From IMG/VR virus record IMGVR_UViG_3300042502_001233, positions 1 to 64,000 of that record: a stretch of 64,000 bases of DNA. One strand, written 5' to 3'. Both the position numbers and the translations under genes were made by a program. Positions 1 through 64,000 of the stretch are shown here, in pieces (position 1 is the first letter of the stretch; the number at the start of each line of letters is the position of its first letter). The notes below the pieces were generated by a model. It made no database searches, was not told the origin of the DNA, and was given only the letters and a program-made list of their open reading frames with translations.

Positions 1-83
1 TTCGTGATTTGTTGTGCGGCTTGTCCTAAGACGATTTCAGTGCTCACACTTGCTTTCTTTGCGGTTGTTGTTTTTCCAGCCAT
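1..83 (-). CDS. hypothetical protein, 5' part (runs off window)
   Basis: ATG at 83, open frame MAGKTTTAKKASVSTEIVLGQ, promoter motif at 138-145. Confidence 0.6.
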   Translation of the reverse strand, partial: MAGKTTTAKKASVSTEIVLGQAAQQIT

Positions 84-323
84 TTGATTGTTTTTGTTTG
101 TTTGTTATGTTATGATAATTAATCCATTTTTATAATACAAAGATACTAACTTTTAAGTCAAAAGTCAAGTAAAAATTCGTATTTTTAACAACTTTTTTTG
201 CTGTATAAACAACTGATTGTCAATAAGTTAAAGAACTATTTTTAGAAGTCATGAGCCCAGTATTTTTGACCTGTAATATCGCTGGTTCTGGTTCCAACTT
301 GGCTAAGACTGCTCACTCTTCTG

Positions 324-701
324 TTATTCGATTATGTCCCCATCATGAAGGTTCAAAAACAGGTCTTCATCGATGTCTTTTACAATCGTTAAGTACCCGT
401 TTGGTCTTTTGATTGTAACATAATTGTCTTTTGCTTTTTGTTCTGATGTTCCTCTAGAGGCACAATCAGTGGTGTAAACAACACCTTTAGGTAATTTGGT
501 TTCGGTAGATGACCAGTATCTAACTTCTTTAGCTACTAGTGTTTCTTTAGCTACCTCTTCATCTGTTGGTTCATCCTCATCAATATACATTGAGTCTATG
601 GTGATTGTGTAACTCTCAGTTGAAGTTTCATCAACGCTACTTTGTTTTTTGCAACTAAATAAAGTCACCCCTAACAAAGCAACCAAAATGGTTTTCTTCA
701 T
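324..701 (-). CDS. putative lipoprotein
   Basis: signal peptide with lipobox-like LFSC. Confidence 0.7.
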   Translation of the reverse strand: MKKTILVALLGVTLFSCKKQSSVDETSTESYTITIDSMYIDEDEPTDEEVAKETLVAKEVRYWSSTETKLPKGVVYTTDCASRGTSEQKAKDNYVTIKRPNGYLTIVKDIDEDLFLNLHDGDIIE

Positions 702-715
702 ATTTCAATATTTTA

Positions 716-794
716 GTTGACGGGACGGGAGTCGAACCCATCGGCAACTAGTATTCGCCCTCTCAATGGGCTGCCGCACCGTTTCCACCGCCAA
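716..794 (-). ncRNA. tRNA-like RNA (atypical, possible Ser-TGA loop)
   Basis: acceptor TTGGCGG/CCGTCAA and T-arm GATGGG-TTCGACT-CCCGTC; non-canonical D/anticodon region. Confidence 0.4.
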
Positions 795-954
795 GGTTTG
801 TGATTTTGAACCGTATTCTACTTTCGGTTCGGGTCTCTTTCAAGTTATCACAATCACCCCCTTCCTTGACATTGGAACCCTCGCAATCCGAGTGGTCGGC
901 ATCCAACGTCTATCATAGTTTCCCTTGCGGGTGCCACCTGTGTAGAAGGTCGTG

Positions 955-1027
955 TGGTGCGGGCTGGAATCGAACCAGCGACACAAGGATTTTCAGTCCT
1001 TTGCTCTACCAACTGAGCTACCGCACC
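955..1027 (-). tRNA. tRNA-Phe(GAA)
   Basis: canonical cloverleaf, AAGGA-CTGAAAA-TCCTT. Confidence 0.95.
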
Positions 1028-1252
1028 TTGATTGAGTGAATATATTTCCAAGTATTCACTCATATTAGCTTTTTTTACTAGTATAGGAAAGCCACAAACT
1101 ATTCGTTCTTTTCTCTCTTGGAAGAAGGGTGTGACGACAAAAAACCTAGTTGTTCTGGTACAACCTTCAAACCTTGACCTTCAGTAGTCAACACTGAGTC
1201 GAAAGTTCCTTTATAAAGCGTCCTAGGTCTTTATAATCTCACAGTCTAGTCG

Positions 1253-1329
1253 TGGGGGAAGCTGGACTCGAACCAGCGACCTTTCGCCCTCCTAAGACAG
1301 CGACAATCTGCCAACTGAAATATTCCCCC
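1253..1329 (-). tRNA. atypical tRNA (possible TAG anticodon, bulged anticodon arm)
   Basis: GGGGGAA/TTCCCCC acceptor, canonical T arm, irregular anticodon arm. Confidence 0.55.
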
Positions 1330-1537
1330 ATTTGCCTCGGTTTGTAACCGAGGGCTTTTTCCGTGACATATCTGCCCCAGAGATTTACGTCCTTGTGTTT
1401 GATACCACCGTCAGTACTAAGTTTCATTTATCTTTCGATAAAGAGGAGGAACTTCCATCTGACTATACCTCTCAAACACCCTACGATGGTTTTACTTTGC
1501 AAATATACTAACTATTTTTTTATGTTGCAAGTTTTTT

Positions 1538-2026
1538 TTAAACTTTTTTTGCTAACAAATGATAGTAACTTGATTTTGAACTTGATGCAACATCACTTTT
1601 CTTATTGAATATCAAATCACAATGTTTACTTAACGCAAACTCTTTACCATCATTATCATAAAACTCTATAAGACCATAATCAATATAATCACGTTCATTT
1701 TCCACCCAATAAGAATCTATTTCACCAACGGTTAATCGTTCATCACAAACAACCATAACATTACCAATATCTGAATGTTGTTCAAAAGCTTCTAATTGTT
1801 CGTACAATCCTTTTCCAAGTATAATACCTTCTTCACGCCATATAGTATCTGTCGCTGGTACAATAACCATCATGTCACAGTCTAATAATTGTTTGTGGGA
1901 ATAGGTGCCACCTTTGAATTCGACAACCTCGACATCATACTTAGAAAGGGTTTGGCGAACAGAACTTACCACATCTGGGTTGGCTCTGTTTGATTTCGCC
2001 AAATACACTTTCGTTGTTTCTTCCAT
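1538..2026 (-). CDS. hypothetical protein
   Basis: 162-aa ORF in tandem with 2029..2361. Confidence 0.75.
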   Translation of the reverse strand: MEETTKVYLAKSNRANPDVVSSVRQTLSKYDVEVVEFKGGTYSHKQLLDCDMMVIVPATDTIWREEGIILGKGLYEQLEAFEQHSDIGNVMVVCDERLTVGEIDSYWVENERDYIDYGLIEFYDNDGKEFALSKHCDLIFNKKSDVASSSKSSYYHLLAKKV

Positions 2027-2028
2027 GA

Positions 2029-2361
2029 TTACTTGCTTGGTTCTTCTCCGAAGTACTCGTCGTGGATAGCTTGCGCTTCTGCTAATTCAACATCTTTCAA
2101 CGCTAAATCCATACGACATTGGTGTAACTCAGAAACCCATTTTGCGGCATCAAAATCTGGATGACCAGGTCTCAAGGATGTTGTGTTTTCTGGTGCCAAG
2201 TCAGTTAACTTGTTAACCTTGCTTTTTAATTGAGATTTTTCTCTTTTCAAGTTGTTGATGAAAGAGTTTAACTCCAAAGATACTTCTTCGGCTAAGTCGC
2301 TAGCTCTGCTAGCCAATGTAGTTGAATTACTAGCCGAAACCATTTTTTCAAATTTACTCAT
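2029..2361 (-). CDS. hypothetical coiled-coil protein
   Basis: 110-aa ORF behind TAnnTTTG motif at ~2398-2405. Confidence 0.75.
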   Translation of the reverse strand: MSKFEKMVSASNSTTLASRASDLAEEVSLELNSFINNLKREKSQLKSKVNKLTDLAPENTTSLRPGHPDFDAAKWVSELHQCRMDLALKDVELAEAQAIHDEYFGEEPSK

Positions 2362-2431
2362 TTTATTTAAATGTTTTAATTGTTATTAATTACAATGCAA
2401 ATATACGAACAAATTTCAAACGGTGCAACTT

Positions 2432-4774
2432 TTATTTGATTAATTTTTTAAAATTTTTTAAAACTTCAAATAATTTGTAGTTTTTGAAGTACGAAGGAAT
2501 GTCTTTAATGAACATATAACCGTTGTAGGTACTGTTATCTTCTTTGTGAATAACACTGGTATATATCGACCCGTTTGTTTTTATTTTGCTTCTATCAAAC
2601 ACGATACGCACCAATTCATTTTCAATTTCACTAACGTTTTCATCTTGACCTAACCCTTTAAGAGTTTTTTCAAATGCTGTTAGAATATCATATTTGGTTT
2701 TTTTCAAATTTTCAATTTCACCAGTATCGTAATCAGAATATTCTTCATCATCATCGTATATTTTATCATCAATGATTTCGTAAATACTATCTTTAATTCG
2801 CTGAACAATTTTATCTGTATCAACATTCATATTCCCACCTTCCCTAACACTTTCCGATAAGGAATCGTAGCTGCTAGGTAAATCAGCTTGTTCCATCATA
2901 TCTTCCAACAATGACTCAAACGCTGATTCAAAATCTGTTTTATCTTTCGTTAATATGTCAGAATCTGAAATCAACGCACCAATAAAATTTTTAATTTTTA
3001 TTGTTATTTCTTTAAAATTACTACTATTATAACCACCATAATAACTACGGTTACTATCTTCATATTTTATTATATCAGTAAATTTATCATGATACGCATC
3101 AAAAACTTCATCTTCACCTTCAGTCTTAGCTTCAGTAAACAATTCATCGATAAACTCTTTTATTGGTTCACTAAACTTAAATTTCTCTAATAAAGACGCT
3201 ACAATAGTTAGTGTTGGGTTCACTCCGTTTTTTCTTAAGTCTGAAACCAAAGTTTGGTCTGTAAGCGCAGATTCAATAAAACCATTATATTCCTCATCAA
3301 GACCATCTTTCCAACCTTCAAAATAACTATCATTCCATGATTCCCAACTATTACGAGACAAAGTACTCATCAAATCTTCTAAATCATGGTGAAAGTTAAA
3401 ATTATTAGGTAATTCAAATGTTATTTCATCTGAATATCTGCCATACGTAACAGACACACTATCTGGAAGCATTTCATTTAATTGCTCAATAGTTCCATCA
3501 TCTTCCTTATACCTATGTTCTGCGCTGTGTTTTAAACCATCAATAATCGGTTTAATTTCAGAATAGTTATTAACCAATTTACCTGAAGCATGCTTCTCAA
3601 GCATTTCTAATTTATCGGCACCGTTGATTGCGATGAAGTTTCCAATTTGTCTTTTACTTAAACTGCTCATGTATTCTGATATTCTATTGTCTGGCAAAAC
3701 AATCAACTCAGTATACATCATACGTAGTTGTTTTCTAGTGTATCCGTCAACGTTTAAATATGTATCTAGTTTCCTATCACTAATTTGAGCATAACGTTTA
3801 ACTAATTTAGGGTTATTTTTGATACTTTCAAATTGTTCATCATCCAAACCAATACCAAATGATACGTAAAGATTTTTTAAATCTTCTGGTAACATCAAAA
3901 ATTGTTTGGTTGATATTGGTTTTGCTATTGTTGGGTAAATATCCAAATAAGCTTTTTTATCCTCATAACTAAGGTTTTTAAATTCATTATCATTTAAACC
4001 TTTTTTGAATCTCTCATGTTGAGCTCTTTCTTCTTCTGTAAACGGTTTAGGTTTTAACACTTCTTTTATTCCAGCTAATTTAGGACTTATTTTAATGATT
4101 TGATTCCAACTCATTTGGTTATCACCATCATTGTTTGCTGATGTAACAATATATTGAGGTGTTTCATTGTCATCTGGGTTAAGGTTCTTAGGTACTTGAA
4201 TAACGAAAAAGTGATATCTATTTGTAAACCCACCACTAATACTACCTTTTTTAGCAATTGCAGCCAATTCTTGTTCAGTTGCTTTTACATCTTTGACAAA
4301 ATAAAAAGCTGGTTCATATGGTTTAAATCTATATGTGTAGAACATGTTAGAAGAATCGGACCTAGCAACACACCAACTATATGGCATACTACCCTTGTAT
4401 TTGATACATGCTCTTGGGTTATCAGCATAAAACACTTCTATACCATTTTTATTATATACAGCTTCACCAGTAACTTCAATGTCGTTTTGTTTCGACATAG
4501 TGGTTTTAACTGGTCTTTGACCTGACACATAATCAACTAGAGTTTCAAGAGAATTAAACGTTGGGTAAGCATCAATATCAAATCTTTTTTCAACTGGAAC
4601 GTTGATGTTTAAATCAGGGTTAAGCGCCTCACGGTACTTACCATCTCTAATGTATTTGAATTTTTCAATATACGTTCTAACAATTTCTAAATCATAACCT
4701 TGAGAAACAAATTTCTGAGTTTGAGTTTTGAAATCTTCGTTTAATAAATCCTTGAATATGTGTGATAACTTCAT
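2432..4774 (-). CDS. large hypothetical protein, possibly virion-associated
   Basis: long ORF; likely start MKLSHIFKDLLNE at 4774 behind ATATTTAT motif. Confidence 0.75.
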   Translation of the reverse strand: MKLSHIFKDLLNEDFKTQTQKFVSQGYDLEIVRTYIEKFKYIRDGKYREALNPDLNINVPVEKRFDIDAYPTFNSLETLVDYVSGQRPVKTTMSKQNDIEVTGEAVYNKNGIEVFYADNPRACIKYKGSMPYSWCVARSDSSNMFYTYRFKPYEPAFYFVKDVKATEQELAAIAKKGSISGGFTNRYHFFVIQVPKNLNPDDNETPQYIVTSANNDGDNQMSWNQIIKISPKLAGIKEVLKPKPFTEEERAQHERFKKGLNDNEFKNLSYEDKKAYLDIYPTIAKPISTKQFLMLPEDLKNLYVSFGIGLDDEQFESIKNNPKLVKRYAQISDRKLDTYLNVDGYTRKQLRMMYTELIVLPDNRISEYMSSLSKRQIGNFIAINGADKLEMLEKHASGKLVNNYSEIKPIIDGLKHSAEHRYKEDDGTIEQLNEMLPDSVSVTYGRYSDEITFELPNNFNFHHDLEDLMSTLSRNSWESWNDSYFEGWKDGLDEEYNGFIESALTDQTLVSDLRKNGVNPTLTIVASLLEKFKFSEPIKEFIDELFTEAKTEGEDEVFDAYHDKFTDIIKYEDSNRSYYGGYNSSNFKEITIKIKNFIGALISDSDILTKDKTDFESAFESLLEDMMEQADLPSSYDSLSESVREGGNMNVDTDKIVQRIKDSIYEIIDDKIYDDDEEYSDYDTGEIENLKKTKYDILTAFEKTLKGLGQDENVSEIENELVRIVFDRSKIKTNGSIYTSVIHKEDNSTYNGYMFIKDIPSYFKNYKLFEVLKNFKKLIK

Positions 4775-4805
4775 GTCTTTTTTTAATATAAATATCAACA
4801 AAACC

Positions 4806-5305
4806 TTAAACAGAACACCTTTTAATAATTTTTCTGTATATCCTATCTTCAAAATCTTTCATAAGAGAATCTGGTATCTTTATACCCTTGTTTTCAAATT
4901 CCTCAATGATTTCTCTTTTTAAGAAAGTACCTTCAGCAATCCCATCACCCCATTGGTCACACCACAAACCCCAACTCTTTTTCCCAACAATTACAGCCTT
5001 GACTATGTTGGGGTGTCTAGTTACTATGGGTTTACCACCTGAGTATTGCCCGTTATCAAATTTTCTAAATGTGTTTTTACCCTCAGATTCGTTTACATCA
5101 AACTCAACGTTGACAATTGAACCGCAGAAAGTTAATATTCCTTTCCTATAAGAATTAAGGAAAAAACTGAATATTTCATTGAAGTTATCAGAATATCTAG
5201 TTAGCTTTCTGTCTAAGCGGCCACCAGTTTCCTTTTTGCGTAATTCAATACGCTCTAATTTTGTTAGGCTCCCAAGCGGTCACCCCCATTATGTGTGTTT
5301 TTCAT
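4806..5305 (-). pseudogene. frameshifted hypothetical gene
   Basis: protein-like frames GSLTKLERIELRKK...IFSF and FLNSYRKG...KRCSV* joined by a shift in the T7 run (5161-5167); second shift near the start. Confidence 0.5.
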
Positions 5306-5320
5306 AACATTTATGTTTAG

Positions 5321-5393
5321 TTGAGTAAGAGGGTTTCGAACCCTACGCTACCACCCGTCTAGGTGGTCTTCTAACCAATTAAAGTATTACCCA
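5321..5393 (-). tRNA. degenerate tRNA, anticodon uncertain
   Basis: TGGGTAA/TTACTCA acceptor, D and T arms; anticodon loop not 7 nt. Confidence 0.45.
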
Positions 5394-5401
5394 AATTTTT
5401 G

Positions 5402-5474
5402 TGGAGCTGACGGGAGTTGAACCCGCATCCTCTACCGTGCAAGGGTAGCGCTCAGCCAGTTGAGCTACAGCCCC
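5402..5474 (-). tRNA. tRNA-Ala(TGC)
   Basis: cloverleaf, G3:U70, CTACC-CTTGCAC-GGTAG. Confidence 0.95.
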
Positions 5475-5660
5475 TTCCTATGGCGTTGATGCAACTTAAT
5501 AGATTCGTCAATCCATTAGCGGTTACACCAACTAACCATTTCTGTGCGGATATCAGTGGAATCGAACCACAACCTCTTCAGCGTCGAAGAATACTCTCAT
5601 TTAAAACCTATGGTTTACAACACATAAGTTTAACATAAATGATGGTGTGGCCACACCCCA

Positions 5661-6356
5661 TTATACTAATGATACCCATTTTCTTATAGCGTTATCGCTA
5701 ACACCGTATTTACGACCAGTTGCTGAATAACCTAATTCTTCTATTTCTTTTAACAAAACTTCTTTATCAGGTCTTTCAACTTTTCTTTGATTTATTGAAC
5801 TTAGAATTTGTTTATTTGTTTTACCACCATTTTTAGTTCTTTCTAGTATCAATAAATTTTTATTTTCTTTTATCTTATTATGTTTAATTTCATCTATTTT
5901 GTATTTTACAATATTTTTACCACCATGTGTATCTAATGTTGCGTTACAATTTGGACAAACAATTCTAAGATTTTCTAGTCTATTATCATTATGCGTCCCA
6001 TTTTTATGGTCTAATATCAATGACATTTTTTTACCCATCCATTCTTCACCTTGACCGCATAACTCACAACAACGTTGTTTTAACCCTTCATCATATAACT
6101 TGTTTTTTAGACTAGTTGTATGTATGTAGTTAGAATTTTCTATTAAAATTTCATCTAAAGTAAACTTACTTTTTATTTTAACTTTACTAGGTATATAAAA
6201 ATGGTCAATCTGTAAACCATATTCGTTAACATATTTTTTAATAGTGTCTCGGTTACCTTTACCAGTACCAATATTTAATTTTCTACATGCGTCAGTATAA
6301 TTAATACTATTTTTTATAATCTCACTAAAATACTGTTTTTCATATTTATTTTTCAT
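5661..6356 (-). CDS. HNH homing endonuclease
   Basis: CELC...LDHKNG...NLRIVCPNC. Confidence 0.85.
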   Translation of the reverse strand: MKNKYEKQYFSEIIKNSINYTDACRKLNIGTGKGNRDTIKKYVNEYGLQIDHFYIPSKVKIKSKFTLDEILIENSNYIHTTSLKNKLYDEGLKQRCCELCGQGEEWMGKKMSLILDHKNGTHNDNRLENLRIVCPNCNATLDTHGGKNIVKYKIDEIKHNKIKENKNLLILERTKNGGKTNKQILSSINQRKVERPDKEVLLKEIEELGYSATGRKYGVSDNAIRKWVSLV

Positions 6357-6423
6357 AATTTAACTTTTATATAAATATACATCTATATTTAAAAAAGTCA
6401 AGTGTTCGAACTAAATATTTTTG

Positions 6424-6495
6424 TAGCCCGTATGGGGTTCGAACCCATGCCTCCCGATAGAAAGTCGGACGTGTTAACCACTTCACTAACGGGCC
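6424..6495 (-). tRNA. tRNA-Glu(TTC)
   Basis: cloverleaf, TCCGA-CTTTCTA-TCGGG. Confidence 0.9.
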
Positions 6496-6502
6496 ATTTT
6501 TG

Positions 6503-6588
6503 CAGCTACAACGGGAGTCGAACCCGCTACGTGGATAAATCCACACTAGAGTGACAGTCTAGCACACCAACCGTTATGCGCTGTAGCT
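6503..6588 (-). tRNA. tRNA-Asp(GTC) with long variable arm
   Basis: CTAGA-CTGTCAC-TCTAG followed by hairpin GTGGA-TTTA-TCCAC. Confidence 0.85.
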
Positions 6589-6593
6589 ATTTT

Positions 6594-6668
6594 TGGCGGT
6601 CTATGAGGGAATCGAACCCTCATCACAAGCGTGACAAGCTTGCATCCTAGCCGTTGAACGAATAGACC
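6594..6668 (-). tRNA. tRNA-Asp(GTC)
   Basis: cloverleaf with encoded CCA. Confidence 0.93.
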
Positions 6669-6705
6669 ATTTAGATTTTTGATTACTGGAATCTTAACCA
6701 GATTG

Positions 6706-6780
6706 TAGCCCTGACGGGATTCGAACCCGCATTGCGCACCTTGAAAGGGTGGCTTCCTATTCCGTTTAGAAGACGGGGCC
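6706..6780 (-). tRNA. tRNA-Glu(TTC)
   Basis: cloverleaf, CCACC-CTTTCAA-GGTGC. Confidence 0.9.
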
Positions 6781-6786
6781 ATGTTG

Positions 6787-6859
6787 TGGGGACAGAGGGA
6801 GTCGAACCCTCGACACCTGACTCTTCAGGCCAGTGCTCTACCAACTGAGCTACATCCCC
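6787..6859 (-). tRNA. tRNA-Phe(GAA)
   Basis: canonical cloverleaf. Confidence 0.95.
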
Positions 6860-6869
6860 GATTATGTTG

Positions 6870-6940
6870 TGGAACCAACGGGAGTCGACCCCGTGTCTCT
6901 GCGCCTTCAACGCAGTGCTAAACCCCTCAGCTATGGAACC
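6870..6940 (-). tRNA. atypical tRNA-Phe(GAA)
   Basis: CTGCG-TTGAAGG-CGCAG; two U-U mismatches in acceptor; T-loop GTCGACT. Confidence 0.7.
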
Positions 6941-6960
6941 AATTTTTGCTTAATAAAAAA

Positions 6961-7359
6961 CTACATTTTTAAAACTTGATTATAAATTTCATCAATAGTT
7001 AACCCATTTTTATGTAAATTAACAATAAACTCAATATGTTCTTTAGATGTTAACTTAGGTCTCCTATTTTCTAAATTTTCTTTTCTTGTCACAACCCTTA
7101 GATTTATTAATCTATTATCGTCCTTATCTCGGTTAATATGGTCAACTTCTAAACCATCTAATTTATCAGTAATAAAAACTTCAGCTACTAATCTATAAAC
7201 ACTAAACTGATGTCTTTTTTCATCTATTTTTAATTTTATCCTATGATAACCTTTTTTATTTACAAATGGTTTTAAAATTCTATTCGTTAGAATATTTCTA
7301 ATTCTACCTAAATCTGAAATTTCATAAAATGTTTCTCTAAATTTTTTCCAATTTTCCAT
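6961..7359 (-). CDS. NUMOD4-HNH homing endonuclease
   Basis: ENWK..YEISDLGRIR; VDHINRDKDDNRLINL. Confidence 0.85.
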   Translation of the reverse strand: MENWKKFRETFYEISDLGRIRNILTNRILKPFVNKKGYHRIKLKIDEKRHQFSVYRLVAEVFITDKLDGLEVDHINRDKDDNRLINLRVVTRKENLENRRPKLTSKEHIEFIVNLHKNGLTIDEIYNQVLKM

Positions 7360-7373
7360 TTTAATTTTTTAAT

Positions 7374-7405
7374 AAAAAAAGCCTGACATTTTTACTGTCA
7401 GGCTT
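7374..7405 (-). terminator. attenuator terminator of Phe/Glu/Asp/Ala tRNA operon
   Basis: AAGCCTGACA-GTAAAAA-TGTCAGGCTT followed by U tract. Confidence 0.85.
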
Positions 7406-7430
7406 ATCATTTATATCGTTAATTTAAACG

Positions 7431-7520
7431 TTAACTTATGACAGTGTTTGACCTTCCGTAAGAGTAATCCTCCTCGGCTGCGAAAAATGCAAAATCAAAT
7501 ATGTTAGTTAAAGTTCTCAT
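7431..7520 (-). CDS. attenuator leader peptide MRTLTNIFDFAFFAAEEDYSYGRSNTVIS
   Basis: 29-aa ORF between promoter and terminator; 11 consecutive F/D/A/E codons; 3' ACTGTCA complementary to terminator 5' arm. Confidence 0.8.
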   Translation of the reverse strand: MRTLTNIFDFAFFAAEEDYSYGRSNTVIS

Positions 7521-7601
7521 TGTGTTTTCTTTTTGTATTTGTTTATAAATATGCGACTTTTTTTAAAAAGTCATTTTTTTTCTTTGTTTTTAATTATAGT
7601 G

Positions 7602-7633
7602 CAAAGATACGAACTGTTTTAATACATGTCAAG
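7602..7633 (-). promoter_or_regulatory. Bacteroidetes-type housekeeping promoter
   Basis: CTTGAC...TATCTTTG, matches the TAnnTTTG -7 element; same motif recurs upstream of many units. Confidence 0.7.
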
Positions 7634-7747
7634 TTTTTTTGCAACTTTTTTTTGAAATATTTTATATTTCGTTGTTTCTCAATTGATTAAGATAAGGTTT
7701 CATCTCATCTTTTTCTGTGTATTTGAATACTCAGCAAAACATATTTA

Positions 7748-8668
7748 TTATTTGTTGTTTGTTTTTTTAGACCAGTTTGTGTTAGTATCACCTTTTTTAA
7801 ATCCACCTAATGCACCACCTTTATTTATATTTAAAACTTCCCAACCTTCTAACTTTCTATCATCAATTCTTTTATTTTCAATCACACCTATTTGGTTTTC
7901 TGGATAAAATTTATCATCTTCAAACCACTCAAATTCTTCTTTTTTTTCCATTAAATCTCTAACAAACTTATTTGATGATTTGACCATGTGAGATTTTTTT
8001 CTTGTTGTTGGGTCAAAACTTAAACCGATATATATTTTTTTTACGTTATAAAACCTAATTTCATAAATTTTACGTTTACATTTATTACCAACAACCCTAA
8101 AATGTTTACCAACGTCATCTAATAAATTATATCTAACAGCATGACGATACGCTCTACGATATTTTTTTTGAAATTCCCATTTCGTTTCGCATTTTAACGC
8201 TAAATCTTTTACTTCATCATAAGACCAATAATGTTTTACATCCATATGACTAGTAATTTCATCATAAATTTTATGTCTAATAGCATAATCATAGGCGCCA
8301 GGTGCTTCTTTAATAAAATCATTTTTTTTATTATATTTTAAAGCTATTTTTTTCACACTATCGTGACACCATAAATTATTTCCTTTTAATAACGCATAAC
8401 ATTCATCTAAATAACCATGTTTTTTAGCAAATTGAAAAGCACCGCTTTTTCCATGGAAATCTTTTTTATAGTCACAACTTTTAACATATTCTATTAATAA
8501 TTCATATGTCCATTTAAATTTAGCTAAATCTCTGGTAATTTCATGATAAAAACCATGTCTTCTAGCATATTTAACCGCACCACTATATTTACGTTGAAAA
8601 TCATTTTTGGAATCACATTCTAATACCGCTAATCTGACGTTTGTTTCATTCCATCGTCTTTCTTTCAT
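7748..8668 (-). CDS. GIY-YIG-like homing endonuclease with N-terminal repeats
   Basis: 4 repeats W..E.V...A..C..K..F.K; C-terminal KIY..IYIGLS...R...H. Confidence 0.75.
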   Translation of the reverse strand: MKERRWNETNVRLAVLECDSKNDFQRKYSGAVKYARRHGFYHEITRDLAKFKWTYELLIEYVKSCDYKKDFHGKSGAFQFAKKHGYLDECYALLKGNNLWCHDSVKKIALKYNKKNDFIKEAPGAYDYAIRHKIYDEITSHMDVKHYWSYDEVKDLALKCETKWEFQKKYRRAYRHAVRYNLLDDVGKHFRVVGNKCKRKIYEIRFYNVKKIYIGLSFDPTTRKKSHMVKSSNKFVRDLMEKKEEFEWFEDDKFYPENQIGVIENKRIDDRKLEGWEVLNINKGGALGGFKKGDTNTNWSKKTNNK

Positions 8669-8686
8669 AAAAAACATTTTTTTTCG

Positions 8687-8769
8687 TACCGCTGGCGAGA
8701 CTCGAACTCGCACACCCTCACGGGCACCAGATTCTTAGTCTGGCGTGTCTACCATTCCACCACAGCGGC
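8687..8769 (-). tRNA. tRNA-Leu(AAG)
   Basis: CCAGA-CTAAGAA-TCTGG, class II variable arm. Confidence 0.9.
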
Positions 8770-8774
8770 AGGTA

Positions 8775-8863
8775 CAAGATAGTTAATTTTGTGGATTTGA
8801 ACCACTTCGTTCGCATTTTAAGTGTGAATTTTTAACCAGTTTTTGTTTGCTGAAACTATCTTT
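8775..8863 (-). ncRNA. Y-RNA-like/tRNA-mimic RNA (TTCAGCAA-stem family, copy 1)
   Basis: terminal stem AAGATAGTT/AACTATCTT enclosing TCAGCAAAC, an anticodon-like arm and T arm GTGG-TTCAAAT-CCAC. Confidence 0.5.
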
Positions 8864-8866
8864 TAG

Positions 8867-8949
8867 TACGGATAGTCGGACTCGAACCGACACTCATATT
8901 TCAGAACACGGGTCTAAGCCGTGTGTGTCTACCATTCCACCATATCCGC
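8867..8949 (-). tRNA. tRNA-Leu(TAG)
   Basis: CACGG-CTTAGAC-CCGTG. Confidence 0.9.
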
Positions 8950-8958
8950 AAATCTGAA

Positions 8959-9102
8959 TTAGATTTCTTCTAATTCAATATCTTCCAAGTTTTCTTGTTC
9001 TTTATTCTCTTTATTGGCACATGTAATATGCACAAATTTTTTGTCTACTAGTAAAGCAGCTCCGTGGATAATACCACCGCATTCGCAACAACTAAATTTC
9101 AT
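8959..9102 (-). CDS. small putative zinc-binding protein
   Basis: MKFSCCECGG...HITC, acidic tail, 47 aa. Confidence 0.5.
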   Translation of the reverse strand: MKFSCCECGGIIHGAALLVDKKFVHITCANKENKEQENLEDIELEEI

Positions 9103-9132
9103 ACTTCCATAATTTTAAATAACATGTTATTG

Positions 9133-9216
9133 TAGCCAGAGTGGGAATCGAACCCACACGTCCTTGCGGACACAAGATTTTGAGTCTTGCGCGTCTACCT
9201 GTTTCGCCATCTGGCC
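9133..9216 (-). tRNA. tRNA-Leu(CAA)
   Basis: CAAGA-CTCAAAA-TCTTG. Confidence 0.95.
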
Positions 9217-9285
9217 ATGATGTGATTGGCATTTTAACCATTGCATGAATTTAATCAAGTGTGAGTATACGCCTTTCACATTTTG

Positions 9286-9372
9286 TAGCTAGAGTGGGAC
9301 TCGAACCCACATGGACCTTTCGGTCCGCCAGATTTTAAGTCTGGTGCGTATACCTAATTCCGCCATCTAGCC
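9286..9372 (-). tRNA. tRNA-Leu(TAA)
   Basis: CCAGA-CTTAAAA-TCTGG. Confidence 0.95.
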
Positions 9373-9379
9373 ATTATTT

Positions 9380-9904
9380 TTAATTCATCTTCCTAATTGA
9401 ATGATGTCTTAATCTATGACAATTTGAACATAAAACGTCGCATTTATCAATCTCATTTTTTATTGTTTCCCATTTTTGAAATTTTATCTTATTAAAATTA
9501 GGGTCTTTCTCAGACGGGTTTAAGTGATGAAAATCAAAAATACAATAATTATTATCATTTAATTTTATTTTACAATCATTACATTCACCACCTTTATATT
9601 GAACCATTTTAATTTTAACGTTTTTAACTCTTTCCGAATGATAAATATTACTACATTTTTTGCAATAACCGTTATAATCATCTCTATTTGTACGTTTATA
9701 ATATTCGCTTAATGGTTTTAATTTTTGACATTTTGGACATAATTTATCAACAGATGATTTTTTGTTATGTTGATTAAGTTTAGTTTTTAATTCAAATTTT
9801 TTAAGCCAATATTTTACGTTACTTTGAGAACATTTTAATTCATCAGCAATTTCTCTTTGAGATTTACCTAGATTGATAAACTTTATTAATAAATCTTTTT
9901 CCAT
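9380..9904 (-). CDS. HNH endonuclease
   Basis: CPKC, FDFHH...LCSNCHRLRH. Confidence 0.8.
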   Translation of the reverse strand: MEKDLLIKFINLGKSQREIADELKCSQSNVKYWLKKFELKTKLNQHNKKSSVDKLCPKCQKLKPLSEYYKRTNRDDYNGYCKKCSNIYHSERVKNVKIKMVQYKGGECNDCKIKLNDNNYCIFDFHHLNPSEKDPNFNKIKFQKWETIKNEIDKCDVLCSNCHRLRHHSIRKMN

Positions 9905-9967
9905 TTGTGTTTTATATTAAAAATAACTCACTTTTGAAAAAAGTAAATATTAACCAGTGATTTATTG

Positions 9968-10053
9968 TAGGGCTAGCTGGACTCGAACCAGCGTTATACT
10001 TCTCGTCTCCATCTTGTAAGGATGGGATGTTTAACCAACTACACCATAGCCCC
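9968..10053 (-). tRNA. tRNA-Val(TAC) with long variable region
   Basis: CCATC-CTTACAA-GATGG plus 16-nt variable region. Confidence 0.85.
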
Positions 10054-10067
10054 GTTTTTGGTAGGTT

Positions 10068-10367
10068 TTAACCTACCTTGATGAAGTCTTCGTTTTCAAT
10101 GGCTCTTTCAATCCATCTAATCAATTCAGACCCTTTGATTTCAGCATCGAATGTGGTTGTACCCAAGTCCTCAGCCAAAACAAGTGTTGGAATTTTTTCA
10201 ATTTCTCTAGTGTCCATCACATATGATTTTTGAACCGTTTTGATTGGAAATTGATAAGTTCCGTCTAATACTTCAACTTTATAATATAGGTTCCCACCTA
10301 CATAGTGGCTAAATCTAGCCAGATTCTTTGACTTATATAAGTCTTTTTTGATTTCATTTTTTTCCAT
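10068..10367 (-). CDS. hypothetical protein
   Basis: ORF, start reassigned to MEKNEIKK outside tRNA-Cys. Confidence 0.7.
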   Translation of the reverse strand: MEKNEIKKDLYKSKNLARFSHYVGGNLYYKVEVLDGTYQFPIKTVQKSYVMDTREIEKIPTLVLAEDLGTTTFDAEIKGSELIRWIERAIENEDFIKVG

Positions 10368-10388
10368 CGCTTCCTTCTTTATCATTAG

Positions 10389-10459
10389 AGGCGCCGACTG
10401 GATTCGAACCAGTGTACGGGGATTTGCAGTCCCCTGCCTAGCCACTCGGCCACAGCGCC
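10389..10459 (-). tRNA. tRNA-Cys(GCA)
   Basis: canonical, U73. Confidence 0.95.
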
Positions 10460-10471
10460 ATTGTTATCAAT

Positions 10472-10500
10472 AAAAAAACCCATCTGGTTAGGATGGGCTT
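10472..10500 (-). terminator. attenuator terminator of Cys/Val/Leu tRNA operon
   Basis: AAGCCCATC-CTAACCA-GATGGGTTT-TTTT, 12 nt before tRNA-Cys. Confidence 0.85.
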
Positions 10501-10528
10501 TTTGAGAGAGATACTTATCTTATTCAGA

Positions 10529-10612
10529 TTAGTTAACACACAAGAAGCCCAGCTGTGTTTCCACAAGCAAGCATAAGCTTAAAAGGACTAATATGTTAAA
10601 AGTATTTCTCAT
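10529..10612 (-). CDS. attenuator leader peptide MRNTFNILVLLSLCLLVETQLGFLCVN
   Basis: 27-aa ORF rich in L/V/C; TGGGCTT complementary to terminator 5' arm AAGCCCA. Confidence 0.8.
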   Translation of the reverse strand: MRNTFNILVLLSLCLLVETQLGFLCVN

Positions 10613-10653
10613 TTTGTTTTTTTGTTTTCTGTAAGTTAAACTTTGATACAGTG

Positions 10654-10685
10654 CAAATATACTAACTATTTTAATACAAGTCAAG
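10654..10685 (-). promoter_or_regulatory. Bacteroidetes-type promoter
   Basis: CTTGAC...TATATTTG. Confidence 0.7.
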
Positions 10686-10731
10686 TGTTTTGCAATTTTT
10701 TTTATAATAAATATGTAATTTTTTAAAAAAG

Positions 10732-11313
10732 TTATTTTTTTGACCAATCTTTTTTAGATTGTCTAGCAGCTGCTTTTGATATACCACAACTAGTTGCTTT
10801 AAAACTAGGGCCTTGCATTCCATCTAATGCAACATCATCTTGCTTGTTTTGGTTTTTAATATACTTTTGATATTTTTTTAAATTTATTTTTAATTTGGTA
10901 CCATCTTCTAACTCTCTATAGATAATATCTGGCATTTCAAAAGATGTTCCATCTAAATAATCAGCTTCTTGAGCCATAGTTGTATTACAACTTGATTTAA
11001 ACTCTTCTTCGTCTACGACTTCAACAAAGTTTCTAATGTACGCCCCTTTTATAAAATTTTCATAATTCTTTTTACGTTGAGCTTCTCTTTTTTCTTTGGC
11101 AGCAGCTCTTTGTTCTGGTGTACCAAACATTGGTTTTTGAGTTGTTGTTTGAGTTGTTGGTTCAGTCGTTGTTGGTTGAGTTGTTTGACCTTGCGCACCC
11201 AACGTACCAAGCGTCATTGCGGCACCAGCCGCTAAGCCTTTCCAATTAACTTCGTTTAATTGTTCTTCTTCTAATAAAGATTCTCTAAGTTTTTGTTTTA
11301 TAAACGTTTTCAT
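10732..11313 (-). CDS. hypothetical protein, possibly virion-associated
   Basis: N-terminal MKTFIKQKLRE motif, T/Q/P-rich linker. Confidence 0.7.
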   Translation of the reverse strand: MKTFIKQKLRESLLEEEQLNEVNWKGLAAGAAMTLGTLGAQGQTTQPTTTEPTTQTTTQKPMFGTPEQRAAAKEKREAQRKKNYENFIKGAYIRNFVEVVDEEEFKSSCNTTMAQEADYLDGTSFEMPDIIYRELEDGTKLKINLKKYQKYIKNQNKQDDVALDGMQGPSFKATSCGISKAAARQSKKDWSKK

Positions 11314-11335
11314 CAATATTTTTATTATAAATATC

Positions 11336-11935
11336 TTAAAAATCCAATAATTTCAAAACACCTTTAGAATTATAACCAATATTTTCAGAATGAACATCTA
11401 AATCAGAAGCATTTGGTATTTGTTCTTTTATTTTAAGAAAAAAATCAATATAATTTATTGTTACTGTTTTTTCGGATGGTTCTAAATCTTTATCCGTGAT
11501 AACTAACTCACGTAACTTATGCAATAAATTAGGGTTTTTTGTACCTCTCCAAAACATTTCTTCAATAGCAGAACTTACTGTTGTAGAATCTTTAAATAAA
11601 CTTAAATCGTATTTTGAAACCACATCATATAGAATTTCATCATCGTTTTCGATTTCATCCGTATTTAATTTCTCTATGATAGCATATCTATCATTGTGTT
11701 TGTAAACTTTTGGGAATATGTCTGGATAATCTAACATTTTTTCGATATGACTAGCTTTTAAAACACCACTACCAACTGGTTTACCCCATTCACCAACATA
11801 CGCAATTTTGATTACTTTAGAAGGGTCTTTTTCAAAAGGGTATACGATATGGTCTCTACCCATACCTAAGTCACCCTTTTGTCTGATTTCTTCTTCAATA
11901 CTCTCTCTAACCAAAAATTTTATCAATGATTTCAT
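11336..11935 (-). CDS. protein kinase-like protein
   Basis: G-rich loop GMGRDHIVY, KVIK, DVHSENIG, LLDF. Confidence 0.65.
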   Translation of the reverse strand: MKSLIKFLVRESIEEEIRQKGDLGMGRDHIVYPFEKDPSKVIKIAYVGEWGKPVGSGVLKASHIEKMLDYPDIFPKVYKHNDRYAIIEKLNTDEIENDDEILYDVVSKYDLSLFKDSTTVSSAIEEMFWRGTKNPNLLHKLRELVITDKDLEPSEKTVTINYIDFFLKIKEQIPNASDLDVHSENIGYNSKGVLKLLDF

Positions 11936-11991
11936 AGTGTTTTTTACTATAAATATTGACAAAATCTAAAAACTTTCTTATATTTATGATT

Positions 11992-12099
11992 ATGGGATAT
12001 GTATACCTTTTATTACAAATAGATTTTGATGGGAATGAATCCTACAAAATTGGTATTACCAAAAATGACCCAAATAAACGTGTAAAACAACTGCAAACT
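11992..12099 (+). pseudogene. orphaned 5' end of GIY-YIG/T5orf172-like gene
   Basis: MGYVYLLLQIDFDGNESYKIGITKNDPNKRVKQLQT, homologous to the start of 12948..13271. Confidence 0.85.
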
Positions 12100-12136
12100 T
12101 TTTCACAAATCGATATATTTATAATAAATTAAACAC

Positions 12137-12946
12137 ATGAAAAATTATATTTATATTTTGACAGACCCTATTACTAACGATGTTAGATATGTTGGTAAAA
12201 GTATTAACCCAGAAGTTAGAGTTAGAAAACATATTAGCGAAGCTAAAACTGGAAAAAGTAATAATCACAGAATTAATTGGATTAAATCTTTATTAAATAA
12301 AAACCTTAGACCTAACATAGAAATCATAGATGAAACTAACGACGATTGGGTTTTATTAGAAGAATATTGGATTAGTCAATTTACTACATGGGGTTTTAAT
12401 TTAGTTAACGGTACTGACGGTGGTGAAAACCCACCATCATGGAAAGGTAAAACCCATAGTGATGACTATAAAGAAATTAGACGACAAAAATTTTTAACAG
12501 ATAACCCATCTAAAAATATGAACGATAACTGGCGTAAAAATATTAGTTTATCTCATAAGAAAAATAATTTTTTACCAACAAAAGCTATTGAATCTAACAA
12601 AATTAAAGTAAACCAATTTACTTTGGAGGGTGAGTTTGTAAAAACTTGGAATTCGATAACTGAAGCTTCAAAATCGTTAAACTTAAAAAATATTTCTGGT
12701 ATTATTGACGTTTGTTTAGGGAAAAGGTTTAAATCTGCTAATTTTAGATGGTCATACACCGATAAATTACCTAATTATAGGACTAAAACTTTATCTGTTA
12801 AACAATACGATTTGAATGGTAATTTTATCAAAGAATGGGAATCAATTTCTATTGCTTCTAAAACATTAATAATAGATAGTTCTACTATTAGAAAAATTTG
12901 TAATGGTAGAGGTAAAACCGCTGGTGGTTTCAAATGGTCATATTAA
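12137..12946 (+). CDS. GIY-YIG homing endonuclease with NUMOD repeats
   Basis: YIYIL...RYVGKS...R...H; NUMOD1-like repeats. Confidence 0.9.
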   Translation: MKNYIYILTDPITNDVRYVGKSINPEVRVRKHISEAKTGKSNNHRINWIKSLLNKNLRPNIEIIDETNDDWVLLEEYWISQFTTWGFNLVNGTDGGENPPSWKGKTHSDDYKEIRRQKFLTDNPSKNMNDNWRKNISLSHKKNNFLPTKAIESNKIKVNQFTLEGEFVKTWNSITEASKSLNLKNISGIIDVCLGKRFKSANFRWSYTDKLPNYRTKTLSVKQYDLNGNFIKEWESISIASKTLIIDSSTIRKICNGRGKTAGGFKWSY

Positions 12947-12947
12947 A

Positions 12948-13271
12948 ATGGGATACGTGTATTTATTACTTTCAATCGACCCTAATGGTGAAGAGACTTA
13001 TAAAATAGGTATAACTAAAAGGGATATAAAAATTAGAATATCCGAATTGCAAACTGGTAACCCAAATAAAATTAGTCTACATAGAAAATATGAATCTAAA
13101 AACTATTTGAAAGTTGAACGATGGTTGCATAGAAAATATCAAATCAAAACCGAAGCTAAAAATGAATGGAGAACACTTACTGATGAGCAAGTATTCTCCT
13201 TTCTAGATGACTGTAAAACAGCCGATGATAATATACAATTTTTGTTAGACAACAACAGTTTCTTCGAATAA
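12948..13271 (+). CDS. GIY-YIG/T5orf172-like protein
   Basis: YVYLL..YKIGIT..R...LQTGNP...E..LH...NEW. Confidence 0.8.
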   Translation: MGYVYLLLSIDPNGEETYKIGITKRDIKIRISELQTGNPNKISLHRKYESKNYLKVERWLHRKYQIKTEAKNEWRTLTDEQVFSFLDDCKTADDNIQFLLDNNSFFE

Positions 13272-13763
13272 AACTTTATACATATCCAAGAACTCTTTCT
13301 TGGCTCTTGCATGGTCCCAACATTCAAACTCATCATTTTCATTTACAACTAAATTTTCCCATTCATATAACAACATTTCACGGTCAATTGCATGAACATT
13401 ATCAGACAATGGAAACTCAAATTCAAATTTCTCAGCTATTTTAGTCATTAAATTACCTTCATACATTTTGTAATCTGGTAGTTTGGCTTTTATAGGGGTT
13501 GGAATATCTAACATATACGCTTCGCTACCGTCATGTAGCAATGCAGCTTTTTTGTCTTCTAAACTAGTTGCCCTCATAGCGCACATGACGCTATGTTGAG
13601 CTACTGAATAGTGTTGATTCAAATGTCCCCCGAATCTTGGTAATGAAGCTAGCGCATGGGCTATGTCTTCAATTTGTATCATCTCCAATGTTGGTTCAAA
13701 TACGTTCATATAGATACCAGAATTTGTTCTGATACTATCTTTTGGTGCGTCAAATATATTCAT
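13245..13763 (-). CDS. HD-domain 5'-deoxynucleotidase (YfbR/YfdR-like)
   Basis: IEDIAHALA..RFGGH...YSVAQHS, LLHDGSEAY. Confidence 0.85.
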   Translation of the reverse strand: MNIFDAPKDSIRTNSGIYMNVFEPTLEMIQIEDIAHALASLPRFGGHLNQHYSVAQHSVMCAMRATSLEDKKAALLHDGSEAYMLDIPTPIKAKLPDYKMYEGNLMTKIAEKFEFEFPLSDNVHAIDREMLLYEWENLVVNENDEFECWDHARAKKEFLDMYKVLFEETVVV

Positions 13764-13769
13764 ATTATA

Positions 13770-14393
13770 TTAATTAAAAAGGCCAAAAAAAAAGTTGGAG
13801 TTTTTTTCATTAGGGTTATAAAATTTTGTTCTAATACTAACCAATAAGTTATTTACCAAATTCTTATCTACGTTGTTCGGTAGATTAGATTTTTCAAACA
13901 CTTCATCCATATTTTCAATGGCTTTGTCAGCGATTTCAATGAGCGAATCCAAATCAACTTCACCACGTCTAATCGTAAGAAGTTCTTGAGCATCTGGTCG
14001 TCTTACGATGATACCTTTACCTTCACCAATCTCAGTAGCCATTTTAATAAGACGCATACAGTGCATCATATTTTTACCATCAATTTTTTGGTGTTTGGAA
14101 CCATAAACTATTCCTTTTTGTAAACTAGCAACTATCAATTCGTGTTGTTGGTTTCCCGAAACAATTTCTGGTTTATAACCATAAATATCTTCAAACAAGT
14201 TTTTAGCTAATTGATAAGATTCATAATCTTCGTCAAGAGTTTCTTGCTCAAGGTTTTCTTTTTCTACAATATCAATTACTTTAAAAACTATTTCTTTAGG
14301 TGTAAAAAATGTTTTGTGTTCATTATTTTCTGAAACAGATTCTACCCATTCTAGATATTTTTTAAGTATTAATTCTTTATTAGTGTTTTTCAT
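13770..14393 (-). CDS. chimeric ORF carrying C-terminal part of a nucleotidyltransferase
   Basis: DGKNMMHCMRL...ELLTIRRG...SNLP is typical of the C-terminus of YcgL-like NTases. Confidence 0.6.
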   Translation of the reverse strand: MKNTNKELILKKYLEWVESVSENNEHKTFFTPKEIVFKVIDIVEKENLEQETLDEDYESYQLAKNLFEDIYGYKPEIVSGNQQHELIVASLQKGIVYGSKHQKIDGKNMMHCMRLIKMATEIGEGKGIIVRRPDAQELLTIRRGEVDLDSLIEIADKAIENMDEVFEKSNLPNNVDKNLVNNLLVSIRTKFYNPNEKNSNFFFGLFN

Positions 14394-14574
14394 TTTTGTT
14401 TATGTTTTTTAATTTTTATAACTACCCCAACCTATAAAATAACATAGATTAAATAAGTTTTTTATCCCAAAAATGTATTTTTTAAATCCACCAGAATACA
14501 CCCCATCACTTAAAGAAAATAATCCAAAACAATTATGTTCAGCTTTTTTTCCAAATAATAATTTTATTTTCATA

Positions 14575-14778
14575 CTATTTTGAATTATTTCCAATTTGAA
14601 TAATCCCCACTTTCAACATTCGTATTTGTTGGTCTTTTTGTTCCAATACCAATCTTACTAATTTAGCAGGGGCTGTCCCTAACTGTCCGTGTTCTTCAAT
14701 CATCGCTTCTGATAATTCAAGTTCATTAACTACATCTTCAAGCATATTTTCTAATTCTTCTTTTGTCCAACAACTCAT
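14575..14778 (-). CDS. hypothetical protein
   Basis: 67-aa ORF. Confidence 0.55.
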   Translation of the reverse strand: MSCWTKEELENMLEDVVNELELSEAMIEEHGQLGTAPAKLVRLVLEQKDQQIRMLKVGIIQIGNNSK

Positions 14779-14939
14779 TTTATTTTATTTTTTTAGTTAA
14801 CATTTTGTTTGCTATTTACTACATCTGTCATTGATATTAGTTTCATAATTATTTATCGTTTAATTTTGAATTAGCTTTTGAAAATAAATCTTCCAGATGA
14901 TTATTTTCAGGGTGAATAGTCCCTTCTATGGGATTAATT

Positions 14940-15140
14940 TTACCCCATGTAATCCTTATTTACGTTGATTTGTTCTACATAACCAGTACCCAAGATATAA
15001 TCCTCAGGTAGAATGTAGACAAATTTCTTATCTACGTCACTTGTAGGTGTTTGGGTACCGTATGCTTGAGAACCGATAATGGTTTCAAACAAGATAAGTC
15101 CGTTCTCTACAAGAAACTCGTGTGTTAATTGTTTACTCAT
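14940..15140 (-). pseudogene. truncated N-terminus of pol-beta-family nucleotidyltransferase
   Basis: GSQAYGTQTPTSDVD motif, stop after 66 aa. Confidence 0.7.
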
Positions 15141-15206
15141 TTTAAATAATTTTTGCAAATATACTATTTTTATTTCTATTTACCAAATATTTATAAATAA
15201 AAGATT

Positions 15207-15542
15207 ATGTGGAAAGAAATTAAACAATTTTTTAGAGAGGTATTTAAAGATGAACGTGGTCATTATTCGTCTAAACGTCTTATAGGTATTATTGCTGGTT
15301 TAACCTTGTGTGTTACGCTAGTGTTAAATAGTTTTTATAACAAAGATATAAAGCCATCCGATACACTAGTATACGCTGTTGCCATGTTATCTTTTGGTTG
15401 TTTGGGTCTTGCATCAATTGATAAAATTTGGGGAAGAGTTCAAATGCCTTACACTCCTAAAGAATCTGATTTAATCCCAGATACCGATTATGGTACTAGC
15501 GCTGTTCCAGATAGTGACGAACCTCTAATCACACCAGAATAA
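15207..15542 (+). CDS. membrane protein, holin-like
   Basis: SSKR followed by two transmembrane segments. Confidence 0.6.
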   Translation: MWKEIKQFFREVFKDERGHYSSKRLIGIIAGLTLCVTLVLNSFYNKDIKPSDTLVYAVAMLSFGCLGLASIDKIWGRVQMPYTPKESDLIPDTDYGTSAVPDSDEPLITPE

Positions 15543-15550
15543 TTAAAAGG

Positions 15551-16105
15551 CTACTTTATGTAGCCTTTTTTTAATGAATCATGTAAATACTTTGAATGTT
15601 CAATATTCTTTTCGTTAGCGTATCCAAGGCTCATGTGCATCCCAAAGAATGGTCTACCTAACCCTATTTCATTTCTGATGGCTTGCAATCCATCTCGTTC
15701 TTCGTTTGGGATATTCAACCACCAGCTTCTACCGTCGCTTCTAGGGTCCAAATCCAACACTATCTCGATTTTCTTACCGTGCCATTTCTTTTTAGAGGTT
15801 TCCCACGCATTTAGAGCCTCTTCTACAGACTTTTCTCCGTTTTGTGTTAAATCATTCATACTATCATTAATAAACGAAATATGAGCCCCTCTAAGTGGTT
15901 TATTCAACACCAAGTTGTATCTCTTTTTGATGAACCATGCGTAATATTCGCAAATCTCTCCATCTATAAGAACCATAGCCATTTTTTTCCATGCGGCTTG
16001 ATTCATGTGTTTTTTTGTCTTGTCTTCTGGCTCAAACTCAATCTTGCCAGTAAGTATTATTCTATCCTTCACGTCGTAATCCAAATAAATTGTTAAGTAT
16101 TTCAT
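15551..16105 (-). CDS. hypothetical protein, possible 2H-phosphoesterase fold
   Basis: HIS and HMS motifs. Confidence 0.55.
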   Translation of the reverse strand: MKYLTIYLDYDVKDRIILTGKIEFEPEDKTKKHMNQAAWKKMAMVLIDGEICEYYAWFIKKRYNLVLNKPLRGAHISFINDSMNDLTQNGEKSVEEALNAWETSKKKWHGKKIEIVLDLDPRSDGRSWWLNIPNEERDGLQAIRNEIGLGRPFFGMHMSLGYANEKNIEHSKYLHDSLKKGYIK

Positions 16106-16463
16106 TATCTATCTCGTTGGCGATTTCTTGAGACAACAAAGCTGTTAATTCAGCTTCTGCGTCTATGTTATGGAAAGCTTGTAAATCTTGAATCATTTCT
16201 GGTGACCAAGTCACTCTTAAACCTTTCCAATAAGCATCACCCCATTCTTTTTCAGGTAACCCCTTGTTAAGTGCCCACTTTTTTAAACAGTAATCACAAT
16301 ACCATTTACTATACTGAAAAATTATAATTAAGGATTTCGAAACATAATCACCTTTTACTTCGTGTGGGTCATGTATGTCCCAAATCCTATGGTTTTTTAT
16401 CTCATAGTTTTTCGATATGTATTTTAATACTGATTCATATTTCTCTCTGGTTGTCATATACAA
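16062..16463 (-). CDS. hypothetical protein ending in a major-capsid-like segment
   Basis: WSPEMIQDLQAFHNIDAEAELTALLSQEIANEID resembles a conserved T4-like gp23 region. Confidence 0.6.
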   Translation of the reverse strand: MYMTTREKYESVLKYISKNYEIKNHRIWDIHDPHEVKGDYVSKSLIIIFQYSKWYCDYCLKKWALNKGLPEKEWGDAYWKGLRVTWSPEMIQDLQAFHNIDAEAELTALLSQEIANEIDNEILNNLFGLRREG

Positions 16464-16493
16464 TTATACGAAAACCAGAGGAATATGTAAATG

Positions 16494-17219
16494 TTATGCT
16501 AACCTAAGTGGTTTCAAAAACTCTCTTAAGAAAGCATTCTTTGGGCCACCAATCTTTTCAACCCATTTTTGATAGTTGGCTTCGTTTCTTTCTTCCAACT
16601 CAACCTCAACTTTTTTGGATGGTTTGCGAACACCGTATGGTAGTTTTTCTTCCTGAAAATCTGGATACAATTCTCTGTTGAATACTCTCTCGTCAACCAA
16701 GAAAACAAAAGCTGTTAATTGGTCACCCAAATCTGGTTCAAAAAAGATACCTACTTTAACACCCATTTCAGTAATTTGTTTAAGATGTTTATTTAAAGTA
16801 CCCAATCTTTCTCTATTTCTATTTGTTGTACCACCATTAAGGATGATAAACGTTTTGTCTTCTTTAGCCCACTTATTGTATATTTTTTGCATTGGTTCAA
16901 GACCCAACGTATTTTGTTGATATTCTACAACAGCATGACCAAATTGGATACCAGCGTGTATTGTACCGCATAATTGATATGCAACTAAACCATACATACG
17001 ATACTCTAAATATTTATCTGTTTTTCGTTGTAAAGAATTTGATTTAACTTTACATTTACTTAAATGTTTAATAAACTCATCTTTAGTTATTTTTTTCTCA
17101 AAAAAATATTCTTCGGGGGTTAATTGTAAATCTGAATACCATTCACCCACATCTAAAACTCTAATATTACTATTTATACACCAGTTATACGAAGTATTTA
17201 TATTGTTATCATTTTCCAT
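16494..17219 (-). CDS. peptidyl-tRNA hydrolase 2-like protein with N-terminal extension
   Basis: IQFGHAV..W..TFIIL..FFEPDLGDQLTA; similar to 43940..44290. Confidence 0.6.
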   Translation of the reverse strand: MENDNNINTSYNWCINSNIRVLDVGEWYSDLQLTPEEYFFEKKITKDEFIKHLSKCKVKSNSLQRKTDKYLEYRMYGLVAYQLCGTIHAGIQFGHAVVEYQQNTLGLEPMQKIYNKWAKEDKTFIILNGGTTNRNRERLGTLNKHLKQITEMGVKVGIFFEPDLGDQLTAFVFLVDERVFNRELYPDFQEEKLPYGVRKPSKKVEVELEERNEANYQKWVEKIGGPKNAFLREFLKPLRLA

Positions 17220-17965
17220 CCTATTGTATTTTTTGCGTTTATTCTATTACCAATTATTTCTTTATCACTTATAAAAATATTTTGATTGTTTTTTAATACA
17301 TGGTATTGTAATTTATTAATCTTACAAAATTCTTGTAATTTTTTAGCACCTAATATTTTATATTCATCTTTGTTAGGTGAGATTAATAAATAAGTTTTAA
17401 CGTCAGACCTAATCACTGAATTGTTTGAACCTTTTCTTTTTTTACCATTTTCAATTATCTTTTTACGACCTTCATCTGTTAATTTTATTAAACCATTTTT
17501 ATGTAAAATTTTAACAGATTCTTTTTGTTTTAAACTTGTTGTTTTTCCATACATTGGGTTCTTCTCACCTTTTTTAGCTTCGCTTAATTTTTTTCTTGAT
17601 TGTTCGGTTCTTTTATAACCAGCTTCACCACCTTCAGTCATATTACACAATGTACCAGTTTCAATATCAATTCTACCAATTAAATCGATTAATATTTTTT
17701 CATAAACTAAAGATTCATTTTCTGTTATTGATTCGATTAGTTTATATCTAATAGGTTCAAAACCATCGTTTAAAATTTTTCTTAATTTATTATAAAATAA
17801 ACTATTTTTATTTTTATTAATATTAATTAAATGATGATTTATCCTATTTCTAGTTCCTTTACCAATGTACATTGGTTCATAATTAAACTTATATTTACCA
17901 TACACGTATTCACCCTTTTTTCTTGGGTCTAAATAAACATAAACATAGTATTTCTTTTCTTCCAT
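17198..17965 (-). CDS. GIY-YIG homing endonuclease with NUMOD3
   Basis: YYVYVYLDP...YIGKG..R...H; NMTEGG; GEKNPMYG. Confidence 0.88.
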   Translation of the reverse strand: MEEKKYYVYVYLDPRKKGEYVYGKYKFNYEPMYIGKGTRNRINHHLININKNKNSLFYNKLRKILNDGFEPIRYKLIESITENESLVYEKILIDLIGRIDIETGTLCNMTEGGEAGYKRTEQSRKKLSEAKKGEKNPMYGKTTSLKQKESVKILHKNGLIKLTDEGRKKIIENGKKRKGSNNSVIRSDVKTYLLISPNKDEYKILGAKKLQEFCKINKLQYHVLKNNQNIFISDKEIIGNRINAKNTIGWKMITI

Positions 17966-18006
17966 AATATTCTTTTATTATAAATATCACGGTTTTGGTA
18001 AAAACT

Positions 18007-18288
18007 TTAAATAATACAAAAAAAATGTTGAATTGGACTTAAGTTGTAAGGTACAAGTCCATACATTCTGTATTCCAAATACATTTCAGTTTTTCTTGGC
18101 ATCGAGTTGGCTTTTACTTTACATTGTGACAATGCTTCAAGGAATTCATCCTTCGGCATTGTTGGAAATGTAAAATAATGTTTTTCTTTCGACCCATACC
18201 ACTCTAGTGGCCATTCGTTTAGGTCCAAGACCCTAATATTAAGTTCTACACACCATTGATACGGTGTTTTAAATTCCATTTCTTCCAT
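18007..18288 (-). pseudogene. orphaned 5' part of the Pth2-like gene
   Basis: homologous to residues 1-85 of 16494..17219 (YLEYRMYGLV), truncated at YNLSPIQ. Confidence 0.85.
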
Positions 18289-18299
18289 TTGTTTTTATT

Positions 18300-18509
18300 T
18301 TACCAACTATCGTAGTCGGTTATATCTTTTTTAACTTCAAACAATCCTTTTTCTTTGCTTTTTATAATAACTTCAATGTTATCACCAATACCAGTTGGTG
18401 TAAAGCAAAACGTTCTTGTGTAATATGTCTCATGACCGTATAATGTTTTAACAGCGTCTTCAACTTCTTTTAAGTTTTGTTTTTCTTTTTCGTTTAAACT
18501 AAAATCCAT
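18300..18509 (-). CDS. hypothetical protein
   Basis: MDFSLNEKE...DITDYDSW. Confidence 0.6.
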   Translation of the reverse strand: MDFSLNEKEKQNLKEVEDAVKTLYGHETYYTRTFCFTPTGIGDNIEVIIKSKEKGLFEVKKDITDYDSW

Positions 18510-19798
18510 TAGTGTTCCATTTGTATTAAATGAGAAATTGTACATTGTACTGGATTGTAAATGATAAACTCATCATTTCTCAAGTCAGCACCACCGTGAG
18601 CGTATACGCTATCAAAACCATCCTTTTGGATGTTAGAGTAACTCAAACTATAGCATGATGAATCATGTTTATGAATGTGTTTCTCGTTCCCTAAATGTAC
18701 ATCGAACAATGCCAAGAAACCTATTTGAGAATTCCCTCTAGTCCAATGAGAACCTGATAGAGAACTATACCCTAGCGATTTTTGGCTCTTGTTTGCAAAA
18801 TATACACCATCACCGAACATTGAACCAGTATACACCGCGCCAGAAGGTCTAATCATAAGACCAGTCTGAATAATGTTAAACCAGTTCTCGTTACGCGAAC
18901 CATGCCAGTAAAGTCTTTTCTTTTTAACTTTGGCAGTTTTAAAGTGAGCATCAAACTTAGCTTGTGTAGCCAAGTTAACCACTTTGAAAATCTTTTTAGC
19001 TTTGTTGGCGTTATCACCCAATAATTTGGTGATAAGGTTAAGAGTTTCACTGTCTTTTTCAACTTCAACTTTAAGACCCATTTGAGTAAGAATGTCAATG
19101 TCTGACATTTCTTCACCAGTGGTTTCAACAGTTTGTTTTTGTTGTTTGATAAGTTTAACCTGACCAGACATCGTATCTAACGCGCTTTGTTCTTCACCCA
19201 ACAACCTTTGTGCTTTTTCTAATTCAACATCGTCACCCAACCCTTGAACCAAATGGTTTTTAACGTTGTCCATCTTTCTTGGGATGATTGTGTAAAGCTT
19301 CAACAACTCGTTGTTAACGTCTTTAAGGTCACCACCAACTTTCAACATAGCAGTTACTCTTGATAACACTTCTTGAGCCGATTCCACTTGTTGTTCAGAA
19401 ACTGCATCTTGTGTTACTTTGTAGTTTTTCTGGATAGACTTATTCGCGTATGCCATAAGGTCTTGGACCAATTTCTTAACCATTGCGTCTTTGATTGCTT
19501 CAACGGTATTGTTTTTTGATGCACCGTTTGAATCATCAACAACTGGTTCAGCTAACAATTCAGTTACGTCAGTGTAACCTTTGGTTGATGACGTTTTTTC
19601 GCGTAAGATTTTATCCCACTCGTTTTTACTTTTAAACACAGTAGCCATGTTTTTACCCACTCTACCATACTCACATTTTATTCTACCATCTGAAAGTTCT
19701 TCCATGATGTAGACTTTGTTGCTATTGTCTGTTTTACCATTGTCTACCGACACGTGAATCAGTTTAGCATATCTTAACCCGTTTTCTTTTGTAACCAT
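18509..19798 (-). CDS. PARP-like ADP-ribosyltransferase (WGR + regulatory + catalytic)
   Basis: YGRVG; LYTIIP; YWHGSR, GSMFGDGVYFA, KSLGY, NDEFIIY (H-Y-E triad). Confidence 0.9.
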   Translation of the reverse strand: MVTKENGLRYAKLIHVSVDNGKTDNSNKVYIMEELSDGRIKCEYGRVGKNMATVFKSKNEWDKILREKTSSTKGYTDVTELLAEPVVDDSNGASKNNTVEAIKDAMVKKLVQDLMAYANKSIQKNYKVTQDAVSEQQVESAQEVLSRVTAMLKVGGDLKDVNNELLKLYTIIPRKMDNVKNHLVQGLGDDVELEKAQRLLGEEQSALDTMSGQVKLIKQQKQTVETTGEEMSDIDILTQMGLKVEVEKDSETLNLITKLLGDNANKAKKIFKVVNLATQAKFDAHFKTAKVKKKRLYWHGSRNENWFNIIQTGLMIRPSGAVYTGSMFGDGVYFANKSQKSLGYSSLSGSHWTRGNSQIGFLALFDVHLGNEKHIHKHDSSCYSLSYSNIQKDGFDSVYAHGGADLRNDEFIIYNPVQCTISHLIQMEH

Positions 19799-19852
19799 GT
19801 TAAATAATTTTTGACAAATATACCATTATAATTTTAAACCACCAAATATTTT

Positions 19853-20128
19853 TTAAAAACCTTTAAAATCATCTGGAAGTCTTTGACAAATGTTGTTTTT
19901 CCACCATTCGCTAAATATTATCTTGTTAAAATAATATCTCCATAAATGTGTAGCCCATAAAAACACGCATTCAGCTATTAACTCAAGACGAAATAAATCT
20001 TCCAAATCATCAAAAAATTCTGGGTCATTATCAACCATAAAACTCATTTGCAGACCATACATGATTCCTCCGATTAAAATATACGTTAATAGTAAAATCA
20101 TAATAATACTTACCATAGTTATTTCCAT
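19853..20128 (-). CDS. membrane protein
   Basis: hydrophobic N-terminus. Confidence 0.6.
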   Translation of the reverse strand: MEITMVSIIMILLLTYILIGGIMYGLQMSFMVDNDPEFFDDLEDLFRLELIAECVFLWATHLWRYYFNKIIFSEWWKNNICQRLPDDFKGF

Positions 20129-20325
20129 TTTTTAGTTACATCGTCAAATTTTGACTCATTATTTGTCACATAATCCAAAAACAATTTTTGCATTGCTGGT
20201 GGAACTGGATATCCGTTGACATAAACAACGTCCATCACTATTTCGACTTCTTGACCAGCTGGAAGTGGCATATCTTTTGCCACTTCAACACCCTCTTTAA
20301 GTCTGTAAACTTTATTCTGTATCAT
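20119..20325 (-). CDS. hypothetical protein
   Basis: 68-aa ORF. Confidence 0.65.
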   Translation of the reverse strand: MIQNKVYRLKEGVEVAKDMPLPAGQEVEIVMDVVYVNGYPVPPAMQKLFLDYVTNNESKFDDVTKKWK

Positions 20326-20444
20326 TTGAATTCATTCGTTTTTTATTATTAATATACGTTATTTTCTAAAAAAAATAAATAGTTTTCGCTAAAAAACTTT
20401 AATTATTTTTAACTACTAACTCTTTCTTTATCAAATATTTAAGG

Positions 20445-21521
20445 TTATGACAACCCAACTTTTTCGTTTAATCTTTGGGAGAAAAACTTTTTAGAAATTT
20501 CAGAAACATATTTACCAATATCCTTTATTTCTAACCCTTCATCGCTAATAGTTTGAAGCTCTTCTTTTACTATGTCATTCATAACTGATTTTATATATTT
20601 ACCAGTATCTTTAACATCGAAAGTACCACCATTTAACGTGTCAAATGTTTCATTAAGCATTTGTTCAAGTCTCCAAGCTGGGGTGATTTTTTCAGCTAAG
20701 TCTATGCATTTTTGTACCCTCGCATCATCAACTGGTTTGAGTGTTTTAACTTTTGAAACACCAGCGTGTTTCTCACCTTTAGATTTGAAAAAGATTCTAA
20801 CACCATTTTCATCTAAATTTGAAAAAACAATCCCTTCACCTACAGTATTTGGAAAACCAAAGTGTTTAGCCACTGGACATTCGTCTTCAACACTTAAAGT
20901 CATTTCAATCATTTTGTTTTGACTAAGTTCAGGTCTATTAAAATCAATTTCAATTTCATATGTTTGAAAATCTAACATATTGTAAATTCTTTTTTCGTTA
21001 TCCCTGAAACCTGAATAATCGACCCAATAAGCTGGGTTGTTTTTTAATTCTTCTTCATTTTCTACGATAGGTGAAATCTTTATACCATAGATAAACACCG
21101 ATTTTTCAATATTGGTAATACCAACACCTTTTTGAATATTAGAACCAGCCCACTCTGAATAAACACCAATTGTGTTATTATCCAAATCGATACCGTATTT
21201 ATCAGCTATTTCGTTGATGATTCTCAACCAAGATTCTTTTGTTGATTCTGCAAAAAAAGCAAAACCAGCATTGTCGGATTGAGGGGTGATGATATTACCT
21301 CTACTCTGACACCACATACCTGATTTGTTATTAAACAAAACACCAGCTGAAGTACCGTGTAGTTTAACAGTACCAATAAATTTAATAATTGGTTTTGGTT
21401 TAGATGGGTCGTAAATAGGCTCACCATTTTCATCTAAACCACAGAAGTTATGTTTTCTGTTTACATCACTAACAACCTCTCTAAATTGAGGGGTTGATGG
21501 GTATTTTACCATTTTTTTCAT
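20445..21521 (-). CDS. RNA ligase, Rnl2 family
   Basis: KLHGT motif I, GEGIV, FKSK. Confidence 0.8.
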   Translation of the reverse strand: MKKMVKYPSTPQFREVVSDVNRKHNFCGLDENGEPIYDPSKPKPIIKFIGTVKLHGTSAGVLFNNKSGMWCQSRGNIITPQSDNAGFAFFAESTKESWLRIINEIADKYGIDLDNNTIGVYSEWAGSNIQKGVGITNIEKSVFIYGIKISPIVENEEELKNNPAYWVDYSGFRDNEKRIYNMLDFQTYEIEIDFNRPELSQNKMIEMTLSVEDECPVAKHFGFPNTVGEGIVFSNLDENGVRIFFKSKGEKHAGVSKVKTLKPVDDARVQKCIDLAEKITPAWRLEQMLNETFDTLNGGTFDVKDTGKYIKSVMNDIVKEELQTISDEGLEIKDIGKYVSEISKKFFSQRLNEKVGLS

Positions 21522-21653
21522 AGTATAATTTTTTTAGTAGAAAAAATGGGTGTTATCACACACCCATTTTTGTTTTTAATTTTATTGTTATTGTTTTGAA
21601 GTACAAATATACTACTTTATTTTGTAACCTCCAAATTTTTTATTGTTTTTTGA

Positions 21654-23057
21654 TTAATCTACCAATAAGGTTTTAATCATGTTTTCAATTTCTTTTATAG
21701 ACTCCAAGGAATCACACGTGTCTTTGTCGTCTCTAAACCCAGCAAAAGAAGGGTATAACAATGAGTAATTACCATCAACATCGTTTGATAACCCGTTACA
21801 TTTACATTGGATTACAGTACCCAACAAATTCTCTTGGTTTTCTGTGATATAAGCCATCATATCTTCTTTAAGACCTTGTGGTCTTGTTTTAACCAACCCA
21901 TCAGAAGACTCGCAGTTAAAGCTAGAGATTACATTCTCATTCTTTGTTCCTTTGGTTCCGTAGTTGAACCCTACAATACGTAAATCAACATCCATTTCCA
22001 ATTTCATTTTGATTTGCCACGTTGGTTTTCCGTCTTTCCACTCACCATTCCATGCTTTAAGGATTGTACCTTCTTCACCAGCAGCCAATACTTCTTGGAA
22101 GTGGGTCATAGCTTGTGCATAATTGTGAACAATAAGACTTTCAACGATGTTTACATGTGTTGGACCAACTCTTTCGATAGCTCTTTCCAAATATGCTAAA
22201 CGTTCAGCGTATTTAAGTTTTGATGATTTGTTGAAGTATTCATCTACTGTAAGACGGTCCCATACGGTATAACGAATTTTGTCTAGAGCTTCTTCCATCG
22301 AACCATGTTTGTCAGTGAATGCTTTTAATTTTTTCTCATTTTCTTTGTCACTTCTAGAATCTTTTTTACCCAAGATGTCGATAAGTGACGCGATGATACC
22401 GTTAGACTCGTATCTAGGGGTATCAACCATAGTTAACTCTCCGTTAAGAACACAATCTTCAAATGAAGTTAATTCATCTAAGAATTTAGCGCCAGTTAAG
22501 ATTGTTGGTTCACCTTGACGTGATTCCATTTCAACTTCACCACTACGAATAACAGCGTTGCAGTAACGACCATCCATTTTTATTTGTGATATTCCTTTAC
22601 CACCTTTTTCGAAAATTTTACGAGCTTTCTTCTCGTCGAAAGATACAGCACCCATATAAGGTGTGTCTTCAATAAGGTCTTTGAATACTTTATTCATAAA
22701 AGTAGTTCCCATACCAATCTTACAGTCTTTCTCAATGATACGTTCAATGATGTAAGCATCTTCTGGTTGTAAATTAGACAAAACATTTACTAATAAAGTT
22801 AACGCTTCATTACCCGAAACTTCTCTATTTGATATACTTTCTAATATATTTAAACCCCAATTCAAATCTCTTGATGGTTCAAATATTTGTCTTGTGTATT
22901 CAGGAATTCTTTTAATATAGAATTTAACTCGTTTAGAGTTTGCCATGTATAGCACTTTCTTTAGTAACTCGTTATCCGAGTACTTTCTAAGGATATCAAC
23001 CTTAGCGTTGTTACCGCTCTCAGCAGCAATCTCATCAAAAATTTGTTTGATTGTCAT
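21654..23057 (-). CDS. ATP-dependent DNA ligase
   Basis: KMDGR, LNGEL, EGTILK, KMK, OB-fold end. Confidence 0.92.
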   Translation of the reverse strand: MTIKQIFDEIAAESGNNAKVDILRKYSDNELLKKVLYMANSKRVKFYIKRIPEYTRQIFEPSRDLNWGLNILESISNREVSGNEALTLLVNVLSNLQPEDAYIIERIIEKDCKIGMGTTFMNKVFKDLIEDTPYMGAVSFDEKKARKIFEKGGKGISQIKMDGRYCNAVIRSGEVEMESRQGEPTILTGAKFLDELTSFEDCVLNGELTMVDTPRYESNGIIASLIDILGKKDSRSDKENEKKLKAFTDKHGSMEEALDKIRYTVWDRLTVDEYFNKSSKLKYAERLAYLERAIERVGPTHVNIVESLIVHNYAQAMTHFQEVLAAGEEGTILKAWNGEWKDGKPTWQIKMKLEMDVDLRIVGFNYGTKGTKNENVISSFNCESSDGLVKTRPQGLKEDMMAYITENQENLLGTVIQCKCNGLSNDVDGNYSLLYPSFAGFRDDKDTCDSLESIKEIENMIKTLLVD

Positions 23058-23058
23058 A

Positions 23059-23376
23059 TTAATTATTTAATATTATTGAGTCACCTACTTTTTTGTTAAG
23101 GTATAACTCATGAGTTATTGTATAAACGTCTTCACCTTTTTTGGTTTTAATAACCATTTTGTCGTTGGGTAATTTTTTGGTCACTAGACCTTTAGTAGGT
23201 GGTGTTGGTTCTGCGATAGCGATAGCTATAAAGTATATACCAACACCTATCGCTATTAACGCAATTGTAATCATTAAACACCCAATACCAGATTTTTTGT
23301 TGTTAGAACTACCAGCAGCTTCAATACCAATTTCAGCTACCCCTGCTATTAACTCACCAATTATTTCGCCAGCCAT
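23059..23376 (-). CDS. membrane protein
   Basis: single transmembrane segment. Confidence 0.6.
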   Translation of the reverse strand: MAGEIIGELIAGVAEIGIEAAGSSNNKKSGIGCLMITIALIAIGVGIYFIAIAIAEPTPPTKGLVTKKLPNDKMVIKTKKGEDVYTITHELYLNKKVGDSIILNN

Positions 23377-23414
23377 AATGTTTTTGTTTTAGAGTACAAA
23401 TATACTACTTATTT

Positions 23415-23660
23415 TTAATCCTCCAAACTTTTTCCCAATAATTTTTCCAAATGTTCCCACATTGGTTTGGCAGCGATTGGTGTGTTAAGGTACAAAGCAC
23501 CTTTGAACTCCGCGTATTCCTTGGCATACATGTCAATTTTACCACCGTGTTCGATGTTCGCAATTCTATCACCCAACTTAAGAATAATTGCATCTGGGTT
23601 GCTATGCACTTTGATAGCTACCAACTTTGCTTCTTCGTAAGTTTTATCTGTGTAAGTCAT
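23415..23660 (-). pseudogene. internally deleted HD-domain (Mesh1/SpoT-hydrolase-like) gene
   Basis: A..VAIKVH joined directly to SNPDAIILKLGDRIAN; central HD core missing. Confidence 0.5.
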
Positions 23661-24037
23661 TATTCTTTCTCCTTTTCTTTTACGTGGTCATCACATAGTG
23701 TGTATAACCAACCTTTTATTTTTCTGTTTGTACCTTTTTCACCACATTTCTCACACGTTTCGTAAGATAGTTTTTCGTATTTTATGATAACATCAGCAGC
23801 ACCTTCTGGATACGTTTCGATATAGAATCTTAACCCACCAAATTTTTCTTTAACTTGAACAGGTCTTTTATCCCACCCCAATGCGATTAATTCAGTTATT
23901 AGGTCTTTGATAATAGGATACCAACCTTCACCAACACCAAAAGCATATGCATCAACGATTGGTCCTTTATCTTCTCGATATGTTCTTTCTAACCCACCTA
24001 TGGAAACTAGAAATTCATCCATTTCTTTTTTGGTCAT
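23660..24037 (-). CDS. conserved phage protein
   Basis: QVKEKFGGLRFY, CEKCG. Confidence 0.75.
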   Translation of the reverse strand: MTKKEMDEFLVSIGGLERTYREDKGPIVDAYAFGVGEGWYPIIKDLITELIALGWDKRPVQVKEKFGGLRFYIETYPEGAADVIIKYEKLSYETCEKCGEKGTNRKIKGWLYTLCDDHVKEKEKE

Positions 24038-24222
24038 TATCTTCGAATTAAAACGTATTTATAATCTTTTTTTTCTACTGGTTCTGGATAATCAATCTCA
24101 ACACATGGGTTGTATCTTACTGGTGAGTTAGGGTTATAAAAACAAACTGGTAAACCAGTATTCCATCTCATTTCTTGACCGTATTTGTTAATTACCCTGC
24201 CGTATCTATCTAGTTTGTGCAT
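24037..24222 (-). CDS. hypothetical protein
   Basis: ORF ending YKYVLIRR. Confidence 0.55.
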   Translation of the reverse strand: MHKLDRYGRVINKYGQEMRWNTGLPVCFYNPNSPVRYNPCVEIDYPEPVEKKDYKYVLIRR

Positions 24223-24223
24223 A

Positions 24224-24568
24224 TTATCTTCGTATTAAAAGGTATTTATATTCATTTTTTGTTTCTCTTTTTTGGTTCAATTTACCATTAGTTTCGTGTT
24301 CCCAACCGTAGCGTTCAAAATTATGTGGTGCATATTGTCCATTGCATTTTCTCCAAATTTCTTCTGTTGTCGATGTTAAACTAAATTTATTTAAAGAATT
24401 AATATCGCTAATTGTGGATAAACTACCATCATCTCTTTTATTGATATAAACTTTCCAACGACCACCATCACGATAATAATAATACTGTCTACCATCATGC
24501 ATTAACCTTAATGCAGTGCTATTATCCATCAGCACAAACTGTGGGTATAAGGGTGTTATTTTTGCCAT
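24224..24568 (-). CDS. hypothetical protein
   Basis: ORF ending YKYLLIRR. Confidence 0.65.
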   Translation of the reverse strand: MAKITPLYPQFVLMDNSTALRLMHDGRQYYYYRDGGRWKVYINKRDDGSLSTISDINSLNKFSLTSTTEEIWRKCNGQYAPHNFERYGWEHETNGKLNQKRETKNEYKYLLIRR

Positions 24569-24816
24569 TACCAACTAATTTTTAAATAACCACCATCTCT
24601 AAAATCCCCATCAACATACTTGGTTTTAAAACCACGTTTGTTTAACTCTTTGATTGTTAAATCATCTGGATAACATGAAACATCGCAAGAAAATTGATTT
24701 CTTTTTACTGACATTTCTATGGATTCCAAACAAAGTTTTATTTGTTTTTCAACTTTTTCACCTAAAATTGTTTCTGCTGTTTTTCTAGCCCAATCGGCTG
24801 TAATGTTTTCTTTCAT
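24568..24816 (-). CDS. hypothetical protein
   Basis: 82-aa ORF. Confidence 0.65.
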   Translation of the reverse strand: MKENITADWARKTAETILGEKVEKQIKLCLESIEMSVKRNQFSCDVSCYPDDLTIKELNKRGFKTKYVDGDFRDGGYLKISW

Positions 24817-24854
24817 ATATATTATTTTAAAGGTTATGCTCTAACCCATAAGGA

Positions 24855-25805
24855 TTAGAGCATTTTGTATAACAATTTGTCATCGTAGTTAACTATGAAG
24901 TCTTCTACTGAATCAACTTTACCATCAACCAACCCAAAATACAATCCAGTGAATTGTTTTAAGTCGTGTTTTCCACAAACTTCAAAGACAGCCGCAGCGT
25001 ATCTTTTCTTTTCTTCTTTGGTTATGTTTCTTGGTTTACGAGCGCTTAACTCACCCCACATTTCATTTAACTTTACAGTCAATTTGTCGTAGTTCTCTTT
25101 AAGTCTTAACAATTCGTCTTTTCTTTCTGGGAAAGTTGAGGCGAATTCTTCTATCTCGTTAGATTTAACGATAGTTATGATATTGTGTTCAGCAGTTTTA
25201 CCTTTAAGGTGATGTGCGTGTACGTAAGCTGGGTTTTTTATCTTGATACGATTGAAATTAGCGTCTACAACAACGTAACCTTCTTCTGACCATGGCATAC
25301 CCTCAAATGTACGTAACAACGCACCCACATCTTTAGCGTTCAAGTCAAATCTTTTAACCAATGGTAATCTTAAAGATACGGATACCATTTCTAAGTCTTT
25401 CCAAGACAATTCCACTAAAGTCACTCGGTTTCTAACAGTCAACAAAGTTGCTGATGATTCTCCGTGTGGTGCTACAACGATATTGTATGGAGTAGTTAAC
25501 TCAAAAACGTATACGTGGTCTTTATCCAACATACATGGGTTTAACGCGTATTGTTTTGTTACAGTATCCCAAAATAACGAGTTGAATGTTGTTCCCATTT
25601 TGTTGTTTACTTCACCTTCACCTTCGGCTGTACCAGTTGTACCAGCAAACCATTTATTAGCGTGCCAATCCCAATATACTTGGATTAATGAATTATGTAC
25701 TAGAATACCATTAGCGAAAAAATTATTAGTTATTTTGGTTTGAATGTCGTATCTTTTAGATTCACAAGTAATTGATTTGATACTTTTTATTTTAACTATT
25801 TTCAT
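24855..25805 (-). CDS. split intein C-fragment (38 aa) + RNA ligase 1 C-extein
   Basis: ...NNFFANGILVHN|SLI; FELTTPYN, EGYVV, RIKIK. Confidence 0.9.
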   Translation of the reverse strand: MKIVKIKSIKSITCESKRYDIQTKITNNFFANGILVHNSLIQVYWDWHANKWFAGTTGTAEGEGEVNNKMGTTFNSLFWDTVTKQYALNPCMLDKDHVYVFELTTPYNIVVAPHGESSATLLTVRNRVTLVELSWKDLEMVSVSLRLPLVKRFDLNAKDVGALLRTFEGMPWSEEGYVVVDANFNRIKIKNPAYVHAHHLKGKTAEHNIITIVKSNEIEEFASTFPERKDELLRLKENYDKLTVKLNEMWGELSARKPRNITKEEKKRYAAAVFEVCGKHDLKQFTGLYFGLVDGKVDSVEDFIVNYDDKLLYKML

Positions 25806-26719
25806 TTTAATAAATTTATTTGTTCAACAATAAATAACTCCAACTCAATATCATTAAGCGATGATATATCCATTTCCCATAATGTGATAACTTTGTATTG
25901 ATTTTTATATGCAATATCTATTTTTTTTTCATCTTTCTTCCATATAGTTTCAGCTAAGACATGTTTTTTTGGGAATGGTAATATATCACCAATCTTATAT
26001 TTTCTTGGGTTAGCGTGCCAAAAATCACCATTTACTTCAATAAGAATATTAGTATTGTTAATATAGTAATCAAATACTTTACCTTTTAACGTAAATTGTG
26101 GTTCAAATTTAAGTCCGATATCAATCAAAATCTTACCAACTCTTTTTTCCAAAATAGAAGAACCGCCACTACATAGTCTTTTTATTTGATTTAGTTTTTG
26201 TTCTTCGGTATATGAATACCAACCACTAATTCTTTTTACACCATATTTTTTTAACATTAATTCATTAACATTATCTTTAAATTCATCAAGTTTAAAGATA
26301 TTATCAACACCATAATTTTTGATAAAAGTTTTTTGTTTTTTTTCTTTTATTGATTCGTTGTTTGAGACATTATCAACACCAAAACGTTTAAAACAAGTTG
26401 TTTTATATTTATTTCTAACTGATTTTTGATTACTTATTTCTTTTGATGATTTCAACTTAATATTATTTAATTTTAATAGTGAAGTTAAACTTTTATTAGG
26501 TATTTTATATTCTTTAACCAAACTAAAAACAGAACCGTCATTAATATATTTTTTAATAATTTCACCTATTAACACATCAGTTAAACCAAACCTTGTTTTT
26601 AAAACAAACAATTCTAGTTCAGTTTCATTTTTAAATTCACTATTGTGACTATTTTTAACGTGTAATTTAAACATTTTACTATCAAATTCACACTCACATT
26701 TTATACATTTAATCTTCAT
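25802..26719 (-). CDS. free-standing Vsr/DUF559-like endonuclease
   Basis: FDYY..IEVNGDFWH...D..K...LWE; YGVDN repeats. Confidence 0.8.
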   Translation of the reverse strand: MKIKCIKCECEFDSKMFKLHVKNSHNSEFKNETELELFVLKTRFGLTDVLIGEIIKKYINDGSVFSLVKEYKIPNKSLTSLLKLNNIKLKSSKEISNQKSVRNKYKTTCFKRFGVDNVSNNESIKEKKQKTFIKNYGVDNIFKLDEFKDNVNELMLKKYGVKRISGWYSYTEEQKLNQIKRLCSGGSSILEKRVGKILIDIGLKFEPQFTLKGKVFDYYINNTNILIEVNGDFWHANPRKYKIGDILPFPKKHVLAETIWKKDEKKIDIAYKNQYKVITLWEMDISSLNDIELELFIVEQINLLK

Positions 26720-26776
26720 AACTTTTTTTTATTATAAATATCTAGAAATATTAGAAAAGTTAGATTAGTATCAAAT

Positions 26777-27379
26777 TTATTTAGTAATTAATAAAAATTC
26801 ATCTTCTTCTGTTAATTCGCTGACCATTCTATAACAATTTAGTTTAGGTAACCAAACTTTATGATTTCCAGTTAATTTAACGGTAGTCCCATCTTCTAAT
26901 TCAATTTCAAACCAATCGTTAATATTCTTCTTAACTGAATAATCAATAATCTCGTCATACATTGGTTCATTACTTTCTAAATCTAATGATAAAACTTTAC
27001 CAGAATACTTAGTTTCACATATCTCACGAATCGTCATTTCACCATCTTCAGTTATAAGAACAGTGTCCTCATGACAGCAACCATCAAGTTTCTCTAACAC
27101 ATTGGCTGTGTTCCAATCTATTTTAGCAGCGTTTCCTTCTTCAGCGTTGAAGAATTTACGGAACGCCAACGACATAACTTTCCACGTACCTTTTTCAAGA
27201 ATAAGACCACGACAATCTTGCATCTCTGGCAACCCCATAAGAGTTGGTGACGATAATTGGTCATATTTCAAAAGAATCTTGTTATCGTATTCTCTTGATT
27301 TAAGTTTAAAGTCATTTATAGCTTTATCTAGTCCATATTTTTTTATATATGTAACGATAGCTAATTCATTATTTTTCAT
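26777..27379 (-). CDS. RNA ligase 1 N-extein + split intein N-fragment (100 aa)
   Basis: CRGLIL, KFFN, EKLDG|CCHEDT...LTGNHKV. Confidence 0.9.
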   Translation of the reverse strand: MKNNELAIVTYIKKYGLDKAINDFKLKSREYDNKILLKYDQLSSPTLMGLPEMQDCRGLILEKGTWKVMSLAFRKFFNAEEGNAAKIDWNTANVLEKLDGCCHEDTVLITEDGEMTIREICETKYSGKVLSLDLESNEPMYDEIIDYSVKKNINDWFEIELEDGTTVKLTGNHKVWLPKLNCYRMVSELTEEDEFLLITK

Positions 27380-27397
27380 TTTTTTTTTATTTTTAAA

Positions 27398-28243
27398 TTA
27401 AAAAATATACCTGATAGTTTCTAAAGGAAAATACTTAGAATATAAATCTTTAAACTCTAATATTAAACCATGTTTGAAACGTCTTTCATATCTGATGTTA
27501 TCAGCAGCATACTGAGAATCTTTAGCTTCTTGTAACTCAGGAATACTAAGTAGATTATTTACTTCTAAAGTATTTCTTTTAAGTTGAATATTATTGTAAG
27601 TTAAAAAGATACATTCTGATTTAAACTCAATACCTTTCAACATTTCAAACAACTCTTTATAATCATCTAACCAATTTGGATAATATACAATAGGACTAAA
27701 GTTAATATGAACTTCCATTTTTTCTTGAAGAATAGGAATCATTGCAATTCTATCAGCGATACTATCCGTTTTAGGTTCTAAAACATCTGATATTTTTTGA
27801 GGTATTAAACTAATTCTTATTCTATGCTTATTTGCAGCTAAATTATAGTCTTGTATATTAAACTTTGTTGGGTATTTGGTTGCAAAAGTAGTTTTTACTT
27901 TGTCATGTGTGTTGAAAAAATCAAATACTTGTTGCCACTCATAGTGTTTACCATGTAAAGGCACATCAGTACTACACCCTATATCTATACAATAGTAAGT
28001 GTCATCAACTTGATTTGACACTTTAGGCCATGGCTTGGATTCAACCCATTTATTAACGGAAGCTAAGATTTGCTCTGTGTTTTCGTTGATATAAACCTTG
28101 TCAGCATTATATCTACCTACATAACAATATGACTTCATACACCCACCAAGACAACCATATATAAAATTAGGTGAAATAGCGTCACTACTTCTATCATTAT
28201 CTCTGGTTATTAAGGTTTTAGTTTTTTGTTTCTTAATTTCCAT
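27398..28243 (-). CDS. spore photoproduct lyase-like radical SAM protein
   Basis: GCLGGCMKSYCYV, FATKY, RIRISL, NFSP. Confidence 0.75.
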   Translation of the reverse strand: MEIKKQKTKTLITRDNDRSSDAISPNFIYGCLGGCMKSYCYVGRYNADKVYINENTEQILASVNKWVESKPWPKVSNQVDDTYYCIDIGCSTDVPLHGKHYEWQQVFDFFNTHDKVKTTFATKYPTKFNIQDYNLAANKHRIRISLIPQKISDVLEPKTDSIADRIAMIPILQEKMEVHINFSPIVYYPNWLDDYKELFEMLKGIEFKSECIFLTYNNIQLKRNTLEVNNLLSIPELQEAKDSQYAADNIRYERRFKHGLILEFKDLYSKYFPLETIRYIF

Positions 28244-28262
28244 TTTAAATATTAAAGTTTAA

Positions 28263-28622
28263 TTATTGTTCGTCGTCTTCTTCGTTATCATCGTTATCAT
28301 CGAAGCCATCTTCTCTCATGTCTTCAATTGCTCTGATGATATCATCATAAGTTCCGCTGTCTGCTCTCTGTTTCATATCCCTAAGGAAAGATGAATCCGA
28401 TTCATCCAAATTATCAAATAATTTTTTAGCAGAGAACATGGAAACTAGTTCGCTAAATTTGTTTACGTCATTTTCATCGAAAGCTAAACCCCCTAAGAAA
28501 ATTAACATTGTTCCTAATTGTGATATGGTTACATCACCAGTTTCAGAACCTTCGTGCATCAGAGCTTGACCCATTTTCATGAATTTAGTCGTCAGCTCTA
28601 ATCGTCTTTCTACGTTTGCCAT
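28263..28622 (-). CDS. hypothetical protein
   Basis: ORF with acidic tail. Confidence 0.7.
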   Translation of the reverse strand: MANVERRLELTTKFMKMGQALMHEGSETGDVTISQLGTMLIFLGGLAFDENDVNKFSELVSMFSAKKLFDNLDESDSSFLRDMKQRADSGTYDDIIRAIEDMREDGFDDNDDNEEDDEQ

Positions 28623-28669
28623 AATTTTGTGTTTTTTACAAAGATACTATTTTAAACAATACCAAGCAA

Positions 28670-29311
28670 TTATTTTGAATAATAATAACTTGGGATTCTT
28701 ATTTTAACACCGTGTCTAGCACCCAAAGCATCAACACCTTCTGTAAATCTAGTATCAAAACCACAAGTTTCTTCAACGACACCCGTAAGATAAAGAGTAT
28801 ACTGAGCTTTACCCAACCAATCTTTTTCTTTTCTAATATCACTAACACTTACTATTAAACCGTTGAATGTATGGTCTTTCATAAACTCATTCAATTCTTC
28901 TTTAAGGGTTTCTTCATCAATATCCATTTGAAATGGAACACCCATAGATGTTAGTGATTCGCTAACCATTTCGTTGTATCTTCCGAAACTTCCGTTTATT
29001 AAAACTTGGAATGGAACCCATTTAACCACATGTGGTTCATTATGGTTTATTTTACCAGAATACTTGGCTAAATAAGTATAACCCATGTTACCACTTTTAT
29101 GTATCGCAAATACCAATTGTAAATCAGAAATATCCAAACCAGTTTCTTCTTTACATTCTCTTATGGCTGTTACCATAGGGTTTCCGATGTCTTCTATTTC
29201 ACCTTTGCCGCCGATTAACCCAAAATCATTATGATTATCTTTTCTAGAAACACCAAGTATTAACCCGTCTTCATTTATTAATACAACTTGTGACGTATAT
29301 TTTATTTCCAT
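28670..29311 (-). CDS. Nudix hydrolase
   Basis: GGKGE...TAIRECKEETGL Nudix box. Confidence 0.9.
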   Translation of the reverse strand: MEIKYTSQVVLINEDGLILGVSRKDNHNDFGLIGGKGEIEDIGNPMVTAIRECKEETGLDISDLQLVFAIHKSGNMGYTYLAKYSGKINHNEPHVVKWVPFQVLINGSFGRYNEMVSESLTSMGVPFQMDIDEETLKEELNEFMKDHTFNGLIVSVSDIRKEKDWLGKAQYTLYLTGVVEETCGFDTRFTEGVDALGARHGVKIRIPSYYYSK

Positions 29312-29391
29312 TATTTTATTTTTTTACAAAAATACGAATTAATTTTAAACAAAACAAGAACTTTAAAAAATATCTTCATATTTATAGATAT

Positions 29392-29544
29392 ATGAAGAAT
29401 AAATATAAAACGAAAACAAAAGTAAATTATTCTATTAATTCCGAAATAGTTAATAGTTTTAATGATTTAGCTGATAAAAAATCAGTTAATAAATCAAAAT
29501 TAATAGGTCAATTAATACAAAAATGGATAAATGAAAACTTATAA
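29392..29544 (+). CDS. small ribbon-helix-helix-like protein
   Basis: KVNYSI...NKSKLI..LI; similar to ORFs at 49280, 49493, 54207, 54421. Confidence 0.65.
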   Translation: MKNKYKTKTKVNYSINSEIVNSFNDLADKKSVNKSKLIGQLIQKWINENL

Positions 29545-30169
29545 AATTTACACTTTAAACCATCCAATTACTAATGAAATACGTTATGTTGGACAAACTG
29601 TTTATGAACTTAAAATAAGGTTAAGAAAACATTTAGTTTCTAAAGATAAATCATATAGGACAAACTGGATACAATCATTGTTAAAACAAGATTTAAAACC
29701 GATAATAAATTTAGTTTTAGATAATTTATCAAAAGAAGAAAGTAATTACTATGAACAATATTATATACAAAAATATAAAGAAAACGGTGTTAACTTAGTC
29801 AATTTAACAAACGGTGGTGAAGGTAGTAATGGGTTTCGTCATAGTGAAGAGACTAAAAAATTATTATCCAATATTAGAAAAGAACAAAAAGAAAAAAATA
29901 TACTAAAATTTAACTCTATAAATAATAAAATTAGTAAAACTAAAACACCTAAAATTGATATTGAGGTTTATTCCGCTAACGTGATAAATCAAAAAGGTAG
30001 AAGAAATATTAAGCAATTTACATTAGATGGTGAATTTATCCGAGAATTTATCTCATTACGAGAAATAGAACGAGAATTAGGTTATTTTAGAGCAAATATA
30101 ACACCTTGTTTAAAAGGTGAGTTTAAACAGGCTTATAATTTTATATGGAAATACTCTGATGAAACTTAA
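29531..30169 (+). CDS. GIY-YIG homing endonuclease
   Basis: KIYTL..RYVGQT..R..H; NLTNGGEG, HSEETKK. Confidence 0.9.
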   Translation: MKTYKIYTLNHPITNEIRYVGQTVYELKIRLRKHLVSKDKSYRTNWIQSLLKQDLKPIINLVLDNLSKEESNYYEQYYIQKYKENGVNLVNLTNGGEGSNGFRHSEETKKLLSNIRKEQKEKNILKFNSINNKISKTKTPKIDIEVYSANVINQKGRRNIKQFTLDGEFIREFISLREIERELGYFRANITPCLKGEFKQAYNFIWKYSDET

Positions 30170-30420
30170 ATGATTCTATGTTTAATCATTGACGTATCTA
30201 TCCCAGCTTTATTTGCCTTTTCGATAAGTTCTTTAAGCACACATTTACCAACCTCAGTTATTTCTTTAGCTTTATCCATATCATATAACGTATAACCACG
30301 TTCTAATGCGGAAATTTTAACTTTTTCACTAATTGTTAGTTTATCATTGTGGTTATCCTTTCTAGACACCCCAAGTATTAAACCTTCTTCGTTAATCAAT
30401 ACTACTTGTGCTGTTATCAT
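30166..30420 (-). pseudogene. orphaned 5' end of Nudix gene fused to unrelated tail
   Basis: QVVLINEEGLILGVSRKDNHND nearly identical to start of 28670..29311. Confidence 0.8.
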
Positions 30421-30734
30421 TTTTTTCTATTTTTTTTAGGGGTTAAAGTTGTTTTCCTTTTTTGCCATATTTTAAACTTTGTAGCTAACACATTTTGAGT
30501 ATAAGTGTTAAGCGGTTCTTCAAAAGTTTCACATTTTTCATATGATTCTTTATATAATAAATGCATAAGATGAATAGCAGATGTTACATCAACGTGATTT
30601 ATATCGTTTACTATTTTATCAAACCTATTTAATAACCTAGCTGGTTTTCTGGAATCTAAACCCCTTTCATTTATTATATTAACCATGGTTATGGCTGCTG
30701 GTGAATCACCAAATGTTCTTTCATCTAATTTCAT
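30417..30734 (-). CDS. hypothetical protein
   Basis: 105-aa ORF. Confidence 0.65.
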   Translation of the reverse strand: MKLDERTFGDSPAAITMVNIINERGLDSRKPARLLNRFDKIVNDINHVDVTSAIHLMHLLYKESYEKCETFEEPLNTYTQNVLATKFKIWQKRKTTLTPKKNRKK

Positions 30735-30735
30735 G

Positions 30736-31257
30736 TTATATAATTTTAAAATTAATAGCTTGATGGATACTGAGCCTATCCTCTTTTATCGCATCTTCAA
30801 TTGTTTCGTGACCAATGTACCAAAAAGAATCAAATTTACAAAATTTTTCTTTACCCTTTATGTTTCGTTTATAAACCCCATTTGTTTCTGGGAAAATACT
30901 GGACTCAATTTTCATTGTAGGGTGTTTTTTAAGTGACCATTTAATTGGAGTTTTCCAAGTTATAAACAAAGTTTTCGTAACCCCATTTATTGATTTAATT
31001 CTGTGGAAGTCTGTTGGTTTCCTGAATATTACTGAACCAACACTATGTTTTTTAACCTTTATTTTATCACCATCTAAAAATTCTTCAACATAACCATTTT
31101 TAAGGATTACGGATATGAAATAAAAAGGATGGTTATGTAAAAAAGGCGTTTTGTCTTCACTTAAAATTGTGTGAAAACGAACATGTAGTTTTTTATAAGA
31201 CATCAAAGTCTTTCTAATCATATAATTAGGTAAACTATTATACTCCTTAAGTAACAT
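30736..31257 (-). CDS. cupin-fold protein
   Basis: LHNHPF..S.IL..GY.E...FHRI. Confidence 0.65.
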   Translation of the reverse strand: MLLKEYNSLPNYMIRKTLMSYKKLHVRFHTILSEDKTPFLHNHPFYFISVILKNGYVEEFLDGDKIKVKKHSVGSVIFRKPTDFHRIKSINGVTKTLFITWKTPIKWSLKKHPTMKIESSIFPETNGVYKRNIKGKEKFCKFDSFWYIGHETIEDAIKEDRLSIHQAINFKII

Positions 31258-31313
31258 AACTATTTTTTACAAAGATACGATATGTTTTTAATATATGCAA
31301 ATAAAAAGGGGTC

Positions 31314-32252
31314 TTAGGACCCCTTTTTTATTTCAGTTACTATACCTTTAATAGCAAAGTTTTTTATTTTTTGCCATTTGGTGATGTTGTTTGACATCAC
31401 TGGTTTACCACCATCTGGATTTATTGCAATCGTAATGTGTGGTATTGCATTGGCTGATGGATAACCTTCTACTTTGACCGCCATGGCCATATCGCTAAGA
31501 CCTATGGCTTCAACATACAACGTTACCTCTTTACCTAAGTCTTCTTTGTTTGGAACACCTTTACCGAATACAATTGTCATGTGGTGAGCAAATACTTTCC
31601 AACCTTCTGGGATATAATCATCAAGTCTAGATAACAACGCTGCTTTAGAACCATTATCCAATACAACAGCTGAATATAACACATCAGATTCTTTGTACAT
31701 GTCTTTAGACTCCAAAACACTTTTCAATGTTAGCAATCCTTGACCTTTGTGAGATTCAATCAATGATTGAATTTTTTCCAATGGTACACCGTGAGTATTT
31801 CTCTCAGCAAGTATTTCCGCTGGTAACCCGTTGGTACCTATATCAACAAATTTTATGTTGTTATCAGACAAACCTAATTCTAACGCTGCTTTCACATACG
31901 CTTTGGATTCGTTTTGTTTGATGTTCGTGTTATCCACAATAACTGGTGATAATCCTTCTTTCAAAGATTTTATCGCATTTTTCAAGTTTGTTGAGTGCGC
32001 TCTTGACAATGGTGTGAAATCTTTCGACTCAAACATTGCTGCAAAGAATTTGTTGTAATCACCTTGTGACTCAATAACATCGTCTGTGGAGTGTATGATA
32101 CCTTCACCTACTAGTTCTTTAGCTTTTGTGGATTTACCAGAACCTGGTATACCGCGCATAACTATCAGTTCTTGTGTTGGTCTTGTAACTACAACACCCA
32201 ACGCATTTTTTTTCATGTCTTCTCTTAATATTGTTCTTATTTCTTTTTTCAT
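31314..32252 (-). CDS. polynucleotide kinase-like P-loop + 2H cyclic phosphodiesterase (RNA end healing)
   Basis: GIPGSGKS, VDNTN, RNTHGVP; HHMT and HIT motifs. Confidence 0.8.
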   Translation of the reverse strand: MKKEIRTILREDMKKNALGVVVTRPTQELIVMRGIPGSGKSTKAKELVGEGIIHSTDDVIESQGDYNKFFAAMFESKDFTPLSRAHSTNLKNAIKSLKEGLSPVIVDNTNIKQNESKAYVKAALELGLSDNNIKFVDIGTNGLPAEILAERNTHGVPLEKIQSLIESHKGQGLLTLKSVLESKDMYKESDVLYSAVVLDNGSKAALLSRLDDYIPEGWKVFAHHMTIVFGKGVPNKEDLGKEVTLYVEAIGLSDMAMAVKVEGYPSANAIPHITIAINPDGGKPVMSNNITKWQKIKNFAIKGIVTEIKKGS

Positions 32253-32276
32253 TGTGCAAATGTATATATTAGTTTT

Positions 32277-33038
32277 TTAACTAGCAACTTTTTTATATAA
32301 TAATTTTTTAACGTTTGGTGTCAAAGAGAAATTTGGAATTTCTTTTAAACACCATTTAAGATAATGCGGTGCTGTTTTGGCAATCTCTCCAACTGTTTTA
32401 CCTTTGTTCTTACCAAAATTAATCACATCATCTTCATCCAACGCTTTTGATACTTTGGTTGTGGCTGGTTTCTTTTTATCTTCCATTAACATAAGTTTAG
32501 AATCTTTTAAATCAACCATGTGAAGCATAATCTTAGCCTCATCTTTAGCATCAGCGCCAGCTCTATGTTCTTCAACATATACCTCACCGTCCTTCATAAA
32601 GAATTGGTTATAAATCTCTTCCACCGATGGTCTTTTGGTTTTACCATTCTTATCTTTGTATTGTGAGTATTGTGTGGCTGTTTGCATAAGACACTTAACG
32701 TCTTTCATTTCAAACCCAGCAGCTTTCAAGAATCTAAGGTCAAATGATTTGTTATATGCGGTCATTTTGTATTTGTCAAACAATTCTTGGAGTTCTTCTC
32801 TGTAATCATCCAAAGATTTCGCATTTTCAACGTCTTCAACCGTAAGTGTTGTGTTTTGGAATATCCAAGAGTTCTTATGTCTTTTTGAGTTAAACTTATC
32901 GTGTTTAATTACGTTATCGAAAACTATTTCGATTTTTTTGGTTACGGTATCCACTAAGGCAATACCTATTTCTACGATAGCATCAGACTGCGCGTAAAAA
33001 CCTGTTGTTTCAATATCTACTACTAATAATTTCATGTA
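32277..33038 (-). CDS. DEDDh 3'-5' exonuclease
   Basis: DIETTG, YNKSFD, HRAGADA; C-terminal FGKNKG domain. Confidence 0.85.
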   Translation of the reverse strand, partial: YMKLLVVDIETTGFYAQSDAIVEIGIALVDTVTKKIEIVFDNVIKHDKFNSKRHKNSWIFQNTTLTVEDVENAKSLDDYREELQELFDKYKMTAYNKSFDLRFLKAAGFEMKDVKCLMQTATQYSQYKDKNGKTKRPSVEEIYNQFFMKDGEVYVEEHRAGADAKDEAKIMLHMVDLKDSKLMLMEDKKKPATTKVSKALDEDDVINFGKNKGKTVGEIAKTAPHYLKWCLKEIPNFSLTPNVKKLLYKKVAS

Positions 33039-33066
33039 TTTTGTTGTTATAAACAAATATACTAAA

Positions 33067-33999
33067 TTAAGTTTGATTTATCAAGTGAATAATTGAAGGG
33101 TTGTAAACTATTATGTGTTTTATATTTTCATAGTCTTTATTTACTATGATTCCGTCAATACCTAAAGAAACACAATTTCTAACAAATTCAACTGGGTTAT
33201 ATCTGTAAAAATCAATCCATACTTGAAGAATGCAGTCTTTTTCGTTATCATTGAAGTTCATACAACCTTCAACAAATTCTTGCATACCTCTTATTGGATT
33301 TTCGTCCCAATTTTGTGCACTACCTTCCCAATCTTCAGCCATCATAGCTAATTTTTTGATATAAGGTCTTAATTTATTTTTGTTTATTGGAACTTGGTCA
33401 AATAAAACTCTTGGTGTTAGTTTTACACTATAGATATTTTCACCATAACGACCAGCTTCTTCTTTTGATGTGGTGAAGTAAATACCTGGACCTTCTAGGT
33501 CATTGGCTTCTTTACCACCAACAAAATCATCCATAAATTTAGTTATTTTGGTTGGGCTACCGTGAAATACGTAGTATTCACCACCATCGATTGATTCTGG
33601 TAATAAATTTTCCCTAAGCAAAGTCTTAATCAAAAACTTATTCTCGTTTAACGAATTTAACATAAAATTACAGTTTGGAAATAAAATAATTTCATTGGTT
33701 TCACCATCTTTCATTGTGATAATCGCATCATAACCCAAACCCATTAATTTTTTTGTTAATTGTTTACCCTTGGCTTTATATTCTTTAGCCAATTCGTATT
33801 TGTAAGAAATTTGGGTGTCATCGTCAACCTCTATTGTAAGTGGATTTTTTATTACAGCCAAACCAGAAACCCATGGTTCTTTAACTGGTCTATCAGTATC
33901 TTTTTCAATCACATATGTACCAGATGGTTCAACATCTTGACCGAACATAGAACCGTAGTATTGTGCTGGTTCCATGTTTTTCATTATCCTTAATATCAT
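33067..33999 (-). CDS. ADP-ribosyltransferase-like (ART-PolyVal-type) protein
   Basis: FHGS, GPGIYFT..A..Y, GIDGII; second degenerate N-terminal copy (GYDAII). Confidence 0.6.
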   Translation of the reverse strand: MILRIMKNMEPAQYYGSMFGQDVEPSGTYVIEKDTDRPVKEPWVSGLAVIKNPLTIEVDDDTQISYKYELAKEYKAKGKQLTKKLMGLGYDAIITMKDGETNEIILFPNCNFMLNSLNENKFLIKTLLRENLLPESIDGGEYYVFHGSPTKITKFMDDFVGGKEANDLEGPGIYFTTSKEEAGRYGENIYSVKLTPRVLFDQVPINKNKLRPYIKKLAMMAEDWEGSAQNWDENPIRGMQEFVEGCMNFNDNEKDCILQVWIDFYRYNPVEFVRNCVSLGIDGIIVNKDYENIKHIIVYNPSIIHLINQT

Positions 34000-34039
34000 A
34001 TTTTCTTTTTATATAAATATCATGATTCAAGGGAAAATC

Positions 34040-34127
34040 TGGAGGAGAATATGGGATTCGAACCCATGGGCCGAACTAACGGCCACGGTTTAGCAAACCG
34101 CTCCAATAACCACTCTGGCAATTCTCC
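34040..34127 (-). tRNA. tRNA-Ser(GCT)
   Basis: class II cloverleaf with CCA. Confidence 0.93.
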
Positions 34128-34134
34128 AAATTTG

Positions 34135-34170
34135 TACCCCTACAGGGACTCGAACCCCGATTCTAGCCTT
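34135..34170 (-). pseudogene. orphan 3' half of a tRNA
   Basis: GGCTAG-AAT-CGGGG-TTCGAGT-CCCTG-TAGGGGT-A directly after the HNH stop codon; no 5' half. Confidence 0.7.
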
Positions 34171-34771
34171 AATTTTTGTAATTTTTTAAATATCGGTCTT
34201 TTCTAGCTGAGTTTTTATTTTTAGATTTATATGTATCTAATTGTGAATCACAATTATGACATATTAACCTTAAATTATTTCTCATATTATTAGACGCATT
34301 TCCGTTAATATGGTCTAAAATAAAATTCATAGGTTTACCATTCCAAACATTTTTAATATTACATATATCACATTCACAATTTTGTTCTATTAATATATGT
34401 TTTTTCAATGGTGCTAAATCTTTATTAGCGTTACAAAAATCTTCTTGATTACTCAAATAATTTTTATAGTATTCTTCAGTTTTATGTTTTACCCAACATT
34501 CTTTATTACAATATAATTGTTTATCATAAGAAGTGTTAACTTCTTTACCACAACACAAACAATTTATTTTCTTACCCTTACCAGTGTTAACTGGTTTGAA
34601 ATTTTCACCAAATTTTGCTCTGATTGGTAATTCAATTCCTAATCGTTTACATACTTTTTTTATATATGTATCAGAAACACCGTATTTTTCACCAATTTTT
34701 CTATAAGAAATTTTTTGAACAAAAATTAAATCTTCTAGGTCTACTTTTTTATATTTTTCATTATAATCCAT
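34169..34771 (-). CDS. HNH homing endonuclease
   Basis: LDHINGN...NLRLICHNC. Confidence 0.85.
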   Translation of the reverse strand: MDYNEKYKKVDLEDLIFVQKISYRKIGEKYGVSDTYIKKVCKRLGIELPIRAKFGENFKPVNTGKGKKINCLCCGKEVNTSYDKQLYCNKECWVKHKTEEYYKNYLSNQEDFCNANKDLAPLKKHILIEQNCECDICNIKNVWNGKPMNFILDHINGNASNNMRNNLRLICHNCDSQLDTYKSKNKNSARKDRYLKNYKN

Positions 34772-34849
34772 AATATTTTTTTATTATAAATATAATGAAT
34801 TCGAACCAAAAGTCAACTATTTTTAAATTTAATTTTATGTTCAGATTTG

Positions 34850-34922
34850 TGACCTTATCGGGATTCGAACCCAAACGACAAATTTAGAAGATTTGTATGC
34901 TAATCCGTTACATCATAAGGCC
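34850..34922 (-). tRNA. tRNA-Arg(TCT)
   Basis: CAAAT-CTTCTAA-ATTTG. Confidence 0.88.
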
Positions 34923-34940
34923 AGTTATTATTTAATGTTG

Positions 34941-35014
34941 TGGCTCCGACAGGGCTCGAACCTGTGACCCACAGATTAGAAATCTGTTGCTCTGTCCATC
35001 TGAGCTACGGAGCC
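34941..35014 (-). tRNA. tRNA-Arg(TCT)
   Basis: ACAGA-TTTCTAA-TCTGT. Confidence 0.93.
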
Positions 35015-35021
35015 AATTTTT

Positions 35022-35098
35022 TGGTGACCACGGTAGGATTCGAACCTACAACCTCCGCAGTCGTAATGCGGTGCGCTATCCAGTTGCGCCACGTGGCC
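35022..35098 (-). tRNA. tRNA-Arg(ACG)
   Basis: CCGCA-TTACGAC-TGCGG, CCA. Confidence 0.93.
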
Positions 35099-35104
35099 AG
35101 TATT

Positions 35105-35177
35105 TGGTACCGAGTATGGGAGTCGAACCCATGTATTCATCTTTATGAGGGATGAACGTTTTCCTATAACCCTCGGC
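35105..35177 (-). tRNA. atypical tRNA with CAT anticodon (Met/Ile2)
   Basis: short D arm, extended anticodon stem TTCATC/GATGAA, CCA. Confidence 0.65.
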
Positions 35178-35183
35178 ATTTTG

Positions 35184-35257
35184 CGGCCTCGACAGGATTC
35201 GAACCTGTAACCCTTGAGTTAACAACTCACCGCTCTAACCATTATAGCTACGAGGCC
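35184..35257 (-). tRNA. tRNA-Asn(GTT)
   Basis: cloverleaf, G73. Confidence 0.9.
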
Positions 35258-35264
35258 TTTTTTT

Positions 35265-35340
35265 TGGCGGCCTAGGTAGGATTCGAACCTACACGCCTCA
35301 CCTTAACAGGGTGCCGCTCTACCGTTGGAGCTACTAGGCC
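35265..35340 (-). tRNA. tRNA-Asn(GTT)
   Basis: cloverleaf, CCA. Confidence 0.92.
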
Positions 35341-35446
35341 AATTTTATATTTTTATCAATACACCGAGTACCACAATTACGGTGCGCCTCTGGCCTACTC
35401 GCCAGCAATGCTGTTTTTACCCGTGGTTACACCATTTGATAGGGTG

Positions 35447-35520
35447 TGGTCCCCTCGGGACTCGAACCCGAAACCGTCGCGTTATGAGCGCGCTGCGCTA
35501 ACCAATTGCGCCAGAGGACC
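35447..35520 (-). tRNA. tRNA-CAT (Ile2 or elongator Met)
   Basis: GCGCG-CTCATAA-CGCGA. Confidence 0.88.
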
Positions 35521-35763
35521 TTATTTACGTTTTTCAACAAGATAGTTAATGTAATCTTCGTAGCCATCATCATCATCATCATCATCATCATAATCATCAT
35601 CTTCTGGTTCAAAGTCTTCATCTAACATTTTATCCAGAACTTCAAAAGCTATTTTCATTACTTCGTTTTCTTTACCCTTTAATTGTGGGTTAGGAAGCAA
35701 AATGAACAATCCAACTATGGCTTCTACCAATCCTTTTTCATTTTCACTATATTGTCTTTTCAT
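35521..35763 (-). CDS. acidic hypothetical protein
   Basis: poly-Asp encoded by GAT repeat. Confidence 0.6.
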   Translation of the reverse strand: MKRQYSENEKGLVEAIVGLFILLPNPQLKGKENEVMKIAFEVLDKMLDEDFEPEDDDYDDDDDDDDGYEDYINYLVEKRK

Positions 35764-35765
35764 AG

Positions 35766-35849
35766 TTGTGACGGTGGGGCTCGAACCCACATTGTGTTAT
35801 AAACACCCAGCGTATCAGGCTGGTGACTAAACCATTCATCCACATCACA
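35766..35849 (-). tRNA. tRNA-Ile(GAT) with long variable arm
   Basis: CCAGC-CTGATAC-GCTGG + GTGTT-TAT-AACAC hairpin. Confidence 0.8.
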
Positions 35850-35856
35850 GTTTTCG

Positions 35857-35930
35857 TGGGTAACACGGGAGTCGAACCCATAACCTCTCGCGTATCAGGC
35901 GAGTGCTCTAACCAGTTGAGCTAGCTACCC
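35857..35930 (-). tRNA. tRNA-Ile(GAT)
   Basis: canonical. Confidence 0.93.
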
Positions 35931-35938
35931 ATTATTTG

Positions 35939-36011
35939 CACGGACCAAGAGAATCGAACTCTTTCCATTCGAGGTTTTGGAGACCTGATGCATGCCATTA
36001 TGCTGGCCCGT
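35939..36011 (-). tRNA. tRNA-Trp(CCA), slightly atypical
   Basis: AGGT-CTCCAAA-ACCT, G73. Confidence 0.8.
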
Positions 36012-36019
36012 ATTTAATT

Positions 36020-36113
36020 TATCACCAAAGGATTCGAACCTTTACACCCTTCTCGGGTTACCGTTTTCACTACAGCAGTCAGTACCCAGTTTACTCTTTT
36101 GACTCACGTGATA
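36020..36113 (-). tRNA. degenerate tRNA-Ser(TGA)-like
   Basis: acceptor, long variable arm, T arm; enlarged D loop, G33. Confidence 0.45.
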
Positions 36114-36120
36114 AATTTAG

Positions 36121-36207
36121 GGTGAAAAGACGGGACTCGAACCCGCAAGGACATTTCTGTCATCTGGCTCACAACCAGACTCGCTACCGTTACGTACTAC
36201 AATCACC
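36121..36207 (-). tRNA. tRNA-His(GTG) with long variable arm
   Basis: TCTGG-TTGTGAG-CCAGA + GACA-GAAA-TGTC; imperfect acceptor. Confidence 0.75.
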
Positions 36208-36216
36208 ATGTATTTC

Positions 36217-36849
36217 TTATACTCGACCTAATCTCCAATTATCTGGAATTAAATCATCTTTTTTAATCTTTTTATTTTCACTACCATTTGTTACCCATCG
36301 ACTACCAAATTGTGAATTTGTTTCACCAACACCAGTACCTTTTTTTACTTTAGACATTAATTGTTTAGATTCATGACTATGGGTTTCACCTTCCCAATTT
36401 TTAATCCAATTTTTATCTCTAGTACCAGTTAAATATTCTAGTGTTCTAGCTGTTGATATTTTATTACTTTTCTTTTCTACCCATTCTGGGTCTTGTCTTA
36501 AAAGCTTTTGTTTTTCGTTTGATTTAATCGCATTCAATTTTTGTTGTTCCGAGCTAAACCCACCAGTACCACCTTCTCTAAGATTCATACACATAGGGTT
36601 TTCCACCAACTCTTTAGTAACAATTTCAATCTCTCTAAGAACCATTTCTTCTCTTGTAGGTAAAAATTCAAGTATTTCTTTTGTATGGTTTTCCACACCA
36701 TGTTTTCTAATTGAATACCTAAGTCTTTTACCACTCCCCATATAACCATCTTCCAGGTTATATGCACTATGCATTCCTACATAATATCTTCCCGTTACAT
36801 TACATGTTGTTTTATATATGTAATGTATGTTTCTTTGTTTTCTTGCCAT
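36217..36849 (-). CDS. GIY-YIG (Seg-like) homing endonuclease
   Basis: YIYKTT..YYVGMH..DGYMGSG; paralog of 57153..57812. Confidence 0.88.
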   Translation of the reverse strand: MARKQRNIHYIYKTTCNVTGRYYVGMHSAYNLEDGYMGSGKRLRYSIRKHGVENHTKEILEFLPTREEMVLREIEIVTKELVENPMCMNLREGGTGGFSSEQQKLNAIKSNEKQKLLRQDPEWVEKKSNKISTARTLEYLTGTRDKNWIKNWEGETHSHESKQLMSKVKKGTGVGETNSQFGSRWVTNGSENKKIKKDDLIPDNWRLGRV

Positions 36850-36908
36850 TTCTCTTTCTTTCTAAATAAATATCTTAAGAAAGAGAAAAGTACAAAAAAG
36901 TTTAAGAG

Positions 36909-36983
36909 GGTGGTATATCGGGTTCGAACCGATGACCCTCGACACCACAAGCCGATGCTCTAACCAACTGAGCTAATACCACC
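36909..36983 (-). tRNA. tRNA-His(GTG)
   Basis: canonical, G-1:C73. Confidence 0.93.
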
Positions 36984-37076
36984 ATGTTTAATTTACATTC
37001 ACCGCATTTTTGCGGCGATTATCACCGTTAACTTTAAAAATTATAAACTATGCGGTGATAATATTGTCTATTCGCC

Positions 37077-37511
37077 TTATTTTTGCGGTGAATATTTTTC
37101 TATATAATTTATTAAATTATTCAAATAATTAATATCTTCTTTTACATTACCCAACAATTTATTACATTTGTCACATAAAATATCTCTAACAACACCAGTT
37201 AAATGACAATGGTCCACATGTGTGTTTTTATCATTTTTTAGAACATCACTACAGATAGAACATTTATTATCTTGTTTATCTAATTTTAAAAAATATTCTT
37301 CTTTTGTAAGACCATAATTTCTTAAAATTGAATTATATTTTATTTTTTCTTTCTGAATAGGGTTTTGATATCTAATCTTAGTCCTATTATTTTCACACTC
37401 TTTACAATAATGATTTAAACCATCTTTATTATAATTCTTAATACCAAATAAATCAATACTTTTTACTTCTTGACATTTGGAACATCTTTTTACGTTCGTA
37501 TTTATTTCCAT
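37077..37511 (-). CDS. endonuclease VII-like HNH protein
   Basis: YGLT...QDNKCSIC..VDHCH..G.VR.ILC..CN. Confidence 0.85.
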   Translation of the reverse strand: MEINTNVKRCSKCQEVKSIDLFGIKNYNKDGLNHYCKECENNRTKIRYQNPIQKEKIKYNSILRNYGLTKEEYFLKLDKQDNKCSICSDVLKNDKNTHVDHCHLTGVVRDILCDKCNKLLGNVKEDINYLNNLINYIEKYSPQK

Positions 37512-37580
37512 ACTAATAAATATCTAACATTTTGTAAAAGTGCGGATAATTTTTAATATTCACCGCATTTGTAAACTTTG

Positions 37581-37668
37581 CGGAGATAGTAGGATTCGAA
37601 CCCACAAGCCGTTTCCGACCACAGTTTTCAAGACCGCCAAGCTTAGTCCACACTGCTCTTATTCTTCC
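37581..37668 (-). tRNA. tRNA-Ser(TGA)
   Basis: GCGGT-CTTGAAA-ACTGT, long variable arm, G73. Confidence 0.8.
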
Positions 37669-37850
37669 AATTCATCGTCCTTTTTAATCTCTACAAAGAT
37701 TACGGTGAACCCACCTTCTTTATGAAATCTTAGCTCTCCGTGATATCCACTGGCATCAGCTATCTTTCTGTACTTATCGACTATCAGGTCGAAATCTTTT
37801 GTAAGGTTTACAGTTTTCTCTGTTCCTAATTTTCTCACCAACTCACCCAT
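37659..37850 (-). CDS. hypothetical protein
   Basis: 63-aa ORF, first cistron after attenuator. Confidence 0.6.
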   Translation of the reverse strand: MGELVRKLGTEKTVNLTKDFDLIVDKYRKIADASGYHGELRFHKEGGFTVIFVEIKKDDELEE

Positions 37851-37861
37851 AGTCTTAAAAT

Positions 37862-37896
37862 AAAAAAACCCGATTAAGTTTTCACTCATCGGGTTG
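37862..37896 (-). terminator. attenuator terminator of Ser/His/Trp/Ile/Met/Asn/Arg tRNA operon
   Basis: AACCCGAT-GAG...CTTA-ATCGGGTT + U tract. Confidence 0.85.
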
Positions 37897-37921
37897 TATA
37901 TTGTTATCTTTTGAATTCTTA

Positions 37922-38020
37922 CTAGAACTCTATGATGTCACAATTAGACATACCCGACACTTGGTGACTATTGCGTCTCCAATTCGAAATCGAAATCATA
38001 TGTATGTTAATTGTTCTCAT
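37922..38020 (-). CDS. attenuator leader peptide MRTINIHMISISNWRRNSHQVSGMSNCDIIEF
   Basis: 16 consecutive I/N/H/M/S/W/R codons; GTCGGGT complementary to terminator arm ACCCGAT. Confidence 0.8.
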   Translation of the reverse strand: MRTINIHMISISNWRRNSHQVSGMSNCDIIEF

Positions 38021-38056
38021 TTTGTTTTATTTTTAATGTTGTTTTTAAATTCTTTG

Positions 38057-38088
38057 CAAATATACGAACTTATTTAATACAAGTCAAG
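38057..38088 (-). promoter_or_regulatory. Bacteroidetes-type promoter
   Basis: CTTGAC...TATATTTG. Confidence 0.7.
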
Positions 38089-38108
38089 TTTTTTGCAACT
38101 TTTTTTTT

Positions 38109-38222
38109 CTATTTTTTTCTTTTTACTGTTGTTCTTGATACTTGGACTGTTTTTCTACTGTTTGTAGTACCTTTTCTTGTTTCAATAACTCTAGAATGTG
38201 CTTTCCTTTTATGTGATGGCAT
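38109..38222 (-). CDS. small basic peptide
   Basis: MPSHKRKAHSRVIETRKG...VKRKK, 37 aa. Confidence 0.5.
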   Translation of the reverse strand: MPSHKRKAHSRVIETRKGTTNSRKTVQVSRTTVKRKK

Positions 38223-38282
38223 ATCTTTTATTATTAAATATGTGCAAAGATACAAAAAGTTAAAATACTGTGCAAGTTTTTT

Positions 38283-38723
38283 TTAAAAAATTTCAGCTGT
38301 TATATAAACTTCTGATGTTGTAGCTACCAATTCTCTGCGTTTTAACCAATCGTCAAGATTTTTTAAACCTTTGAATTGTTGACCCCAAATATAGTCAACA
38401 CCTAGTGTTTTTGGATAATCTTTTAATTTGTTTCCGTAACCCATACCTCTTATACTAGAGTCTGTCGCCAACAGCACACCTTCAACACCTACTAGGTCAT
38501 CATATTTTGATGCTGTTACAAAATCTGTTATTTGATGGTTACCTAATAAATAAACACCTAATATTTTTCCATCTTCATTAAGCAGCAAAGCTGATATATC
38601 CCAATTAGTTACTGACTTCAAATATTCTTCGAAGCTGTATTTGCTCATAAGATGGTTAAAGTATGAGTATGGAAACTCCAATACGTTATCTCTTAATTCT
38701 TGTGGTATTCCTTTTTTAATCTG
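38283..38723 (-). CDS. GNAT-like acetyltransferase
   Basis: L...SSIRGMGYG motif A. Confidence 0.65.
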   Translation of the reverse strand, partial: QIKKGIPQELRDNVLEFPYSYFNHLMSKYSFEEYLKSVTNWDISALLLNEDGKILGVYLLGNHQITDFVTASKYDDLVGVEGVLLATDSSIRGMGYGNKLKDYPKTLGVDYIWGQQFKGLKNLDDWLKRRELVATTSEVYITAEIF

Positions 38724-39192
38724 CATCTGTAATAATTTCAAAAAATTGATAGTCTCTGACCATCCAAATATCGTTAAGTTGTTTTGGTGTATATTTGATT
38801 ATTCCTTGCCATGGGTCTAATATGTCGAAGTGTTGTTCACTGTATCCGTTTACTATTATCCAATGTGGGACACCGTGTGTTATTGTTCTAACAATTGGTA
38901 TGTTATCTGAGTCGATAACTTGTTTAAGTAAATCAAAAGGTCTTGGAGAGTGAATGTATTCAATGTATTTTAAGTTACACGCTTCGAATCCTTTAATCAT
39001 TTTATCTGGTGGTGTTCCTACCACCCAATCGGTGCCGCATGCTTCAGCAATTTTCTCTACTGTGTCTGAAATTTCAACATCAAACGGTAAATCGTTTGGT
39101 TTGTTCATAACATATCTTAAAGCCATGTATATACAAGTTGGACCGCATGTATTTCCAGTAGGTTGTTGTTTATAACTAATAGTTATCATCAT
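38716..39192 (-). CDS. C39-like cysteine peptidase
   Basis: QQ...TCGPTC, HWIIV.G, DPW. Confidence 0.8.
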   Translation of the reverse strand: MMITISYKQQPTGNTCGPTCIYMALRYVMNKPNDLPFDVEISDTVEKIAEACGTDWVVGTPPDKMIKGFEACNLKYIEYIHSPRPFDLLKQVIDSDNIPIVRTITHGVPHWIIVNGYSEQHFDILDPWQGIIKYTPKQLNDIWMVRDYQFFEIITDAD

Positions 39193-39562
39193 CGTCTTCG
39201 TCCCCGTAGTTGTCGTATAAGTTGTCTATATCTTCATCATCATCATCAAAATCTATTTCGTCTTCGTCCCCGATAACTTCTTCTAAGAAAGATTCTGTGA
39301 TAAAAATACCAAATTCGTTGTTAAATAATCTTTTAAATGTTTTTGCTTCTTCGTTTGTGATTTCTTTGAATTCGATTCTACCTAATAAATCTTCACCGCT
39401 TGAGTATTCTAATTCATCAGCACCCATCTTGTAAACAAATGGCCAATTGATGCTGGCGGCTAATTCTTCGAAGTTTTCAACTTCTTTGTCGCTCATTACT
39501 GTAAAACCGTTGATTTCAATTTCGTCCAACGTATCTGTGAACGTTACTAAAAATTTTGCCAT
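39176..39562 (-). CDS. acidic hypothetical protein
   Basis: 128-aa ORF. Confidence 0.7.
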   Translation of the reverse strand: MAKFLVTFTDTLDEIEINGFTVMSDKEVENFEELAASINWPFVYKMGADELEYSSGEDLLGRIEFKEITNEEAKTFKRLFNNEFGIFITESFLEEVIGDEDEIDFDDDDEDIDNLYDNYGDEDDDDNY

Positions 39563-39607
39563 AATATAAAGTATTTTTACATAAATATATTATGGCAAAG
39601 TAATAAA

Positions 39608-40801
39608 TCAAGATAATCCTAATAATTTTTTAAATTTATCAGTTTCCATTTTTTGAATGGCTTTTCCAAGTTCAGGTCCAGGACCTATATTGAATTTTTC
39701 CATCGCTTCTGGACCAGTAACTGTTAGTCTGAACTCTTCAAAAGCATCTAGCAATTGTGATGATATACCTTCGTTGCTACCAAAATTTCTAATTTGGTCG
39801 TTGGATACTCCAGAAGTTTGTTGTACTTTCTTTAATAAGTAAGCAGTGTCAACATCTAACTTCAATAATGAAATTAAAAACACAATGGCTTTAATCTCAT
39901 CCGATGAGTATTTTAAATCATTTAGTTTTTTTCTCAATACATCAACGTTGTTACCTTTTAACAACCTAGCTAACAATACTATGTAATCATCAGCTTTGTA
40001 ATCAGAGTTTCTTCTAAATACTCTTGTGTCTACATCCAAATTAGGAAATATCCAATCAAACAATTTGTATTTGTCTAACATCAACAAGTAAGCGTCGGTT
40101 GATTTAGCTGATATAAGCCCTTTGATAAATTCATCTCTAATACGTTCACCAGAAATACCTTCAAGACTAGCATCTTGTTGTAACGCAGCATCTACGTCAG
40201 GGTCCAACCCACTACCAAATCTACCAGCCAGTCTTATACCTCTAAGTTTACGTAATTTATCTTCACTAAACCTGTCTTCTGATTTACCAACAGTGCGTAT
40301 AACAGAATTTTTTAAATCAACGATACCACCTACTAAATCTACTACTTCTTGGGTGTCCATATCATAAAACAAAGCATTTACACTAAAATCTCTTCTTAAA
40401 ACATCAGATTTTATATCTGAAAATTCAACGTAATCTGGTCGTCTACCATCACTACTACCGATATCTTTACGCATAGTAGCTATCTCATATTCACCATCTG
40501 TAGTTATAACATTAACCACACCAAACGCTTTACCTGTTTCCAATATATTTGTAACAAATTCTTGATTTTTTAATAAATTTATTACGTTATCTGGTGTGGC
40601 ATTTGTTACTAAATCAAAATCTTTTGGTGTTACATTAAGTAACATATCACGAACTGACCCACCAATAGGGTATAATTCAAAACCATTTTTTTTAAAAATT
40701 GAATGAATTTTATTAACATTTGTCGGAAATTTAAAATAAATTTTTAATCTCTTCTCTGATGTTAAATTTTTTTTTAAAATTTCCTTTATAATTGTTTTCA
40801 T
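39608..40801 (-). CDS. cca: CCA-adding tRNA nucleotidyltransferase (class II)
   Basis: GGSVRD..DFD, EIAT.R, RRDFSVNA, EDKLR.LR; most tRNAs here lack an encoded CCA. Confidence 0.88.
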   Translation of the reverse strand: MKTIIKEILKKNLTSEKRLKIYFKFPTNVNKIHSIFKKNGFELYPIGGSVRDMLLNVTPKDFDLVTNATPDNVINLLKNQEFVTNILETGKAFGVVNVITTDGEYEIATMRKDIGSSDGRRPDYVEFSDIKSDVLRRDFSVNALFYDMDTQEVVDLVGGIVDLKNSVIRTVGKSEDRFSEDKLRKLRGIRLAGRFGSGLDPDVDAALQQDASLEGISGERIRDEFIKGLISAKSTDAYLLMLDKYKLFDWIFPNLDVDTRVFRRNSDYKADDYIVLLARLLKGNNVDVLRKKLNDLKYSSDEIKAIVFLISLLKLDVDTAYLLKKVQQTSGVSNDQIRNFGSNEGISSQLLDAFEEFRLTVTGPEAMEKFNIGPGPELGKAIQKMETDKFKKLLGLS

Positions 40802-41673
40802 ATTTTATTATCATTTAAAATGTTTAATAACATTTTTTTAACAACATCAAATTTATTTTTAATATCAAATTCCCAAAATCTAATTATTTTAATATTATTG
40901 TCTTTTAACATTATTTCTTTTCTTTTATCTCTATCTATATTTTTAAGTTGAATGGAATCTAGGGTTTTATCTTTATAGACCAATGGGTTTGCATGCCAAT
41001 AATCACCATCACATTCCACCACTAAGTTATACTTAGGTAAATAAAAATCAACTAAAAAATTATTTATTCTATGATTTTTAATAAAATCTATTGATTCATC
41101 AATTAATAAATCTTTAATTTTTAATTCAATAATAGTTGGTTTTCTATTTTGAATCATCGCTTTATTTAAACGATTAATTATTATTTGTTTTTCTTCATCT
41201 GTTTTTTTAGACCAATTTAACTTAGCCTTTTCCGATAATTTCTCAGAATATTTTAAAATTCTTTCATCATTAAATTTAGTTTTCCCATTATTCCAAGCTG
41301 TTGAACCATACATAGGGTTATTTTCGCCACTTAAGCTTGGTAAGGTACCAGATTTAAACATATCAATTCTAGTTTTAGCTAACTTCTCAGATTTTATTCT
41401 AACTATTTGTGAATTTTCTTTAGTTTTACCTTTTAACGGTGAAACTTTACCAAACATTGCATTGTTTTCACCACTATTTAATCTAGATTTTATTTGATAT
41501 GTTTGTTCTTTAGAGTGTTTCAATTTTAATTTACCTATTTTAACACTAATCGCTTCTAATGTTCTATTATATTTCGAATTAAACAATGGATATATCTCAC
41601 TTACAGAAAAACCGTTATTTTCATATAATTCTCTTAAATACCTAACTTCTTCTTCAGACCAATATTTTCTCAT
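40798..41673 (-). CDS. Vsr/DUF559-like homing endonuclease with NUMOD3
   Basis: GENNPMYG; VDFY..VECDGDYWH..RFWE. Confidence 0.8.
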   Translation of the reverse strand: MRKYWSEEEVRYLRELYENNGFSVSEIYPLFNSKYNRTLEAISVKIGKLKLKHSKEQTYQIKSRLNSGENNAMFGKVSPLKGKTKENSQIVRIKSEKLAKTRIDMFKSGTLPSLSGENNPMYGSTAWNNGKTKFNDERILKYSEKLSEKAKLNWSKKTDEEKQIIINRLNKAMIQNRKPTIIELKIKDLLIDESIDFIKNHRINNFLVDFYLPKYNLVVECDGDYWHANPLVYKDKTLDSIQLKNIDRDKRKEIMLKDNNIKIIRFWEFDIKNKFDVVKKMLLNILNDNKI

Positions 41674-41747
41674 AAATTTAATTTTATAATAAATATCTCT
41701 TAATATCCTAAAAGTGTCTTGTTATTTTGCAAAGATACTACTATTTT

Positions 41748-42974
41748 TTAATTAAACAAATTAGTTCTTAATATTTTTTTTATTTCGTTTAAATCCAAGG
41801 CTAATTGATTAGGGTCAACAAATTTTTGTTTCTTCTTTTTCTCTTTTGGTGGTTGAATACCAAAATTCATCACTTTCATTGCTGTTGGTAAATCTAAGTA
41901 AGTTTCAATCATTCTATTAATATAACTACCATAAATTTCATCTTCATCATCACCAGAATCGCCCATATCTCTGTTGGCCATATTGTATAATCTTTCAGAA
42001 TCGCCTCTATAATCTGAATAATCATATAATAATGGTTTTGTAAGTACGTGCATGAAATCTTCAGAATCTGAAGCTTGCGAAAAATCTATAATTATGTAAC
42101 AATACCCGTTAGTAGAATTGTTGTACCAATCATTCCAATTTGTATCACCACCTTTTCTATTATAAGTAAAACACCACAATGAATTACAACCAATTAGTTT
42201 AATACCTTCTGGACCAGAAACTTCAATAATCATTATGTTACCTTTATTATATTTAACCTTTAACTCATCATAATTTTCTTTATCGTATTTAAGTATTTGC
42301 CCTACTTGTTTTCTGGTCATATCGACACCACCCAAAAGACTTTCTTTGTCGTAAAGAAAATCCATAACGTTATCCAAGGTTGTATTTTTTGTAAAAATTT
42401 TAGCTAGAATACTACGTTTAGCTTCTTCGTTTCTATTGTTTAACATGGACATATAAGCGTCAGCATTTTCTAATGAATCTCTATAATGATTCATTTCACT
42501 ACTATCTCTTTCTCTTCTAATATCATCCTTCATATTTCGTTTTGCTATTGAAGGCCATTCGTTAAATATGTTAAGTATTTTTTCACGCTGAGTCAAAGCT
42601 CTGATTAAGTCATTTACGTTTTCAACACCGTTGATATTAAAACCTTTGATTGGGAATACGTTTTTGTTGTATTCTTTTAATTGATTGTATAATGGTCTTA
42701 GTTTTTTCAAATCATCCATACCCATAACGTCATTCTCAGGTTTTTCAGTTTCTTGATGTTCTGGGTCTATTTGTTTTAACACCCAATTACCTGTTCTATG
42801 ACCATCCATTAACATAATGTAGTATATGTCAGTCATAATTTTGGTATATGGGTCACCATTGGTGACATGTGTGATTATTTCTCTAACTCTAGGTGATAAT
42901 TTTCCAGAATTGAAATAAACTTTGTCAGCCAATTGTAGGTTTTCTCTAAGTAATTGTTTTATAAAATCCTTCAT
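41748..42974 (-). CDS. hypothetical protein, possibly virion-associated
   Basis: MKDFIKQLLRE start; SLWC region resembles 2432..4774. Confidence 0.7.
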   Translation of the reverse strand: MKDFIKQLLRENLQLADKVYFNSGKLSPRVREIITHVTNGDPYTKIMTDIYYIMLMDGHRTGNWVLKQIDPEHQETEKPENDVMGMDDLKKLRPLYNQLKEYNKNVFPIKGFNINGVENVNDLIRALTQREKILNIFNEWPSIAKRNMKDDIRRERDSSEMNHYRDSLENADAYMSMLNNRNEEAKRSILAKIFTKNTTLDNVMDFLYDKESLLGGVDMTRKQVGQILKYDKENYDELKVKYNKGNIMIIEVSGPEGIKLIGCNSLWCFTYNRKGGDTNWNDWYNNSTNGYCYIIIDFSQASDSEDFMHVLTKPLLYDYSDYRGDSERLYNMANRDMGDSGDDEDEIYGSYINRMIETYLDLPTAMKVMNFGIQPPKEKKKKQKFVDPNQLALDLNEIKKILRTNLFN

Positions 42975-43025
42975 ACCTATAAATATCCTATAAAATAAAA
43001 AAGGGCCTCAGTGGGCCCTAATTTA

Positions 43026-43439
43026 TTATACTACATGTAGCTTTTCAATCAAATCTTTTTTGTATTGTTCCATAACTTTGTAATTTACGTCTGGAGCATC
43101 CATTGAAGCTATGATTTCTTTCAAACCATCAATTATAGGTTGTGTTTTTCTTTTAAGTCTAACACTCATGTAACCTTGGTCCAAAAACATAAGATGTTTA
43201 AGACCATTCTTAGCGTTAGGGCTTGACCAACCGTCAATGTTGAATTGGATGTTGATTCTGTTGGGTGTTAAATCTTCATTTAACAATATTCCCATCCAAT
43301 ATGTTTTACCATCTTTGGTTTTAGCGTCAAAAAGTCTAAAAGCTACTTTTTTATCGTTGATTGTTTTTACAAATACATGTTCTGATGTTTTGTTTAAATA
43401 TGTGTTCAATTCTTGTTGAACTTGTTCTAATGTTTTCAT
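43026..43439 (-). CDS. hypothetical protein
   Basis: 137-aa ORF downstream of RAPP minigene. Confidence 0.7.
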   Translation of the reverse strand: MKTLEQVQQELNTYLNKTSEHVFVKTINDKKVAFRLFDAKTKDGKTYWMGILLNEDLTPNRINIQFNIDGWSSPNAKNGLKHLMFLDQGYMSVRLKRKTQPIIDGLKEIIASMDAPDVNYKVMEQYKKDLIEKLHVV

Positions 43440-43556
43440 TTTTTTTTCTTTTTAAGTTTATTATTTTTATGTTTTGTCCAAGAACATAGACACGATGTCT
43501 ATGTTGATGTCTATGTTGGACATGTTGTCCAAGATAGTGTCCAAGTTATAATAAAC

Positions 43557-43586
43557 TTAAGGCGGTGCTCTGATAATCTATTTCAT
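43557..43586 (-). promoter_or_regulatory. amber-containing leader minigene M-K-(TAG)-I-I-R-A-P-P-stop
   Basis: ATG AAA TAG ATT ATC AGA GCA CCG CCT TAA. Confidence 0.55.
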
Positions 43587-43608
43587 AGTTTCTATTATTT
43601 AAAGTTTG

Positions 43609-43683
43609 AGGTCGGAGAGAGATTTGAACTCCCACCGTAAAGGTTCTTGCGGAACCAGTGCCTTACCATTCGACCATCCGACC
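43609..43683 (-). tRNA. atypical tRNA-Cys(GCA)-like
   Basis: GGTCGGA/TCCGACC, U73, GGTT-CCGCAAG-AACC. Confidence 0.6.
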
Positions 43684-43689
43684 CTGTTA

Positions 43690-43947
43690 TTACGGATAAA
43701 TCCTTGCGGTTATACCTTCATCCGTAGTTGTTATTTGTATCTTGCCTTTGAATTTCAACGACCCTTTGGTACTTGGGTTATCTGGCGTTTCTTTGGTTGA
43801 AAATCCTATACCAGAATCCATAACCAAGTGGTCCACATAATAGGTTTGACCTTTGGCTTTTATTACCCACATCGGAATGCTAGGTTCTTGCAAATGCATT
43901 TTGTTGAAATGAAATATAATCTCGGTTCTTTTATCTATGTTAAGCAT
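43690..43947 (-). CDS. hypothetical protein
   Basis: 85-aa ORF coupled to Pth2-like gene. Confidence 0.7.
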   Translation of the reverse strand: MLNIDKRTEIIFHFNKMHLQEPSIPMWVIKAKGQTYYVDHLVMDSGIGFSTKETPDNPSTKGSLKFKGKIQITTTDEGITARIYP

Positions 43948-44290
43948 ATTGAACCTCCTTTCCCATTAACGGACATGAGCTCGTTAATTTTTTGGCAGCA
44001 TCGGTTGGCTCAAAAGCAACAGCCGTTATTTCGTTACCCAAGTCAGGTTCACGGAAAATTGTGTGTTTGATACCCATAAAGATAGCTTTGGTAATCAATT
44101 TGATTAGCGCTTCTTCATCAGCGACAGTTAATAATGCTAAATAGTTTGATTTTGTTTGCCATTCGGTAGCTTCAACAGGGTGTTGATATTGGAAATCTAC
44201 CAAGGCATGAGCTGATTGAACAGCTTGTTGTGAAGGTGTTAAGTCACGTCTTGTGACAACTCTTAATTTTTGATTGTTAATCTAAGTCAT
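43940..44290 (-). CDS. peptidyl-tRNA hydrolase 2-like protein with in-frame TAG at codon 3
   Basis: ATG ACT TAG ATT... continues in frame: KLRVVTRRDL..QQAVQSAHA...FREPDLGNEITA. Confidence 0.75.
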
Positions 44291-44350
44291 AATTTCTAAT
44301 TTTTTGTTTATTATAAATATACCACACTTTTAAAAAATGTAAAGTGTTTG

Positions 44351-44423
44351 TAGTTCTAATCGGACTCGAACCGATATCTCTCCGTTTTAGAGGCGGGTGT
44401 ATTCACGTTAATACTATAGAACC
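44351..44423 (-). tRNA. amber suppressor tRNA (anticodon CTA)
   Basis: GGTTCTA/TAGAACT acceptor, loop CT-CTA-AA, canonical T arm; weak anticodon stem. Confidence 0.8.
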
Positions 44424-44473
44424 TTATTGTGGTACAAAGATACCACAAGTTTTTTAATTGTACAACTTTTTTT

Positions 44474-44686
44474 CTAACTTTTTTTCAAAAATTTTCCAAG
44501 TCTTAAAACTTTCTCTTTAAATTCCTCAAAAGTTCCGTTGTTTTCAATGATGATATCAGCACATGTTTTGTCAATATCAAACGATGATGGGTCTTCCAAC
44601 GGAAGTCTTTCAGACGCATCAACCCAAATGATTATATCAAATAAACCTTGTCTCATACACTCGTTGATTTCAGCTCTATCTCGCAT
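44474..44686 (-). pseudogene. 3' half of interrupted dNMP kinase-like gene
   Basis: continues 50297..50590 at YVG|MRD; IIWVDA, ADIIIENNG. Confidence 0.75.
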
Positions 44687-45302
44687 CTAAAGATAATTCA
44701 ATAATTAAATCGTTAACAACTTTTTTTAACGCTTTAATGTCTTTTTTATCATTATAAATAACTTTACTAAAGTTAGTATAATCATCTAGATTAGTTTCTG
44801 AGATATGGTTTAAATCACGTAAGCTGTTCTCTCTAACACCCATTGGGTCGCCTTCCAGTCGAATTAAATAACCACCTTCTTTAAGGATATAGTCAGCTTC
44901 ATTAACAAATCTAACATCTGGTATCACAATAATTTTACCATTATTTAACTTAGTATCTAATTCTTCATTAAAGAATGATTTAACCCAAATATCAGTATCA
45001 TAATTATCTCTAAATAAATCAGTACCAACTAATTGTAATGTTTCACCAATAGTTTTATCAAATTGTTTAATAACTATATTTTTTTGGTCTTGAGTATAAT
45101 TACGAATCTCATTGCAGAATGGTTTATTAGCTTCATGAGTTGTCGTCATACGTATACCACTAATTATTTCCGTAATTAACCTTAATTTATCAGCCAATGC
45201 ATGTCTTTCTACTTTACCATGTAATTGCTCAGCTAATAATTCAGCAAAGGTATCTTTACCACTACCTATTTTTCCACTAATACCTATAATTTTTTTTTTC
45301 AT
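44676..45302 (-). CDS. deoxynucleoside monophosphate kinase (element-borne replacement)
   Basis: GISGKIGSGKDT, LQ.VGT..R, DVRF.NE, HISE. Confidence 0.85.
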   Translation of the reverse strand: MKKKIIGISGKIGSGKDTFAELLAEQLHGKVERHALADKLRLITEIISGIRMTTTHEANKPFCNEIRNYTQDQKNIVIKQFDKTIGETLQLVGTDLFRDNYDTDIWVKSFFNEELDTKLNNGKIIVIPDVRFVNEADYILKEGGYLIRLEGDPMGVRENSLRDLNHISETNLDDYTNFSKVIYNDKKDIKALKKVVNDLIIELSLDAR

Positions 45303-45305
45303 ATT

Positions 45306-48300
45306 TTACATTTTAAATGCTGTAACATAAATAAATTTATCACTTTCTCTTAAAACCAAGTTATCAAAACCTATTTCTAAAAGTATTCTTTTAAATTCAT
45401 CTTCATTATCTTTCCATTGATTGGCTGTTTCTGCAATCATGATTGGTTGCATAGTTCTCAATACTCTGTAAGCTTCTTTTAAATAATCTTCATAATTGCT
45501 ACCCATAAGTGATAAACTAAAAACAACAACATCTATAGATTCATCGTCTAAAGGTAATTTTGAAATATCACAAGCTATTACTGAATCATCAATGGCTACG
45601 TGGTCAAATGATAACACTTTGTTGGGTATTTCAGTTTTTAAAAGGTTTTCACCACATCCAAAATCACCAACAATATAATCTTTACGTTTAATTTGTTTAG
45701 CGATTTCTTTATATGGTATTTCTGACCAAGTTTTTCTAGCTTCACGATACAAAGTATGATACTGATACCACTCAGTTGGGTCCTCGGTTAATCGTTTGTT
45801 AGTTGTAATAGAATTTGATACACCCCAGCGTTTATTCATTTGACTGAACTCACCATATTTAGGTAGGTTATGATTAACATAATTTGGATTCAAAGGTATT
45901 TTAAATTCTTCTCTATCAAACGTGATAATCTCACCGTTGTTTAAACGATTAACCCATTCGGCCAACTCTTGTTGTGCTTCAAACACTAATCGTTCTCTTG
46001 AAGGTAGGAGATTTCTAGGAACACGCCCATCAATTGCTAAATCACCCAAAGTTGCTTTAAATCTAATTATATTATGTCTACGTCTGTCCCAACTCCAAAT
46101 ATGTTCGCCAGCTGGTATAATAACTTGTGGAATATAAATGTTAACTTTATCAAATTTAGAACCTTGTCTATTAACACGACCAACTAATTGGTCATATTCA
46201 GAACTGGTCCATGGAAGTACTATTGGTATCAATGTGTCACACACATATTGAATACCGTCTACACCAGTACCAACTGGTGCCGAACCAATTAAAACATCTA
46301 ATTTACCCTTTTTAAAAGCTTCTAAACCACTTTTATCGTCACCAGTATAAAATCCTATACTAAAACCTAAATCTTTTACGAATTTACCTATAATATCGGT
46401 TAATTCAGTAACATAATATGTGTATATTAAAGTCCCCCTTTTTATTTTATCTTTAACAGAATCAAGTTTAGTATTAATTAAAACTTTTTCGAACTCGCTA
46501 ACAGCACCTTTAGGTATTGCTATGATTTCATTAAACAAATGACTACCATCAGATTCTATGATTTCTTCGTTAACTGAAATACCATAATTAGGTTTATAAC
46601 GAAGACCATATCTTGTTAATGCTTTATACATTTCAATACCATTTACAATGTTTTCTTTGGTTTCTAATTCGTTATGAGATTCACCTGTTAACAATTCAAT
46701 TAATTTTTTAGGTTCTGTTAAATTGTTAATAATTGGTGTTGCCGACATAGCCATAACTAATAAATTTTCATTATCTTCTTTAGAGTTTATTATTAGTTTT
46801 TTAACAACATTCCTTCTAATAGATTCTTCGTTATCACGCTGCTTAACATTTTGAACTTCATCTAAAATTATGTAATCAATCTGATTATATTTTAACAATT
46901 CAGAAACAATATATTCACCATCTTCTAACTGAAACGTTTCATAATTTAATACTAAATAATTATAAACATTTTCTTTTAATTTTATGTTATGTTTATGAAC
47001 TAAATTATAATTAGAATTAACACCTTCTAATTCTTTCTTAACGTAAATCTGATTGTTAGTGAAATATTCATTTATGGACTCAACCCAGCCCTCAACAGTT
47101 GCATTATTACAAATTATTATAGTGTTTTTAGCACCAGCTAACCTACCAGCAAATATTGCAGATAAAGTTTTACCAGCACCAGTTCCAGACCAGTTACCGT
47201 ATTTTTTCTCTTTAATTAAACGATAACTAATTAGTTTTTGCATTAAGTTTGGCTGATGTTGAAAAATGTAATCACTTGGGGCGACTATTTTACAAACTTC
47301 TTCGTATTCACTAAAAAACCAGTCTTTAATTATTGTAAACCTTTCACCACCAGTTTCACCTCTTAAAGTATCAACATCTATTTGATTGTTAAGAACTTTA
47401 TTCCACAATTTTTTTAATTGATTCTTTAACAAGAAATCAATATTTTCATCATCCAAAGAAGCGGTAACCATTGTATTATCATACATATGTAATTCTTTAA
47501 TTGGGTCTAAAGGTGCTAATGACTCTGGTTCTTCTTCAGTAATTTCATCAACATTACCCTCAACTAAATCAACTTCTAAATTAGTTGGTTCGTTTAGAAT
47601 AGAATCATTGTTGGTGTCATCGTCAGACTCATCGTTTTCTAACGTATCTAATATATCGTGAATTAATCTTTCTCTTTCCTCCGAACCAGCTTCAGAAGAA
47701 GTTAAAGAATCTAATGACCCTATTTGTTGTATTTTTTTAGCGAGATTGTTTGAATTTATTATGGTTATTAGTTCAACTGAGTCCATATAAATTAAATCTT
47801 TTTCTAAAGATTTAATAAAGTCTAACATATAACGTTTATTCCAATAGTGACCATCACCTAAAGAACCTAACCAATCACCCATAGAAACCCACCCAGAATA
47901 TTTGTATGTTTTTTCTGGCATTGCTGGGATGTTGTCTGGTTTTTTTATGTTTTTCCATTCACTATAAGATTTAAGACCTAAAGTTCTAGCATATTCTCTA
48001 GCTTCTTCAAATGGTAAAAACTCCCTAAAATTTGATAACTTACCATGACCTAACCAATCACTCCAAGATACCCAACCAGATTCTTTATAAACTTGAGATG
48101 GTGATGCTGGAATTTCATCTGGTTTAGCTGAAGATTTAGAAAACAACCTCCATTCTTTTTCACCAGTTAATTTTAAACTTCTAGCATATTCTCTAGCTTC
48201 TTCAAATGGTAGATAATCTCTTTTGTTACATGATATGTAATTAGTTCCTAACCAATCACCCAGCGACACCCAACCAGAATCTTTATAAACCCTATCTGGG

Positions 48301-49202
48301 GCACTAGGTATATTATTTGGTCTTAATTCAGATTTAATAAATTCAACCCATTCCTTTTGTCGGGTTATATTTAATTTTCTAACATATTCTCTAGCCTCTT
48401 CAAACTGTAAAAATTTTTTATCAAAATTTGATAACTTACCGTGACCTAACCAATCAACCCAAGATACCCAACCAGAATCTTTATATGTTTTATTTGGTGA
48501 TTTAGGAATTTTAACATCATAATCGGTAGATTTTAAATATGTTCTAAACTCATTAGTGTTATTTAATTTTAAATTATGTATTATTTTCCTAGCTTCTTTA
48601 AAATCATAAAACTCATCAAAATCTTTTTTATAACCTAAAAAATCACCCCAAGATTTCCACCCATAATTTTTATACATTACGTGAGGTGAATAAGGTAAAC
48701 CATTCACATTTGTTTTGTTTAAATATTCATGATATTTAGTTTGTGATGTTAAACCTAAAATTTTAACTACGTTTTTGGCCTCTTCAAAGGATAAATAATT
48801 TCTATTTTTTAAAGCAACGTAATTAGTTCCTAACCAATCACCCAGCGACACCCAACCAGAATCTTTATATATTTTATCTGGCGATGTAGGTATGTTGTGA
48901 GGCCTTAATTCAGACTTATAAAAATTTTTCCAATCTTGTTGTGTTTTTAATCCTAAACTCTTAACAAAATTTTTAGCAATTTCAAAAGGTAGGTAACCGT
49001 CTTTTAGATTCACCGATGAACATTTAGTTTTATTTAACAAAGCATATGGTGTTATTAAATGTTCTGTATTAAACTTTTTATCAATAACCACCACTTTTTG
49101 GTTAGTATTGACATATTCGACTTTGGAATAATCATAATTATCGTTCCAATTACCACTATCTCTTAATTTTTGTAAAAACTCTTTTGTTTTATCAGTCATC
49201 AT
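45306..49202 (-). CDS. repeat-containing SF2 helicase fused to SAM methyltransferase
   Basis: 6 repeats PFEEAR...GWVSWGDWLG; GTGAGKT, DEVQ, SAT; DFGCGE, FSLSLMG. Confidence 0.8.
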   Translation of the reverse strand: MMTDKTKEFLQKLRDSGNWNDNYDYSKVEYVNTNQKVVVIDKKFNTEHLITPYALLNKTKCSSVNLKDGYLPFEIAKNFVKSLGLKTQQDWKNFYKSELRPHNIPTSPDKIYKDSGWVSLGDWLGTNYVALKNRNYLSFEEAKNVVKILGLTSQTKYHEYLNKTNVNGLPYSPHVMYKNYGWKSWGDFLGYKKDFDEFYDFKEARKIIHNLKLNNTNEFRTYLKSTDYDVKIPKSPNKTYKDSGWVSWVDWLGHGKLSNFDKKFLQFEEAREYVRKLNITRQKEWVEFIKSELRPNNIPSAPDRVYKDSGWVSLGDWLGTNYISCNKRDYLPFEEAREYARSLKLTGEKEWRLFSKSSAKPDEIPASPSQVYKESGWVSWSDWLGHGKLSNFREFLPFEEAREYARTLGLKSYSEWKNIKKPDNIPAMPEKTYKYSGWVSMGDWLGSLGDGHYWNKRYMLDFIKSLEKDLIYMDSVELITIINSNNLAKKIQQIGSLDSLTSSEAGSEERERLIHDILDTLENDESDDDTNNDSILNEPTNLEVDLVEGNVDEITEEEPESLAPLDPIKELHMYDNTMVTASLDDENIDFLLKNQLKKLWNKVLNNQIDVDTLRGETGGERFTIIKDWFFSEYEEVCKIVAPSDYIFQHQPNLMQKLISYRLIKEKKYGNWSGTGAGKTLSAIFAGRLAGAKNTIIICNNATVEGWVESINEYFTNNQIYVKKELEGVNSNYNLVHKHNIKLKENVYNYLVLNYETFQLEDGEYIVSELLKYNQIDYIILDEVQNVKQRDNEESIRRNVVKKLIINSKEDNENLLVMAMSATPIINNLTEPKKLIELLTGESHNELETKENIVNGIEMYKALTRYGLRYKPNYGISVNEEIIESDGSHLFNEIIAIPKGAVSEFEKVLINTKLDSVKDKIKRGTLIYTYYVTELTDIIGKFVKDLGFSIGFYTGDDKSGLEAFKKGKLDVLIGSAPVGTGVDGIQYVCDTLIPIVLPWTSSEYDQLVGRVNRQGSKFDKVNIYIPQVIIPAGEHIWSWDRRRHNIIRFKATLGDLAIDGRVPRNLLPSRERLVFEAQQELAEWVNRLNNGEIITFDREEFKIPLNPNYVNHNLPKYGEFSQMNKRWGVSNSITTNKRLTEDPTEWYQYHTLYREARKTWSEIPYKEIAKQIKRKDYIVGDFGCGENLLKTEIPNKVLSFDHVAIDDSVIACDISKLPLDDESIDVVVFSLSLMGSNYEDYLKEAYRVLRTMQPIMIAETANQWKDNEDEFKRILLEIGFDNLVLRESDKFIYVTAFKM

Positions 49203-49279
49203 TTATAAAATTTCTACAAAGATACGAATTAAAATTTACTTATTAAAGAAAAAGTCATATATTTATAATAAAAATTATT

Positions 49280-49420
49280 ATGAAGAAAGAAAATAAAATT
49301 ATTGGAATTGCTGTTGATAAAGAATTACTTAAAAAAGTTGACGCTGGAAACTATAACCGTTCTAAACTTATCGATGATTTGTTGACCAAACACTACGAAG
49401 AAAAAAAAGTTAAAAAATAA
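49280..49420 (+). CDS. small RHH-like protein
   Basis: MKKENKIIGIAV...NRSKLIDDLL; paralog of 54207..54347. Confidence 0.7.
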   Translation: MKKENKIIGIAVDKELLKKVDAGNYNRSKLIDDLLTKHYEEKKVKK

Positions 49421-49492
49421 TTCATAAATTTATGACTTTTTTAAATTTCCACGATATTTATAAGTATATAACATTTATTAATACTCATTATC

Positions 49493-49654
49493 ATGGGAAG
49501 AAAAGCAAAAATACAAGAAGAAAAGAAAGATAAAATTAGTATCTCTATCTCAAAAGAAAACTACGAAGCAATGGCTTCAGAAGGTATCAATAAGTCACAA
49601 CTAATCAATTGGTTGTTAGAACAACACTTTAATTTATTAAATTATGGAAAGTAA
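49493..49654 (+). CDS. small RHH-like protein
   Basis: MGRKAKIQEEKK...NKSQLINWLLEQHF; paralog of 54421..54588. Confidence 0.7.
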   Translation: MGRKAKIQEEKKDKISISISKENYEAMASEGINKSQLINWLLEQHFNLLNYGK

Positions 49655-50309
49655 AATTTGTAATACGTGTAATACTGAATTACCATTAGATAATTTTTCT
49701 AAAGACAATGCAACTAAAGATAAATTAAAAAATACATGTAAAAAATGTTCCTCAATTAAAAACGCTGAATGGAGAAAAAATAATAAAGAAAAAAGAAAAC
49801 AATACCATAAAGAATATCATAATAAAAATAAAGAAAAATTAAAAGAGTATAATAAAAAGATTAACAATGAATTTAAAAAAACACATGGTATATCTAGACA
49901 TACTTTATGGGATAGAGAGAATAAAGATAGACGTAAAGAATTATTGAAAATTAGACTAAAAAATCCAGTAGAGGCTTTAAAGTATAAATTAAGGAGTTCT
50001 TTAAATGCAATTTTTAGATATAACGGTTATACTAAAAAACATAAATCACACGATATTATAGGTTGTTCATATGAAGAATTTAAACAACACCTTGAATCTC
50101 AATTTGAACCTTGGATGAATTGGGATAATCGTGGGTTATATAATGGTGAGTTTAACTATGGTTGGGATATTGACCATATGGTACCATTATCAACGGCAAC
50201 AACTGAAGAAGAGTTAATTAATTTATGTCACTACACAAACACACAACCATTATGTAGTAAAGTTAATAGGGATATAAAGAAAAATAAAGTTGATTTTTAT
50301 CCAACATAA
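49644..50309 (+). CDS. HNH homing endonuclease
   Basis: WDIDHMVP...HYTNTQPLC..N. Confidence 0.85.
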   Translation: MESKICNTCNTELPLDNFSKDNATKDKLKNTCKKCSSIKNAEWRKNNKEKRKQYHKEYHNKNKEKLKEYNKKINNEFKKTHGISRHTLWDRENKDRRKELLKIRLKNPVEALKYKLRSSLNAIFRYNGYTKKHKSHDIIGCSYEEFKQHLESQFEPWMNWDNRGLYNGEFNYGWDIDHMVPLSTATTEEELINLCHYTNTQPLCSKVNRDIKKNKVDFYPT

Positions 50310-50590
50310 CAGTCAGAATGTTCCAAGATACCTTTGGCTAGTTTGGCTCTGTCATCTTTGTTGTAATCACAAATAAGTTCTTTCCATTCAGCTCTGTGGT
50401 TAACTCTATCCTCAAAACATTCTTCTGGTGTTGTATAACCATATTTGTCTTTAAGTGTGTTGTATAGAAATATATCAGCAGCGGCTTGTGATGATGATTT
50501 GAATGTTAACCCATAATTATCTCGCCATATTTCAGCTAACGTATCTTTCGCGTGGCGAGCGTGTCCGATTACCAGAATTTTTTTAAGCAT
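50297..50590 (-). pseudogene. 5' half of interrupted dNMP kinase-like gene
   Basis: P-loop GHARHAKDT; ends at the insertion junction. Confidence 0.75.
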
Positions 50591-50644
50591 AATTTTATTT
50601 TTTATTAGAAGAAACCCTACCTTTTACAGTAGAGTTCCTTGGTT

Positions 50645-51583
50645 TTATTTAAGTTGGTTTAGCACTGCTGTGCTACCCACAACTTGTGGAACCCTTGGTG
50701 TGTTAGGGTCAACATCAATCCATTTTAAATATTCAATATACAACGGAGTGATTTCTCTTTTTCTAATTTGCATCGCTTCAGCTTGCGCTTTAGCTTCGAT
50801 AATTGTTTGTTGTGCGTTACCGTTAGCAATTGCCACTTTCTTTCTAGCTTCGGCCTCAGCTGTAAGCGCTTTTTGGTCTTCCGCTTGTGCTTGTTGAATG
50901 GCTTTGGTTTTTGCAATAATGGTTTCTTGTAACGATTGTGGTGGAACGATGTTAGTCCTTAACTGTGACACAGTAAACCACTTGGATAAACGTTTGTTAC
51001 ATTCTGTTTTGATAGCAGCTTCAAATAATTCACGTTCGTTGAAGATTTTGTCAACTTCCCATTTGTTAGCTACGTCATTTATAGCACCTACTATGGCTGT
51101 TTGTAACCAACCTTGTTCTACCGATTTAATATCCAATCTTAAGTTTTGGAACATATCACCAACAGCACCAGCTTTTAATGAATAGTTAAAACTAGGGTGA
51201 ATCGTAGCTGGGAAACCACCTTTGGTTATGACTTGTTGTTTTTCGTAACCAATTGTTTGTTGGAAGGTTGGGAATTCATAAAGCTGTTCAGCCCATGTGT
51301 TGAATACAACCCAACCAGTTTTGTATTCATACTTTGACACACCACGTGCATCTCCAGTTAAGTTTACTTTGATACCTACGTTACCAGCGTCAACTCTACT
51401 TAATTTGTAAGGTTGTATAAACCCTACTACAAGGCCAATTACAAAAATGCTTATTGGTTTGATTAACCAACCGCTGTTGAACTCTGGTCCCCATTGTGTT
51501 TGTTTTGTGCTATTTTCCCTCGTGGAAAGAGCAATTACTATCGCTACTATTAGCGATAAGACAATAATAATTGTTGAAATCAT
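50645..51583 (-). CDS. SPFH/band 7 membrane protein
   Basis: TM segments, VDAGNVGIKV, A/E-rich coiled coil. Confidence 0.85.
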   Translation of the reverse strand: MISTIIIVLSLIVAIVIALSTRENSTKQTQWGPEFNSGWLIKPISIFVIGLVVGFIQPYKLSRVDAGNVGIKVNLTGDARGVSKYEYKTGWVVFNTWAEQLYEFPTFQQTIGYEKQQVITKGGFPATIHPSFNYSLKAGAVGDMFQNLRLDIKSVEQGWLQTAIVGAINDVANKWEVDKIFNERELFEAAIKTECNKRLSKWFTVSQLRTNIVPPQSLQETIIAKTKAIQQAQAEDQKALTAEAEARKKVAIANGNAQQTIIEAKAQAEAMQIRKREITPLYIEYLKWIDVDPNTPRVPQVVGSTAVLNQLK

Positions 51584-51588
51584 AAAAT

Positions 51589-51783
51589 TTATTTGTTTAA
51601 GTTATTAATTACGTATTTGTGTGTTTTGCTAATCATGTAAACCGTTGCTATTAGCGCTCCAATTGTGGTTATAAATTGGGTAGTTTCATTCATTGGTCTG
51701 GAGATTATGTATTCGGCAAGAATATTCATACCTATTACCCATAATACCCAACCTAGAATCAATGTTAAAGGTGTTGTTTTCAT
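51589..51783 (-). CDS. small membrane protein
   Basis: two transmembrane segments. Confidence 0.6.
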   Translation of the reverse strand: MKTTPLTLILGWVLWVIGMNILAEYIISRPMNETTQFITTIGALIATVYMISKTHKYVINNLNK

Positions 51784-51859
51784 ATTTTTAAGTTTTTTTT
51801 ACAAATATACTAAATCTTTTTCATATATGCAAATAAAAAAGGGGCAAATGCCCCTCTTA

Positions 51860-52183
51860 TTATGATAGAAGTTCGATTCTTCCTCTGGATATATCTTTAA
51901 GACTTGCAGTCTTGTTGGTTATGTGGTCAACTACCACCCCATCCTTGACTCTGTACGTTCTTCGTTTGTCGCTTCTGTCACCTTTACCGATTTGTTCACG
52001 TCTCTCGTCAACGCTTTCTTGTATGTGACCAGTTCTGTAATATTCGTTCACACGCTTTTTAAGCTCTTTTAAGGCATCTTCTTTGTTCTGGTGTTGATTC
52101 CTTCCATCTCGAACTACTTTGAGCCCTGTGGCCGCGTGTGTGACTACTACACATGAATCTGTGGTATTTTTGTGCTGACCACC
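51860..52183 (-). pseudogene. orphaned 3' part of release factor gene starting at GGQ
   Basis: GGQHKNTTDSCVVVTH...KRRTYRVKD...IELLS homologous to the end of 55208..55891. Confidence 0.88.
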
Positions 52184-52186
52184 AAA

Positions 52187-52510
52187 TTAAACGGCACGAT
52201 ATTCATTAAGCATTTTTTTAATATATTCCCAACAAATATTTGCGTTTTTAAATTCAACATCACCAAATTGACATAATCTCGTGTATTCTTCATCAATTTC
52301 ATTGGAAAATTTAGTGCTATATTTTTTCACATCATCTTTTGATAATTCGTAAAAACTAGGTAAACCATTTTTAACTAAAATATTAGAAAACGCTTCAATT
52401 CTAGTATCTTTATCACCACTATAAAAATGGTCAATCATCTGACAACGACTAGAAATAAGTTCTTCAACTACTTCTAAAGCTTTTATTTTATTTTTAATAT
52501 CTTTTTTCAC
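52187..52510 (-). CDS. hypothetical cargo protein
   Basis: 107-aa ORF following the GHKL gene. Confidence 0.6.
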   Translation of the reverse strand: MKKDIKNKIKALEVVEELISSRCQMIDHFYSGDKDTRIEAFSNILVKNGLPSFYELSKDDVKKYSTKFSNEIDEEYTRLCQFGDVEFKNANICWEYIKKMLNEYRAV

Positions 52511-52512
52511 GA

Positions 52513-54051
52513 TTAATAAATTATAAATTTTCGTAACCTTTCACTAACTTTAATGAAATATTCGGTTAACATTATTTCTTTTTCAGTATCATTATAATAC
52601 TCAATATCAGCTAAAGCCAACCCTAATGAAGCTAATAACTTAAAAGCTACATCTTTAGTTTCAAAGTTAGTTTTACTCATAAATTTAGACCAAAAAGGAT
52701 GTTCTTGATTTATTTCTAAAATATATAGACCTTGTTCTTTAACCGTTTTAAACATCAAACCATTTTCACCTAATTTAATAAATCTATAATCAAAAAATTT
52801 ATCATCTCTGACTCTAGTTTGATTTGGTTTACTTCCTGGTTTAACCGTTTCTTTCTTTTCAACTGGTGTCTCACGTTTTGTGTTCATACCCCTTTCTTTT
52901 TTAATATCAATAAAACGGTTATTATTGATACTTTTAGTTGACTCATCTAACTCTTTTTTAACATCCTCAGTCAACTCTATATTCAATGTTTGGTCTTCTC
53001 TACTTCTGATTGTTTTAATATAAGGTTGGATAGCATTTCTACAAATATCTTTAAACCCTTGGTCAATATCATTTTTATCCTTTTCATGTATCATTTTATT
53101 GAAAGTTGACCCGAATAAGTCATCACCACTACCATTAACAAATAATTCAATTCTAACACCATTAGAATACCCATCACCTATTTTACCCACAATACCTAAA
53201 TCCAAACCAGCCCCAACTAAACGTTTATTTCTATAAATATAAAGGCCAGCATTACTACTATTTCTACCAATTTTTGTTGATAATGAAGTACTAACACCTT
53301 CTAAATTATAAACACTAAATTTAATTTCATTCTCACCATAAACTATTTTTTCATTTGATGTGAGACATTTGGAGTAAAATTCTTTACGAAACATTGGGTC
53401 GAAAGATTCAACTAACTCATCGTTAACAAATAATTTAACATTTAATTCATCAATAAAATATTTGAAATATAAACTAAGTTTACTTTTTAAAATATCTTTA
53501 AAAATAGAAGGGTTTGAATTTGATACTTTATCAAGTTTATATAATTTAATAATAGTACCTGTATCAGAACCAACGTCTTCTTTAAACGATTCTAATTCTT
53601 CTGGAGTACCAGTTCTAATAGGAATAATAAAAGTATTTTGGTCTAACAAAACCTCTAAATCATAAGTGGCAATATATAATGAACCATTTTCACTTTTTGT
53701 TATCACATCAAAAGCTTTACCGATAGATAAGGCAGCAGCTTTAAGACCAGTACCATATGAACCTAAATCGAACTCTCTGTTTTTACCAGTTAAAGCACCA
53801 AGTTTAAATGCTTCTTTTAACGTTTCTAAATCCATACCACAACCATCATCACAAATTTTAATGTGGTCATACTCATCTTTGATTTTCTTAATTGTAATTT
53901 TAACGTTTTTTGAGTTAACGTTTGTGTCTAGTGAATTATCAATAATATCAGCAATTGCCGCATAATTATTGTAACCAGAATTTCTTAAAGTCGCTAAGAA
54001 ATTGACATTTGGAGTTACATCCAAACCATTTGTTTCGTTTAATTTTTCCAT
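52513..54051 (-). CDS. MORC-like GHKL ATPase
   Basis: AIADIIDNSLD, DDGCGM, GSYGTGLK, GT. Confidence 0.85.
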   Translation of the reverse strand: MEKLNETNGLDVTPNVNFLATLRNSGYNNYAAIADIIDNSLDTNVNSKNVKITIKKIKDEYDHIKICDDGCGMDLETLKEAFKLGALTGKNREFDLGSYGTGLKAAALSIGKAFDVITKSENGSLYIATYDLEVLLDQNTFIIPIRTGTPEELESFKEDVGSDTGTIIKLYKLDKVSNSNPSIFKDILKSKLSLYFKYFIDELNVKLFVNDELVESFDPMFRKEFYSKCLTSNEKIVYGENEIKFSVYNLEGVSTSLSTKIGRNSSNAGLYIYRNKRLVGAGLDLGIVGKIGDGYSNGVRIELFVNGSGDDLFGSTFNKMIHEKDKNDIDQGFKDICRNAIQPYIKTIRSREDQTLNIELTEDVKKELDESTKSINNNRFIDIKKERGMNTKRETPVEKKETVKPGSKPNQTRVRDDKFFDYRFIKLGENGLMFKTVKEQGLYILEINQEHPFWSKFMSKTNFETKDVAFKLLASLGLALADIEYYNDTEKEIMLTEYFIKVSERLRKFIIY

Positions 54052-54206
54052 AAATAAAAATTATTTTATATTTAATCGTATTATTTTACGCATTCTAAAT
54101 TTTTCAATTTAAAATACATGCAAAGATACTAACAATATCATCGCTTGTCAAGTTTTTTTCTATTTATTTTTAATTAATTTTCAATATATTTATTAAAAAC
54201 AAAACT

Positions 54207-54347
54207 ATGGACCAGAAAAAAATAAGCGTAGCATTATCACCAGAAGTTCTAAAACAATTAGAAGATAGTAACTATAATAAATCAAAATTAATCGATTCTT
54301 TATTAACTGAACACTTTAAAAAAGAAAATGAAAAAAAGTTAAAATAA
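54207..54347 (+). CDS. small RHH-like protein
   Basis: MDQKKISVAL...NKSKLIDSLL. Confidence 0.7.
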   Translation: MDQKKISVALSPEVLKQLEDSNYNKSKLIDSLLTEHFKKENEKKLK

Positions 54348-54420
54348 AAATCGCACTGGTACGACTTTTTTCTAATTTCTAGATATTTATAGATATAACA
54401 ATTATCTAACACAAAATATC

Positions 54421-54588
54421 ATGGGAAGAAAAGCAAAACTACAAGAAGAGAAAAAAGGTAAACTATCAATCACCATCTCATCCGATAACTATGAAATACT
54501 AGTTAATGAAAACATCAATAAATCTAAATTAATCGATTGGTTATTAGAACAACATTTTAACTCTTTAAACAATGGGAAGGGTGCTTAA
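54421..54588 (+). CDS. small RHH-like protein
   Basis: MGRKAKLQEEKK...NKSKLIDWLLEQHF. Confidence 0.7.
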   Translation: MGRKAKLQEEKKGKLSITISSDNYEILVNENINKSKLIDWLLEQHFNSLNNGKGA

Positions 54589-55195
54589 TGATGAACAGAA
54601 AAAAGCTAGAGCTGAATACCAAAAAGCTTGGCGAGAAGCTAATAAAGAACGTTTAGCTGAATGGCATAGAGAATATAGAAAGAATAACCCAGAAAAGAAC
54701 AAAACCAACACTAAAGCGTATAGAGAGCGTCACCCAGAAAAAGCAAAAGAATCAACTAAAAAATATAAAGCGAATAATCAAGACAAAATTAAAGCTGCAT
54801 CAATAGTGTATAGAGGTAGAAAACTTGAATTACATAATATCAAAAAAGCTAATGACCCAGTGTATAATTTAAAATGTACTGTTAGAAGCGGTATATTAAA
54901 ATCTTTCTCCAGAATCAACGCTAAGAAAAACAATAAAACAGTTGAAATTCTAGGATGTTCTTATGAGTTTTTAAAAGAACATATTGAATCAAAATTTGAA
55001 CCATGGATGACTTGGGGCAACAAAGGTCTTTATAATGGTGAATTAAACTACGGTTGGGATGTAGACCACATCATACCACTGGATACAGCGGTGACCGAAG
55101 AAGATGTGATTAGACTTAACCATTATACCAACCTACAACCACTTTGTAGTAAAATCAATCGAGATATTAAAAAAAATAACCCTAGTTACTACTAG
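54572..55195 (+). CDS. HNH homing endonuclease
   Basis: WDVDHIIP...HYTNLQPLC; close paralog of 49644..50309. Confidence 0.85.
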   Translation: MGRVLNDEQKKARAEYQKAWREANKERLAEWHREYRKNNPEKNKTNTKAYRERHPEKAKESTKKYKANNQDKIKAASIVYRGRKLELHNIKKANDPVYNLKCTVRSGILKSFSRINAKKNNKTVEILGCSYEFLKEHIESKFEPWMTWGNKGLYNGELNYGWDVDHIIPLDTAVTEEDVIRLNHYTNLQPLCSKINRDIKKNNPSYY

Positions 55196-55207
55196 GGTTA
55201 TTTATTA

Positions 55208-55891
55208 TTATGAAAGAAGCTCTATTTTACCTCTTAATATGTCTTTTAGACTAGCAGTCTTATTAGTGATATGGTCTACAACCATATCATCCTTTACACG
55301 ATAAGTCCTTCTTTTATCGGCACGACCACCTTCACCAATTTGTTCATTACGGTTTTCAATGGTTAATGAATCATGACCTGTTTTATAAAAGTTATTAACC
55401 CTTTGAGTTAATTCAGCAATCGCTGCTTCTTTATTTTGGTGTTGACTTCGACTATCACGTCTAACTTTAATCCCAGTTGCTATATGAGTTACAACAACAC
55501 ATGATTCAGTTTTATTCCTTTTTTGCCCACCGTTCCCAGTTCCTCTGGTTGTTTCCAAACGATATTCACTAGGATGTAATTCTACTTCCTTATAATCGTT
55601 TTCTTCCATAAGTGCTACGGTGATTGAACTTGTATGAACCCTACCTTTTCTTTCGGTTGGTGGTACTCTTTGCCACCTATGTGAACCTACATGGTTTAAG
55701 AACACATTTTTAACATTATATCCAGATATTCAGATAGTTATCATACCATCTTTCTCATCAATAACTTTAGCTTCAAATGAATAATTTTTGCAAGCTTTTA
55801 AAAAAATATCTCGCATATCTTTAATTAATAATTTTGAATCATCACCGCCTTCTGACGCTCTTAATTCTAATAAAATTTTATTTGTTTTCAT
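55208..55891 (-). CDS. class I peptide chain release factor-like protein (no domain 1) with in-frame TGA at codon 54
   Basis: LELRASEGG..., HRWQRVPPTERKGRVHTS, GGQ; frame continuous across TGA 55730-55732. Confidence 0.85.
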
Positions 55892-56669
55892 TGTATTTTG
55901 GTCTATTTAAATTGCCTTCATATATAACACCGTTTATTTCCCTTGTTGTTCCCCACATTGGTCTAAGATTCGATAAAGCGTTTACCACACTGGCTGGAGT
56001 TTCTGGTGGAAAACTAATAATTTGTTTTATATGGTCTATGTGCCATTCTCCATAATTATCCCATGTCATTCCGTCAGTAAATAAGTTTGTGATATGTTCT
56101 TTAAATTCTAAAGCTGAATAGCCTAACATATCTATGGTCTTACCAGTTTTTTTGTTATGTAAATCACGTAGCGAATTTTTTAATATTCGCCTCCAAGCTA
56201 TTACGTGTGGGTTTTTTTGATTATATAATTTAGCGTTTTCTTTTATTTTTTCTTTATTATTTTTTCTATATTCTTTACCGTAAGCTGATTTTTTTTCACG
56301 ATTATCTATTAAATATTGTTTGTCATACGCTTTTTTCTTTTCTTTATTTAACGCAACGTATTCTTTATTTTTTTGTTTAACATATTCAATATTTTCTTTA
56401 CGATATTCTTTTTGATAATTATTTCGTTTATCTTTATTTTCCAAACGGTGGTTAATAAAATACTCATTTAACTTTTCTTTATTCTTTTCCCTATACTTTG
56501 CATCGAGTAACTTCTTTTTTTGTAAAGAAACATCACTATGGATTTTCACATCAGGATATAACTCCCTTAACTGTTTAACCGTTAAATTGTGTGATTTTAA
56601 ATGTTTGGTCGATAATGAAGATAAATCTTTTCCACATACTGGACAAGTTACAAATGAAGATGGTTCCAT
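55878..56669 (-). CDS. HNH homing endonuclease
   Basis: CPVC..HL..H, K/E repeats, WHIDHI...NLRPMW..N. Confidence 0.85.
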   Translation of the reverse strand: MEPSSFVTCPVCGKDLSSLSTKHLKSHNLTVKQLRELYPDVKIHSDVSLQKKKLLDAKYREKNKEKLNEYFINHRLENKDKRNNYQKEYRKENIEYVKQKNKEYVALNKEKKKAYDKQYLIDNREKKSAYGKEYRKNNKEKIKENAKLYNQKNPHVIAWRRILKNSLRDLHNKKTGKTIDMLGYSALEFKEHITNLFTDGMTWDNYGEWHIDHIKQIISFPPETPASVVNALSNLRPMWGTTREINGVIYEGNLNRPKYNENK

Positions 56670-56731
56670 AATATTCTTTTATAATAAATATCACAAATAA
56701 TTAAAAAAACCACAAATGGCAAAGAATTCCA

Positions 56732-56926
56732 TTCGTTCTTAAAGATTTCTTTTGCGTTTTTACCCGTTAGTCAGATGCTAACAAATCCTAACCTATCTTC
56801 GGTTATTATTCAGTCGATGTTATTGTTCTTCGCTGTTTTAATGTAAATGTCGCGCATTTCACAAACCAACAGCTTCGCATCGGTTCCACCTTCTGCGTCT
56901 CGGATTTCTAAATTAATTTTTCCCAT
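56732..56926 (-). pseudogene. orphaned original 5' part of release factor gene (two in-frame TGA)
   Basis: MGKINLEIRDAEGGTDAK...ID*II...FVSI*LTGKNAKEIFKNE. Confidence 0.85.
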
Positions 56927-56962
56927 TGGTTTTGTTTTTTGTTGTTTGTTATTAGTTTTAAT

Positions 56963-56989
56963 AAAAAACCCCATATTGCTATGGGGTTT
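56963..56989 (-). terminator. intrinsic terminator
   Basis: CCCCAT-AGCAAT-ATGGGG-TTTTTT. Confidence 0.75.
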
Positions 56990-56998
56990 AGTATTTTA

Positions 56999-57053
56999 CA
57001 GAATAGTTTTTGTTTTTTTTTCCTTAAAAATTTCAATTGCTGAATCTATTCTT
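56999..57053 (-). ncRNA. TTCAGCAA-stem RNA, copy 2
   Basis: AGAATAG-ATTCAGCAA...CTATTCTG. Confidence 0.45.
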
Positions 57054-57057
57054 CTAG

Positions 57058-57145
57058 TTGCGGAAGTAGGACTCGAACCTACAACACAGTGTTACTGCTC
57101 CTCTAGGTTATGAGCCTAGCATGTTTCCATTTCCACCATTCCGCG
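57058..57145 (-). tRNA. tRNA-Met(CAT), initiator-like C1:A72, long variable arm
   Basis: CTAGG-CTCATAA-CCTAG + 20-nt variable arm. Confidence 0.8.
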
Positions 57146-57152
57146 ATGTATT

Positions 57153-57812
57153 TTATTTTCTACCCTTAACCCAACCTTCGTTCAGATAAGTTTCAAGGTT
57201 TTCTTTTTTTATCTTTTTGTTAGCACCGTCTCTGGTTATCCAACACGTACCGTATTGACTATTTGTTTCACCAATACCAGTACCTTTTCTTTTTTCAGAG
57301 ATTAAACGTTTAGATTCTTCAGCATGATTTTTACCAGTCCAATCTAGATTTTTTAATTTATTCTGTCTGTATTCTTCATTTTCCCAAGCTATTTTATTAA
57401 CATGAGAATTGAATCTACTTAACCAGTTTTCATCACCACCGAACTTTTCTTTTAAAACTTCGTCAGTTTTTTTTCTACCAGCTTTAACACATTTAAACAT
57501 ATGTTCTTCATTGATAAAACCACCACCTTCACCACCAAGAGCCAAATTCATACATTTGGAATCTGAAATTAATTCTTTATTAACAATTTCTTTTTCTCTT
57601 TTAGCTAATTCTTCTCTATTTTCTAAAAATTCTAGAATCTCTTTTGTGTGATTTTCTTTACCGTATTTTCTAATAGAACGTCTTAATGTTTTACCACTAC
57701 CTATATAACCATCTTCTAAGTTATACGTGCTATGCATTCCGATGTACCATCGTCCTGTTATATTACACGTTGTTTTATAAATGTAGTGTATGTTTTTTTC
57801 TTTTCTTGCCAT
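57153..57812 (-). CDS. GIY-YIG (Seg-like) homing endonuclease
   Basis: paralog of 36217..36849. Confidence 0.88.
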   Translation of the reverse strand: MARKEKNIHYIYKTTCNITGRWYIGMHSTYNLEDGYIGSGKTLRRSIRKYGKENHTKEILEFLENREELAKREKEIVNKELISDSKCMNLALGGEGGGFINEEHMFKCVKAGRKKTDEVLKEKFGGDENWLSRFNSHVNKIAWENEEYRQNKLKNLDWTGKNHAEESKRLISEKRKGTGIGETNSQYGTCWITRDGANKKIKKENLETYLNEGWVKGRK

Positions 57813-57870
57813 TTCAATTTCTTTAATAATAAATATCTCAGAAAACTGAAAAGTACAAAAAAGTCTCCAG

Positions 57871-57943
57871 TTGCGGGGGCACGACTCGAACGTGCGACCT
57901 CAAGGTTATGAGCCTTGCGAGCTACCTACTGCTCTACCCCGCG
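57871..57943 (-). tRNA. tRNA-fMet(CAT)
   Basis: CGCGGGG start, C1:A72. Confidence 0.92.
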
Positions 57944-57950
57944 ATGTTAG

Positions 57951-58030
57951 TGCGGTAGGCTGGAGTGACCCAGCTATCTTAGTGAATGCTGTGAAGCAAT
58001 CGTTCAGATAAAAACTTAATTTCTACCGCG
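57951..58030 (-). ncRNA. tRNA-like RNA, possible TCA loop
   Basis: GCGGTAG/CTACCGC stem, GCTGG-GTCACT-CCAGC arm, central CTTCACA. Confidence 0.35.
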
Positions 58031-58036
58031 TGTGGC

Positions 58037-58105
58037 CAGAATCTCTGTTTTGCTTGTTTTTTCTCAAATGTAAAATTGCTTTTTTATTTGCTGAAAAGAT
58101 TCTTT
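58037..58105 (-). ncRNA. TTCAGCAA-stem RNA, copy 3
   Basis: AGAATCT-TTTCAGCAAAT...AGAGATTCTG. Confidence 0.45.
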
Positions 58106-58122
58106 AACCATATAATGTATCT

Positions 58123-58323
58123 CAAGATGATAGTTCGCCTTGTTTTACGTTACTAACGTGCTCACGGCAGTGGATTTAAAGTGCCCTCACAACACTTCCA
58201 GTTTTATTCACTTTCGTGTGACTTTAAGAACTCATGATATTTCAATGTGGTTATTAAAATCTATGGGAGACCAGTTACTCCCTCTCTTAAATTTGTAGTT
58301 TTCTGTTTGCAGAAATCATCTTT
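58123..58323 (-). ncRNA. TTC(T)GCAA-stem RNA, copy 4 (multi-hairpin)
   Basis: AAGATGAT-TTCTGCAAAC...ATCATCTTG enclosing 4 hairpins. Confidence 0.5.
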
Positions 58324-58436
58324 CTAGATATAATGTCTATGAACGTATTGTAATAAATATATGCAAAGATACTAATATTTCACTCTCATGTCAAGTTTTT
58401 TTTTAACTTTTTTAAATTTTTTTTATAAACCCTTGA

Positions 58437-58646
58437 TTATGAGGGTAATTTGTCACCAAATTGTTCTACAATTAGATACGTACCTTGTTTATTATCTGTA
58501 GAATGTACCACGTTAAGAACTCTATAATAAACATTTATATGCCAAACGTATTCATCGCGTCTTGGTATTGATGATAATTTTATGTTGGATTTTATAATAT
58601 TCCATTTACTATCTAACAGACTTACTGTATATTTTTTACTAAACAT
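58437..58646 (-). CDS. hypothetical protein
   Basis: 69-aa ORF. Confidence 0.6.
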   Translation of the reverse strand: MFSKKYTVSLLDSKWNIIKSNIKLSSIPRRDEYVWHINVYYRVLNVVHSTDNKQGTYLIVEQFGDKLPS

Positions 58647-58772
58647 ATTAATAATTTATTTTTATTGATATTTATATTTGTTATAACACTTTAAATAATT
58701 CTACAAAATCATGAAAAACAAAGGATGCGGTTGCAAACCACCTAAAAGATAATCAAATTATCTTAAAAAATT

Positions 58773-58807
58773 AAACCCCACGTAAAGCGATTTACAGTGG
58801 GGTTTTT
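58773..58807. terminator. bidirectional intrinsic terminator
   Basis: AAACCCCAC...GTGGGGTTT between a convergent small ORF and tmRNA. Confidence 0.7.
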
Positions 58808-58849
58808 ATTTCTCACTCATTGGTTTATTTTGAGCAGAATCATTACTGA

Positions 58850-59227
58850 TGGTGGAGTTATGGGGAATCGAACCCCAGTGTTGCATATTCTTCAAAAGCT
58901 TTCTACATGTTTATCTAGTTTCTAATTCTAGCAAAGTTGTGCTGCGTTATTTATCCCGATGGAAGTGCAGCGACCATCGTTCCTTTTTTTACAACTAGGA
59001 AGTTGGTTCTTGGTGATTTATCACCATCAAGTGGAATTACCACTATTAGCTATAATTAGGCTACAGCTACCTCTCCTGCGAAACTGAATGCAGCTTCGTT
59101 AAGGAAATTTTCAGAAACGATGAAATCGTTGTCAATTCAATTTTTTAATAGACAGATTAAAGTGCTTCCAATCTAGCACTACATGCTTACGATTTACGAC
59201 TATATCCAGTCAATACCGTTTAACCCC
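58850..59227 (-). ncRNA. ssrA: tmRNA
   Basis: GGGGTTA/TAACTCC-A-CCA acceptor with G3:U70, T arm, tag ORF DNDFIVSENFLNEAAFSFAGEVAVA*. Confidence 0.9.
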
Positions 59228-59325
59228 AATAATTTAAAGAACTTATGTATATAAATATACGTATTTTTTATTTTTTACAAATATACTACATATTTTATCA
59301 AAATGCAAGTTTATTTTAAAATATT

Positions 59326-59637
59326 TTATTTTTCTTTTTCTTGAAACGAAGATGGTAATATGTACTTGTTAAGTTTTAAATACTTGGTAAGTATAAAGAA
59401 TATCGTACCACCAGGCAACAATGCAATACCAACCAACCCCGTAGTCTTCAACACATCTTTCAGTTGCTCACCAACCTTGTTCTTTTCCTCTTGAGTCAAT
59501 TTTTTACCTTCTTTGACCGAGTCAACAATCAACATGAAAGCCTCTTTGGTTTCGAGGCTTTCTTGTTCAGTGTTTTTTATAAAGTCTTTGGCGTTAACCT
59601 TAAGTTCTTTATAATATTTTTGAATGGTTGAAAACAT
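59326..59637 (-). CDS. hypothetical protein
   Basis: 103-aa ORF, ALLPGG. Confidence 0.65.
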   Translation of the reverse strand: MFSTIQKYYKELKVNAKDFIKNTEQESLETKEAFMLIVDSVKEGKKLTQEEKNKVGEQLKDVLKTTGLVGIALLPGGTIFFILTKYLKLNKYILPSSFQEKEK

Positions 59638-60356
59638 TATTTCTTTCTGTTTATGATTATATCATCAACAATACCGTAAGCTTTAGCTTCTTCTGCATTT
59701 AACCATAAATCTCTGTCAGCATCTATTTTAACTTGTGCTGGGTCTTTGTCAGTATATTGACCTAACAAACCAAACAAAAGTTCGTTGTATTTCCTAGCTT
59801 CTGCCAATGAGATTTCAATGTCTTGAATAGTACCTTGTGCACCACTTGATACTTGGTGTAACATTACTCGACTGAAATTCAATGTAAATCTCTTGCCTTT
59901 GGTTCCAGCACCCAAAAGGATACTACCCATACTAGCAGCCATACCAGTGTTGATTGTGATGATATCGGACTTAACGTAGTTCATAATGTCTACGATTGAC
60001 AAACCTGATTTAACGGAACCACCTGGACTGTCTACGTGCAAGGTGATGTCTTTCAATTCTAAATTGTCCAAGAACAATAACTGTGCTTGTACTACAGTGC
60101 TCATTCTATCGTTAACTGGACCAGCCAACCAAATGATTCTATCCATCATCATTCTGGAAAAGATATCCATTTGAGTTACCCTCAATTCTCTTTCTTCAAG
60201 GATATATGGTGTCAAAGATGCTGACGGACCAGTTGTAATCAAAGGAGCTTGCGCACCATAGATTTTTTCTTGAAGTTGTTCCCAATTGTGGAAATCTATC
60301 CCAGATATCCCCATATGCTTAATAGCATAGTCTTTAAATTCTTGCGTGTAATTCAT
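59637..60356 (-). CDS. clpP: ATP-dependent Clp protease proteolytic subunit
   Basis: DIFSR..DRII, SPGGSV, GMAASMG, MLHQ, DRD. Confidence 0.95.
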   Translation of the reverse strand: MNYTQEFKDYAIKHMGISGIDFHNWEQLQEKIYGAQAPLITTGPSASLTPYILEERELRVTQMDIFSRMMMDRIIWLAGPVNDRMSTVVQAQLLFLDNLELKDITLHVDSPGGSVKSGLSIVDIMNYVKSDIITINTGMAASMGSILLGAGTKGKRFTLNFSRVMLHQVSSGAQGTIQDIEISLAEARKYNELLFGLLGQYTDKDPAQVKIDADRDLWLNAEEAKAYGIVDDIIINRKK

Positions 60357-60373
60357 ATTTTTGTTTTGTTATT

Positions 60374-60796
60374 TTATTCTGTTTCTTCTATAAACAAATG
60401 CAACGGTGTGTAATCTCCAACAAATGCTCCAGCCACATTATAACCGAAATACTCCAAAGCCATCATATAAGCAGCGTCATCTCGTGTCATACCATCTTCA
60501 ACATCGTCGTCAGATACTTCCATGTCGTTCATTAATATTTTAATCGCTTTTTCAACATCGTAAGCTACTAGACCTTCAAAACTTGGTCTATCCCAATTAT
60601 CTATTGAGTCAAATTCATCATATTCTTCAAAACCCTCATAAAAGTTTGGGTCTAATTTAATATTTACAATACCGTTAGAATTATAGATAACTAGGGGACC
60701 AAAATCTTCTTTTTTGGCCAAACCTATGATTGCCTCATCTAAACCATCCCACACAATAGCGTTTGGACTTAATAAAGCTATTTCATCCCTAGTCAT
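60374..60796 (-). CDS. conserved phage protein
   Basis: DGLDEAIIG, EYFGYNV.GA.VG..TP. Confidence 0.7.
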   Translation of the reverse strand: MTRDEIALLSPNAIVWDGLDEAIIGLAKKEDFGPLVIYNSNGIVNIKLDPNFYEGFEEYDEFDSIDNWDRPSFEGLVAYDVEKAIKILMNDMEVSDDDVEDGMTRDDAAYMMALEYFGYNVAGAFVGDYTPLHLFIEETE

Positions 60797-61230
60797 TATT
60801 TTATTATAGCTTCTGTTTCATCTTCTTGTTGCTTCTCAGCTTGTTGAAGAGTTATGATTGACTCTCTCATCACATTCCATTTATCGAAACCGTATTTAGC
60901 CAAGACACCACTGTATGTGATTACATCTGGGTTAGTCATTTCTAATTTGTCTTTTTCGGTGTTGTAATGGATACCAGCCAAGGATTCTTCCATTACGATT
61001 TGAATTTGGTCTGGTTGTAATTGGTCCAAAATAGTTTGGTTGATGATAATGTTTACATCATCACCCGTTTTGAACTTTTCAAGTTCTGTACATTTTTTAA
61101 CAACAAAGATTTTCTTTTGTTTGTTGTCAGATAAGATTGTGATGTTTAAGTAGTTTGATAACCCAGCTCTATCGATTAATTGGTTATACAAATCTAGTGT
61201 GTCGTCATACGGAGCTTCGTATTTTGCCAT
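60796..61230 (-). CDS. hypothetical protein
   Basis: 144-aa ORF. Confidence 0.7.
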   Translation of the reverse strand: MAKYEAPYDDTLDLYNQLIDRAGLSNYLNITILSDNKQKKIFVVKKCTELEKFKTGDDVNIIINQTILDQLQPDQIQIVMEESLAGIHYNTEKDKLEMTNPDVITYSGVLAKYGFDKWNVMRESIITLQQAEKQQEDETEAIIK

Positions 61231-61280
61231 TCGTTTAATGTTTTTATTTTTGTTATGTTATTTTTACAAATATACTAATA

Positions 61281-62300
61281 TTATCCTTTATTTGCAAGTT
61301 TTTCTTTAAGATTTATCACAGCTTCTTTAGCTTCATCATCCAAAACTTTAGGTATTTCAATACCTAACGTAACTATAAGGTCACCTCTACCATCTTTACC
61401 GTATACACTAACACCTTTAAACGGAACTCTAAGGTTAGTACCAACGTCGCTATACTCTGGAACACTCATTCTTATTTTGTTACCTTCAATTGTGTCTATT
61501 TCTACTTTGTCACCCAAAACCAATTGTGGATAAGATAGTTTAAGATTCATCTTTAAATCAGGACCTATTCTAGTAAAGACTTTATGTGGTAACTCAATAA
61601 TTTTTATGTGTAAATCACCATTGTTTCCTGATTTAACACCTTGACCTTTACCCTCCATTACAAATGTCATCCCATTTTGAATACCAGCTGGAACTGTAAC
61701 TTGTACAGTTTCTTTTATGTTTGTTAACCCACTACCACTACATGTGTTACAAGGAGTTCTATGTTTGGTCCCAGTAGCGTCACATGAAGGGCAAGGTTGT
61801 GTTGTTTGAAAAACACCCATTGGAGTTCTGGTAAGACTTGTTACCATACCGCTACCATTACAAGATGGACAATCATATGGGTCAGTACCACCGTGACCTT
61901 CGCAGTCTGTACAACTAACATTTCTGTTGTAGTTATAGGTTTTATTCACCCCAGAGAATATTTCTTCAAGGGTTAATTTAACAGTTAAGCTAAGAGTTTC
62001 ACCAACCCTAACTTGTTTATGACCTTGGTTGAAATGACGACCAAAGATATCATGAAAACCTCTAAACATATCATCTGGGTTGCCTCTGTTATCTGAATTG
62101 TGTCCAAATCTGTCATATTTTGCTTTTTTATCATCATCGGACAAAACTTCATAAGCTTCAGACACTTCTTTGAACTTATCTTCATCACCACCCTTATCTG
62201 GGTGTAACTCTTTGGCTAGCTTTCTATAAGCTTTCTTGATTTCATCTTGTGAAGCGCCTTTGGCTAACCCTAAAACCTCATAATAATCTCTTTTACTCAT
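61281..62300 (-). CDS. dnaJ: DnaJ chaperone
   Basis: J domain HPD, four CxxCxGxG repeats. Confidence 0.95.
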
Positions 62301-62358
62301 GTGTAATCTTTATTTTTATGCAAATATACTTAAATTTATAATATAAAACAAATAATTT

Positions 62359-63012
62359 ATGAAATACCGCGTAATTTTAACATCCAATGGTGAATACAAG
62401 AAAACTCTACATATAAGTAAGACCAGAGAAACAGCCTTTAAGAACTTTCACAAGATAAAAGATGAAAACAAAGTGTATTTTCCTAAAAAATTCATAAATA
62501 GCCATGGTATTAGACCAGTTAAATATGAAATATGTATCACTAAACCAACTGAAGAAGGTGATGTGTTTAGAACGCGTAGAGATGACTATGGAAAATTGTA
62601 TACTGAACCACCATTGGGTGATTGGACTATTCTACATTCTGATAATTTTGAAATAGAAGAAACATTTTACATATATGGTTACGAAGAAAAAGAAAGACCT
62701 ACTATTACTGAAATAGTTAAACGTCTTATGGTTAACGCTCACTCGAAAAAGATTGTGAAACAAGTTATCGTGGTTTATAATAAGTTAATCATATACAATG
62801 AAGAACAATTTGATTTGGTTTTGTGTAAAAACCTAGAAGAAGCTCAAAGATTGCACCATACACTAGCCAAAATAGTAAAAAAGCAAAAGATTAAAAGTTT
62901 ATTGTTTATGGGCACCGCTTCAAAAGCGAATATAGGGCGTTTATACGATTTAATTCACGATGAAACAGGTTGGTCGTACAGAAAGATAAGAAGAACCAGT
63001 ACAAAACCTTAA
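62359..63012 (+). CDS. hypothetical protein
   Basis: 217-aa ORF. Confidence 0.75.
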   Translation: MKYRVILTSNGEYKKTLHISKTRETAFKNFHKIKDENKVYFPKKFINSHGIRPVKYEICITKPTEEGDVFRTRRDDYGKLYTEPPLGDWTILHSDNFEIEETFYIYGYEEKERPTITEIVKRLMVNAHSKKIVKQVIVVYNKLIIYNEEQFDLVLCKNLEEAQRLHHTLAKIVKKQKIKSLLFMGTASKANIGRLYDLIHDETGWSYRKIRRTSTKP

Positions 63013-63638
63013 AAAAGTAAAATACAACTAGTTGGTCTAATGGTTAGTTTTATATCCATCAATTCATCTGATGAGTAATCTAACTCACCAAAATCTATTC
63101 GACTAACAAAACCTCTGATAACCCATTCTTCAACCAAGTCACCAACTGGACCCAATAATTGTATTCTATATTCAAATTCTCTATTGGTGTAAGAACTACC
63201 AACTCTCAAAAATAGTTCGTGCATTCTTTCAGCCATTGATGGTCCGATTGGGTCTCTAAAAATTATTTCGATATCTTCCCATTCCACTCTACCATTATTA
63301 AACGTAACACTAGGCCTAACAGTTGTTTTTACAACTTGATGAGGAATTTCAAATTCGTCTGGGAATAACAACATAAATCTATTAGGTCTTTTAGGTTCAT
63401 AAAAACTAGCTAGGTTAGGTTTGCTCCAAAATTTATCTAGGTTTTCTAAATCATCAATTTTGTTTGAAATCCATTGTTTAACTACTTGTTCAGAAATAGA
63501 TAATTCTACAGAAAAAATAAGTGTAATCTCTTCTGCAATATGTCTACCATAATCTTTACCACCAAAATGAGTGTGAACTATGTTTGAATCACCCAACACA
63601 TAGTTCATATCCATATAATCAAACAATCTTTTTTCCAT
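63009..63638 (-). CDS. N-terminal domain fused to tail-tube (gp19)-like domain
   Basis: YEPKRPNRF...WEDI.I.FRDPI...EEW.I.G...DFGELDYS. Confidence 0.65.
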   Translation of the reverse strand: MEKRLFDYMDMNYVLGDSNIVHTHFGGKDYGRHIAEEITLIFSVELSISEQVVKQWISNKIDDLENLDKFWSKPNLASFYEPKRPNRFMLLFPDEFEIPHQVVKTTVRPSVTFNNGRVEWEDIEIIFRDPIGPSMAERMHELFLRVGSSYTNREFEYRIQLLGPVGDLVEEWVIRGFVSRIDFGELDYSSDELMDIKLTIRPTSCILLF

Positions 63639-63826
63639 TATTTAAACAAACCTTCAAGTTTTCCAACTAGTACCGAAATCCTAGCATCATTTTTTCTTAT
63701 TTGTTCTTCTAAGTGTGGTGGTATGTTACCAGCAAATTCAGATTTTATTTTAGAGTTTTGTCTTTGAAGCGCATCGCTTTCTCTAAGACATTCTTCATAT
63801 ATCGCAGCTTTTTGGTCGTTATTCAT
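63638..63826 (-). CDS. hypothetical protein
   Basis: MNNDQKAAIYEE... ORF. Confidence 0.6.
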   Translation of the reverse strand: MNNDQKAAIYEECLRESDALQRQNSKIKSEFAGNIPPHLEEQIRKNDARISVLVGKLEGLFK

Positions 63827-64000
63827 TTTTATCACATTTACAGTTACCACCGCATTCGCATGGTTTATTTTCAGTTTCTTCGTCTTCAACATCGATATCA
63901 GTATCTATTGAAAATTGTTCTTTTATATCTTCAACCATTTGGTTAATTTTTGCCATATCAGCCTCAGCTATGATTGATGGGTTGATACATTCTACTCTTT

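Follow-up and report, generated by a model that had tools for sequence, protein, structure and literature searches.

An RNA ligase gene of the T4 Rnl1 type, carried by a freshwater phage of 362 kb, is fractured inside its motif I by the two halves of a split intein, which have kept their splicing residues and which flank a free-standing gene for an endonuclease with a Vsr-like fold. The locus very probably represents a fractured ligase gene occupied by a mobile split-intein element, the protein halves trans-splicing to rebuild the ligase and the endonuclease serving the homing of the element. We analysed it in a window of 64,000 nucleotides taken from the metagenome-assembled virus record IMGVR_UViG_3300042502_001233.

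The locus consists of three open reading frames, all in the same orientation on the minus strand (Table 1). The coordinates assigned to these frames and to both intein halves in an earlier reading of the DNA letters (the sequence-only reading) hold to the base. The start codon of IntC overlaps the stop codon of the endonuclease gene by 4 nt (ATGA), and the GC content of the element is 0.22-0.29 vs 0.34-0.37 for the exteins. The public runs that contain the locus are all DNA runs, and none of their contigs, when aligned to it, joins the two flanks of the 1388-bp element directly. One X4 contig jumps 350 nt within the endonuclease gene (from 26198 to 26549), but its anchor of just 20 letters makes this signal too weak for interpretation.

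Table 1. Features of the split RNA ligase locus (positions in the window).
Feature	Position	Strand	Size	Description	Basis
Split ligase N half	27379-26777	-	200 aa	Residues 1-100 N-extein, 101-200 IntN; stop TAA	
N-extein	27080..27379	-	100 aa	C-terminal end is motif I, E-K-L-D-G	ORF and colinear alignment
IntN	26780..27079	-	100 aa	Starts CCHEDT; block B TGNH; TAA at 26779-26777	
Spacer	26720..26776	-		AT-rich, ~13% GC; from IntN stop to endonuclease start	
Middle ORF	25802..26719	-	305 aa	Free-standing gene for a predicted Vsr-like (EDxHD-type) homing endonuclease	
Split ligase C half	25805-24855	-	316 aa	Residues 1-38 IntC; Ser39 starts the C-extein	
IntC	25692..25805	-	38 aa	Own ATG; ends ILVHN	
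C-extein	24855..25691	-	278 aa + stop	First residue Ser (+1 nucleophile); motifs III (FEL), IV (EGYV), V (IKIK)	Motifs: alignment to T4 Rnl1 (2c5u)
Whole element	27079-25692	-	1388 bp	IntN, stop codon, spacer, endonuclease gene, IntC with own start	

The insertion site was defined by comparison with uninterrupted genes. More than 1000 intein-less homologues of 374-378 aa, up to 96% identical, carry a continuous EKLDG-(T/S)-LIQVYW stretch and are colinear with the window over the junction; the C-extein reaches 96% identity to uninterrupted homologues of 374 aa. The residue at the +1 position is mostly Thr in the intein-less alleles and Ser in the window. In a syntenic phage with an empty allele (L022), the N-extein is 99% identical in amino acids, and the nucleotide alignment runs to 27080 at 93.6% and resumes from 25685 at 89.8%, thereby bracketing an insertion of exactly 1388 bp. 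Six of the first nine nucleotides past the insertion site differ between the occupied and the empty allele, which are identical thereafter; this cluster of substitutions looks like a trace of co-conversion or of target immunity. The break thus splits motif I (K-x-D-G-S/T) after Gly100 and before its Ser/Thr, three residues past the motif I lysine, Lys97, which is predicted to be the adenylylated residue. Joining had been expected to rebuild a motif of the EKLDGSLI type. Indeed, the intein-less homologues read EKLDG(T/S)LI, and T4 Rnl1 reads KEDGSL.

The two halves of the host gene match successive parts of the profile of the T4 gp63 RNA ligase family (PHROG 562), the N half covering profile positions 30-108 and the C half 107-357. 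On their own the halves gave a weak Pfam ligase match or none; an intein-less homologue (P0012) that is 91% identical to the C-extein and, by inspection of the alignment, near-identical to the N-extein over its first 100 residues scored 53.9 bits with RNA_lig_T4_1 (cut-off 28.3). The match to T4 Rnl1 structures (E 5e-8) brings motifs I, III, IV and V into register; the alignment spans residues 49-266 only and leaves the C-terminal domain unaligned. By these profile and structure matches the host gene is a T4 Rnl1-type RNA ligase. Its neighbours include a kinase/CPD-like healing enzyme and many tRNA genes, and the same phage encodes a second ligase, of the Rnl2 type (20445-21521). Megablast of the locus against GenBank phages gave no match, and a protein search against the same phages returned distant ligases only (identity 39% or less), none of them an annotated fractured RNA ligase.

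The sequence-only reading placed a split intein after EKLDG and before Ser, and motifs, complementary Pfam parts and colinear homologues all agree with it. The residue directly after EKLDG, Cys101, corresponds to intein Cys1 and is invariant in 148 members of the intein clade described below. Block B of IntN reads L-T-G-N-H at residues 169-173 (T170-G-N-H173), T170 being nearly invariant across the clade, and ILVHN followed by Ser+1 marks the junction of IntC with the C-extein. All six alleles compared keep Cys1, T(G/A)NH, ILVHN and Ser+1. We also considered the second Cys of the window as the true Cys1, and ruled it out: the first Cys is Cys1 because one allele (L042) has CL where the window has CC, and homologues have no extra residue at the junction.

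IntN and IntC carry net charges of -13 and +5, respectively, and match complementary parts of a single Pfam domain, Intein_splicing (profile 5-90, E 1.1e-6, and 121-155, E 1.3e-5). Each half scores below the whole-domain cut-off of 35.8 bits, as expected, because each query is half an intein. Pfam Hint also matches IntN. In comparison with inteins of known structure, the nearest relatives of IntN in a PDB sequence search were DnaE inteins (E about 0.01), and the nearest of IntC was the NrdJ-1 split intein (8ubs, E 2.4e-4). Block F reads NNFF in the window allele vs HNFF in allele L052 and in NrdJ-1, a replacement of His by Asn that could slow splicing. Together, these features support the assignment of the locus as a split class-1 intein inserted at EKLDG-S.

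Structure prediction of the IntN-IntC complex gave a score of 0.78, the best of three controls reaching 0.00; the mark set for this prediction was passed by 51 of 78 solved complexes and by 2 of 108 mismatched pairs. This supports a model in which IntN binds IntC. Prior exposure of the predictor to solved split inteins may account for part of this result, and the prediction speaks to binding and cannot show splicing.

The 305-aa product of the middle frame, read from the sequence as a free-standing endonuclease between the halves, adopts a Vsr-like fold. Its N-terminal part has a CxxC...H element followed by DUF7487 repeats (Pfam, 45.5 bits, cut-off 27) and probably binds DNA, and its C-terminal part is the Vsr-like nuclease. 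A PDB search with the single sequence was not significant (E about 0.1). A profile built from 28 homologues matched I-Bth0305I (3r3p, E 2.9e-4) and Vsr (1cw0, E 0.011), and the four best Foldseek matches of an AF2 model (pLDDT 87) were again Vsr and I-Bth0305I (1cw0, E 3.6e-4; 3r3p, E 4.2e-4, TM 0.72; also 1vsr). An E-V-N-G-D-F-W-H stretch aligned to both proteins. D217, E228, D232, W234, H235 and D263 are invariant in the 28 homologues, and the catalytic-type residues among them (D217, E228, D232, H235 and D263) are intact in the window. The endonuclease has a dN/dS of 0.17 against allele L008; in the decayed remnant of allele L042, Arg replaces the His of the catalytic region. From profile and model, the protein is an EDxHD/Vsr-like homing endonuclease that is predicted to cleave DNA.

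The site is occupied in at least six alleles, which form a decay series with the endonuclease intact, broken, reduced to a remnant, or gone while the gene stays split. The intein halves are as constrained as the exteins (dN/dS 0.05-0.26 for IntN and 0.07-0.32 for IntC), and dN/dS is 0.06 and 0.09 in the endonuclease-free alleles L038 and L052; these values are rough, because dS is close to saturation in many allele pairs. Both intein halves are under purifying selection, including in alleles that have lost the endonuclease. IntN remains 79-86% identical across hosts whose C-exteins are just 57-73% identical, and within one allele pair dS is 0.43 for the endonuclease vs 0.7-1.2 for the exteins. 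These differences, along with the lower GC content, suggest that the 1388-bp element is mobile.

We propose the following course of events. The half-proteins, of 200 and 316 aa, would be made separately, with the ATGA overlap probably coupling translation of the C half to that of the endonuclease. Acidic IntN and basic IntC would assemble into one HINT domain and follow the class-1 pathway, in which an N-S acyl shift at Cys1 is followed by attack of Ser+1, cyclisation of Asn38 and an O-N shift. The product would be a ligase of 378 aa with motif I restored as EKLDGSLI and with the predicted junction peptide LDGSLIQVYWDWHANK. Lys97 would then be open to adenylylation, and the enzyme may repair tRNA together with the kinase/CPD-like protein encoded nearby. 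A break this close to the catalytic lysine, three residues away, should leave the ligase strictly dependent on protein trans-splicing for its activity. During co-infection the endonuclease would cut intein-less alleles, and recombination would copy the whole element into them; the substitutions clustered directly after the insertion site lend such cleavage indirect support.

The gene could instead be broken with no splicing of its halves, either as a dead ligase, that is, a pseudogene left by insertion of the endonuclease, or with the intein halves acting as non-covalent dimerisation tags, an arrangement reminiscent of NrdA in phage Aeh1, which is split without an intein. We consider this unlikely. 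Intein-less fractured genes with non-covalent assembly are known (PMC3045599; an SbcD-like case, PMC2677866); the Rnl2-type ligase of the phage might cover the lost function, and the block F His is replaced in the window allele. However, purifying selection acts on the two exteins as well as on the two intein halves (dN/dS 0.05-0.3), and residues needed for the chemistry only (Cys1, the block B Thr and His, the terminal His-Asn and Ser+1) are kept in the six alleles and in the clade. Furthermore, in the unspliced proteins motif I would stay interrupted next to its lysine.

The sequence-only reading had set removal of the intervening region from the RNA against trans-splicing; excision of the 1.4 kb as a group I or group II intron, or through other processing, would then leave a continuous mRNA for translation. 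EDxHD endonucleases do occupy group I introns as well, for example I-Bth0305I in recA (PMC3239194). Against such removal, an Rfam scan of 24600-27600 on both strands (4227 families, permissive filters) returned nothing at E<=1 and no group I intron core. The endonuclease is flanked by protein-coding intein halves under purifying selection, the boundaries of the insertion coincide with the first Cys and the last Asn of the intein, and the endonuclease-free alleles retain the stop and start codons. Allele L008 conserves the spacer at 90%, but no significant RNA structure was detected in this stretch upstream of the endonuclease (z 0.60); hairpins of the type reported by Dassa et al. are therefore not seen at this locus. 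We regard removal at the RNA level as very improbable. Sigma-70 promoters and terminators were no more frequent at the locus, spacer included, than in shuffled sequence, so that the separate genes show no such signal above chance. Amber read-through by the tRNA(CUA) of the window was also considered and is irrelevant to joining the halves, given a TAA stop after IntN, a TGA stop after the endonuclease, and several stops in frame between the halves.

An artefact of assembly or gene calling, with a contiguous intein or an intact gene mis-assembled as three frames, is scarcely credible even for a metagenome-assembled record with a public-run depth of 3-8x at the locus, given that contigs from four independent lake-water runs and studies are identical over every junction and stop codon, that an NCBI assembly and Logan contigs show the three-frame layout again at 82-88% nucleotide identity, and that the N halves of ~50 clusters share a common end point.

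Trans-splicing of a fractured ligase, our preferred reading, would concern more than one phage. The claim that an Rnl1 host is uncommon stands for the literature searched and fails for metagenomes, where ~50 clusters (90% identity) carry the RNA ligase N half, all ending at the same point, and where the intein clade comprises at least 279 representative clusters, almost all at ligase motif I. Of the best 150 relatives, 148 terminate with IntN, and almost every one is inserted in an RNA or DNA ligase at motif I; a contiguous form of the clade is represented by a single relative (P0358). Tentatively, the clade may be an unnamed split-intein lineage specialised on nucleotidyltransferase motif I (K-x-D/H-G), which has moved between unrelated or distant ligase families (Rnl1-type and PHA02142-type RNA ligases and NAD-dependent DNA ligase) and persists after loss of the endonuclease. 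The fractured state would then be an evolutionarily stable end-point and not a passing stage of the homing cycle, and the phage may use it to gate ligase activity, for example via the conserved Cys1-Cys2 pair.

What is new here is the host enzyme, an Rnl1-type RNA ligase, and the insertion site within motif I; the layout itself is known. Naturally split inteins and fractured genes are thereby extended from enzymes of DNA metabolism to an enzyme of RNA repair. The allelic states (empty, intact or broken endonuclease, a remnant without the catalytic His, endonuclease-free but split, and one contiguous relative) provide a natural data set for testing the model of gene breaking and the homing cycle. 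The 100-aa IntN and 38-aa IntC with Ser+1, along with their many relatives, are candidate, possibly orthogonal, trans-splicing tools of the gp41-1/NrdJ-1 type.

The fractured-gene layout with split inteins has been known since Dassa et al. 2009 (PMC2677866), with which the layout of this locus agrees. Their examples include gp41-1, NrdJ-1, IMPDH-1 and one DNA ligase locus from Lake Gatun; the paper covers eight host enzymes of DNA metabolism, leaves RNA ligase unmentioned, and reports endonuclease/IntC overlaps of 6-69 nt and upstream hairpins. Like those genes, the window locus has N-extein-IntN, a stop, an endonuclease gene and IntC-C-extein in one orientation at one locus of a freshwater phage, a Vsr-like endonuclease whose 3' end overlaps the start of IntC, and, judging by residues, Cys1/Ser+1 chemistry; its IntC is recognisably similar to that of NrdJ-1. 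In contrast, the window intein interrupts an Rnl1-type RNA ligase within its motif I, the endonuclease gene and IntC overlap by 4 nt, and no upstream hairpin was detected. Sequence identity to the solved split inteins is low.

The cyanobacterial DnaE split inteins (Npu and Ssp) share with the window intein the class-1 type, an acidic IntN of about 100 aa and a basic IntC of about 36-38 aa. Their halves, however, lie at distant loci without an endonuclease and use Cys+1, whereas the window halves are adjacent, with the endonuclease between them, and use Ser+1. I-Bth0305I (PMC3239194; PDB 3r3p), the prototype EDxHD homing endonuclease, resembles the window endonuclease in its Vsr-like C-terminal nuclease, its conserved Glu, Asp and His and its modular N-terminal region. 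I-Bth0305I resides in a group I intron in recA, whereas the window endonuclease is free-standing inside a split intein and has DUF7487 and the CxxC...H element as its N-terminal region. T4 Rnl1 (gp63; 2c5u, 5tt6) is distant from the window ligase, and its gene lacks the intein that splits the window gene; the likeness lies in the RNA_lig_T4_1 match of the intein-less homologue, in motifs I, III, IV (EGYV) and V (K-I-K), and in the healing enzyme and tRNA genes beside the ligase.

The RNA ligase gene of the window is broken by a split intein into two halves, with a third frame between them (see table). The N-terminal intein half (IntN) begins with CCHEDT, contains LTGNH and ends at a TAA stop, and the ATG of the frame that carries the C-terminal half (IntC) overlaps the TGA of the middle frame (ATGA). 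The net charge is -13 for IntN and +5 for IntC. Matches to the Pfam Intein_splicing profile span positions 5-90 in IntN and 121-155 in IntC, which places the cut where endonuclease domains usually nest. The sequence-only reading had described this arrangement in coordinates and motifs that were all correct upon an ORF and sequence check, and its interpretation, a split intein in an RNA ligase with a fractured-gene layout, is supported.

The host enzyme was identified from the ligase parts flanking the intein (exteins). The N and C halves match PHROG 562 (T4 gp63 RNA ligase) at profile positions 30-108 and 107-357, respectively. A search with the C-extein returned 1015 homologues (identity up to 96%), nearly all of them single proteins of 374-378 aa, and in alignment with homologues the two exteins adjoin exactly at EKLDG/(T/S)LIQVYW. 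An intein-less homologue, P0012, scores 53.9 bits on Pfam RNA_lig_T4_1 (cut-off 28.3) and matches T4 Rnl1 structures at E 5e-8, with EKLDGTL aligned to KEDGSL (motif I), FEL to FEF, EGYV to EGYV and IKIK to FKIK. In T4 Rnl1 the motif I lysine is the adenylylated residue, and the alignment puts the intein three residues past it.

Features of the split ligase locus and of the surrounding window
Feature	Position	Strand	Remark
N-half ORF, 200 aa	27379-26777	-	N-extein residues 1-100 (ends EKLDG), then IntN 101-200
Middle ORF, 305 aa	26719-25802	-	endonuclease gene
C-half ORF, 316 aa	25805-24855	-	IntC residues 1-38 (ends ILVHN), then Ser + 277 residues
Spore-photoproduct-lyase-like gene	27398-28243		just upstream of split ligase
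NUDIX gene	28670-29311		just upstream of split ligase
PARP-like	18509-19798
Rnl2-type RNA ligase	20445-21521
ATP-dependent DNA ligase	21654-23057
Kinase (AAA_33) + tRNA-ligase CPD-like domain	31314-32252
RNase T-type exonuclease	32277-33056
ART-PolyVal ADP-ribosyltransferase	33067-33999
CCA-adding-type enzyme	39608-40801
SNF2/DEAD-type helicase + C-terminal methyltransferase domain, 1298 aa	45306-49202	-
GIY-YIG+NUMOD1 genes (two)	12137-12946, 29531-30169	+	strand opposite; local AT skew flip
GIY-YIG+NUMOD3 gene	17198-17965	-
Weak HNH_3 gene	34169-34771	-
Second Vsr/DUF559-like gene	40798-41673	-	stop overlaps start of CCA-adding-type enzyme
tRNA genes	954-10459, 34040-36982, 43608-44423, 57057-57943	-
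tRNA with CUA (amber-reading) anticodon	44350-44423
tRNA called with 4-base anticodon	5320-5393

The insertion was delimited with L022, an allele that lacks the intein and lies on a syntenic contig. It aligns to window positions 29357-27080 at 93.6% nucleotide identity and to 25685-24561 at 89.8%. The extra DNA in the window is therefore 27079-25692, 1388 bp, from IntN through IntC. Over the 36 nt that precede the site the window and L022 do not differ; 6 of the 9 nt just past it do (Ser-Leu-Ile versus Thr-Leu-Ile codons), and the match is again perfect over the following 27 nt. Such a cluster of substitutions is the trace expected of co-conversion, or of selection for a non-cleavable site. 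GC content is 0.29 in IntN, 0.23 in the endonuclease gene and 0.22 in IntC, versus 0.34-0.37 in the exteins.

We compared the locus with 66 related IMG/VR loci, one NCBI assembly and Logan contigs; the intein site is empty in about 55 related loci. The endonuclease gene is intact in the window and L008, is two ORFs in L019, and in L042/L043 is reduced to a 5'-truncated remnant of 375 nt in which Arg replaces the catalytic His. L038 and L052 are without it; their spacers, 111 and 145 nt long, are unrelated, and both alleles keep the IntN stop and IntC's own ATG. Cys1, T(G/A)NH, VHN and Ser+1 are retained in all six occupied alleles. Pairwise dN/dS, a rough measure here because dS is near saturation, was 0.05-0.26 for IntN and 0.07-0.32 for IntC, with exteins in the same range, and 0.06 and 0.09 for the endonuclease-free pair L038 and L052. 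A dead gene, or halves that assemble non-covalently without splicing, is unlikely, since residues serving splicing chemistry alone are conserved. For EKLDG-IntN paired with IntC-SLIQVYW, complex prediction gave 0.78 (best of three controls, 0.00). Of 78 solved complexes 51 attain that mark, as do 2 of 108 mismatched pairs; as the model may partly recall solved split inteins, this value shows likeness, not splicing. Removal of the intervening DNA at the RNA level is very improbable, because Rfam gave no match at the locus at E<=1, the spacer lacks structure, and the sequences flanking the endonuclease gene are coding intein halves. That the three-ORF layout is an artefact can practically be dismissed, as contigs from four independent runs agree at every junction with zero differences.

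The middle gene encodes a Vsr-like (EDxHD-type) homing endonuclease. In Pfam it matches DUF7487 above the cut-off and Vsr weakly; it has more than 340 homologues, several called Vsr in the source annotation. A profile from 28 homologues matched 3r3p (I-Bth0305I catalytic domain, E 2.9e-4) and 1cw0 (E. coli Vsr, E 0.011), and the four best PDB matches of the AlphaFold model (pLDDT 87) were Vsr and I-Bth0305I (TM 0.72 on 3r3p). Residues 5-20 contain a near-invariant CxxC...H element, which favours the start that gives 305 aa. Given these profile and fold matches, the retention of all invariant columns (D217, E228, D232, W234, H235 and D263) and a dN/dS of 0.17 between the window and L008, the enzyme is probably active. 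One Logan contig, from a public sequencing run, lacks 350 nt of the gene: 26198 is followed directly by 26549, with an anchor of only 20 letters on one side. This may reflect a deletion variant or a peculiarity of the assembly.

Among phages with just 57-73% identity in the C-extein, IntN identity is 79-86%. In the comparison of the window with L008, dS was 0.43 for the endonuclease gene and 0.51 for IntC, and 0.71 and 1.21 for the exteins. The N-extein of the window is 99% identical to that of L022, and its C-extein is closest to another empty allele, P0001 (96%). These patterns would fit horizontal spread of the element, with recombination around the site.

The source record is 362,018 bp long, of which the window covers the first 64,000 bases; CheckV calls it complete, and end repeats are absent. 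Several studies of lake water have metagenomes that contain nearly identical DNA. The window has a GC content of about 31%, nearly every gene on the minus strand, and 32 tRNA genes. Its 46 ORFs of at least 150 aa end in TAA (40), TAG (3) or TGA (3). Amber suppression by tRNA(CUA) is irrelevant to the locus, because the stops there are TAA and TGA. Nucleic-acid repair and modification genes cluster at 18509-23057 and 31314-33999. T4 Pnkp/Rnl1 provide a precedent for tRNA repair, and by analogy the spliced ligase would most likely seal broken tRNAs.

Many free-standing homing-endonuclease-like genes lie in the window. Elsewhere in the genome, at ~115.4-118.1 kb, a second fractured gene encodes the ribonucleotide reductase large subunit. 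Its N half, which includes IntN, has 493 aa, and its C half, in which IntC ends in ILVHN and is followed by C, has 365 aa; a different free-standing nuclease (346 aa, TnsA-like/endonuclease I-like) separates them. A contiguous mini-intein lies in a ClpB-like AAA_2 ATPase (~238.3 kb), an 849-aa frame bears an intein that contains LAGLIDADG (~221.3 kb), and a 647-aa frame without family assignment begins with an intein C part (~81.4 kb). The phage thus has at least five inteins of three architectures. Another fractured gene appears to be present in two related phage contigs (L037, 3009-4271; L039, 6402-7664). The RNA ligase is whole in both, and a gene ~1.6 kb downstream contains a distant IntN, a piece of a Vsr-like endonuclease and an IntC, with identities of 28%, 33% and 53%, respectively.

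With IntN as query, the full library yields 651 representatives at E<=1e-3; 279 remain at E<=1e-10. Among the best 150, 148 terminate within 15 residues past the IntN end and are thus split N halves. The only contiguous form among them, P0358 (520 aa, representative library), belongs to the Rnl1-like ligases and carries a mini-intein at the same KxDG/C site; four residues link the IntN-like part to the IntC-like part, and the IntC-like Met is still present. This mini-intein is either ancestral or the product of re-fusion of a split intein. In the best 150, Cys1 is preceded by KxDG (80), KxHG (28), KxDG plus 1-2 residues (17), K(T/S)DExR (14) or KxEG (6). Pfam found the PHA02142 OB-fold domain (putative RNA-ligase family) in 60 of 148 members, RNA_lig_T4_1 in 20 and the NAD-dependent DNA ligase adenylation domain in 2. 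When the query was IntN alone, 53 N-half clusters were returned, most with an RNA-ligase N part, and at least 16 of them probably share contigs with endonuclease clusters, as their longest contigs are equally long. The split ends, the residues before Cys1 and the ligase domains together show that the intein is a member of a large, almost wholly split lineage living in ligase motif I.

Vsr-like (EDxHD-type) endonucleases, a family characterised by Taylor et al. (PMC3239194), were found in half of the fractured genes of Dassa et al. (PMC2677866), which include one DNA ligase and no RNA ligase. Inteins have been reported in actinophage RtcB-type ligases, and our literature search returned nothing linking a split intein to an Rnl1-type ligase. 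The evidence supports placing the locus in the known 'fractured gene' kind, with the host enzyme and the insertion site as its new elements; to that kind it adds an informative allelic series and a large clade without a name.

Follow-up and report, generated by a model that had tools for sequence, protein, structure and literature searches.

It has long been asked why many tRNA genes are found in large phages, and the main answers proposed are compensation for codon usage, substitution for host tRNAs that have been degraded, and evasion of defences that cleave tRNAs. The DNA analysed here, a stretch of 64 kb that we call the window, raises a more local question: what does a short ORF do between a promoter and a terminator at the head of a tRNA operon? 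The window is AT-rich (32% GC) and is apparently part of a very large phage genome. ARAGORN called 32 tRNAs in it, all on the minus strand, and it also encodes a DNA ligase and several homing-endonuclease ORFs. The sequence elements of the locus, called cassette C below, suggest that it is a ribosome-mediated (leader-peptide) transcription attenuator, which would couple the tRNA operon to the decoding of its cognate codons. We put the probability of this reading at about 0.8.

Cassette C and the tRNA operon behind it

Cassette C spans 38087-37862 on the minus strand and consists of a promoter, a 32-codon ORF, a long-range hairpin and an intrinsic terminator (Table 1). The promoter sequence is almost identical in two further cassettes of the window, A and B. 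The ORF at 38020-37922 begins 36 nt past the promoter -10 element, behind an A-rich 5' UTR without a Shine-Dalgarno sequence, and is kept in frame in relatives, with synonymous changes in its core. The layout of a promoter followed by a short ORF is common to cassettes A and B and to more than 25 unique relatives. Codons 4-19 of the leader, here named the sensor, read INIHMISISNWRRNSH; both the presence of this leader and the seven amino acids of its sensor agree with the initial annotation.

Directly behind the sensor lies GTCGGGT (37958-37952), which is indeed complementary, as had been claimed, to ACCCGAT (37894-37888) in the 5' arm of the terminator. The two terminator arms are AACCCGAT (5', region 3) and ATCGGGTT (3', region 4). 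In our model, the small hairpin at the stop codon would act as a spacer helix between regions 2 and 3. A consensus terminator scan missed the hairpin of cassette C, in which a longer stem bears an internal loop and a loop of 4 nt; the scan called the terminator of cassette A, and that of cassette B only on the other strand. Folding was used for the terminators instead.

The tRNAs called by ARAGORN in operon C are two tRNA-His, one tRNA-Trp, two tRNA-Ile, one tRNA with anticodon CAU (Met or Ile2), two tRNA-Asn, Arg(ACG), two Arg(UCU) and Ser(GCU). Their amino acids are the same seven as in the sensor, and no others. The first gene past the terminator is a conserved 63-codon ORF, which is kept in relative L001 with mostly silent changes. 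The tRNA-Ser(UGA) of the window has two acceptor-stem mismatches and is called neither by ARAGORN nor by Rfam. In relatives this gene is intact and found at the same place, overlapping the 3' end of the 63-codon ORF. Homing endonucleases lie in front of and within the array (Table 1), and relatives that lack these insertions have their tRNAs closely packed behind the putative attenuator. The genes downstream of cassette C are tRNAs, small ORFs and homing endonucleases, with none for amino-acid biosynthesis or aminoacylation among them.

A tRNA remnant beside the HNH ORF had been suspected to be a destroyed tRNA-Gln, in line with the Gln codon that follows the sensor. This part of the initial annotation fails, as the remnant matches the 3' halves of tRNA-Arg genes of relatives. 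The tRNA-Gln genes are found in a different operon, which has its own Gln-containing leader.

The motif ATATTTATWR is over-represented window-wide (23 occurrences against 4.8 expected) and precedes many ORFs by 10-25 nt, among them the two endonuclease ORFs with starts at 37511 and 34771. Example sites on the minus strand are 37514-37523, 34784-34793, 26732-26741 and 41687-41696, and another copy lies at 7543-7552 in cassette A, past the promoter and ahead of the leader ATG. The motif could mark a second class of promoter or serve in translation initiation. With promoter-like motifs at endonuclease ORFs in the array, some internal, independent transcription of the tRNAs is possible, which counts against the attenuator reading.

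Other small genes accompany the cassette. A very basic 37-codon ORF (38222-38109, minus strand; MPSHKRKAHSRV...) has its own promoter of the cassette type and ends directly before the cassette C promoter. The 80-codon acidic ORF inside the array contains a run of eight Asp (GAT repeats) in a longer acidic tail. A Pfam search gave no match for either of these ORFs or for the 63-codon ORF. Around the tRNA operons, the window holds a set of translation and proteostasis genes (CCA-adding enzyme, tmRNA, ClpP, DnaJ). ClpP, DnaJ and the PARP-like and ART-PolyVal ADP-ribosyltransferases are located at 59637-60356, 61281-62300, 18509-19798 and 33067-33999 (-).

Table 1. Coordinates of the cassettes, their tRNA operons and associated genes in the window, and of the leader starts in LR745206.1.
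Feature	Position	Strand	Details
Cassette C promoter	38057..38087	-	TTGACT (38087-38082), 17-nt spacer, TATATT(TG) (38064-57)
Leader ORF C	37922..38020	-	32 codons + TAG, TAA directly after
Sensor run C, codons 4-19	37964..38011	-	only Ile, Asn, His, Met, Ser, Trp and Arg codons
Region 1	37989..38014	-	includes conserved AACATA of the N-I codons; pairs with region 2 in ribosome-free RNA
Region 2	37941..37958	-	GTCGGGT + TATGTCTAATTG
Stop-codon hairpin	37913..37930	-	small; between regions 2 and 3
Intrinsic terminator C	37862..37895	-	dG -14.4, then seven U
Conserved 63-codon ORF	37659..37850	-	first gene past the cassette C terminator
Decayed tRNA-Ser(UGA)	37581..37668	-	anticodon 37630-37628; intact in relatives
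Endonuclease VII-family ORF	37077..37511	-	PF02945, E 6e-22; between leader C and first intact tRNA
Operon C tRNA array	34040..36982	-	12 ARAGORN tRNAs + weak tRNA-like pieces
GIY-YIG-like ORF	36849-36217	-	interrupts operon C array
80-codon acidic ORF	35763-35524	-	inside operon C array
HNH ORF	34771-34169	-	interrupts operon C array
tRNA-Arg 3' half	34135..34170	-	beside HNH ORF
Cassette B	10472..10684	-	promoter, leader ORF 10612-10529, region 2 TGGGCTT (10551-10545), terminator 10500-10472
Cassette B tRNAs	10459-8686	-	Cys, Val, Leu x4 (four isoacceptors)
Cassette A	7374..7632	-	promoter, leader ORF 7520-7431, region 2 ACTGTCA (7445-7439), terminator 7405-7374
Cassette A tRNAs	6940-5401	-	Phe x2, Glu, Asp x2, Glu, Ala; preceded by an HNH ORF
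CCA-adding enzyme	39608-40801		window
tmRNA	58850-59227		window
LR745206.1 leader	342380		sensor HKNFSKSHKWFS; tRNAs His, Phe, Trp, Lys(UUU, CUU), Arg, Ser
LR745206.1 leader	365029		sensor IASYESYYEEG; tRNAs Glu(UUC, CUC), Tyr, Ile, Gly, Met, Ala
LR745206.1 leader	387700		sensor of 25 residues, 24 in set; tRNAs Asn, Arg, Leu, Val, Ile, Thr, Met
LR745206.1 leader	406703		sensor PVNPQPQDQDP; tRNAs Pro, Asp, Gln

Correspondence between sensor codons and operon tRNAs

In none of its six frames does the window contain a run of residues from the set {H,W,I,M,N,R,S} longer than the sensor of cassette C. As the six-frame frequency of this set is 0.33, only ~0.002 runs of 16 residues are expected window-wide, which bears out the earlier statement that such a match is very unlikely by chance. 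It had also been claimed that each of the 16 codons has a cognate tRNA downstream. This holds for 14 of the 16 codons, for which a cognate tRNA gene is detectable in the window. The two TCG codons need the tRNA-Ser(UGA) that has decayed here, which counts against the attenuator reading. In relatives L001 and L004, all 16 of the 16 sensor codons are cognate to operon tRNAs, and every anticodon species of the operon has at least one codon in the sensor.

The cassette promoter, identical at most positions, recurs at 10684 and 7632, where cassettes B and A precede two other tRNA operons. The leader of cassette B has 27 codons with the sensor LVLLSLCLLV, and that of cassette A has 29 codons with the sensor FDFAFFAAEED. 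A fourth type, D, has sensors such as TYQTQYQPKGGKP and precedes tRNAs for Pro, Lys, Gly, Gln, Tyr and Thr. It is present on L069, a contig of 362 kb whose leaders A, B and C are identical to those of the window. The amino acids of the four operons (F,E,D,A; C,V,L; S,H,W,I,M,N,R; P,Q,K,G,Y,T) make up exactly the 20. We compared leader residues 7-20, chosen by a fixed rule, with the amino-acid sets of the operons in a 4x4 matrix. The diagonal matches were 11, 9, 13 and 13 of 14 residues, against 0-2 off the diagonal, with a binomial P of 2e-6 to 4e-5 per cassette.

The match from codon to tRNA extends to cassettes A, B and D with rare exceptions. A few sensor positions lie outside the set, which counts against the attenuator reading; they are an AGC Ser codon in cassette B and Asn, Thr and Gln in the LR_1 cassette of LR745206.1 (described below); the N-terminus M-x-T-x-x-N-I, which is common to the leaders, also lies outside the amino-acid sets. 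The sensor cores of relatives contain ~13 synonymous variants and two amino-acid changes, and one core variant replaces the Ser codon TCG by AGC, an exchange of one isoacceptor of the operon for another. At the edges of the sensors, most changes remain in the set. Such synonymous and within-set variation is typical of a translated sequence under selection for the tRNAs that it calls. The sensors furthermore favour wobble-read codons that are rare in the long ORFs of the phage itself, where the frequencies are 0.06 for TCG, 0.01 for CGC, 0.04 for GTC, 0.04 for GGC, 0.03 for CCG and 0.08 for ACG. We read this preference as tuning for sensitivity, with structural constraints as an alternative.

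Relatives were collected by scanning the promoter pattern over IMG/VR and metagenome contigs, which returned dozens of loci. The pattern retrieved cassettes at 14 viral-contig loci, and 26 + 2 unique cassettes were collected. With a stricter pattern, every match in IMG/VR was followed by a leader ORF and tRNA genes; a looser pattern also matched promoter-like sites with neither leader ORF nor tRNAs. The scan of species-representative bacterial genomes gave no cassette and three promoter-only matches, two of which were in Bacteroidales or Bacteroidaceae MAGs.

Among these relatives, the operons are not always divided in the same way. One lineage (L019, L043, L054 and L064) has a single merged operon with tRNAs for Cys, Val, Leu, Asp, Phe and Ala. 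Its leader run LALLDCTAVLFDAFDAL consists only of L, A, D, C, V and F; Glu is missing from the run, and tRNA-Glu was not found either. In L035, the sensor draws on the same T,K,Y,Q,G,P set in a different residue order. A search of the GenBank phage collection with a 2.5-kb region gave only tRNA-Ser similarity, and this match led to LR745206.1, an uncultured phage of 634,780 bp with four cassettes of the same build and a different grouping of the amino acids. A 634-kb genome is among the four largest complete genomes of the huge-phage study, in which the largest genomes were placed in the Mahaphage clade with predicted Bacteroidetes hosts (PMC7162821). When the operon labels of nine cassettes, drawn from three lineages, were permuted in all 9! 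= 362,880 ways, no assignment other than the true one reached the observed fit. Hence, sensor composition tracks operon content across lineages. The link first noticed in cassette C is thus reproduced in two paralogues of the window, in the fourth cassette on L069 and in two other phage lineages.

Several other tRNA loci have peculiarities of their own. In some relatives (L005, L014, L029 and L036), the A-type Phe/Glu/Asp/Ala operon contains a tRNA with anticodon UCA (an opal reader, called 'SeC' by ARAGORN); at the end of operon A in the window (5320-5393), a tRNA-like gene with a 4-base anticodon call (agac) takes its place. At 44423-43946 (-), a tRNA with anticodon CUA (an amber suppressor, called 'Pyl' by ARAGORN) has its own promoter. 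The ORF directly after it has an in-frame TAG at its third codon (M-T-stop-I-N-N-Q...), and the rest of this ORF resembles, by eye, a type 2 peptidyl-tRNA hydrolase. The combination suggests that TAG is recoded in the phage.

At 1523-1252 (-), a cassette-type promoter is followed by ~190 nt of structured region with a mini-ORF (MEVPPLYRKINET) that contains two consecutive CCT codons. This region has no U-run terminator and precedes a 'tRNA-Pro(AGG)' of ARAGORN that is not called by Rfam; the region is perhaps a sensor of another kind or one that has decayed. ARAGORN made a similar 'Pro(agg)' call at 421470 of LR745206.1. At 58400-57944 (-), a promoter and ~400 nt of non-coding sequence without an Rfam match precede an initiator-like tRNA-Met, and a second, odd CAU tRNA of 89 nt lies at 57057-57145 behind a GIY-YIG ORF. 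Initiator-type tRNAs lie outside any leader cassette in both the window and LR745206.1 (364870).

The predicted RNA switch and its rival explanations

In folds of the ribosome-free leader C RNA, region 1 is paired with region 2 and the terminator is formed; the minimum free energy is -44.7 kcal/mol (z = -4.69). GTCGGGT of region 2 can pair either with region 1 or with the 5' arm of the terminator. When the sensor was masked and the 3' arm was absent, region 2 paired with the terminator 5' arm in all 14 of the 14 representatives subjected to constrained folding. The same 2:3 fold was obtained for three LR745206.1 cassettes, with LR_3 left out. The cassette terminators have hairpins with a dG of -11 to -20, followed by 6-8 U. 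Two results count against the attenuator reading: the contiguous 2:3 pairing is only 6-9 bp long, and the terminator is usually more stable than the antiterminator in equilibrium folding.

The terminators differ among cassettes, and in each of them a segment of 6-9 nt directly behind the sensor matches the 3' arm of the cassette's own terminator. Examples are TCGGGT, CAGGT, CGGGTCA, TGGGCTT, AGGGTC, CGGACT, ACTGGGT, GCTAGG, GTCAGAC and CTGAGGGTT. The segment shifts with sensor length, from codon 21-23 in most cassettes to codon 27 in the merged type and codons 28-30 in LR_3. Column-wise covariation in a MAFFT alignment misaligned the D terminators by one column, and we therefore used a register-free matrix of leaders against terminators with permutations. 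For ten distinct classes, this gave p = 4.5e-5 for the longest Watson-Crick run and p = 3.5e-4 for duplex energy. The computed folds and this co-variation thus give mutually exclusive 1:2 and 2:3 pairings, placed such that a stalled ribosome could select 2:3. With the promoter, short ORF, sensor and 1:2, 2:3 and 3:4 elements all present, the earlier reading of the locus as an attenuator gains support.

Weak evidence for the attenuator reading comes from a freshwater metatranscriptome, in which an assembled contig of a close relative covers 37938-38023 at a word depth of 18.5; the contig ends are uninformative. In the assembled contigs of the relative, mean depth is 0 just past the terminator (37674-37840) and ~3 over the downstream endonuclease ORFs.

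Under the attenuator reading, transcription would start at the conserved promoter, and a ribosome would load on the A-rich leader despite its lack of a Shine-Dalgarno sequence and translate the 32-codon ORF. When the aminoacyl-tRNAs for all of codons 4-19 are plentiful, the ribosome would pass, regions 1 and 2 would pair, the 3:4 terminator would form and the polymerase would stop at the U-run; termination would likewise be expected when no ribosome has loaded. Scarcity of any one cognate tRNA would stall the ribosome within the sensor and keep region 1 off region 2, such that GTCGGGT and its flank could pair with the emerging 5' arm of the terminator, and transcription would read through into the tRNA array. 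The new tRNAs would relieve the stall and close a negative feedback loop. The sensor would thus work as an OR gate whose inputs are all the tRNA species of its own operon. Slowed decoding could follow from host tRNA depletion, anticodon-nuclease attack or the codon demand of late phage genes. The sensors are written almost wholly in cognate codons, and more phage tRNA is probably made only when ribosomes run short of it. That these huge phages run a complete demand-driven circuit of tRNA supply, in which a few OR-gate leaders cover the 20 amino acids and essentially every phage isoacceptor, seems to us reasonably likely.

The same architecture might serve a different signal, namely amino-acid starvation sensed through uncharged tRNA, with the tRNA output incidental or for another purpose. 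Classical trp and his attenuators do respond to tRNA charging, and the sensor is blind to the difference between a missing and an uncharged tRNA. However, the sensors match isoacceptors and not just amino acids: the two codon boxes of Ser and the two of Arg are represented, as are GAA and GAG (with tRNA-Glu UUC and CUC) and four Leu anticodons. Making tRNA cannot cure starvation, so that selection for so exact a match is hard to explain by this signal, which we consider unlikely. Slightly less likely again is an output other than termination, where the leader is translated and stalling matters, but acts on RNase processing, precursor stability or Rho access, with the hairpin as a constitutive partial terminator. 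The short antiterminator and the greater equilibrium stability of the terminator would fit this. Yet region 2 co-varies with the 5' arm of its own terminator and shifts with sensor length, and neither is needed unless the terminator is switched.

Trans action is known for leader peptides and attenuator RNAs (peTrpL and rnTrpL), and the small ORFs here might likewise encode trans-acting peptides, or the terminated leaders might be trans-acting small RNAs, with a composition biased for that reason. But L035 keeps the amino-acid set without the order, substitutions stay in the set, and each of nine cassettes matches a different tRNA set. None of these patterns is expected of a peptide with a fixed function, which makes trans action very improbable. 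By chance, finally, a spurious ORF might lie between an unremarkable promoter and an unremarkable terminator in AT-rich DNA, and Ile and Asn codons are indeed abundant in AT-rich genomes. Against this stand the statistics for the run, the matrix, the co-variation and the permutations, given as 1e-5 to <1e-6, and the repetition of the pattern in independent cassettes and lineages. The statistics effectively refute chance as an explanation.

Comparison with known regulatory systems

If the attenuator reading is true, autoregulation of tRNA genes by ribosomes that stall on the genes' own codons would be seen here for the first time, and phage tRNA expression would be regulated by demand. The cassettes would then be a concrete, portable element for testing the competing ideas on phage tRNAs, and would provide natural codon-specific stall reporters for synthetic biology. 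They would also suggest that transcription-translation coupling works in the presumed Bacteroidota hosts. Full-text literature searches found no description of leader-peptide control of tRNA operons, and the huge-phage paper has no occurrence of "attenuat" or "leader" (PMC7162821).

In Rfam searches at the gathering threshold and at E <= 1, the only matches were tRNAs, a tmRNA and chance-level scores for Trp_leader (RF00513; 23.3 bits against a gathering threshold of 41, E 0.18), Thr_leader (RF00506; 21.3 bits against 55, E 0.82) and the rnk leader. The His and Leu leader families did not score at the gathering threshold, and the T-box (RF00230) was matched at neither cutoff. T-box riboswitches also sense tRNA status by codon-like recognition and switch between terminator and antiterminator in front of translation-related genes. 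They bind uncharged tRNA directly, however, without a ribosome or an ORF, whereas cassette C has a conserved ORF and not a specifier loop.

The closest resemblance in build is to the leaders trpL, hisL, leuL, thrL, ilvL and pheL of Proteobacteria, which likewise have a translated leader with regulatory codons, 1:2, 2:3 and 3:4 hairpins and an intrinsic terminator. In these attenuators of biosynthesis operons, stalling at a hungry codon leads to read-through, as proposed here, and in thrL and ilvL one sensor likewise serves two or three amino acids. In contrast, the cassettes described here are phage-borne and would regulate tRNA genes instead of enzymes, up to seven amino acids and about nine isoacceptors come together in a single sensor, and four sensors partition all 20 amino acids. 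Leader-peptide attenuation would thereby be extended from the sensing of a single pathway to a multiplexed sensor.

The pheST operon of E. coli, an aminoacyl-tRNA synthetase operon, is also controlled by a leader-peptide attenuator. It shares with the phage cassettes a target in the translation apparatus and feedback through the supply of charged tRNA, but controls a protein enzyme for a single amino acid, whereas the cassettes would control the tRNA genes themselves. In the Salmonella mgtCBR leader, a short ORF enriched in proline codons likewise selects between stem-loops and sets downstream transcription (PMC3641672). There, the signal is a single amino acid, the output is a bacterial virulence operon and the codons are not known to correspond to downstream tRNA genes. 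By their sequence, the cassettes would work like leader-peptide attenuators and stand outside every curated family: the principle is known, and the new output would be the very tRNAs that read the sensor codons.

What the first reader, a model, noticed from the sequence alone, without database searches (positions are those of the whole stretch)
43465..43586. Amber-gated RAPP arrest-peptide minigene followed by alternative hairpins
ATG AAA TAG ATT ATC AGA GCA CCG CCT TAA encodes M-K-amber-I-I-R-A-P-P-stop. The amber position and TAG-ATT context are the same as in the Pth gene of this operon, and it ends in RAPP, the stalling motif of ApdA/ApdP (SecM has RAGP). Downstream, TTGGACA occurs three times against one TGTCCAA, and AACATAGACA twice against one TGTCTATGTT, allowing mutually exclusive folds ahead of gene 43439-43026. 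Inference: amber readthrough causes stalling that switches the downstream gene.
Basis: partly seen in the sequence, partly recalled or inferred. Interest (0 to 1): 0.75.

Follow-up and report, generated by a model that had tools for sequence, protein, structure and literature searches.

The report
Amber-gated arrest-peptide leader in jumbo phage
A nine-codon upstream reading frame with a conserved in-frame UAG and a ribosome-stalling RAPP-type ending sits at the foot of an RNA stem in front of a phage gene. It probably lets the phage's own amber-suppressor tRNA switch that gene on, which would give such orphan phage suppressor tRNAs a job.

Summary
The window is the first 64 kb of a 362-kb lake-water jumbo phage that uses the standard genetic code. 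Its genes lack Shine-Dalgarno sites and have Bacteroidota-type start regions.

- **Conservation.** The minigene (43586..43557, minus strand; M-K-UAG-I-I-R-A-P-P-stop) recurs in at least 45 of 160 related phage loci, in 26 or more distinct versions.
- **Invariant parts.** The AUG, the UAG and the 5-6 codon distance from UAG to stop never change. Arg, Pro, Ile, Thr and stop codons vary synonymously, so the frame is read through the UAG.
- **Motif.** The ending varies as R-(A/G, rarely P/E/K/D/S)-P-(P/T/N). This matches the published mutational tolerance of RAPP-class arrest motifs.
- **Structure.** The stop codon lies in the 5' arm of a covarying stem of about 12 bp. The 3' arm ends about 12 nt before the downstream start codon.
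- **Modelling.** A ribosome at the arrest site frees that start region. A ribosome terminating at UAG does not.
- **Linkage.** A tRNA(CUA) gene lies in 33 of 36 leader loci. The neighbouring PTH2 gene also carries UAG at codon 3.

Nothing has been tested at the bench. The role of the repeated TTGGACA/ATAGACA words is unknown.

The parts
44350..44423 (-). tRNA with anticodon CUA, the amber suppressor and proposed trans-acting input
   Evidence: Found by ARAGORN and by Rfam tRNA at 50.6 bits. Cloverleaf shown. A CUA tRNA is present in 95 of 160 related loci and in 33 of 36 leader loci.
43940..44290 (-). PTH2-family peptidyl-tRNA hydrolase gene with UAG as codon 3 (44284..44282); a second amber-gated start in the same gene cluster
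   Evidence: Pfam PF01981 at 2.5e-5 on the part after the UAG and NCBIfam Pth2. Sequence. There is no canonical start codon for 26 codons after the UAG. A start-proximal UAG is conserved in relatives.
43690..43947 (-). Conserved 85-aa protein of unknown function; its start overlaps the PTH2 stop
   Evidence: ORF. Found in 160 related loci. In nine relatives it carries an in-frame UAG, at codon 2-3 in eight of them. AF2 pLDDT 90, no informative fold match.
43608..43683 (-). tRNA-Cys(GCA); its 3' end lies 21 nt before the leader AUG
   Evidence: In 26 of 41 related leaders a tRNA gene ends 16-60 nt upstream.
43587..43607 (-). Leader start region: A at -14..-12 and at -3 relative to the leader AUG
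   Evidence: Across 26 leaders, A occupies -14..-11 in 20-24 of them and -3 in 24. The same signature appears upstream of the phage's 514 called genes and in Flavobacterium johnsoniae (PMC6847099).
43557..43586 (-). Leader ORF M-K-UAG-I-I-R-A-P-P-stop. UAG at 43580..43578, Arg 43571..43569, Pro-Pro 43565..43560, UAA 43559..43557
43548..43560 (-). 5' arm of the outer stem; starts at the last base of the last sense codon and contains the UAA
   Evidence: (I1).
43538..43544 (-). First, unpaired copy of TTGGACA
43516..43532 (-). Hairpin A: TTGGACA, 3-nt loop, TGTCCAA
   Evidence: (I2). Conserved in close relatives.
43483..43517 (-). Hairpin B (AACATAGACA, 3-nt loop, TGTCTATGTT; 43505..43483) preceded by a second direct AACATAGACA copy (43517..43508)
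   Evidence: I3, I4, D2. Absent in L001-L003. Placed before hairpin A in L036/L071.
43475..43481 (-). Third TTGGACA copy, just upstream of the 3' arm
   Evidence: I5.
43452..43464 (-). 3' arm of the outer stem; ends at -13 relative to the gene A AUG
   Evidence: (I1).
43440..43451 (-). A-rich 12-nt spacer between the stem and the gene A start codon
   Evidence: The median spacer in relatives is 11.5 nt.
43026..43439 (-). Gene A, the regulated gene: a 137-aa protein of a phage-only family with no known function
   Evidence: ORF. No Pfam, PHROG or NCBIfam hit. 181 homologues, all but one unnamed or 'hypothetical protein' and none with a Pfam domain except one fusion protein. AF2 pLDDT 88, no fold match.
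43002..43019 (-). Terminator-like GC-rich hairpin with a T-run that closes the unit

Best explanation
This is a cis-acting leader-peptide switch that reports amber suppression.

1. Ribosomes start at the leader AUG, which has the SD-less, A-rich start region typical of this phage.
2. At codon 3 they meet UAG. If release factor wins, the ribosome leaves. Its footprint ends several nucleotides short of the outer stem, so the stem stays closed. The closed stem pairs positions -13 to -25 of the gene A start region, including part of the A-tract that Bacteroidia ribosomes rely on.
3. If the phage tRNA(CUA) decodes the UAG, the ribosome goes on through I-I-R-A-P.
4. It then pauses or arrests. Either R-A-P-tRNA sits in the P site with the Pro codon in the A site, or the ribosome stalls at the adjacent stop codon.
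5. In that position it covers the 5' arm of the stem, which begins at the last base of the A-site codon. The 3' arm and the gene A start region become single-stranded, and gene A is translated.

Shown here: a conserved frame read through the UAG, a covarying stem with fixed geometry, linkage to the CUA tRNA, and a motif whose natural variation mirrors RAPP-class tolerance. Inferred: actual readthrough, actual stalling, the direction of the switch (on when suppressed), and translation initiation as the regulated step.
For: (1) Coding constraint through the UAG.
- There are 26 distinct 10-codon versions plus shorter and longer variants in at least 45 of 160 loci. ATG, TAG and the following AT are invariant.
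- Arg is AGA, CGA or AGG. Pro is CCG, CCA, CCC or CCT. Thr is ACT, ACA or ACC. Ile is ATT or ATA. The stop is TAA, TGA or TAG.
- Among short ORFs in these loci that end in an RxP-type motif, 60 contain a UAG and 7 do not.
- The distance from UAG to stop is always 5-6 codons, even where the UAG is codon 5.

(2) Motif.
- Arg and the first Pro are kept in all but four of the variants found: ILNKPP, and KVKPP and IKFIPP; a fourth, RIPIN, has no Pro after R-x.
- The position between them is A or G in most, then P, E, K, D or S. The last residue is P, T or N, or a stop.
- Published mutagenesis matches this. Arg is irreplaceable, Ala to Gly is fully tolerated, and P, S, D and E are partly tolerated (PMC12992588). 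A-site preference is Pro, then Cys, Asn, Thr (PMC7897499). A minimal RxPP suffices for arrest (PMC10951233).

(3) Stem.
- In the window the arms are 13 nt and 100% complementary. The MFE is -32.6 kcal/mol, z = -4.85.
- Across 26 leaders there are 21 distinct arm sequences.
- Cognate arms pair at a mean of -10.73 kcal/mol against -6.8 +/- 0.38 for permuted partners. None of 20,000 permutations reached the observed value.
- The 5' arm starts one base before the stop codon in 17 of 26 leaders. The 3' arm ends a median of 11.5 nt before the downstream AUG.

(4) Switch model. The energy needed to open positions -22..+12 of the downstream start region averages 5.5 kcal/mol for the free leader, 6.2 with a ribosome at the UAG, and 1.4 with a ribosome at the arrest site. 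All 28 leaders behave the same way.

(5) Host context. 462 of 514 genes have no SD. A is enriched at -14..-11 and at -3, the Flavobacterium johnsoniae signature, where initiation is tuned by secondary structure and these adenines. The leader AUG carries the same signature.

(6) Link to the suppressor.
- tRNA(CUA) is present in 33 of 36 leader loci, and directly upstream of the leader in four.
- A start-proximal in-frame UAG occurs 122 times on the coding strand of the related loci, against 5 for TAA and 4 for TGA. Nearly all are in the PTH2 gene or the 85-aa gene.
- In L085 and L175 gene A has no leader. It follows, by 3 nt, an 85-aa gene that itself has UAG at codon 3.

(7) The genome is not recoded.
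Against: - There are no expression, ribosome-occupancy or toeprint data. The only public runs that hold the sequence are DNA contigs.
- In the window and most relatives, 11-12 nt before the gene A AUG, and the AUG itself, are unpaired even with the stem closed. Repression by the closed stem is therefore plausible but not certain.
- Known RAPP peptides need Pro in the A site in the ApdA and ApdP contexts. About half of these leaders have Thr or Asn there.
- The nascent chain is only 8 residues long at the proposed arrest. No RAPP-class peptide this short has been tested.
- A few distant variants lack the Arg.
- The conserved RGACA repeats have no role in this model.
- The amino acid carried by the CUA tRNA is unknown.
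- Partial suppression would also extend the roughly 10% of phage genes that end in TAG.
Confidence: 0.6

Rival explanations
1. Same sensor, different output. The amber-gated, stall-prone leader is real, but the ribosome on the 5' arm controls something other than start-site accessibility. Candidates are Rho loading (as in tnaC), mRNA cleavage or stability, or delivery of terminating ribosomes across the closed stem to the gene A AUG, which lies 12 nt from the stem base.
For: The AUG and 11-12 nt upstream are unpaired even in the closed form. The constant ~12-nt distance between the stem base and the AUG, together with the stop codon sitting at the stem base, brings stop and start close in space. 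Gene A has no SD, like nearly all genes here.
Against: The computed opening cost of the start region falls by about 5 kcal/mol in all 28 leaders when the arrest site is occupied. No U-tract follows the stem. Shunting across a hairpin has no bacterial precedent that I know of. A stall motif is not needed for plain coupling.
Confidence: 0.2
2. No suppression is involved. AUG-NNN-UAG is a complete two-codon minigene, and the conserved hexapeptide is made by re-initiation at the adjacent AUU or AUA.
For: The codon after UAG is ATT or ATA in 26 of 26 main-class leaders and never ATC. AUU is a known weak start codon (own knowledge).
Against: Variants have GTT or ACA after the UAG. PTH2 and 85-aa genes have AAY, ACN or GTN there. 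The UAG is never replaced by TAA or TGA, which a simple stop would allow. The CUA tRNA co-occurs with the leader.
Confidence: 0.05
3. A DNA-level element. A promoter overlaps the minigene, and the TTGGACA/ATAGACA direct and inverted repeats are operator sites for a DNA-binding regulator of gene A.
For: The scan finds a sigma-70-like match: TTATCA, 17 nt, TATTAT at 43576..43548. The words occur as arrays of two direct copies plus one inverted copy, 60 forward against 26 reverse.
Against: The promoter match is at chance level: 8 found against 6.2 expected. Relatives break both hexamers, while the paired stem partner compensates. The host type uses different promoter consensus (own knowledge). 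Repeat spacing is 8 or 12 nt, so it is not helically phased. Distant leaders keep a hairpin of unrelated sequence. This reading cannot explain the synonymous codon pattern.
Confidence: 0.05
4. A lambda bar-like minigene. Its product is dropped peptidyl-tRNA, titrating or reporting peptidyl-tRNA hydrolase activity. This would fit its place beside a PTH2 gene.
For: AUG-NNN-stop is the bar architecture (own knowledge). A PTH2 gene lies in the same cluster. Short peptidyl-tRNAs on stalled ribosomes are prone to drop-off (own knowledge).
Against: It does not explain the amino-acid-level conservation after the UAG, the fixed UAG-to-stop distance, or the stem at the second stop codon. It may still add to the main model, because the phage PTH2 could recycle tRNA from aborted leader peptides.
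Confidence: 0.05

Closest known systems
RAPP-class ribosome arrest peptides (ApdA, ApdP, ApcA; SecM with RAGP)
   Same: The C-terminal R-A-P-P core lies at the end of a small ORF upstream of the regulated gene. Natural variation at each of the four positions mirrors the published tolerance. The arrest site is positioned so that the ribosome disrupts an mRNA stem.
   Different: The ORF has nine codons, not about 100-170. It has no signal peptide or membrane anchor, so no pulling-force release is possible. The downstream gene is not Sec or YidC. It is in a phage. The A-site residue is often Thr or Asn. An in-frame UAG gates entry to the motif. There is no sequence homology; this is a functional resemblance only.
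Drug-dependent leader peptides of ermC/cat type (translational attenuation)
   Same: A very short leader ORF. A ribosome stalled on it occupies the first segment of a stem whose partner segment lies at the start region of the downstream gene.
   Different: The trigger is decoding of a stop codon by a suppressor tRNA, not an antibiotic. The stem covers the upstream part of an SD-less start region, not an SD and AUG.
Synthetic 'Uaa transcriptional switch': UAG inserted in the tna leader peptide (reviewed in PMC6412442)
   Same: [quoted passage not shown]
   Different: That system is engineered and acts through Rho-dependent termination. This one is natural, conserved in many phages, and probably acts on translation initiation.
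Stop-codon-recoded phages (TAG read as an amino acid in late genes, with a phage suppressor tRNA)
   Same: A phage-encoded tRNA(CUA) is needed to express a subset of phage genes.
   Different: This genome keeps the standard code: 95.5% ORF coverage, with TAG ending about 9-10% of genes. In-frame UAGs occur only at codons 2-6 of two or three genes and in this leader.
Phage lambda bar two-codon minigenes
   Same: AUG-NNN-stop with a good start region, and a functional link to peptidyl-tRNA hydrolase.
   Different: Here the codons after the stop are conserved as protein, and the stop is always UAG.

Membership tests
RAPP-class arrest peptides (ApdA/ApdP/ApcA/SecM type) | C-terminal core R-(A/G)-P-(P/G) with irreplaceable Arg and Pro | tested here: met
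   The window has R-A-P-P. Across the main-class leaders R and P are kept, the position between them is mostly A or G, and the last residue is P, T or N. A few distant variants (ILNKPP, KVKPP, IKFIPP) lack the Arg.
RAPP-class arrest peptides (ApdA/ApdP/ApcA/SecM type) | [quoted passage not shown] | not testable with these tools
   Needs toeprinting, an in vitro translation assay or cryo-EM.
RAPP-class arrest peptides (ApdA/ApdP/ApcA/SecM type) | N-terminal signal peptide or membrane segment; monitors the Sec/YidC machinery encoded downstream | tested here: not met
   The ORF has 9 codons. The downstream gene belongs to a phage-only family of unknown function. The leader also precedes two other unrelated gene families.
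Leader-peptide translational attenuators (ermC type) | Short leader ORF whose stall site places the ribosome on one arm of a stem, with the other arm at the downstream start region | tested here: met
   The stop codon lies inside the 5' arm, and the 3' arm ends at -13 from the AUG. The arms covary. The computed opening energy falls from 5.5-6.2 to 1.4 kcal/mol.
Leader-peptide translational attenuators (ermC type) | The start codon and ribosome-binding site themselves are sequestered in the off state | tested here: inconclusive
   Only -13 to -25 is paired in most leaders. The AUG and 11-12 nt upstream are free. In five of 26 leaders the arm ends 0-3 nt from the AUG. Whether this suffices in an SD-less system is not known.
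Stop-codon-recoded phage genome (TAG as a sense codon) | Many genes, typically late ones, interrupted by in-frame TAG | tested here: not met
   ORFs of 100 aa or more cover 95.5% of the genome under the standard code. The only real gene with an early in-frame TAG is PTH2.
Lambda bar-type minigene | The function resides in the two-codon ORF alone, with no constraint beyond its stop | tested here: not met
   Amino-acid-level conservation and a fixed length after the UAG.
Intrinsic-terminator attenuator | GC-rich stem followed by a U-tract | tested here: not met
   The outer stem is A/U-rich and is followed by an A-tract. The scan finds a terminator only after gene A.

The most novel reading that the evidence does not exclude
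The phage tRNA(CUA) is a trans-acting regulator rather than a decoding aid. It controls a small regulon of start-proximal amber codons in a standard-code jumbo phage lineage. The regulon comprises the PTH2 hydrolase, the 85-aa protein and, through this arrest-peptide leader, gene A. The leader would then be a natural suppression sensor: it turns 'my tRNA supply chain is working, or release factor 1 is outcompeted' into expression of a gene. It would also be the shortest RAPP-class arrest ORF known.
Probability: 0.5. Interest if true: 0.9.

Novelty: new variant of a known kind. Interest (0 to 1): 0.8.

Why it matters
Many jumbo phages that use the standard code carry amber-suppressor tRNAs with no known target. 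The XacN1 study looked for targets and found none (PMC5852040). This locus offers concrete, conserved targets: UAG at codons 2-6 of a peptidyl-tRNA hydrolase gene and a neighbouring gene, and UAG at codon 3 of a leader peptide.

If the model holds, it shows three things. A tRNA can act as a gene-specific switch. RAPP-type arrest can work in a nine-codon ORF and in phages. Nature already uses the design that synthetic biologists built by putting UAG into the tna leader.

It would also be a compact, portable part of about 110-150 nt for suppression-dependent control in SD-less Bacteroidota systems.

Tried and rejected
- **Promoter reading of the minigene region.** The match is at chance level and is broken in relatives.
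- **Genome-wide regulatory motif.** TTGGACA and AACATAGACA are not used elsewhere upstream of genes.
- **ATG-NNN-TAG-ATT as a general gene start in this genome.** Of 10 matches, only PTH2 and the leader are real. The others lie inside genes in another frame.
- **Genome-wide recoding.** Rejected.
- **RNAalifold on a plain MAFFT alignment of 28 leaders.** It gave no structure because the variable loop misaligns the 3' arms. I replaced it with a test of cognate against permuted arms.
- **Phage GenBank collection.** No relative by DNA or protein.
- **The 17-nt palindrome pattern in IMG/VR.** It gave 60 loci. Eight were the phage group (L001-L003, L019, L031, L036, L047, L050); the others I read as unrelated chance matches.
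- **Function of gene A.** No Pfam, PHROG or NCBIfam hit, no informative Atlas hit, and a confident AF2 model with no fold match.
- **Function of the 85-aa protein.** The same result.
- **Identity of the CUA tRNA.** No clear paralogue among the 45 phage tRNAs.
- **Public reads.** Only DNA contigs hold the locus. They are identical, so they give no extra variants and no transcript ends.
- **T4 gene 60-type bypassing.** Considered and dropped. Gene A has its own conserved AUG and N-terminus, and no matching landing codon.

Full report
**What the window is.** The window is the first 64 kb of a single 362,018-bp contig. It carries 32 tRNA genes and a tmRNA, and nearly all genes lie on the minus strand. 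G+C is about 31%. The same DNA is held by lake-water metagenomes from several studies. Under the standard code, stop-to-stop ORFs of 100 aa or more cover 95.5% of the genome, and TAG ends 40 of 460 such ORFs. The genome is therefore not recoded. Of 514 crudely called genes, 462 have no Shine-Dalgarno core. Adenine is enriched at -14..-11 and at -3. That is the start-region signature described for Flavobacterium johnsoniae, where initiation is tuned by mRNA structure and these adenines (PMC6847099). From this I infer a Bacteroidota-type host.

**The observation.** On the minus strand the spacer between tRNA-Cys (43683..43608) and a 137-aa ORF (43439..43026, 'gene A') contains ATG AAA TAG ATT ATC AGA GCA CCG CCT TAA at 43586..43557. 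It also contains three TTGGACA copies against one TGTCCAA, and two AACATAGACA copies against one TGTCTATGTT. These words are clustered far beyond chance. The PTH2-family gene 700 nt upstream starts ATG ACT TAG ATT, and a tRNA with anticodon CUA lies just before it. The start contexts of PTH2 and the minigene agree at 22 of 29 positions by my own count. It brackets all the hairpins (I1), and its 5' arm contains the minigene's UAA.

**Relatives.** A search with gene A found three close relatives. A DNA pattern search found two more. A search with the conserved 85-aa protein encoded just upstream brought in 160 loci from IMG/VR and JGI metagenomes covering fresh water, sea and soil.

In 37 of these loci a strict pattern finds the minigene downstream of the 85-aa gene, in 26 distinct sequences. 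Looser scans add further forms such as M-T-UAG-V-I-R-G-P-T, M-C-UAG-T-I-R-G-P-T, M-K-K-T-UAG-I-K-Y-R-G-P, M-K-UAG-K-V-K-P-P and M-K-Q-M-UAG-I-K-F-I-P-P.

Several features stand out:
- The ATG, the TAG and the following AT are invariant.
- Arg is AGA, CGA or AGG; Pro is any of four codons; Thr any of three; Ile is ATT or ATA; the stop is TAA, TGA or TAG.
- Third positions of the Pro codon are the most variable sites in the ORF.
- Short ORFs in these loci that end in an RxP-type motif contain a UAG in 60 cases and lack one in 7.
- The UAG is never TAA or TGA.
- The number of sense codons between the UAG and the stop is always 5 or 6, even when the UAG is codon 5.

This is the signature of a frame that is translated through the UAG. 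A stop followed by re-initiation at AUU is unlikely, because some leaders and many PTH2 and 85-aa genes have GTT, ACN or AAY after the UAG.

**The motif.** The family consensus is I-(x)-R-x-P-x-stop. The residue between Arg and Pro is Ala or Gly in most versions, and Pro, Glu, Lys, Asp or Ser in a few. The last residue is Pro, Thr or Asn, or the stop follows directly. Published saturation mutagenesis of ApdA, ApdP and ApcA found the following:
- Arg is irreplaceable. Ala to Gly is fully permissive or better. Pro, Ser, Asp and Glu are partly permissive (PMC12992588).
- For the A-site residue, Pro is best, followed by Cys, Asn and Thr (PMC7897499).
- A minimal RxPP was reported to suffice for arrest (PMC10951233).

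So the natural variation reproduces the experimental tolerance at all four positions. This is the strongest argument that the ending is a stall signal. RAPP as such is only the window's variant.

**The RNA structure.** The window leader folds into the outer stem enclosing two hairpins (-32.6 kcal/mol, z = -4.85). Close relatives have one hairpin, and the order of hairpins A and B is swapped in L036/L071. All 28 leaders examined fold with a long-range stem whose 5' arm starts at or next to the stop codon.

There are 21 distinct arm sequences. Compensatory changes are visible, for example TATTAT/ATAATA against TATTTT/AAAATA. Cognate 5' and 3' arms pair at a mean of -10.73 kcal/mol, against -6.8 +/- 0.38 for permuted partners, and none of 20,000 permutations reached the observed value. 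The 5' arm begins one base before the stop codon in 17 of 26 leaders. The 3' arm ends a median of 11.5 nt before the downstream AUG. In the window this pairs A-13 and A-14 of the gene A start region.

**The switch model.** I forced a ribosome-sized stretch of the leader to be single-stranded and computed the energy needed to open positions -22..+12 of the downstream start region. The mean is 5.5 kcal/mol for the free leader, 6.2 with a ribosome whose A site is on the UAG, and 1.4 with a ribosome whose P site is on the penultimate sense codon. The direction was the same in all 28 leaders. The footprint figures are established knowledge rather than results measured here: the toeprint lies about +16 from the first P-site base, and the helicase site at about +11. 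With those figures, a ribosome terminating at the UAG ends several nucleotides short of the stem. That explains the constant 5-6 codon spacer.

**Link to the suppressor tRNA.**
- A CUA tRNA is present in 95 of 160 loci and in 33 of 36 leader loci. The three exceptions are short contigs.
- In four loci it lies directly upstream of the leader.
- In-frame UAG at codons 2-6, followed by a long ORF with no nearby start codon, occurs 122 times on the coding strand of these loci. TAA does so 5 times and TGA 4 times. Nearly all cases are in the PTH2 gene or the 85-aa gene.
- In L085 and L175 gene A has no leader. It follows, by 3 nt, an 85-aa gene that itself has UAG at codon 3. Gene A is thus amber-dependent by a different route.
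- In this genome, PTH2 and the leader are the only such sites.
- Genes that end in TAG have A as the next base in 12 of 51 cases, against 180 of 417 for TAA. All the gates have TAG-A. This is weak support for context-dependent suppression.

**Why codon 3?** This is inference from established knowledge. Release on a dipeptidyl-tRNA is inefficient, so a suppressor competes well there, and failure costs only a dipeptide. Very short peptidyl-tRNAs on paused ribosomes tend to drop off, which would give the co-encoded PTH2 hydrolase a role in recycling tRNA.

**What is regulated.** Gene A is a phage-only family. Its 181 homologues are unnamed or called 'hypothetical protein', apart from one stray annotation, and none has a Pfam domain except one fusion protein. 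A confident model (pLDDT 88) matches no known fold. A terminator-like hairpin follows the gene. The same leader precedes two other unrelated gene families in some relatives, so it behaves as a portable cassette.

**What remains open.**
- In 21 of 28 leaders the RGACA words form arrays of two direct copies plus one inverted copy, with a further forward copy near the 3' arm or the AUG. There are 60 forward copies against 26 reverse. Distant leaders instead have an unrelated hairpin.
- The amino acid carried by the CUA tRNA is unknown.
- No transcript or ribosome data exist.

**Comparison and novelty.** The element works like an ermC- or secM-type leader and carries a RAPP-class core. It is not a member of the Sec/YidC-monitoring family: it has nine codons, no targeting signal and an unrelated downstream gene. 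A synthetic counterpart exists, namely UAG placed in the tna leader (PMC6412442). Four literature searches found no natural amber-gated leader peptide and no description of start-proximal ambers as targets of phage suppressor tRNAs. The XacN1 paper states that no targets could be found. I class it as a new variant of a known kind and rate its interest as high.

Noticed in passing
window 43940-44290 (-), tRNA at 44350-44423 (-); related loci L065-L224: The PTH2-family peptidyl-tRNA hydrolase gene has UAG as codon 3, just downstream of the tRNA(CUA) gene. A start-proximal UAG (codon 2-6) recurs 122 times on the coding strand of 160 related loci, against 5 TAA and 4 TGA. Nearly all cases are in the PTH2 gene or the 85-aa gene.
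   Followed up: partly
window 43940-43947 (-): The PTH2 stop codon overlaps the start of the 85-aa gene (ATGCTTAA), which suggests translational coupling. One of the phage's few strong SD sequences (GGAGG) precedes that start.
   Followed up: no
window 44240-44290 (-) against L001 2190-2240: The first 51 nt of the PTH2 ORF are identical between the window and L001, while the rest of the gene has diverged markedly. This hints at an extra nucleotide-level constraint at the amber-gated start.
   Followed up: no
window 58850-59227 (-): A phage-encoded tmRNA (Rfam RF00023, 63 bits, full length). Together with PTH2, a CCA-adding enzyme (39608-40801) and 45 tRNAs, it forms a translation quality-control toolkit.
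   Followed up: no
window 5320-5393 (-): ARAGORN calls a tRNA with a four-base anticodon (agac). It could be a frameshift-suppressor-like tRNA or a misfolded call.
   Followed up: no
window 44474-45302 (-): The deoxynucleotide monophosphate kinase appears split into a 208-aa ORF and a 70-aa ORF that overlap by 11 nt. Both hit phrog_139. It may be a frameshift, a split gene or two genes.
   Followed up: no
whole genome (G000): Gene starts lack Shine-Dalgarno sequences (462 of 514) and show A enrichment at -14..-11 and -3. This is the Flavobacterium-type initiation signature and points to a Bacteroidota host.
   Followed up: partly
window 40798-41673 (-): A Vsr/DUF559/HNH-like homing-endonuclease gene sits between the CCA-adding enzyme gene and a 408-aa ORF.
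   Followed up: no
window 45306-49202 (-): A 1298-aa ORF has about seven tandem copies of a ~55-aa unit containing the motif KDSGWVS-GDWLG. These are followed by regions that look by eye like a helicase and a methyltransferase; I did not search them.
   Followed up: no
L085 and L175 (about 2501-2770): In these relatives gene A has no leader. It starts 3 nt after an 85-aa gene that itself begins M-M-UAG, an alternative way of making gene A depend on amber suppression.
   Followed up: partly
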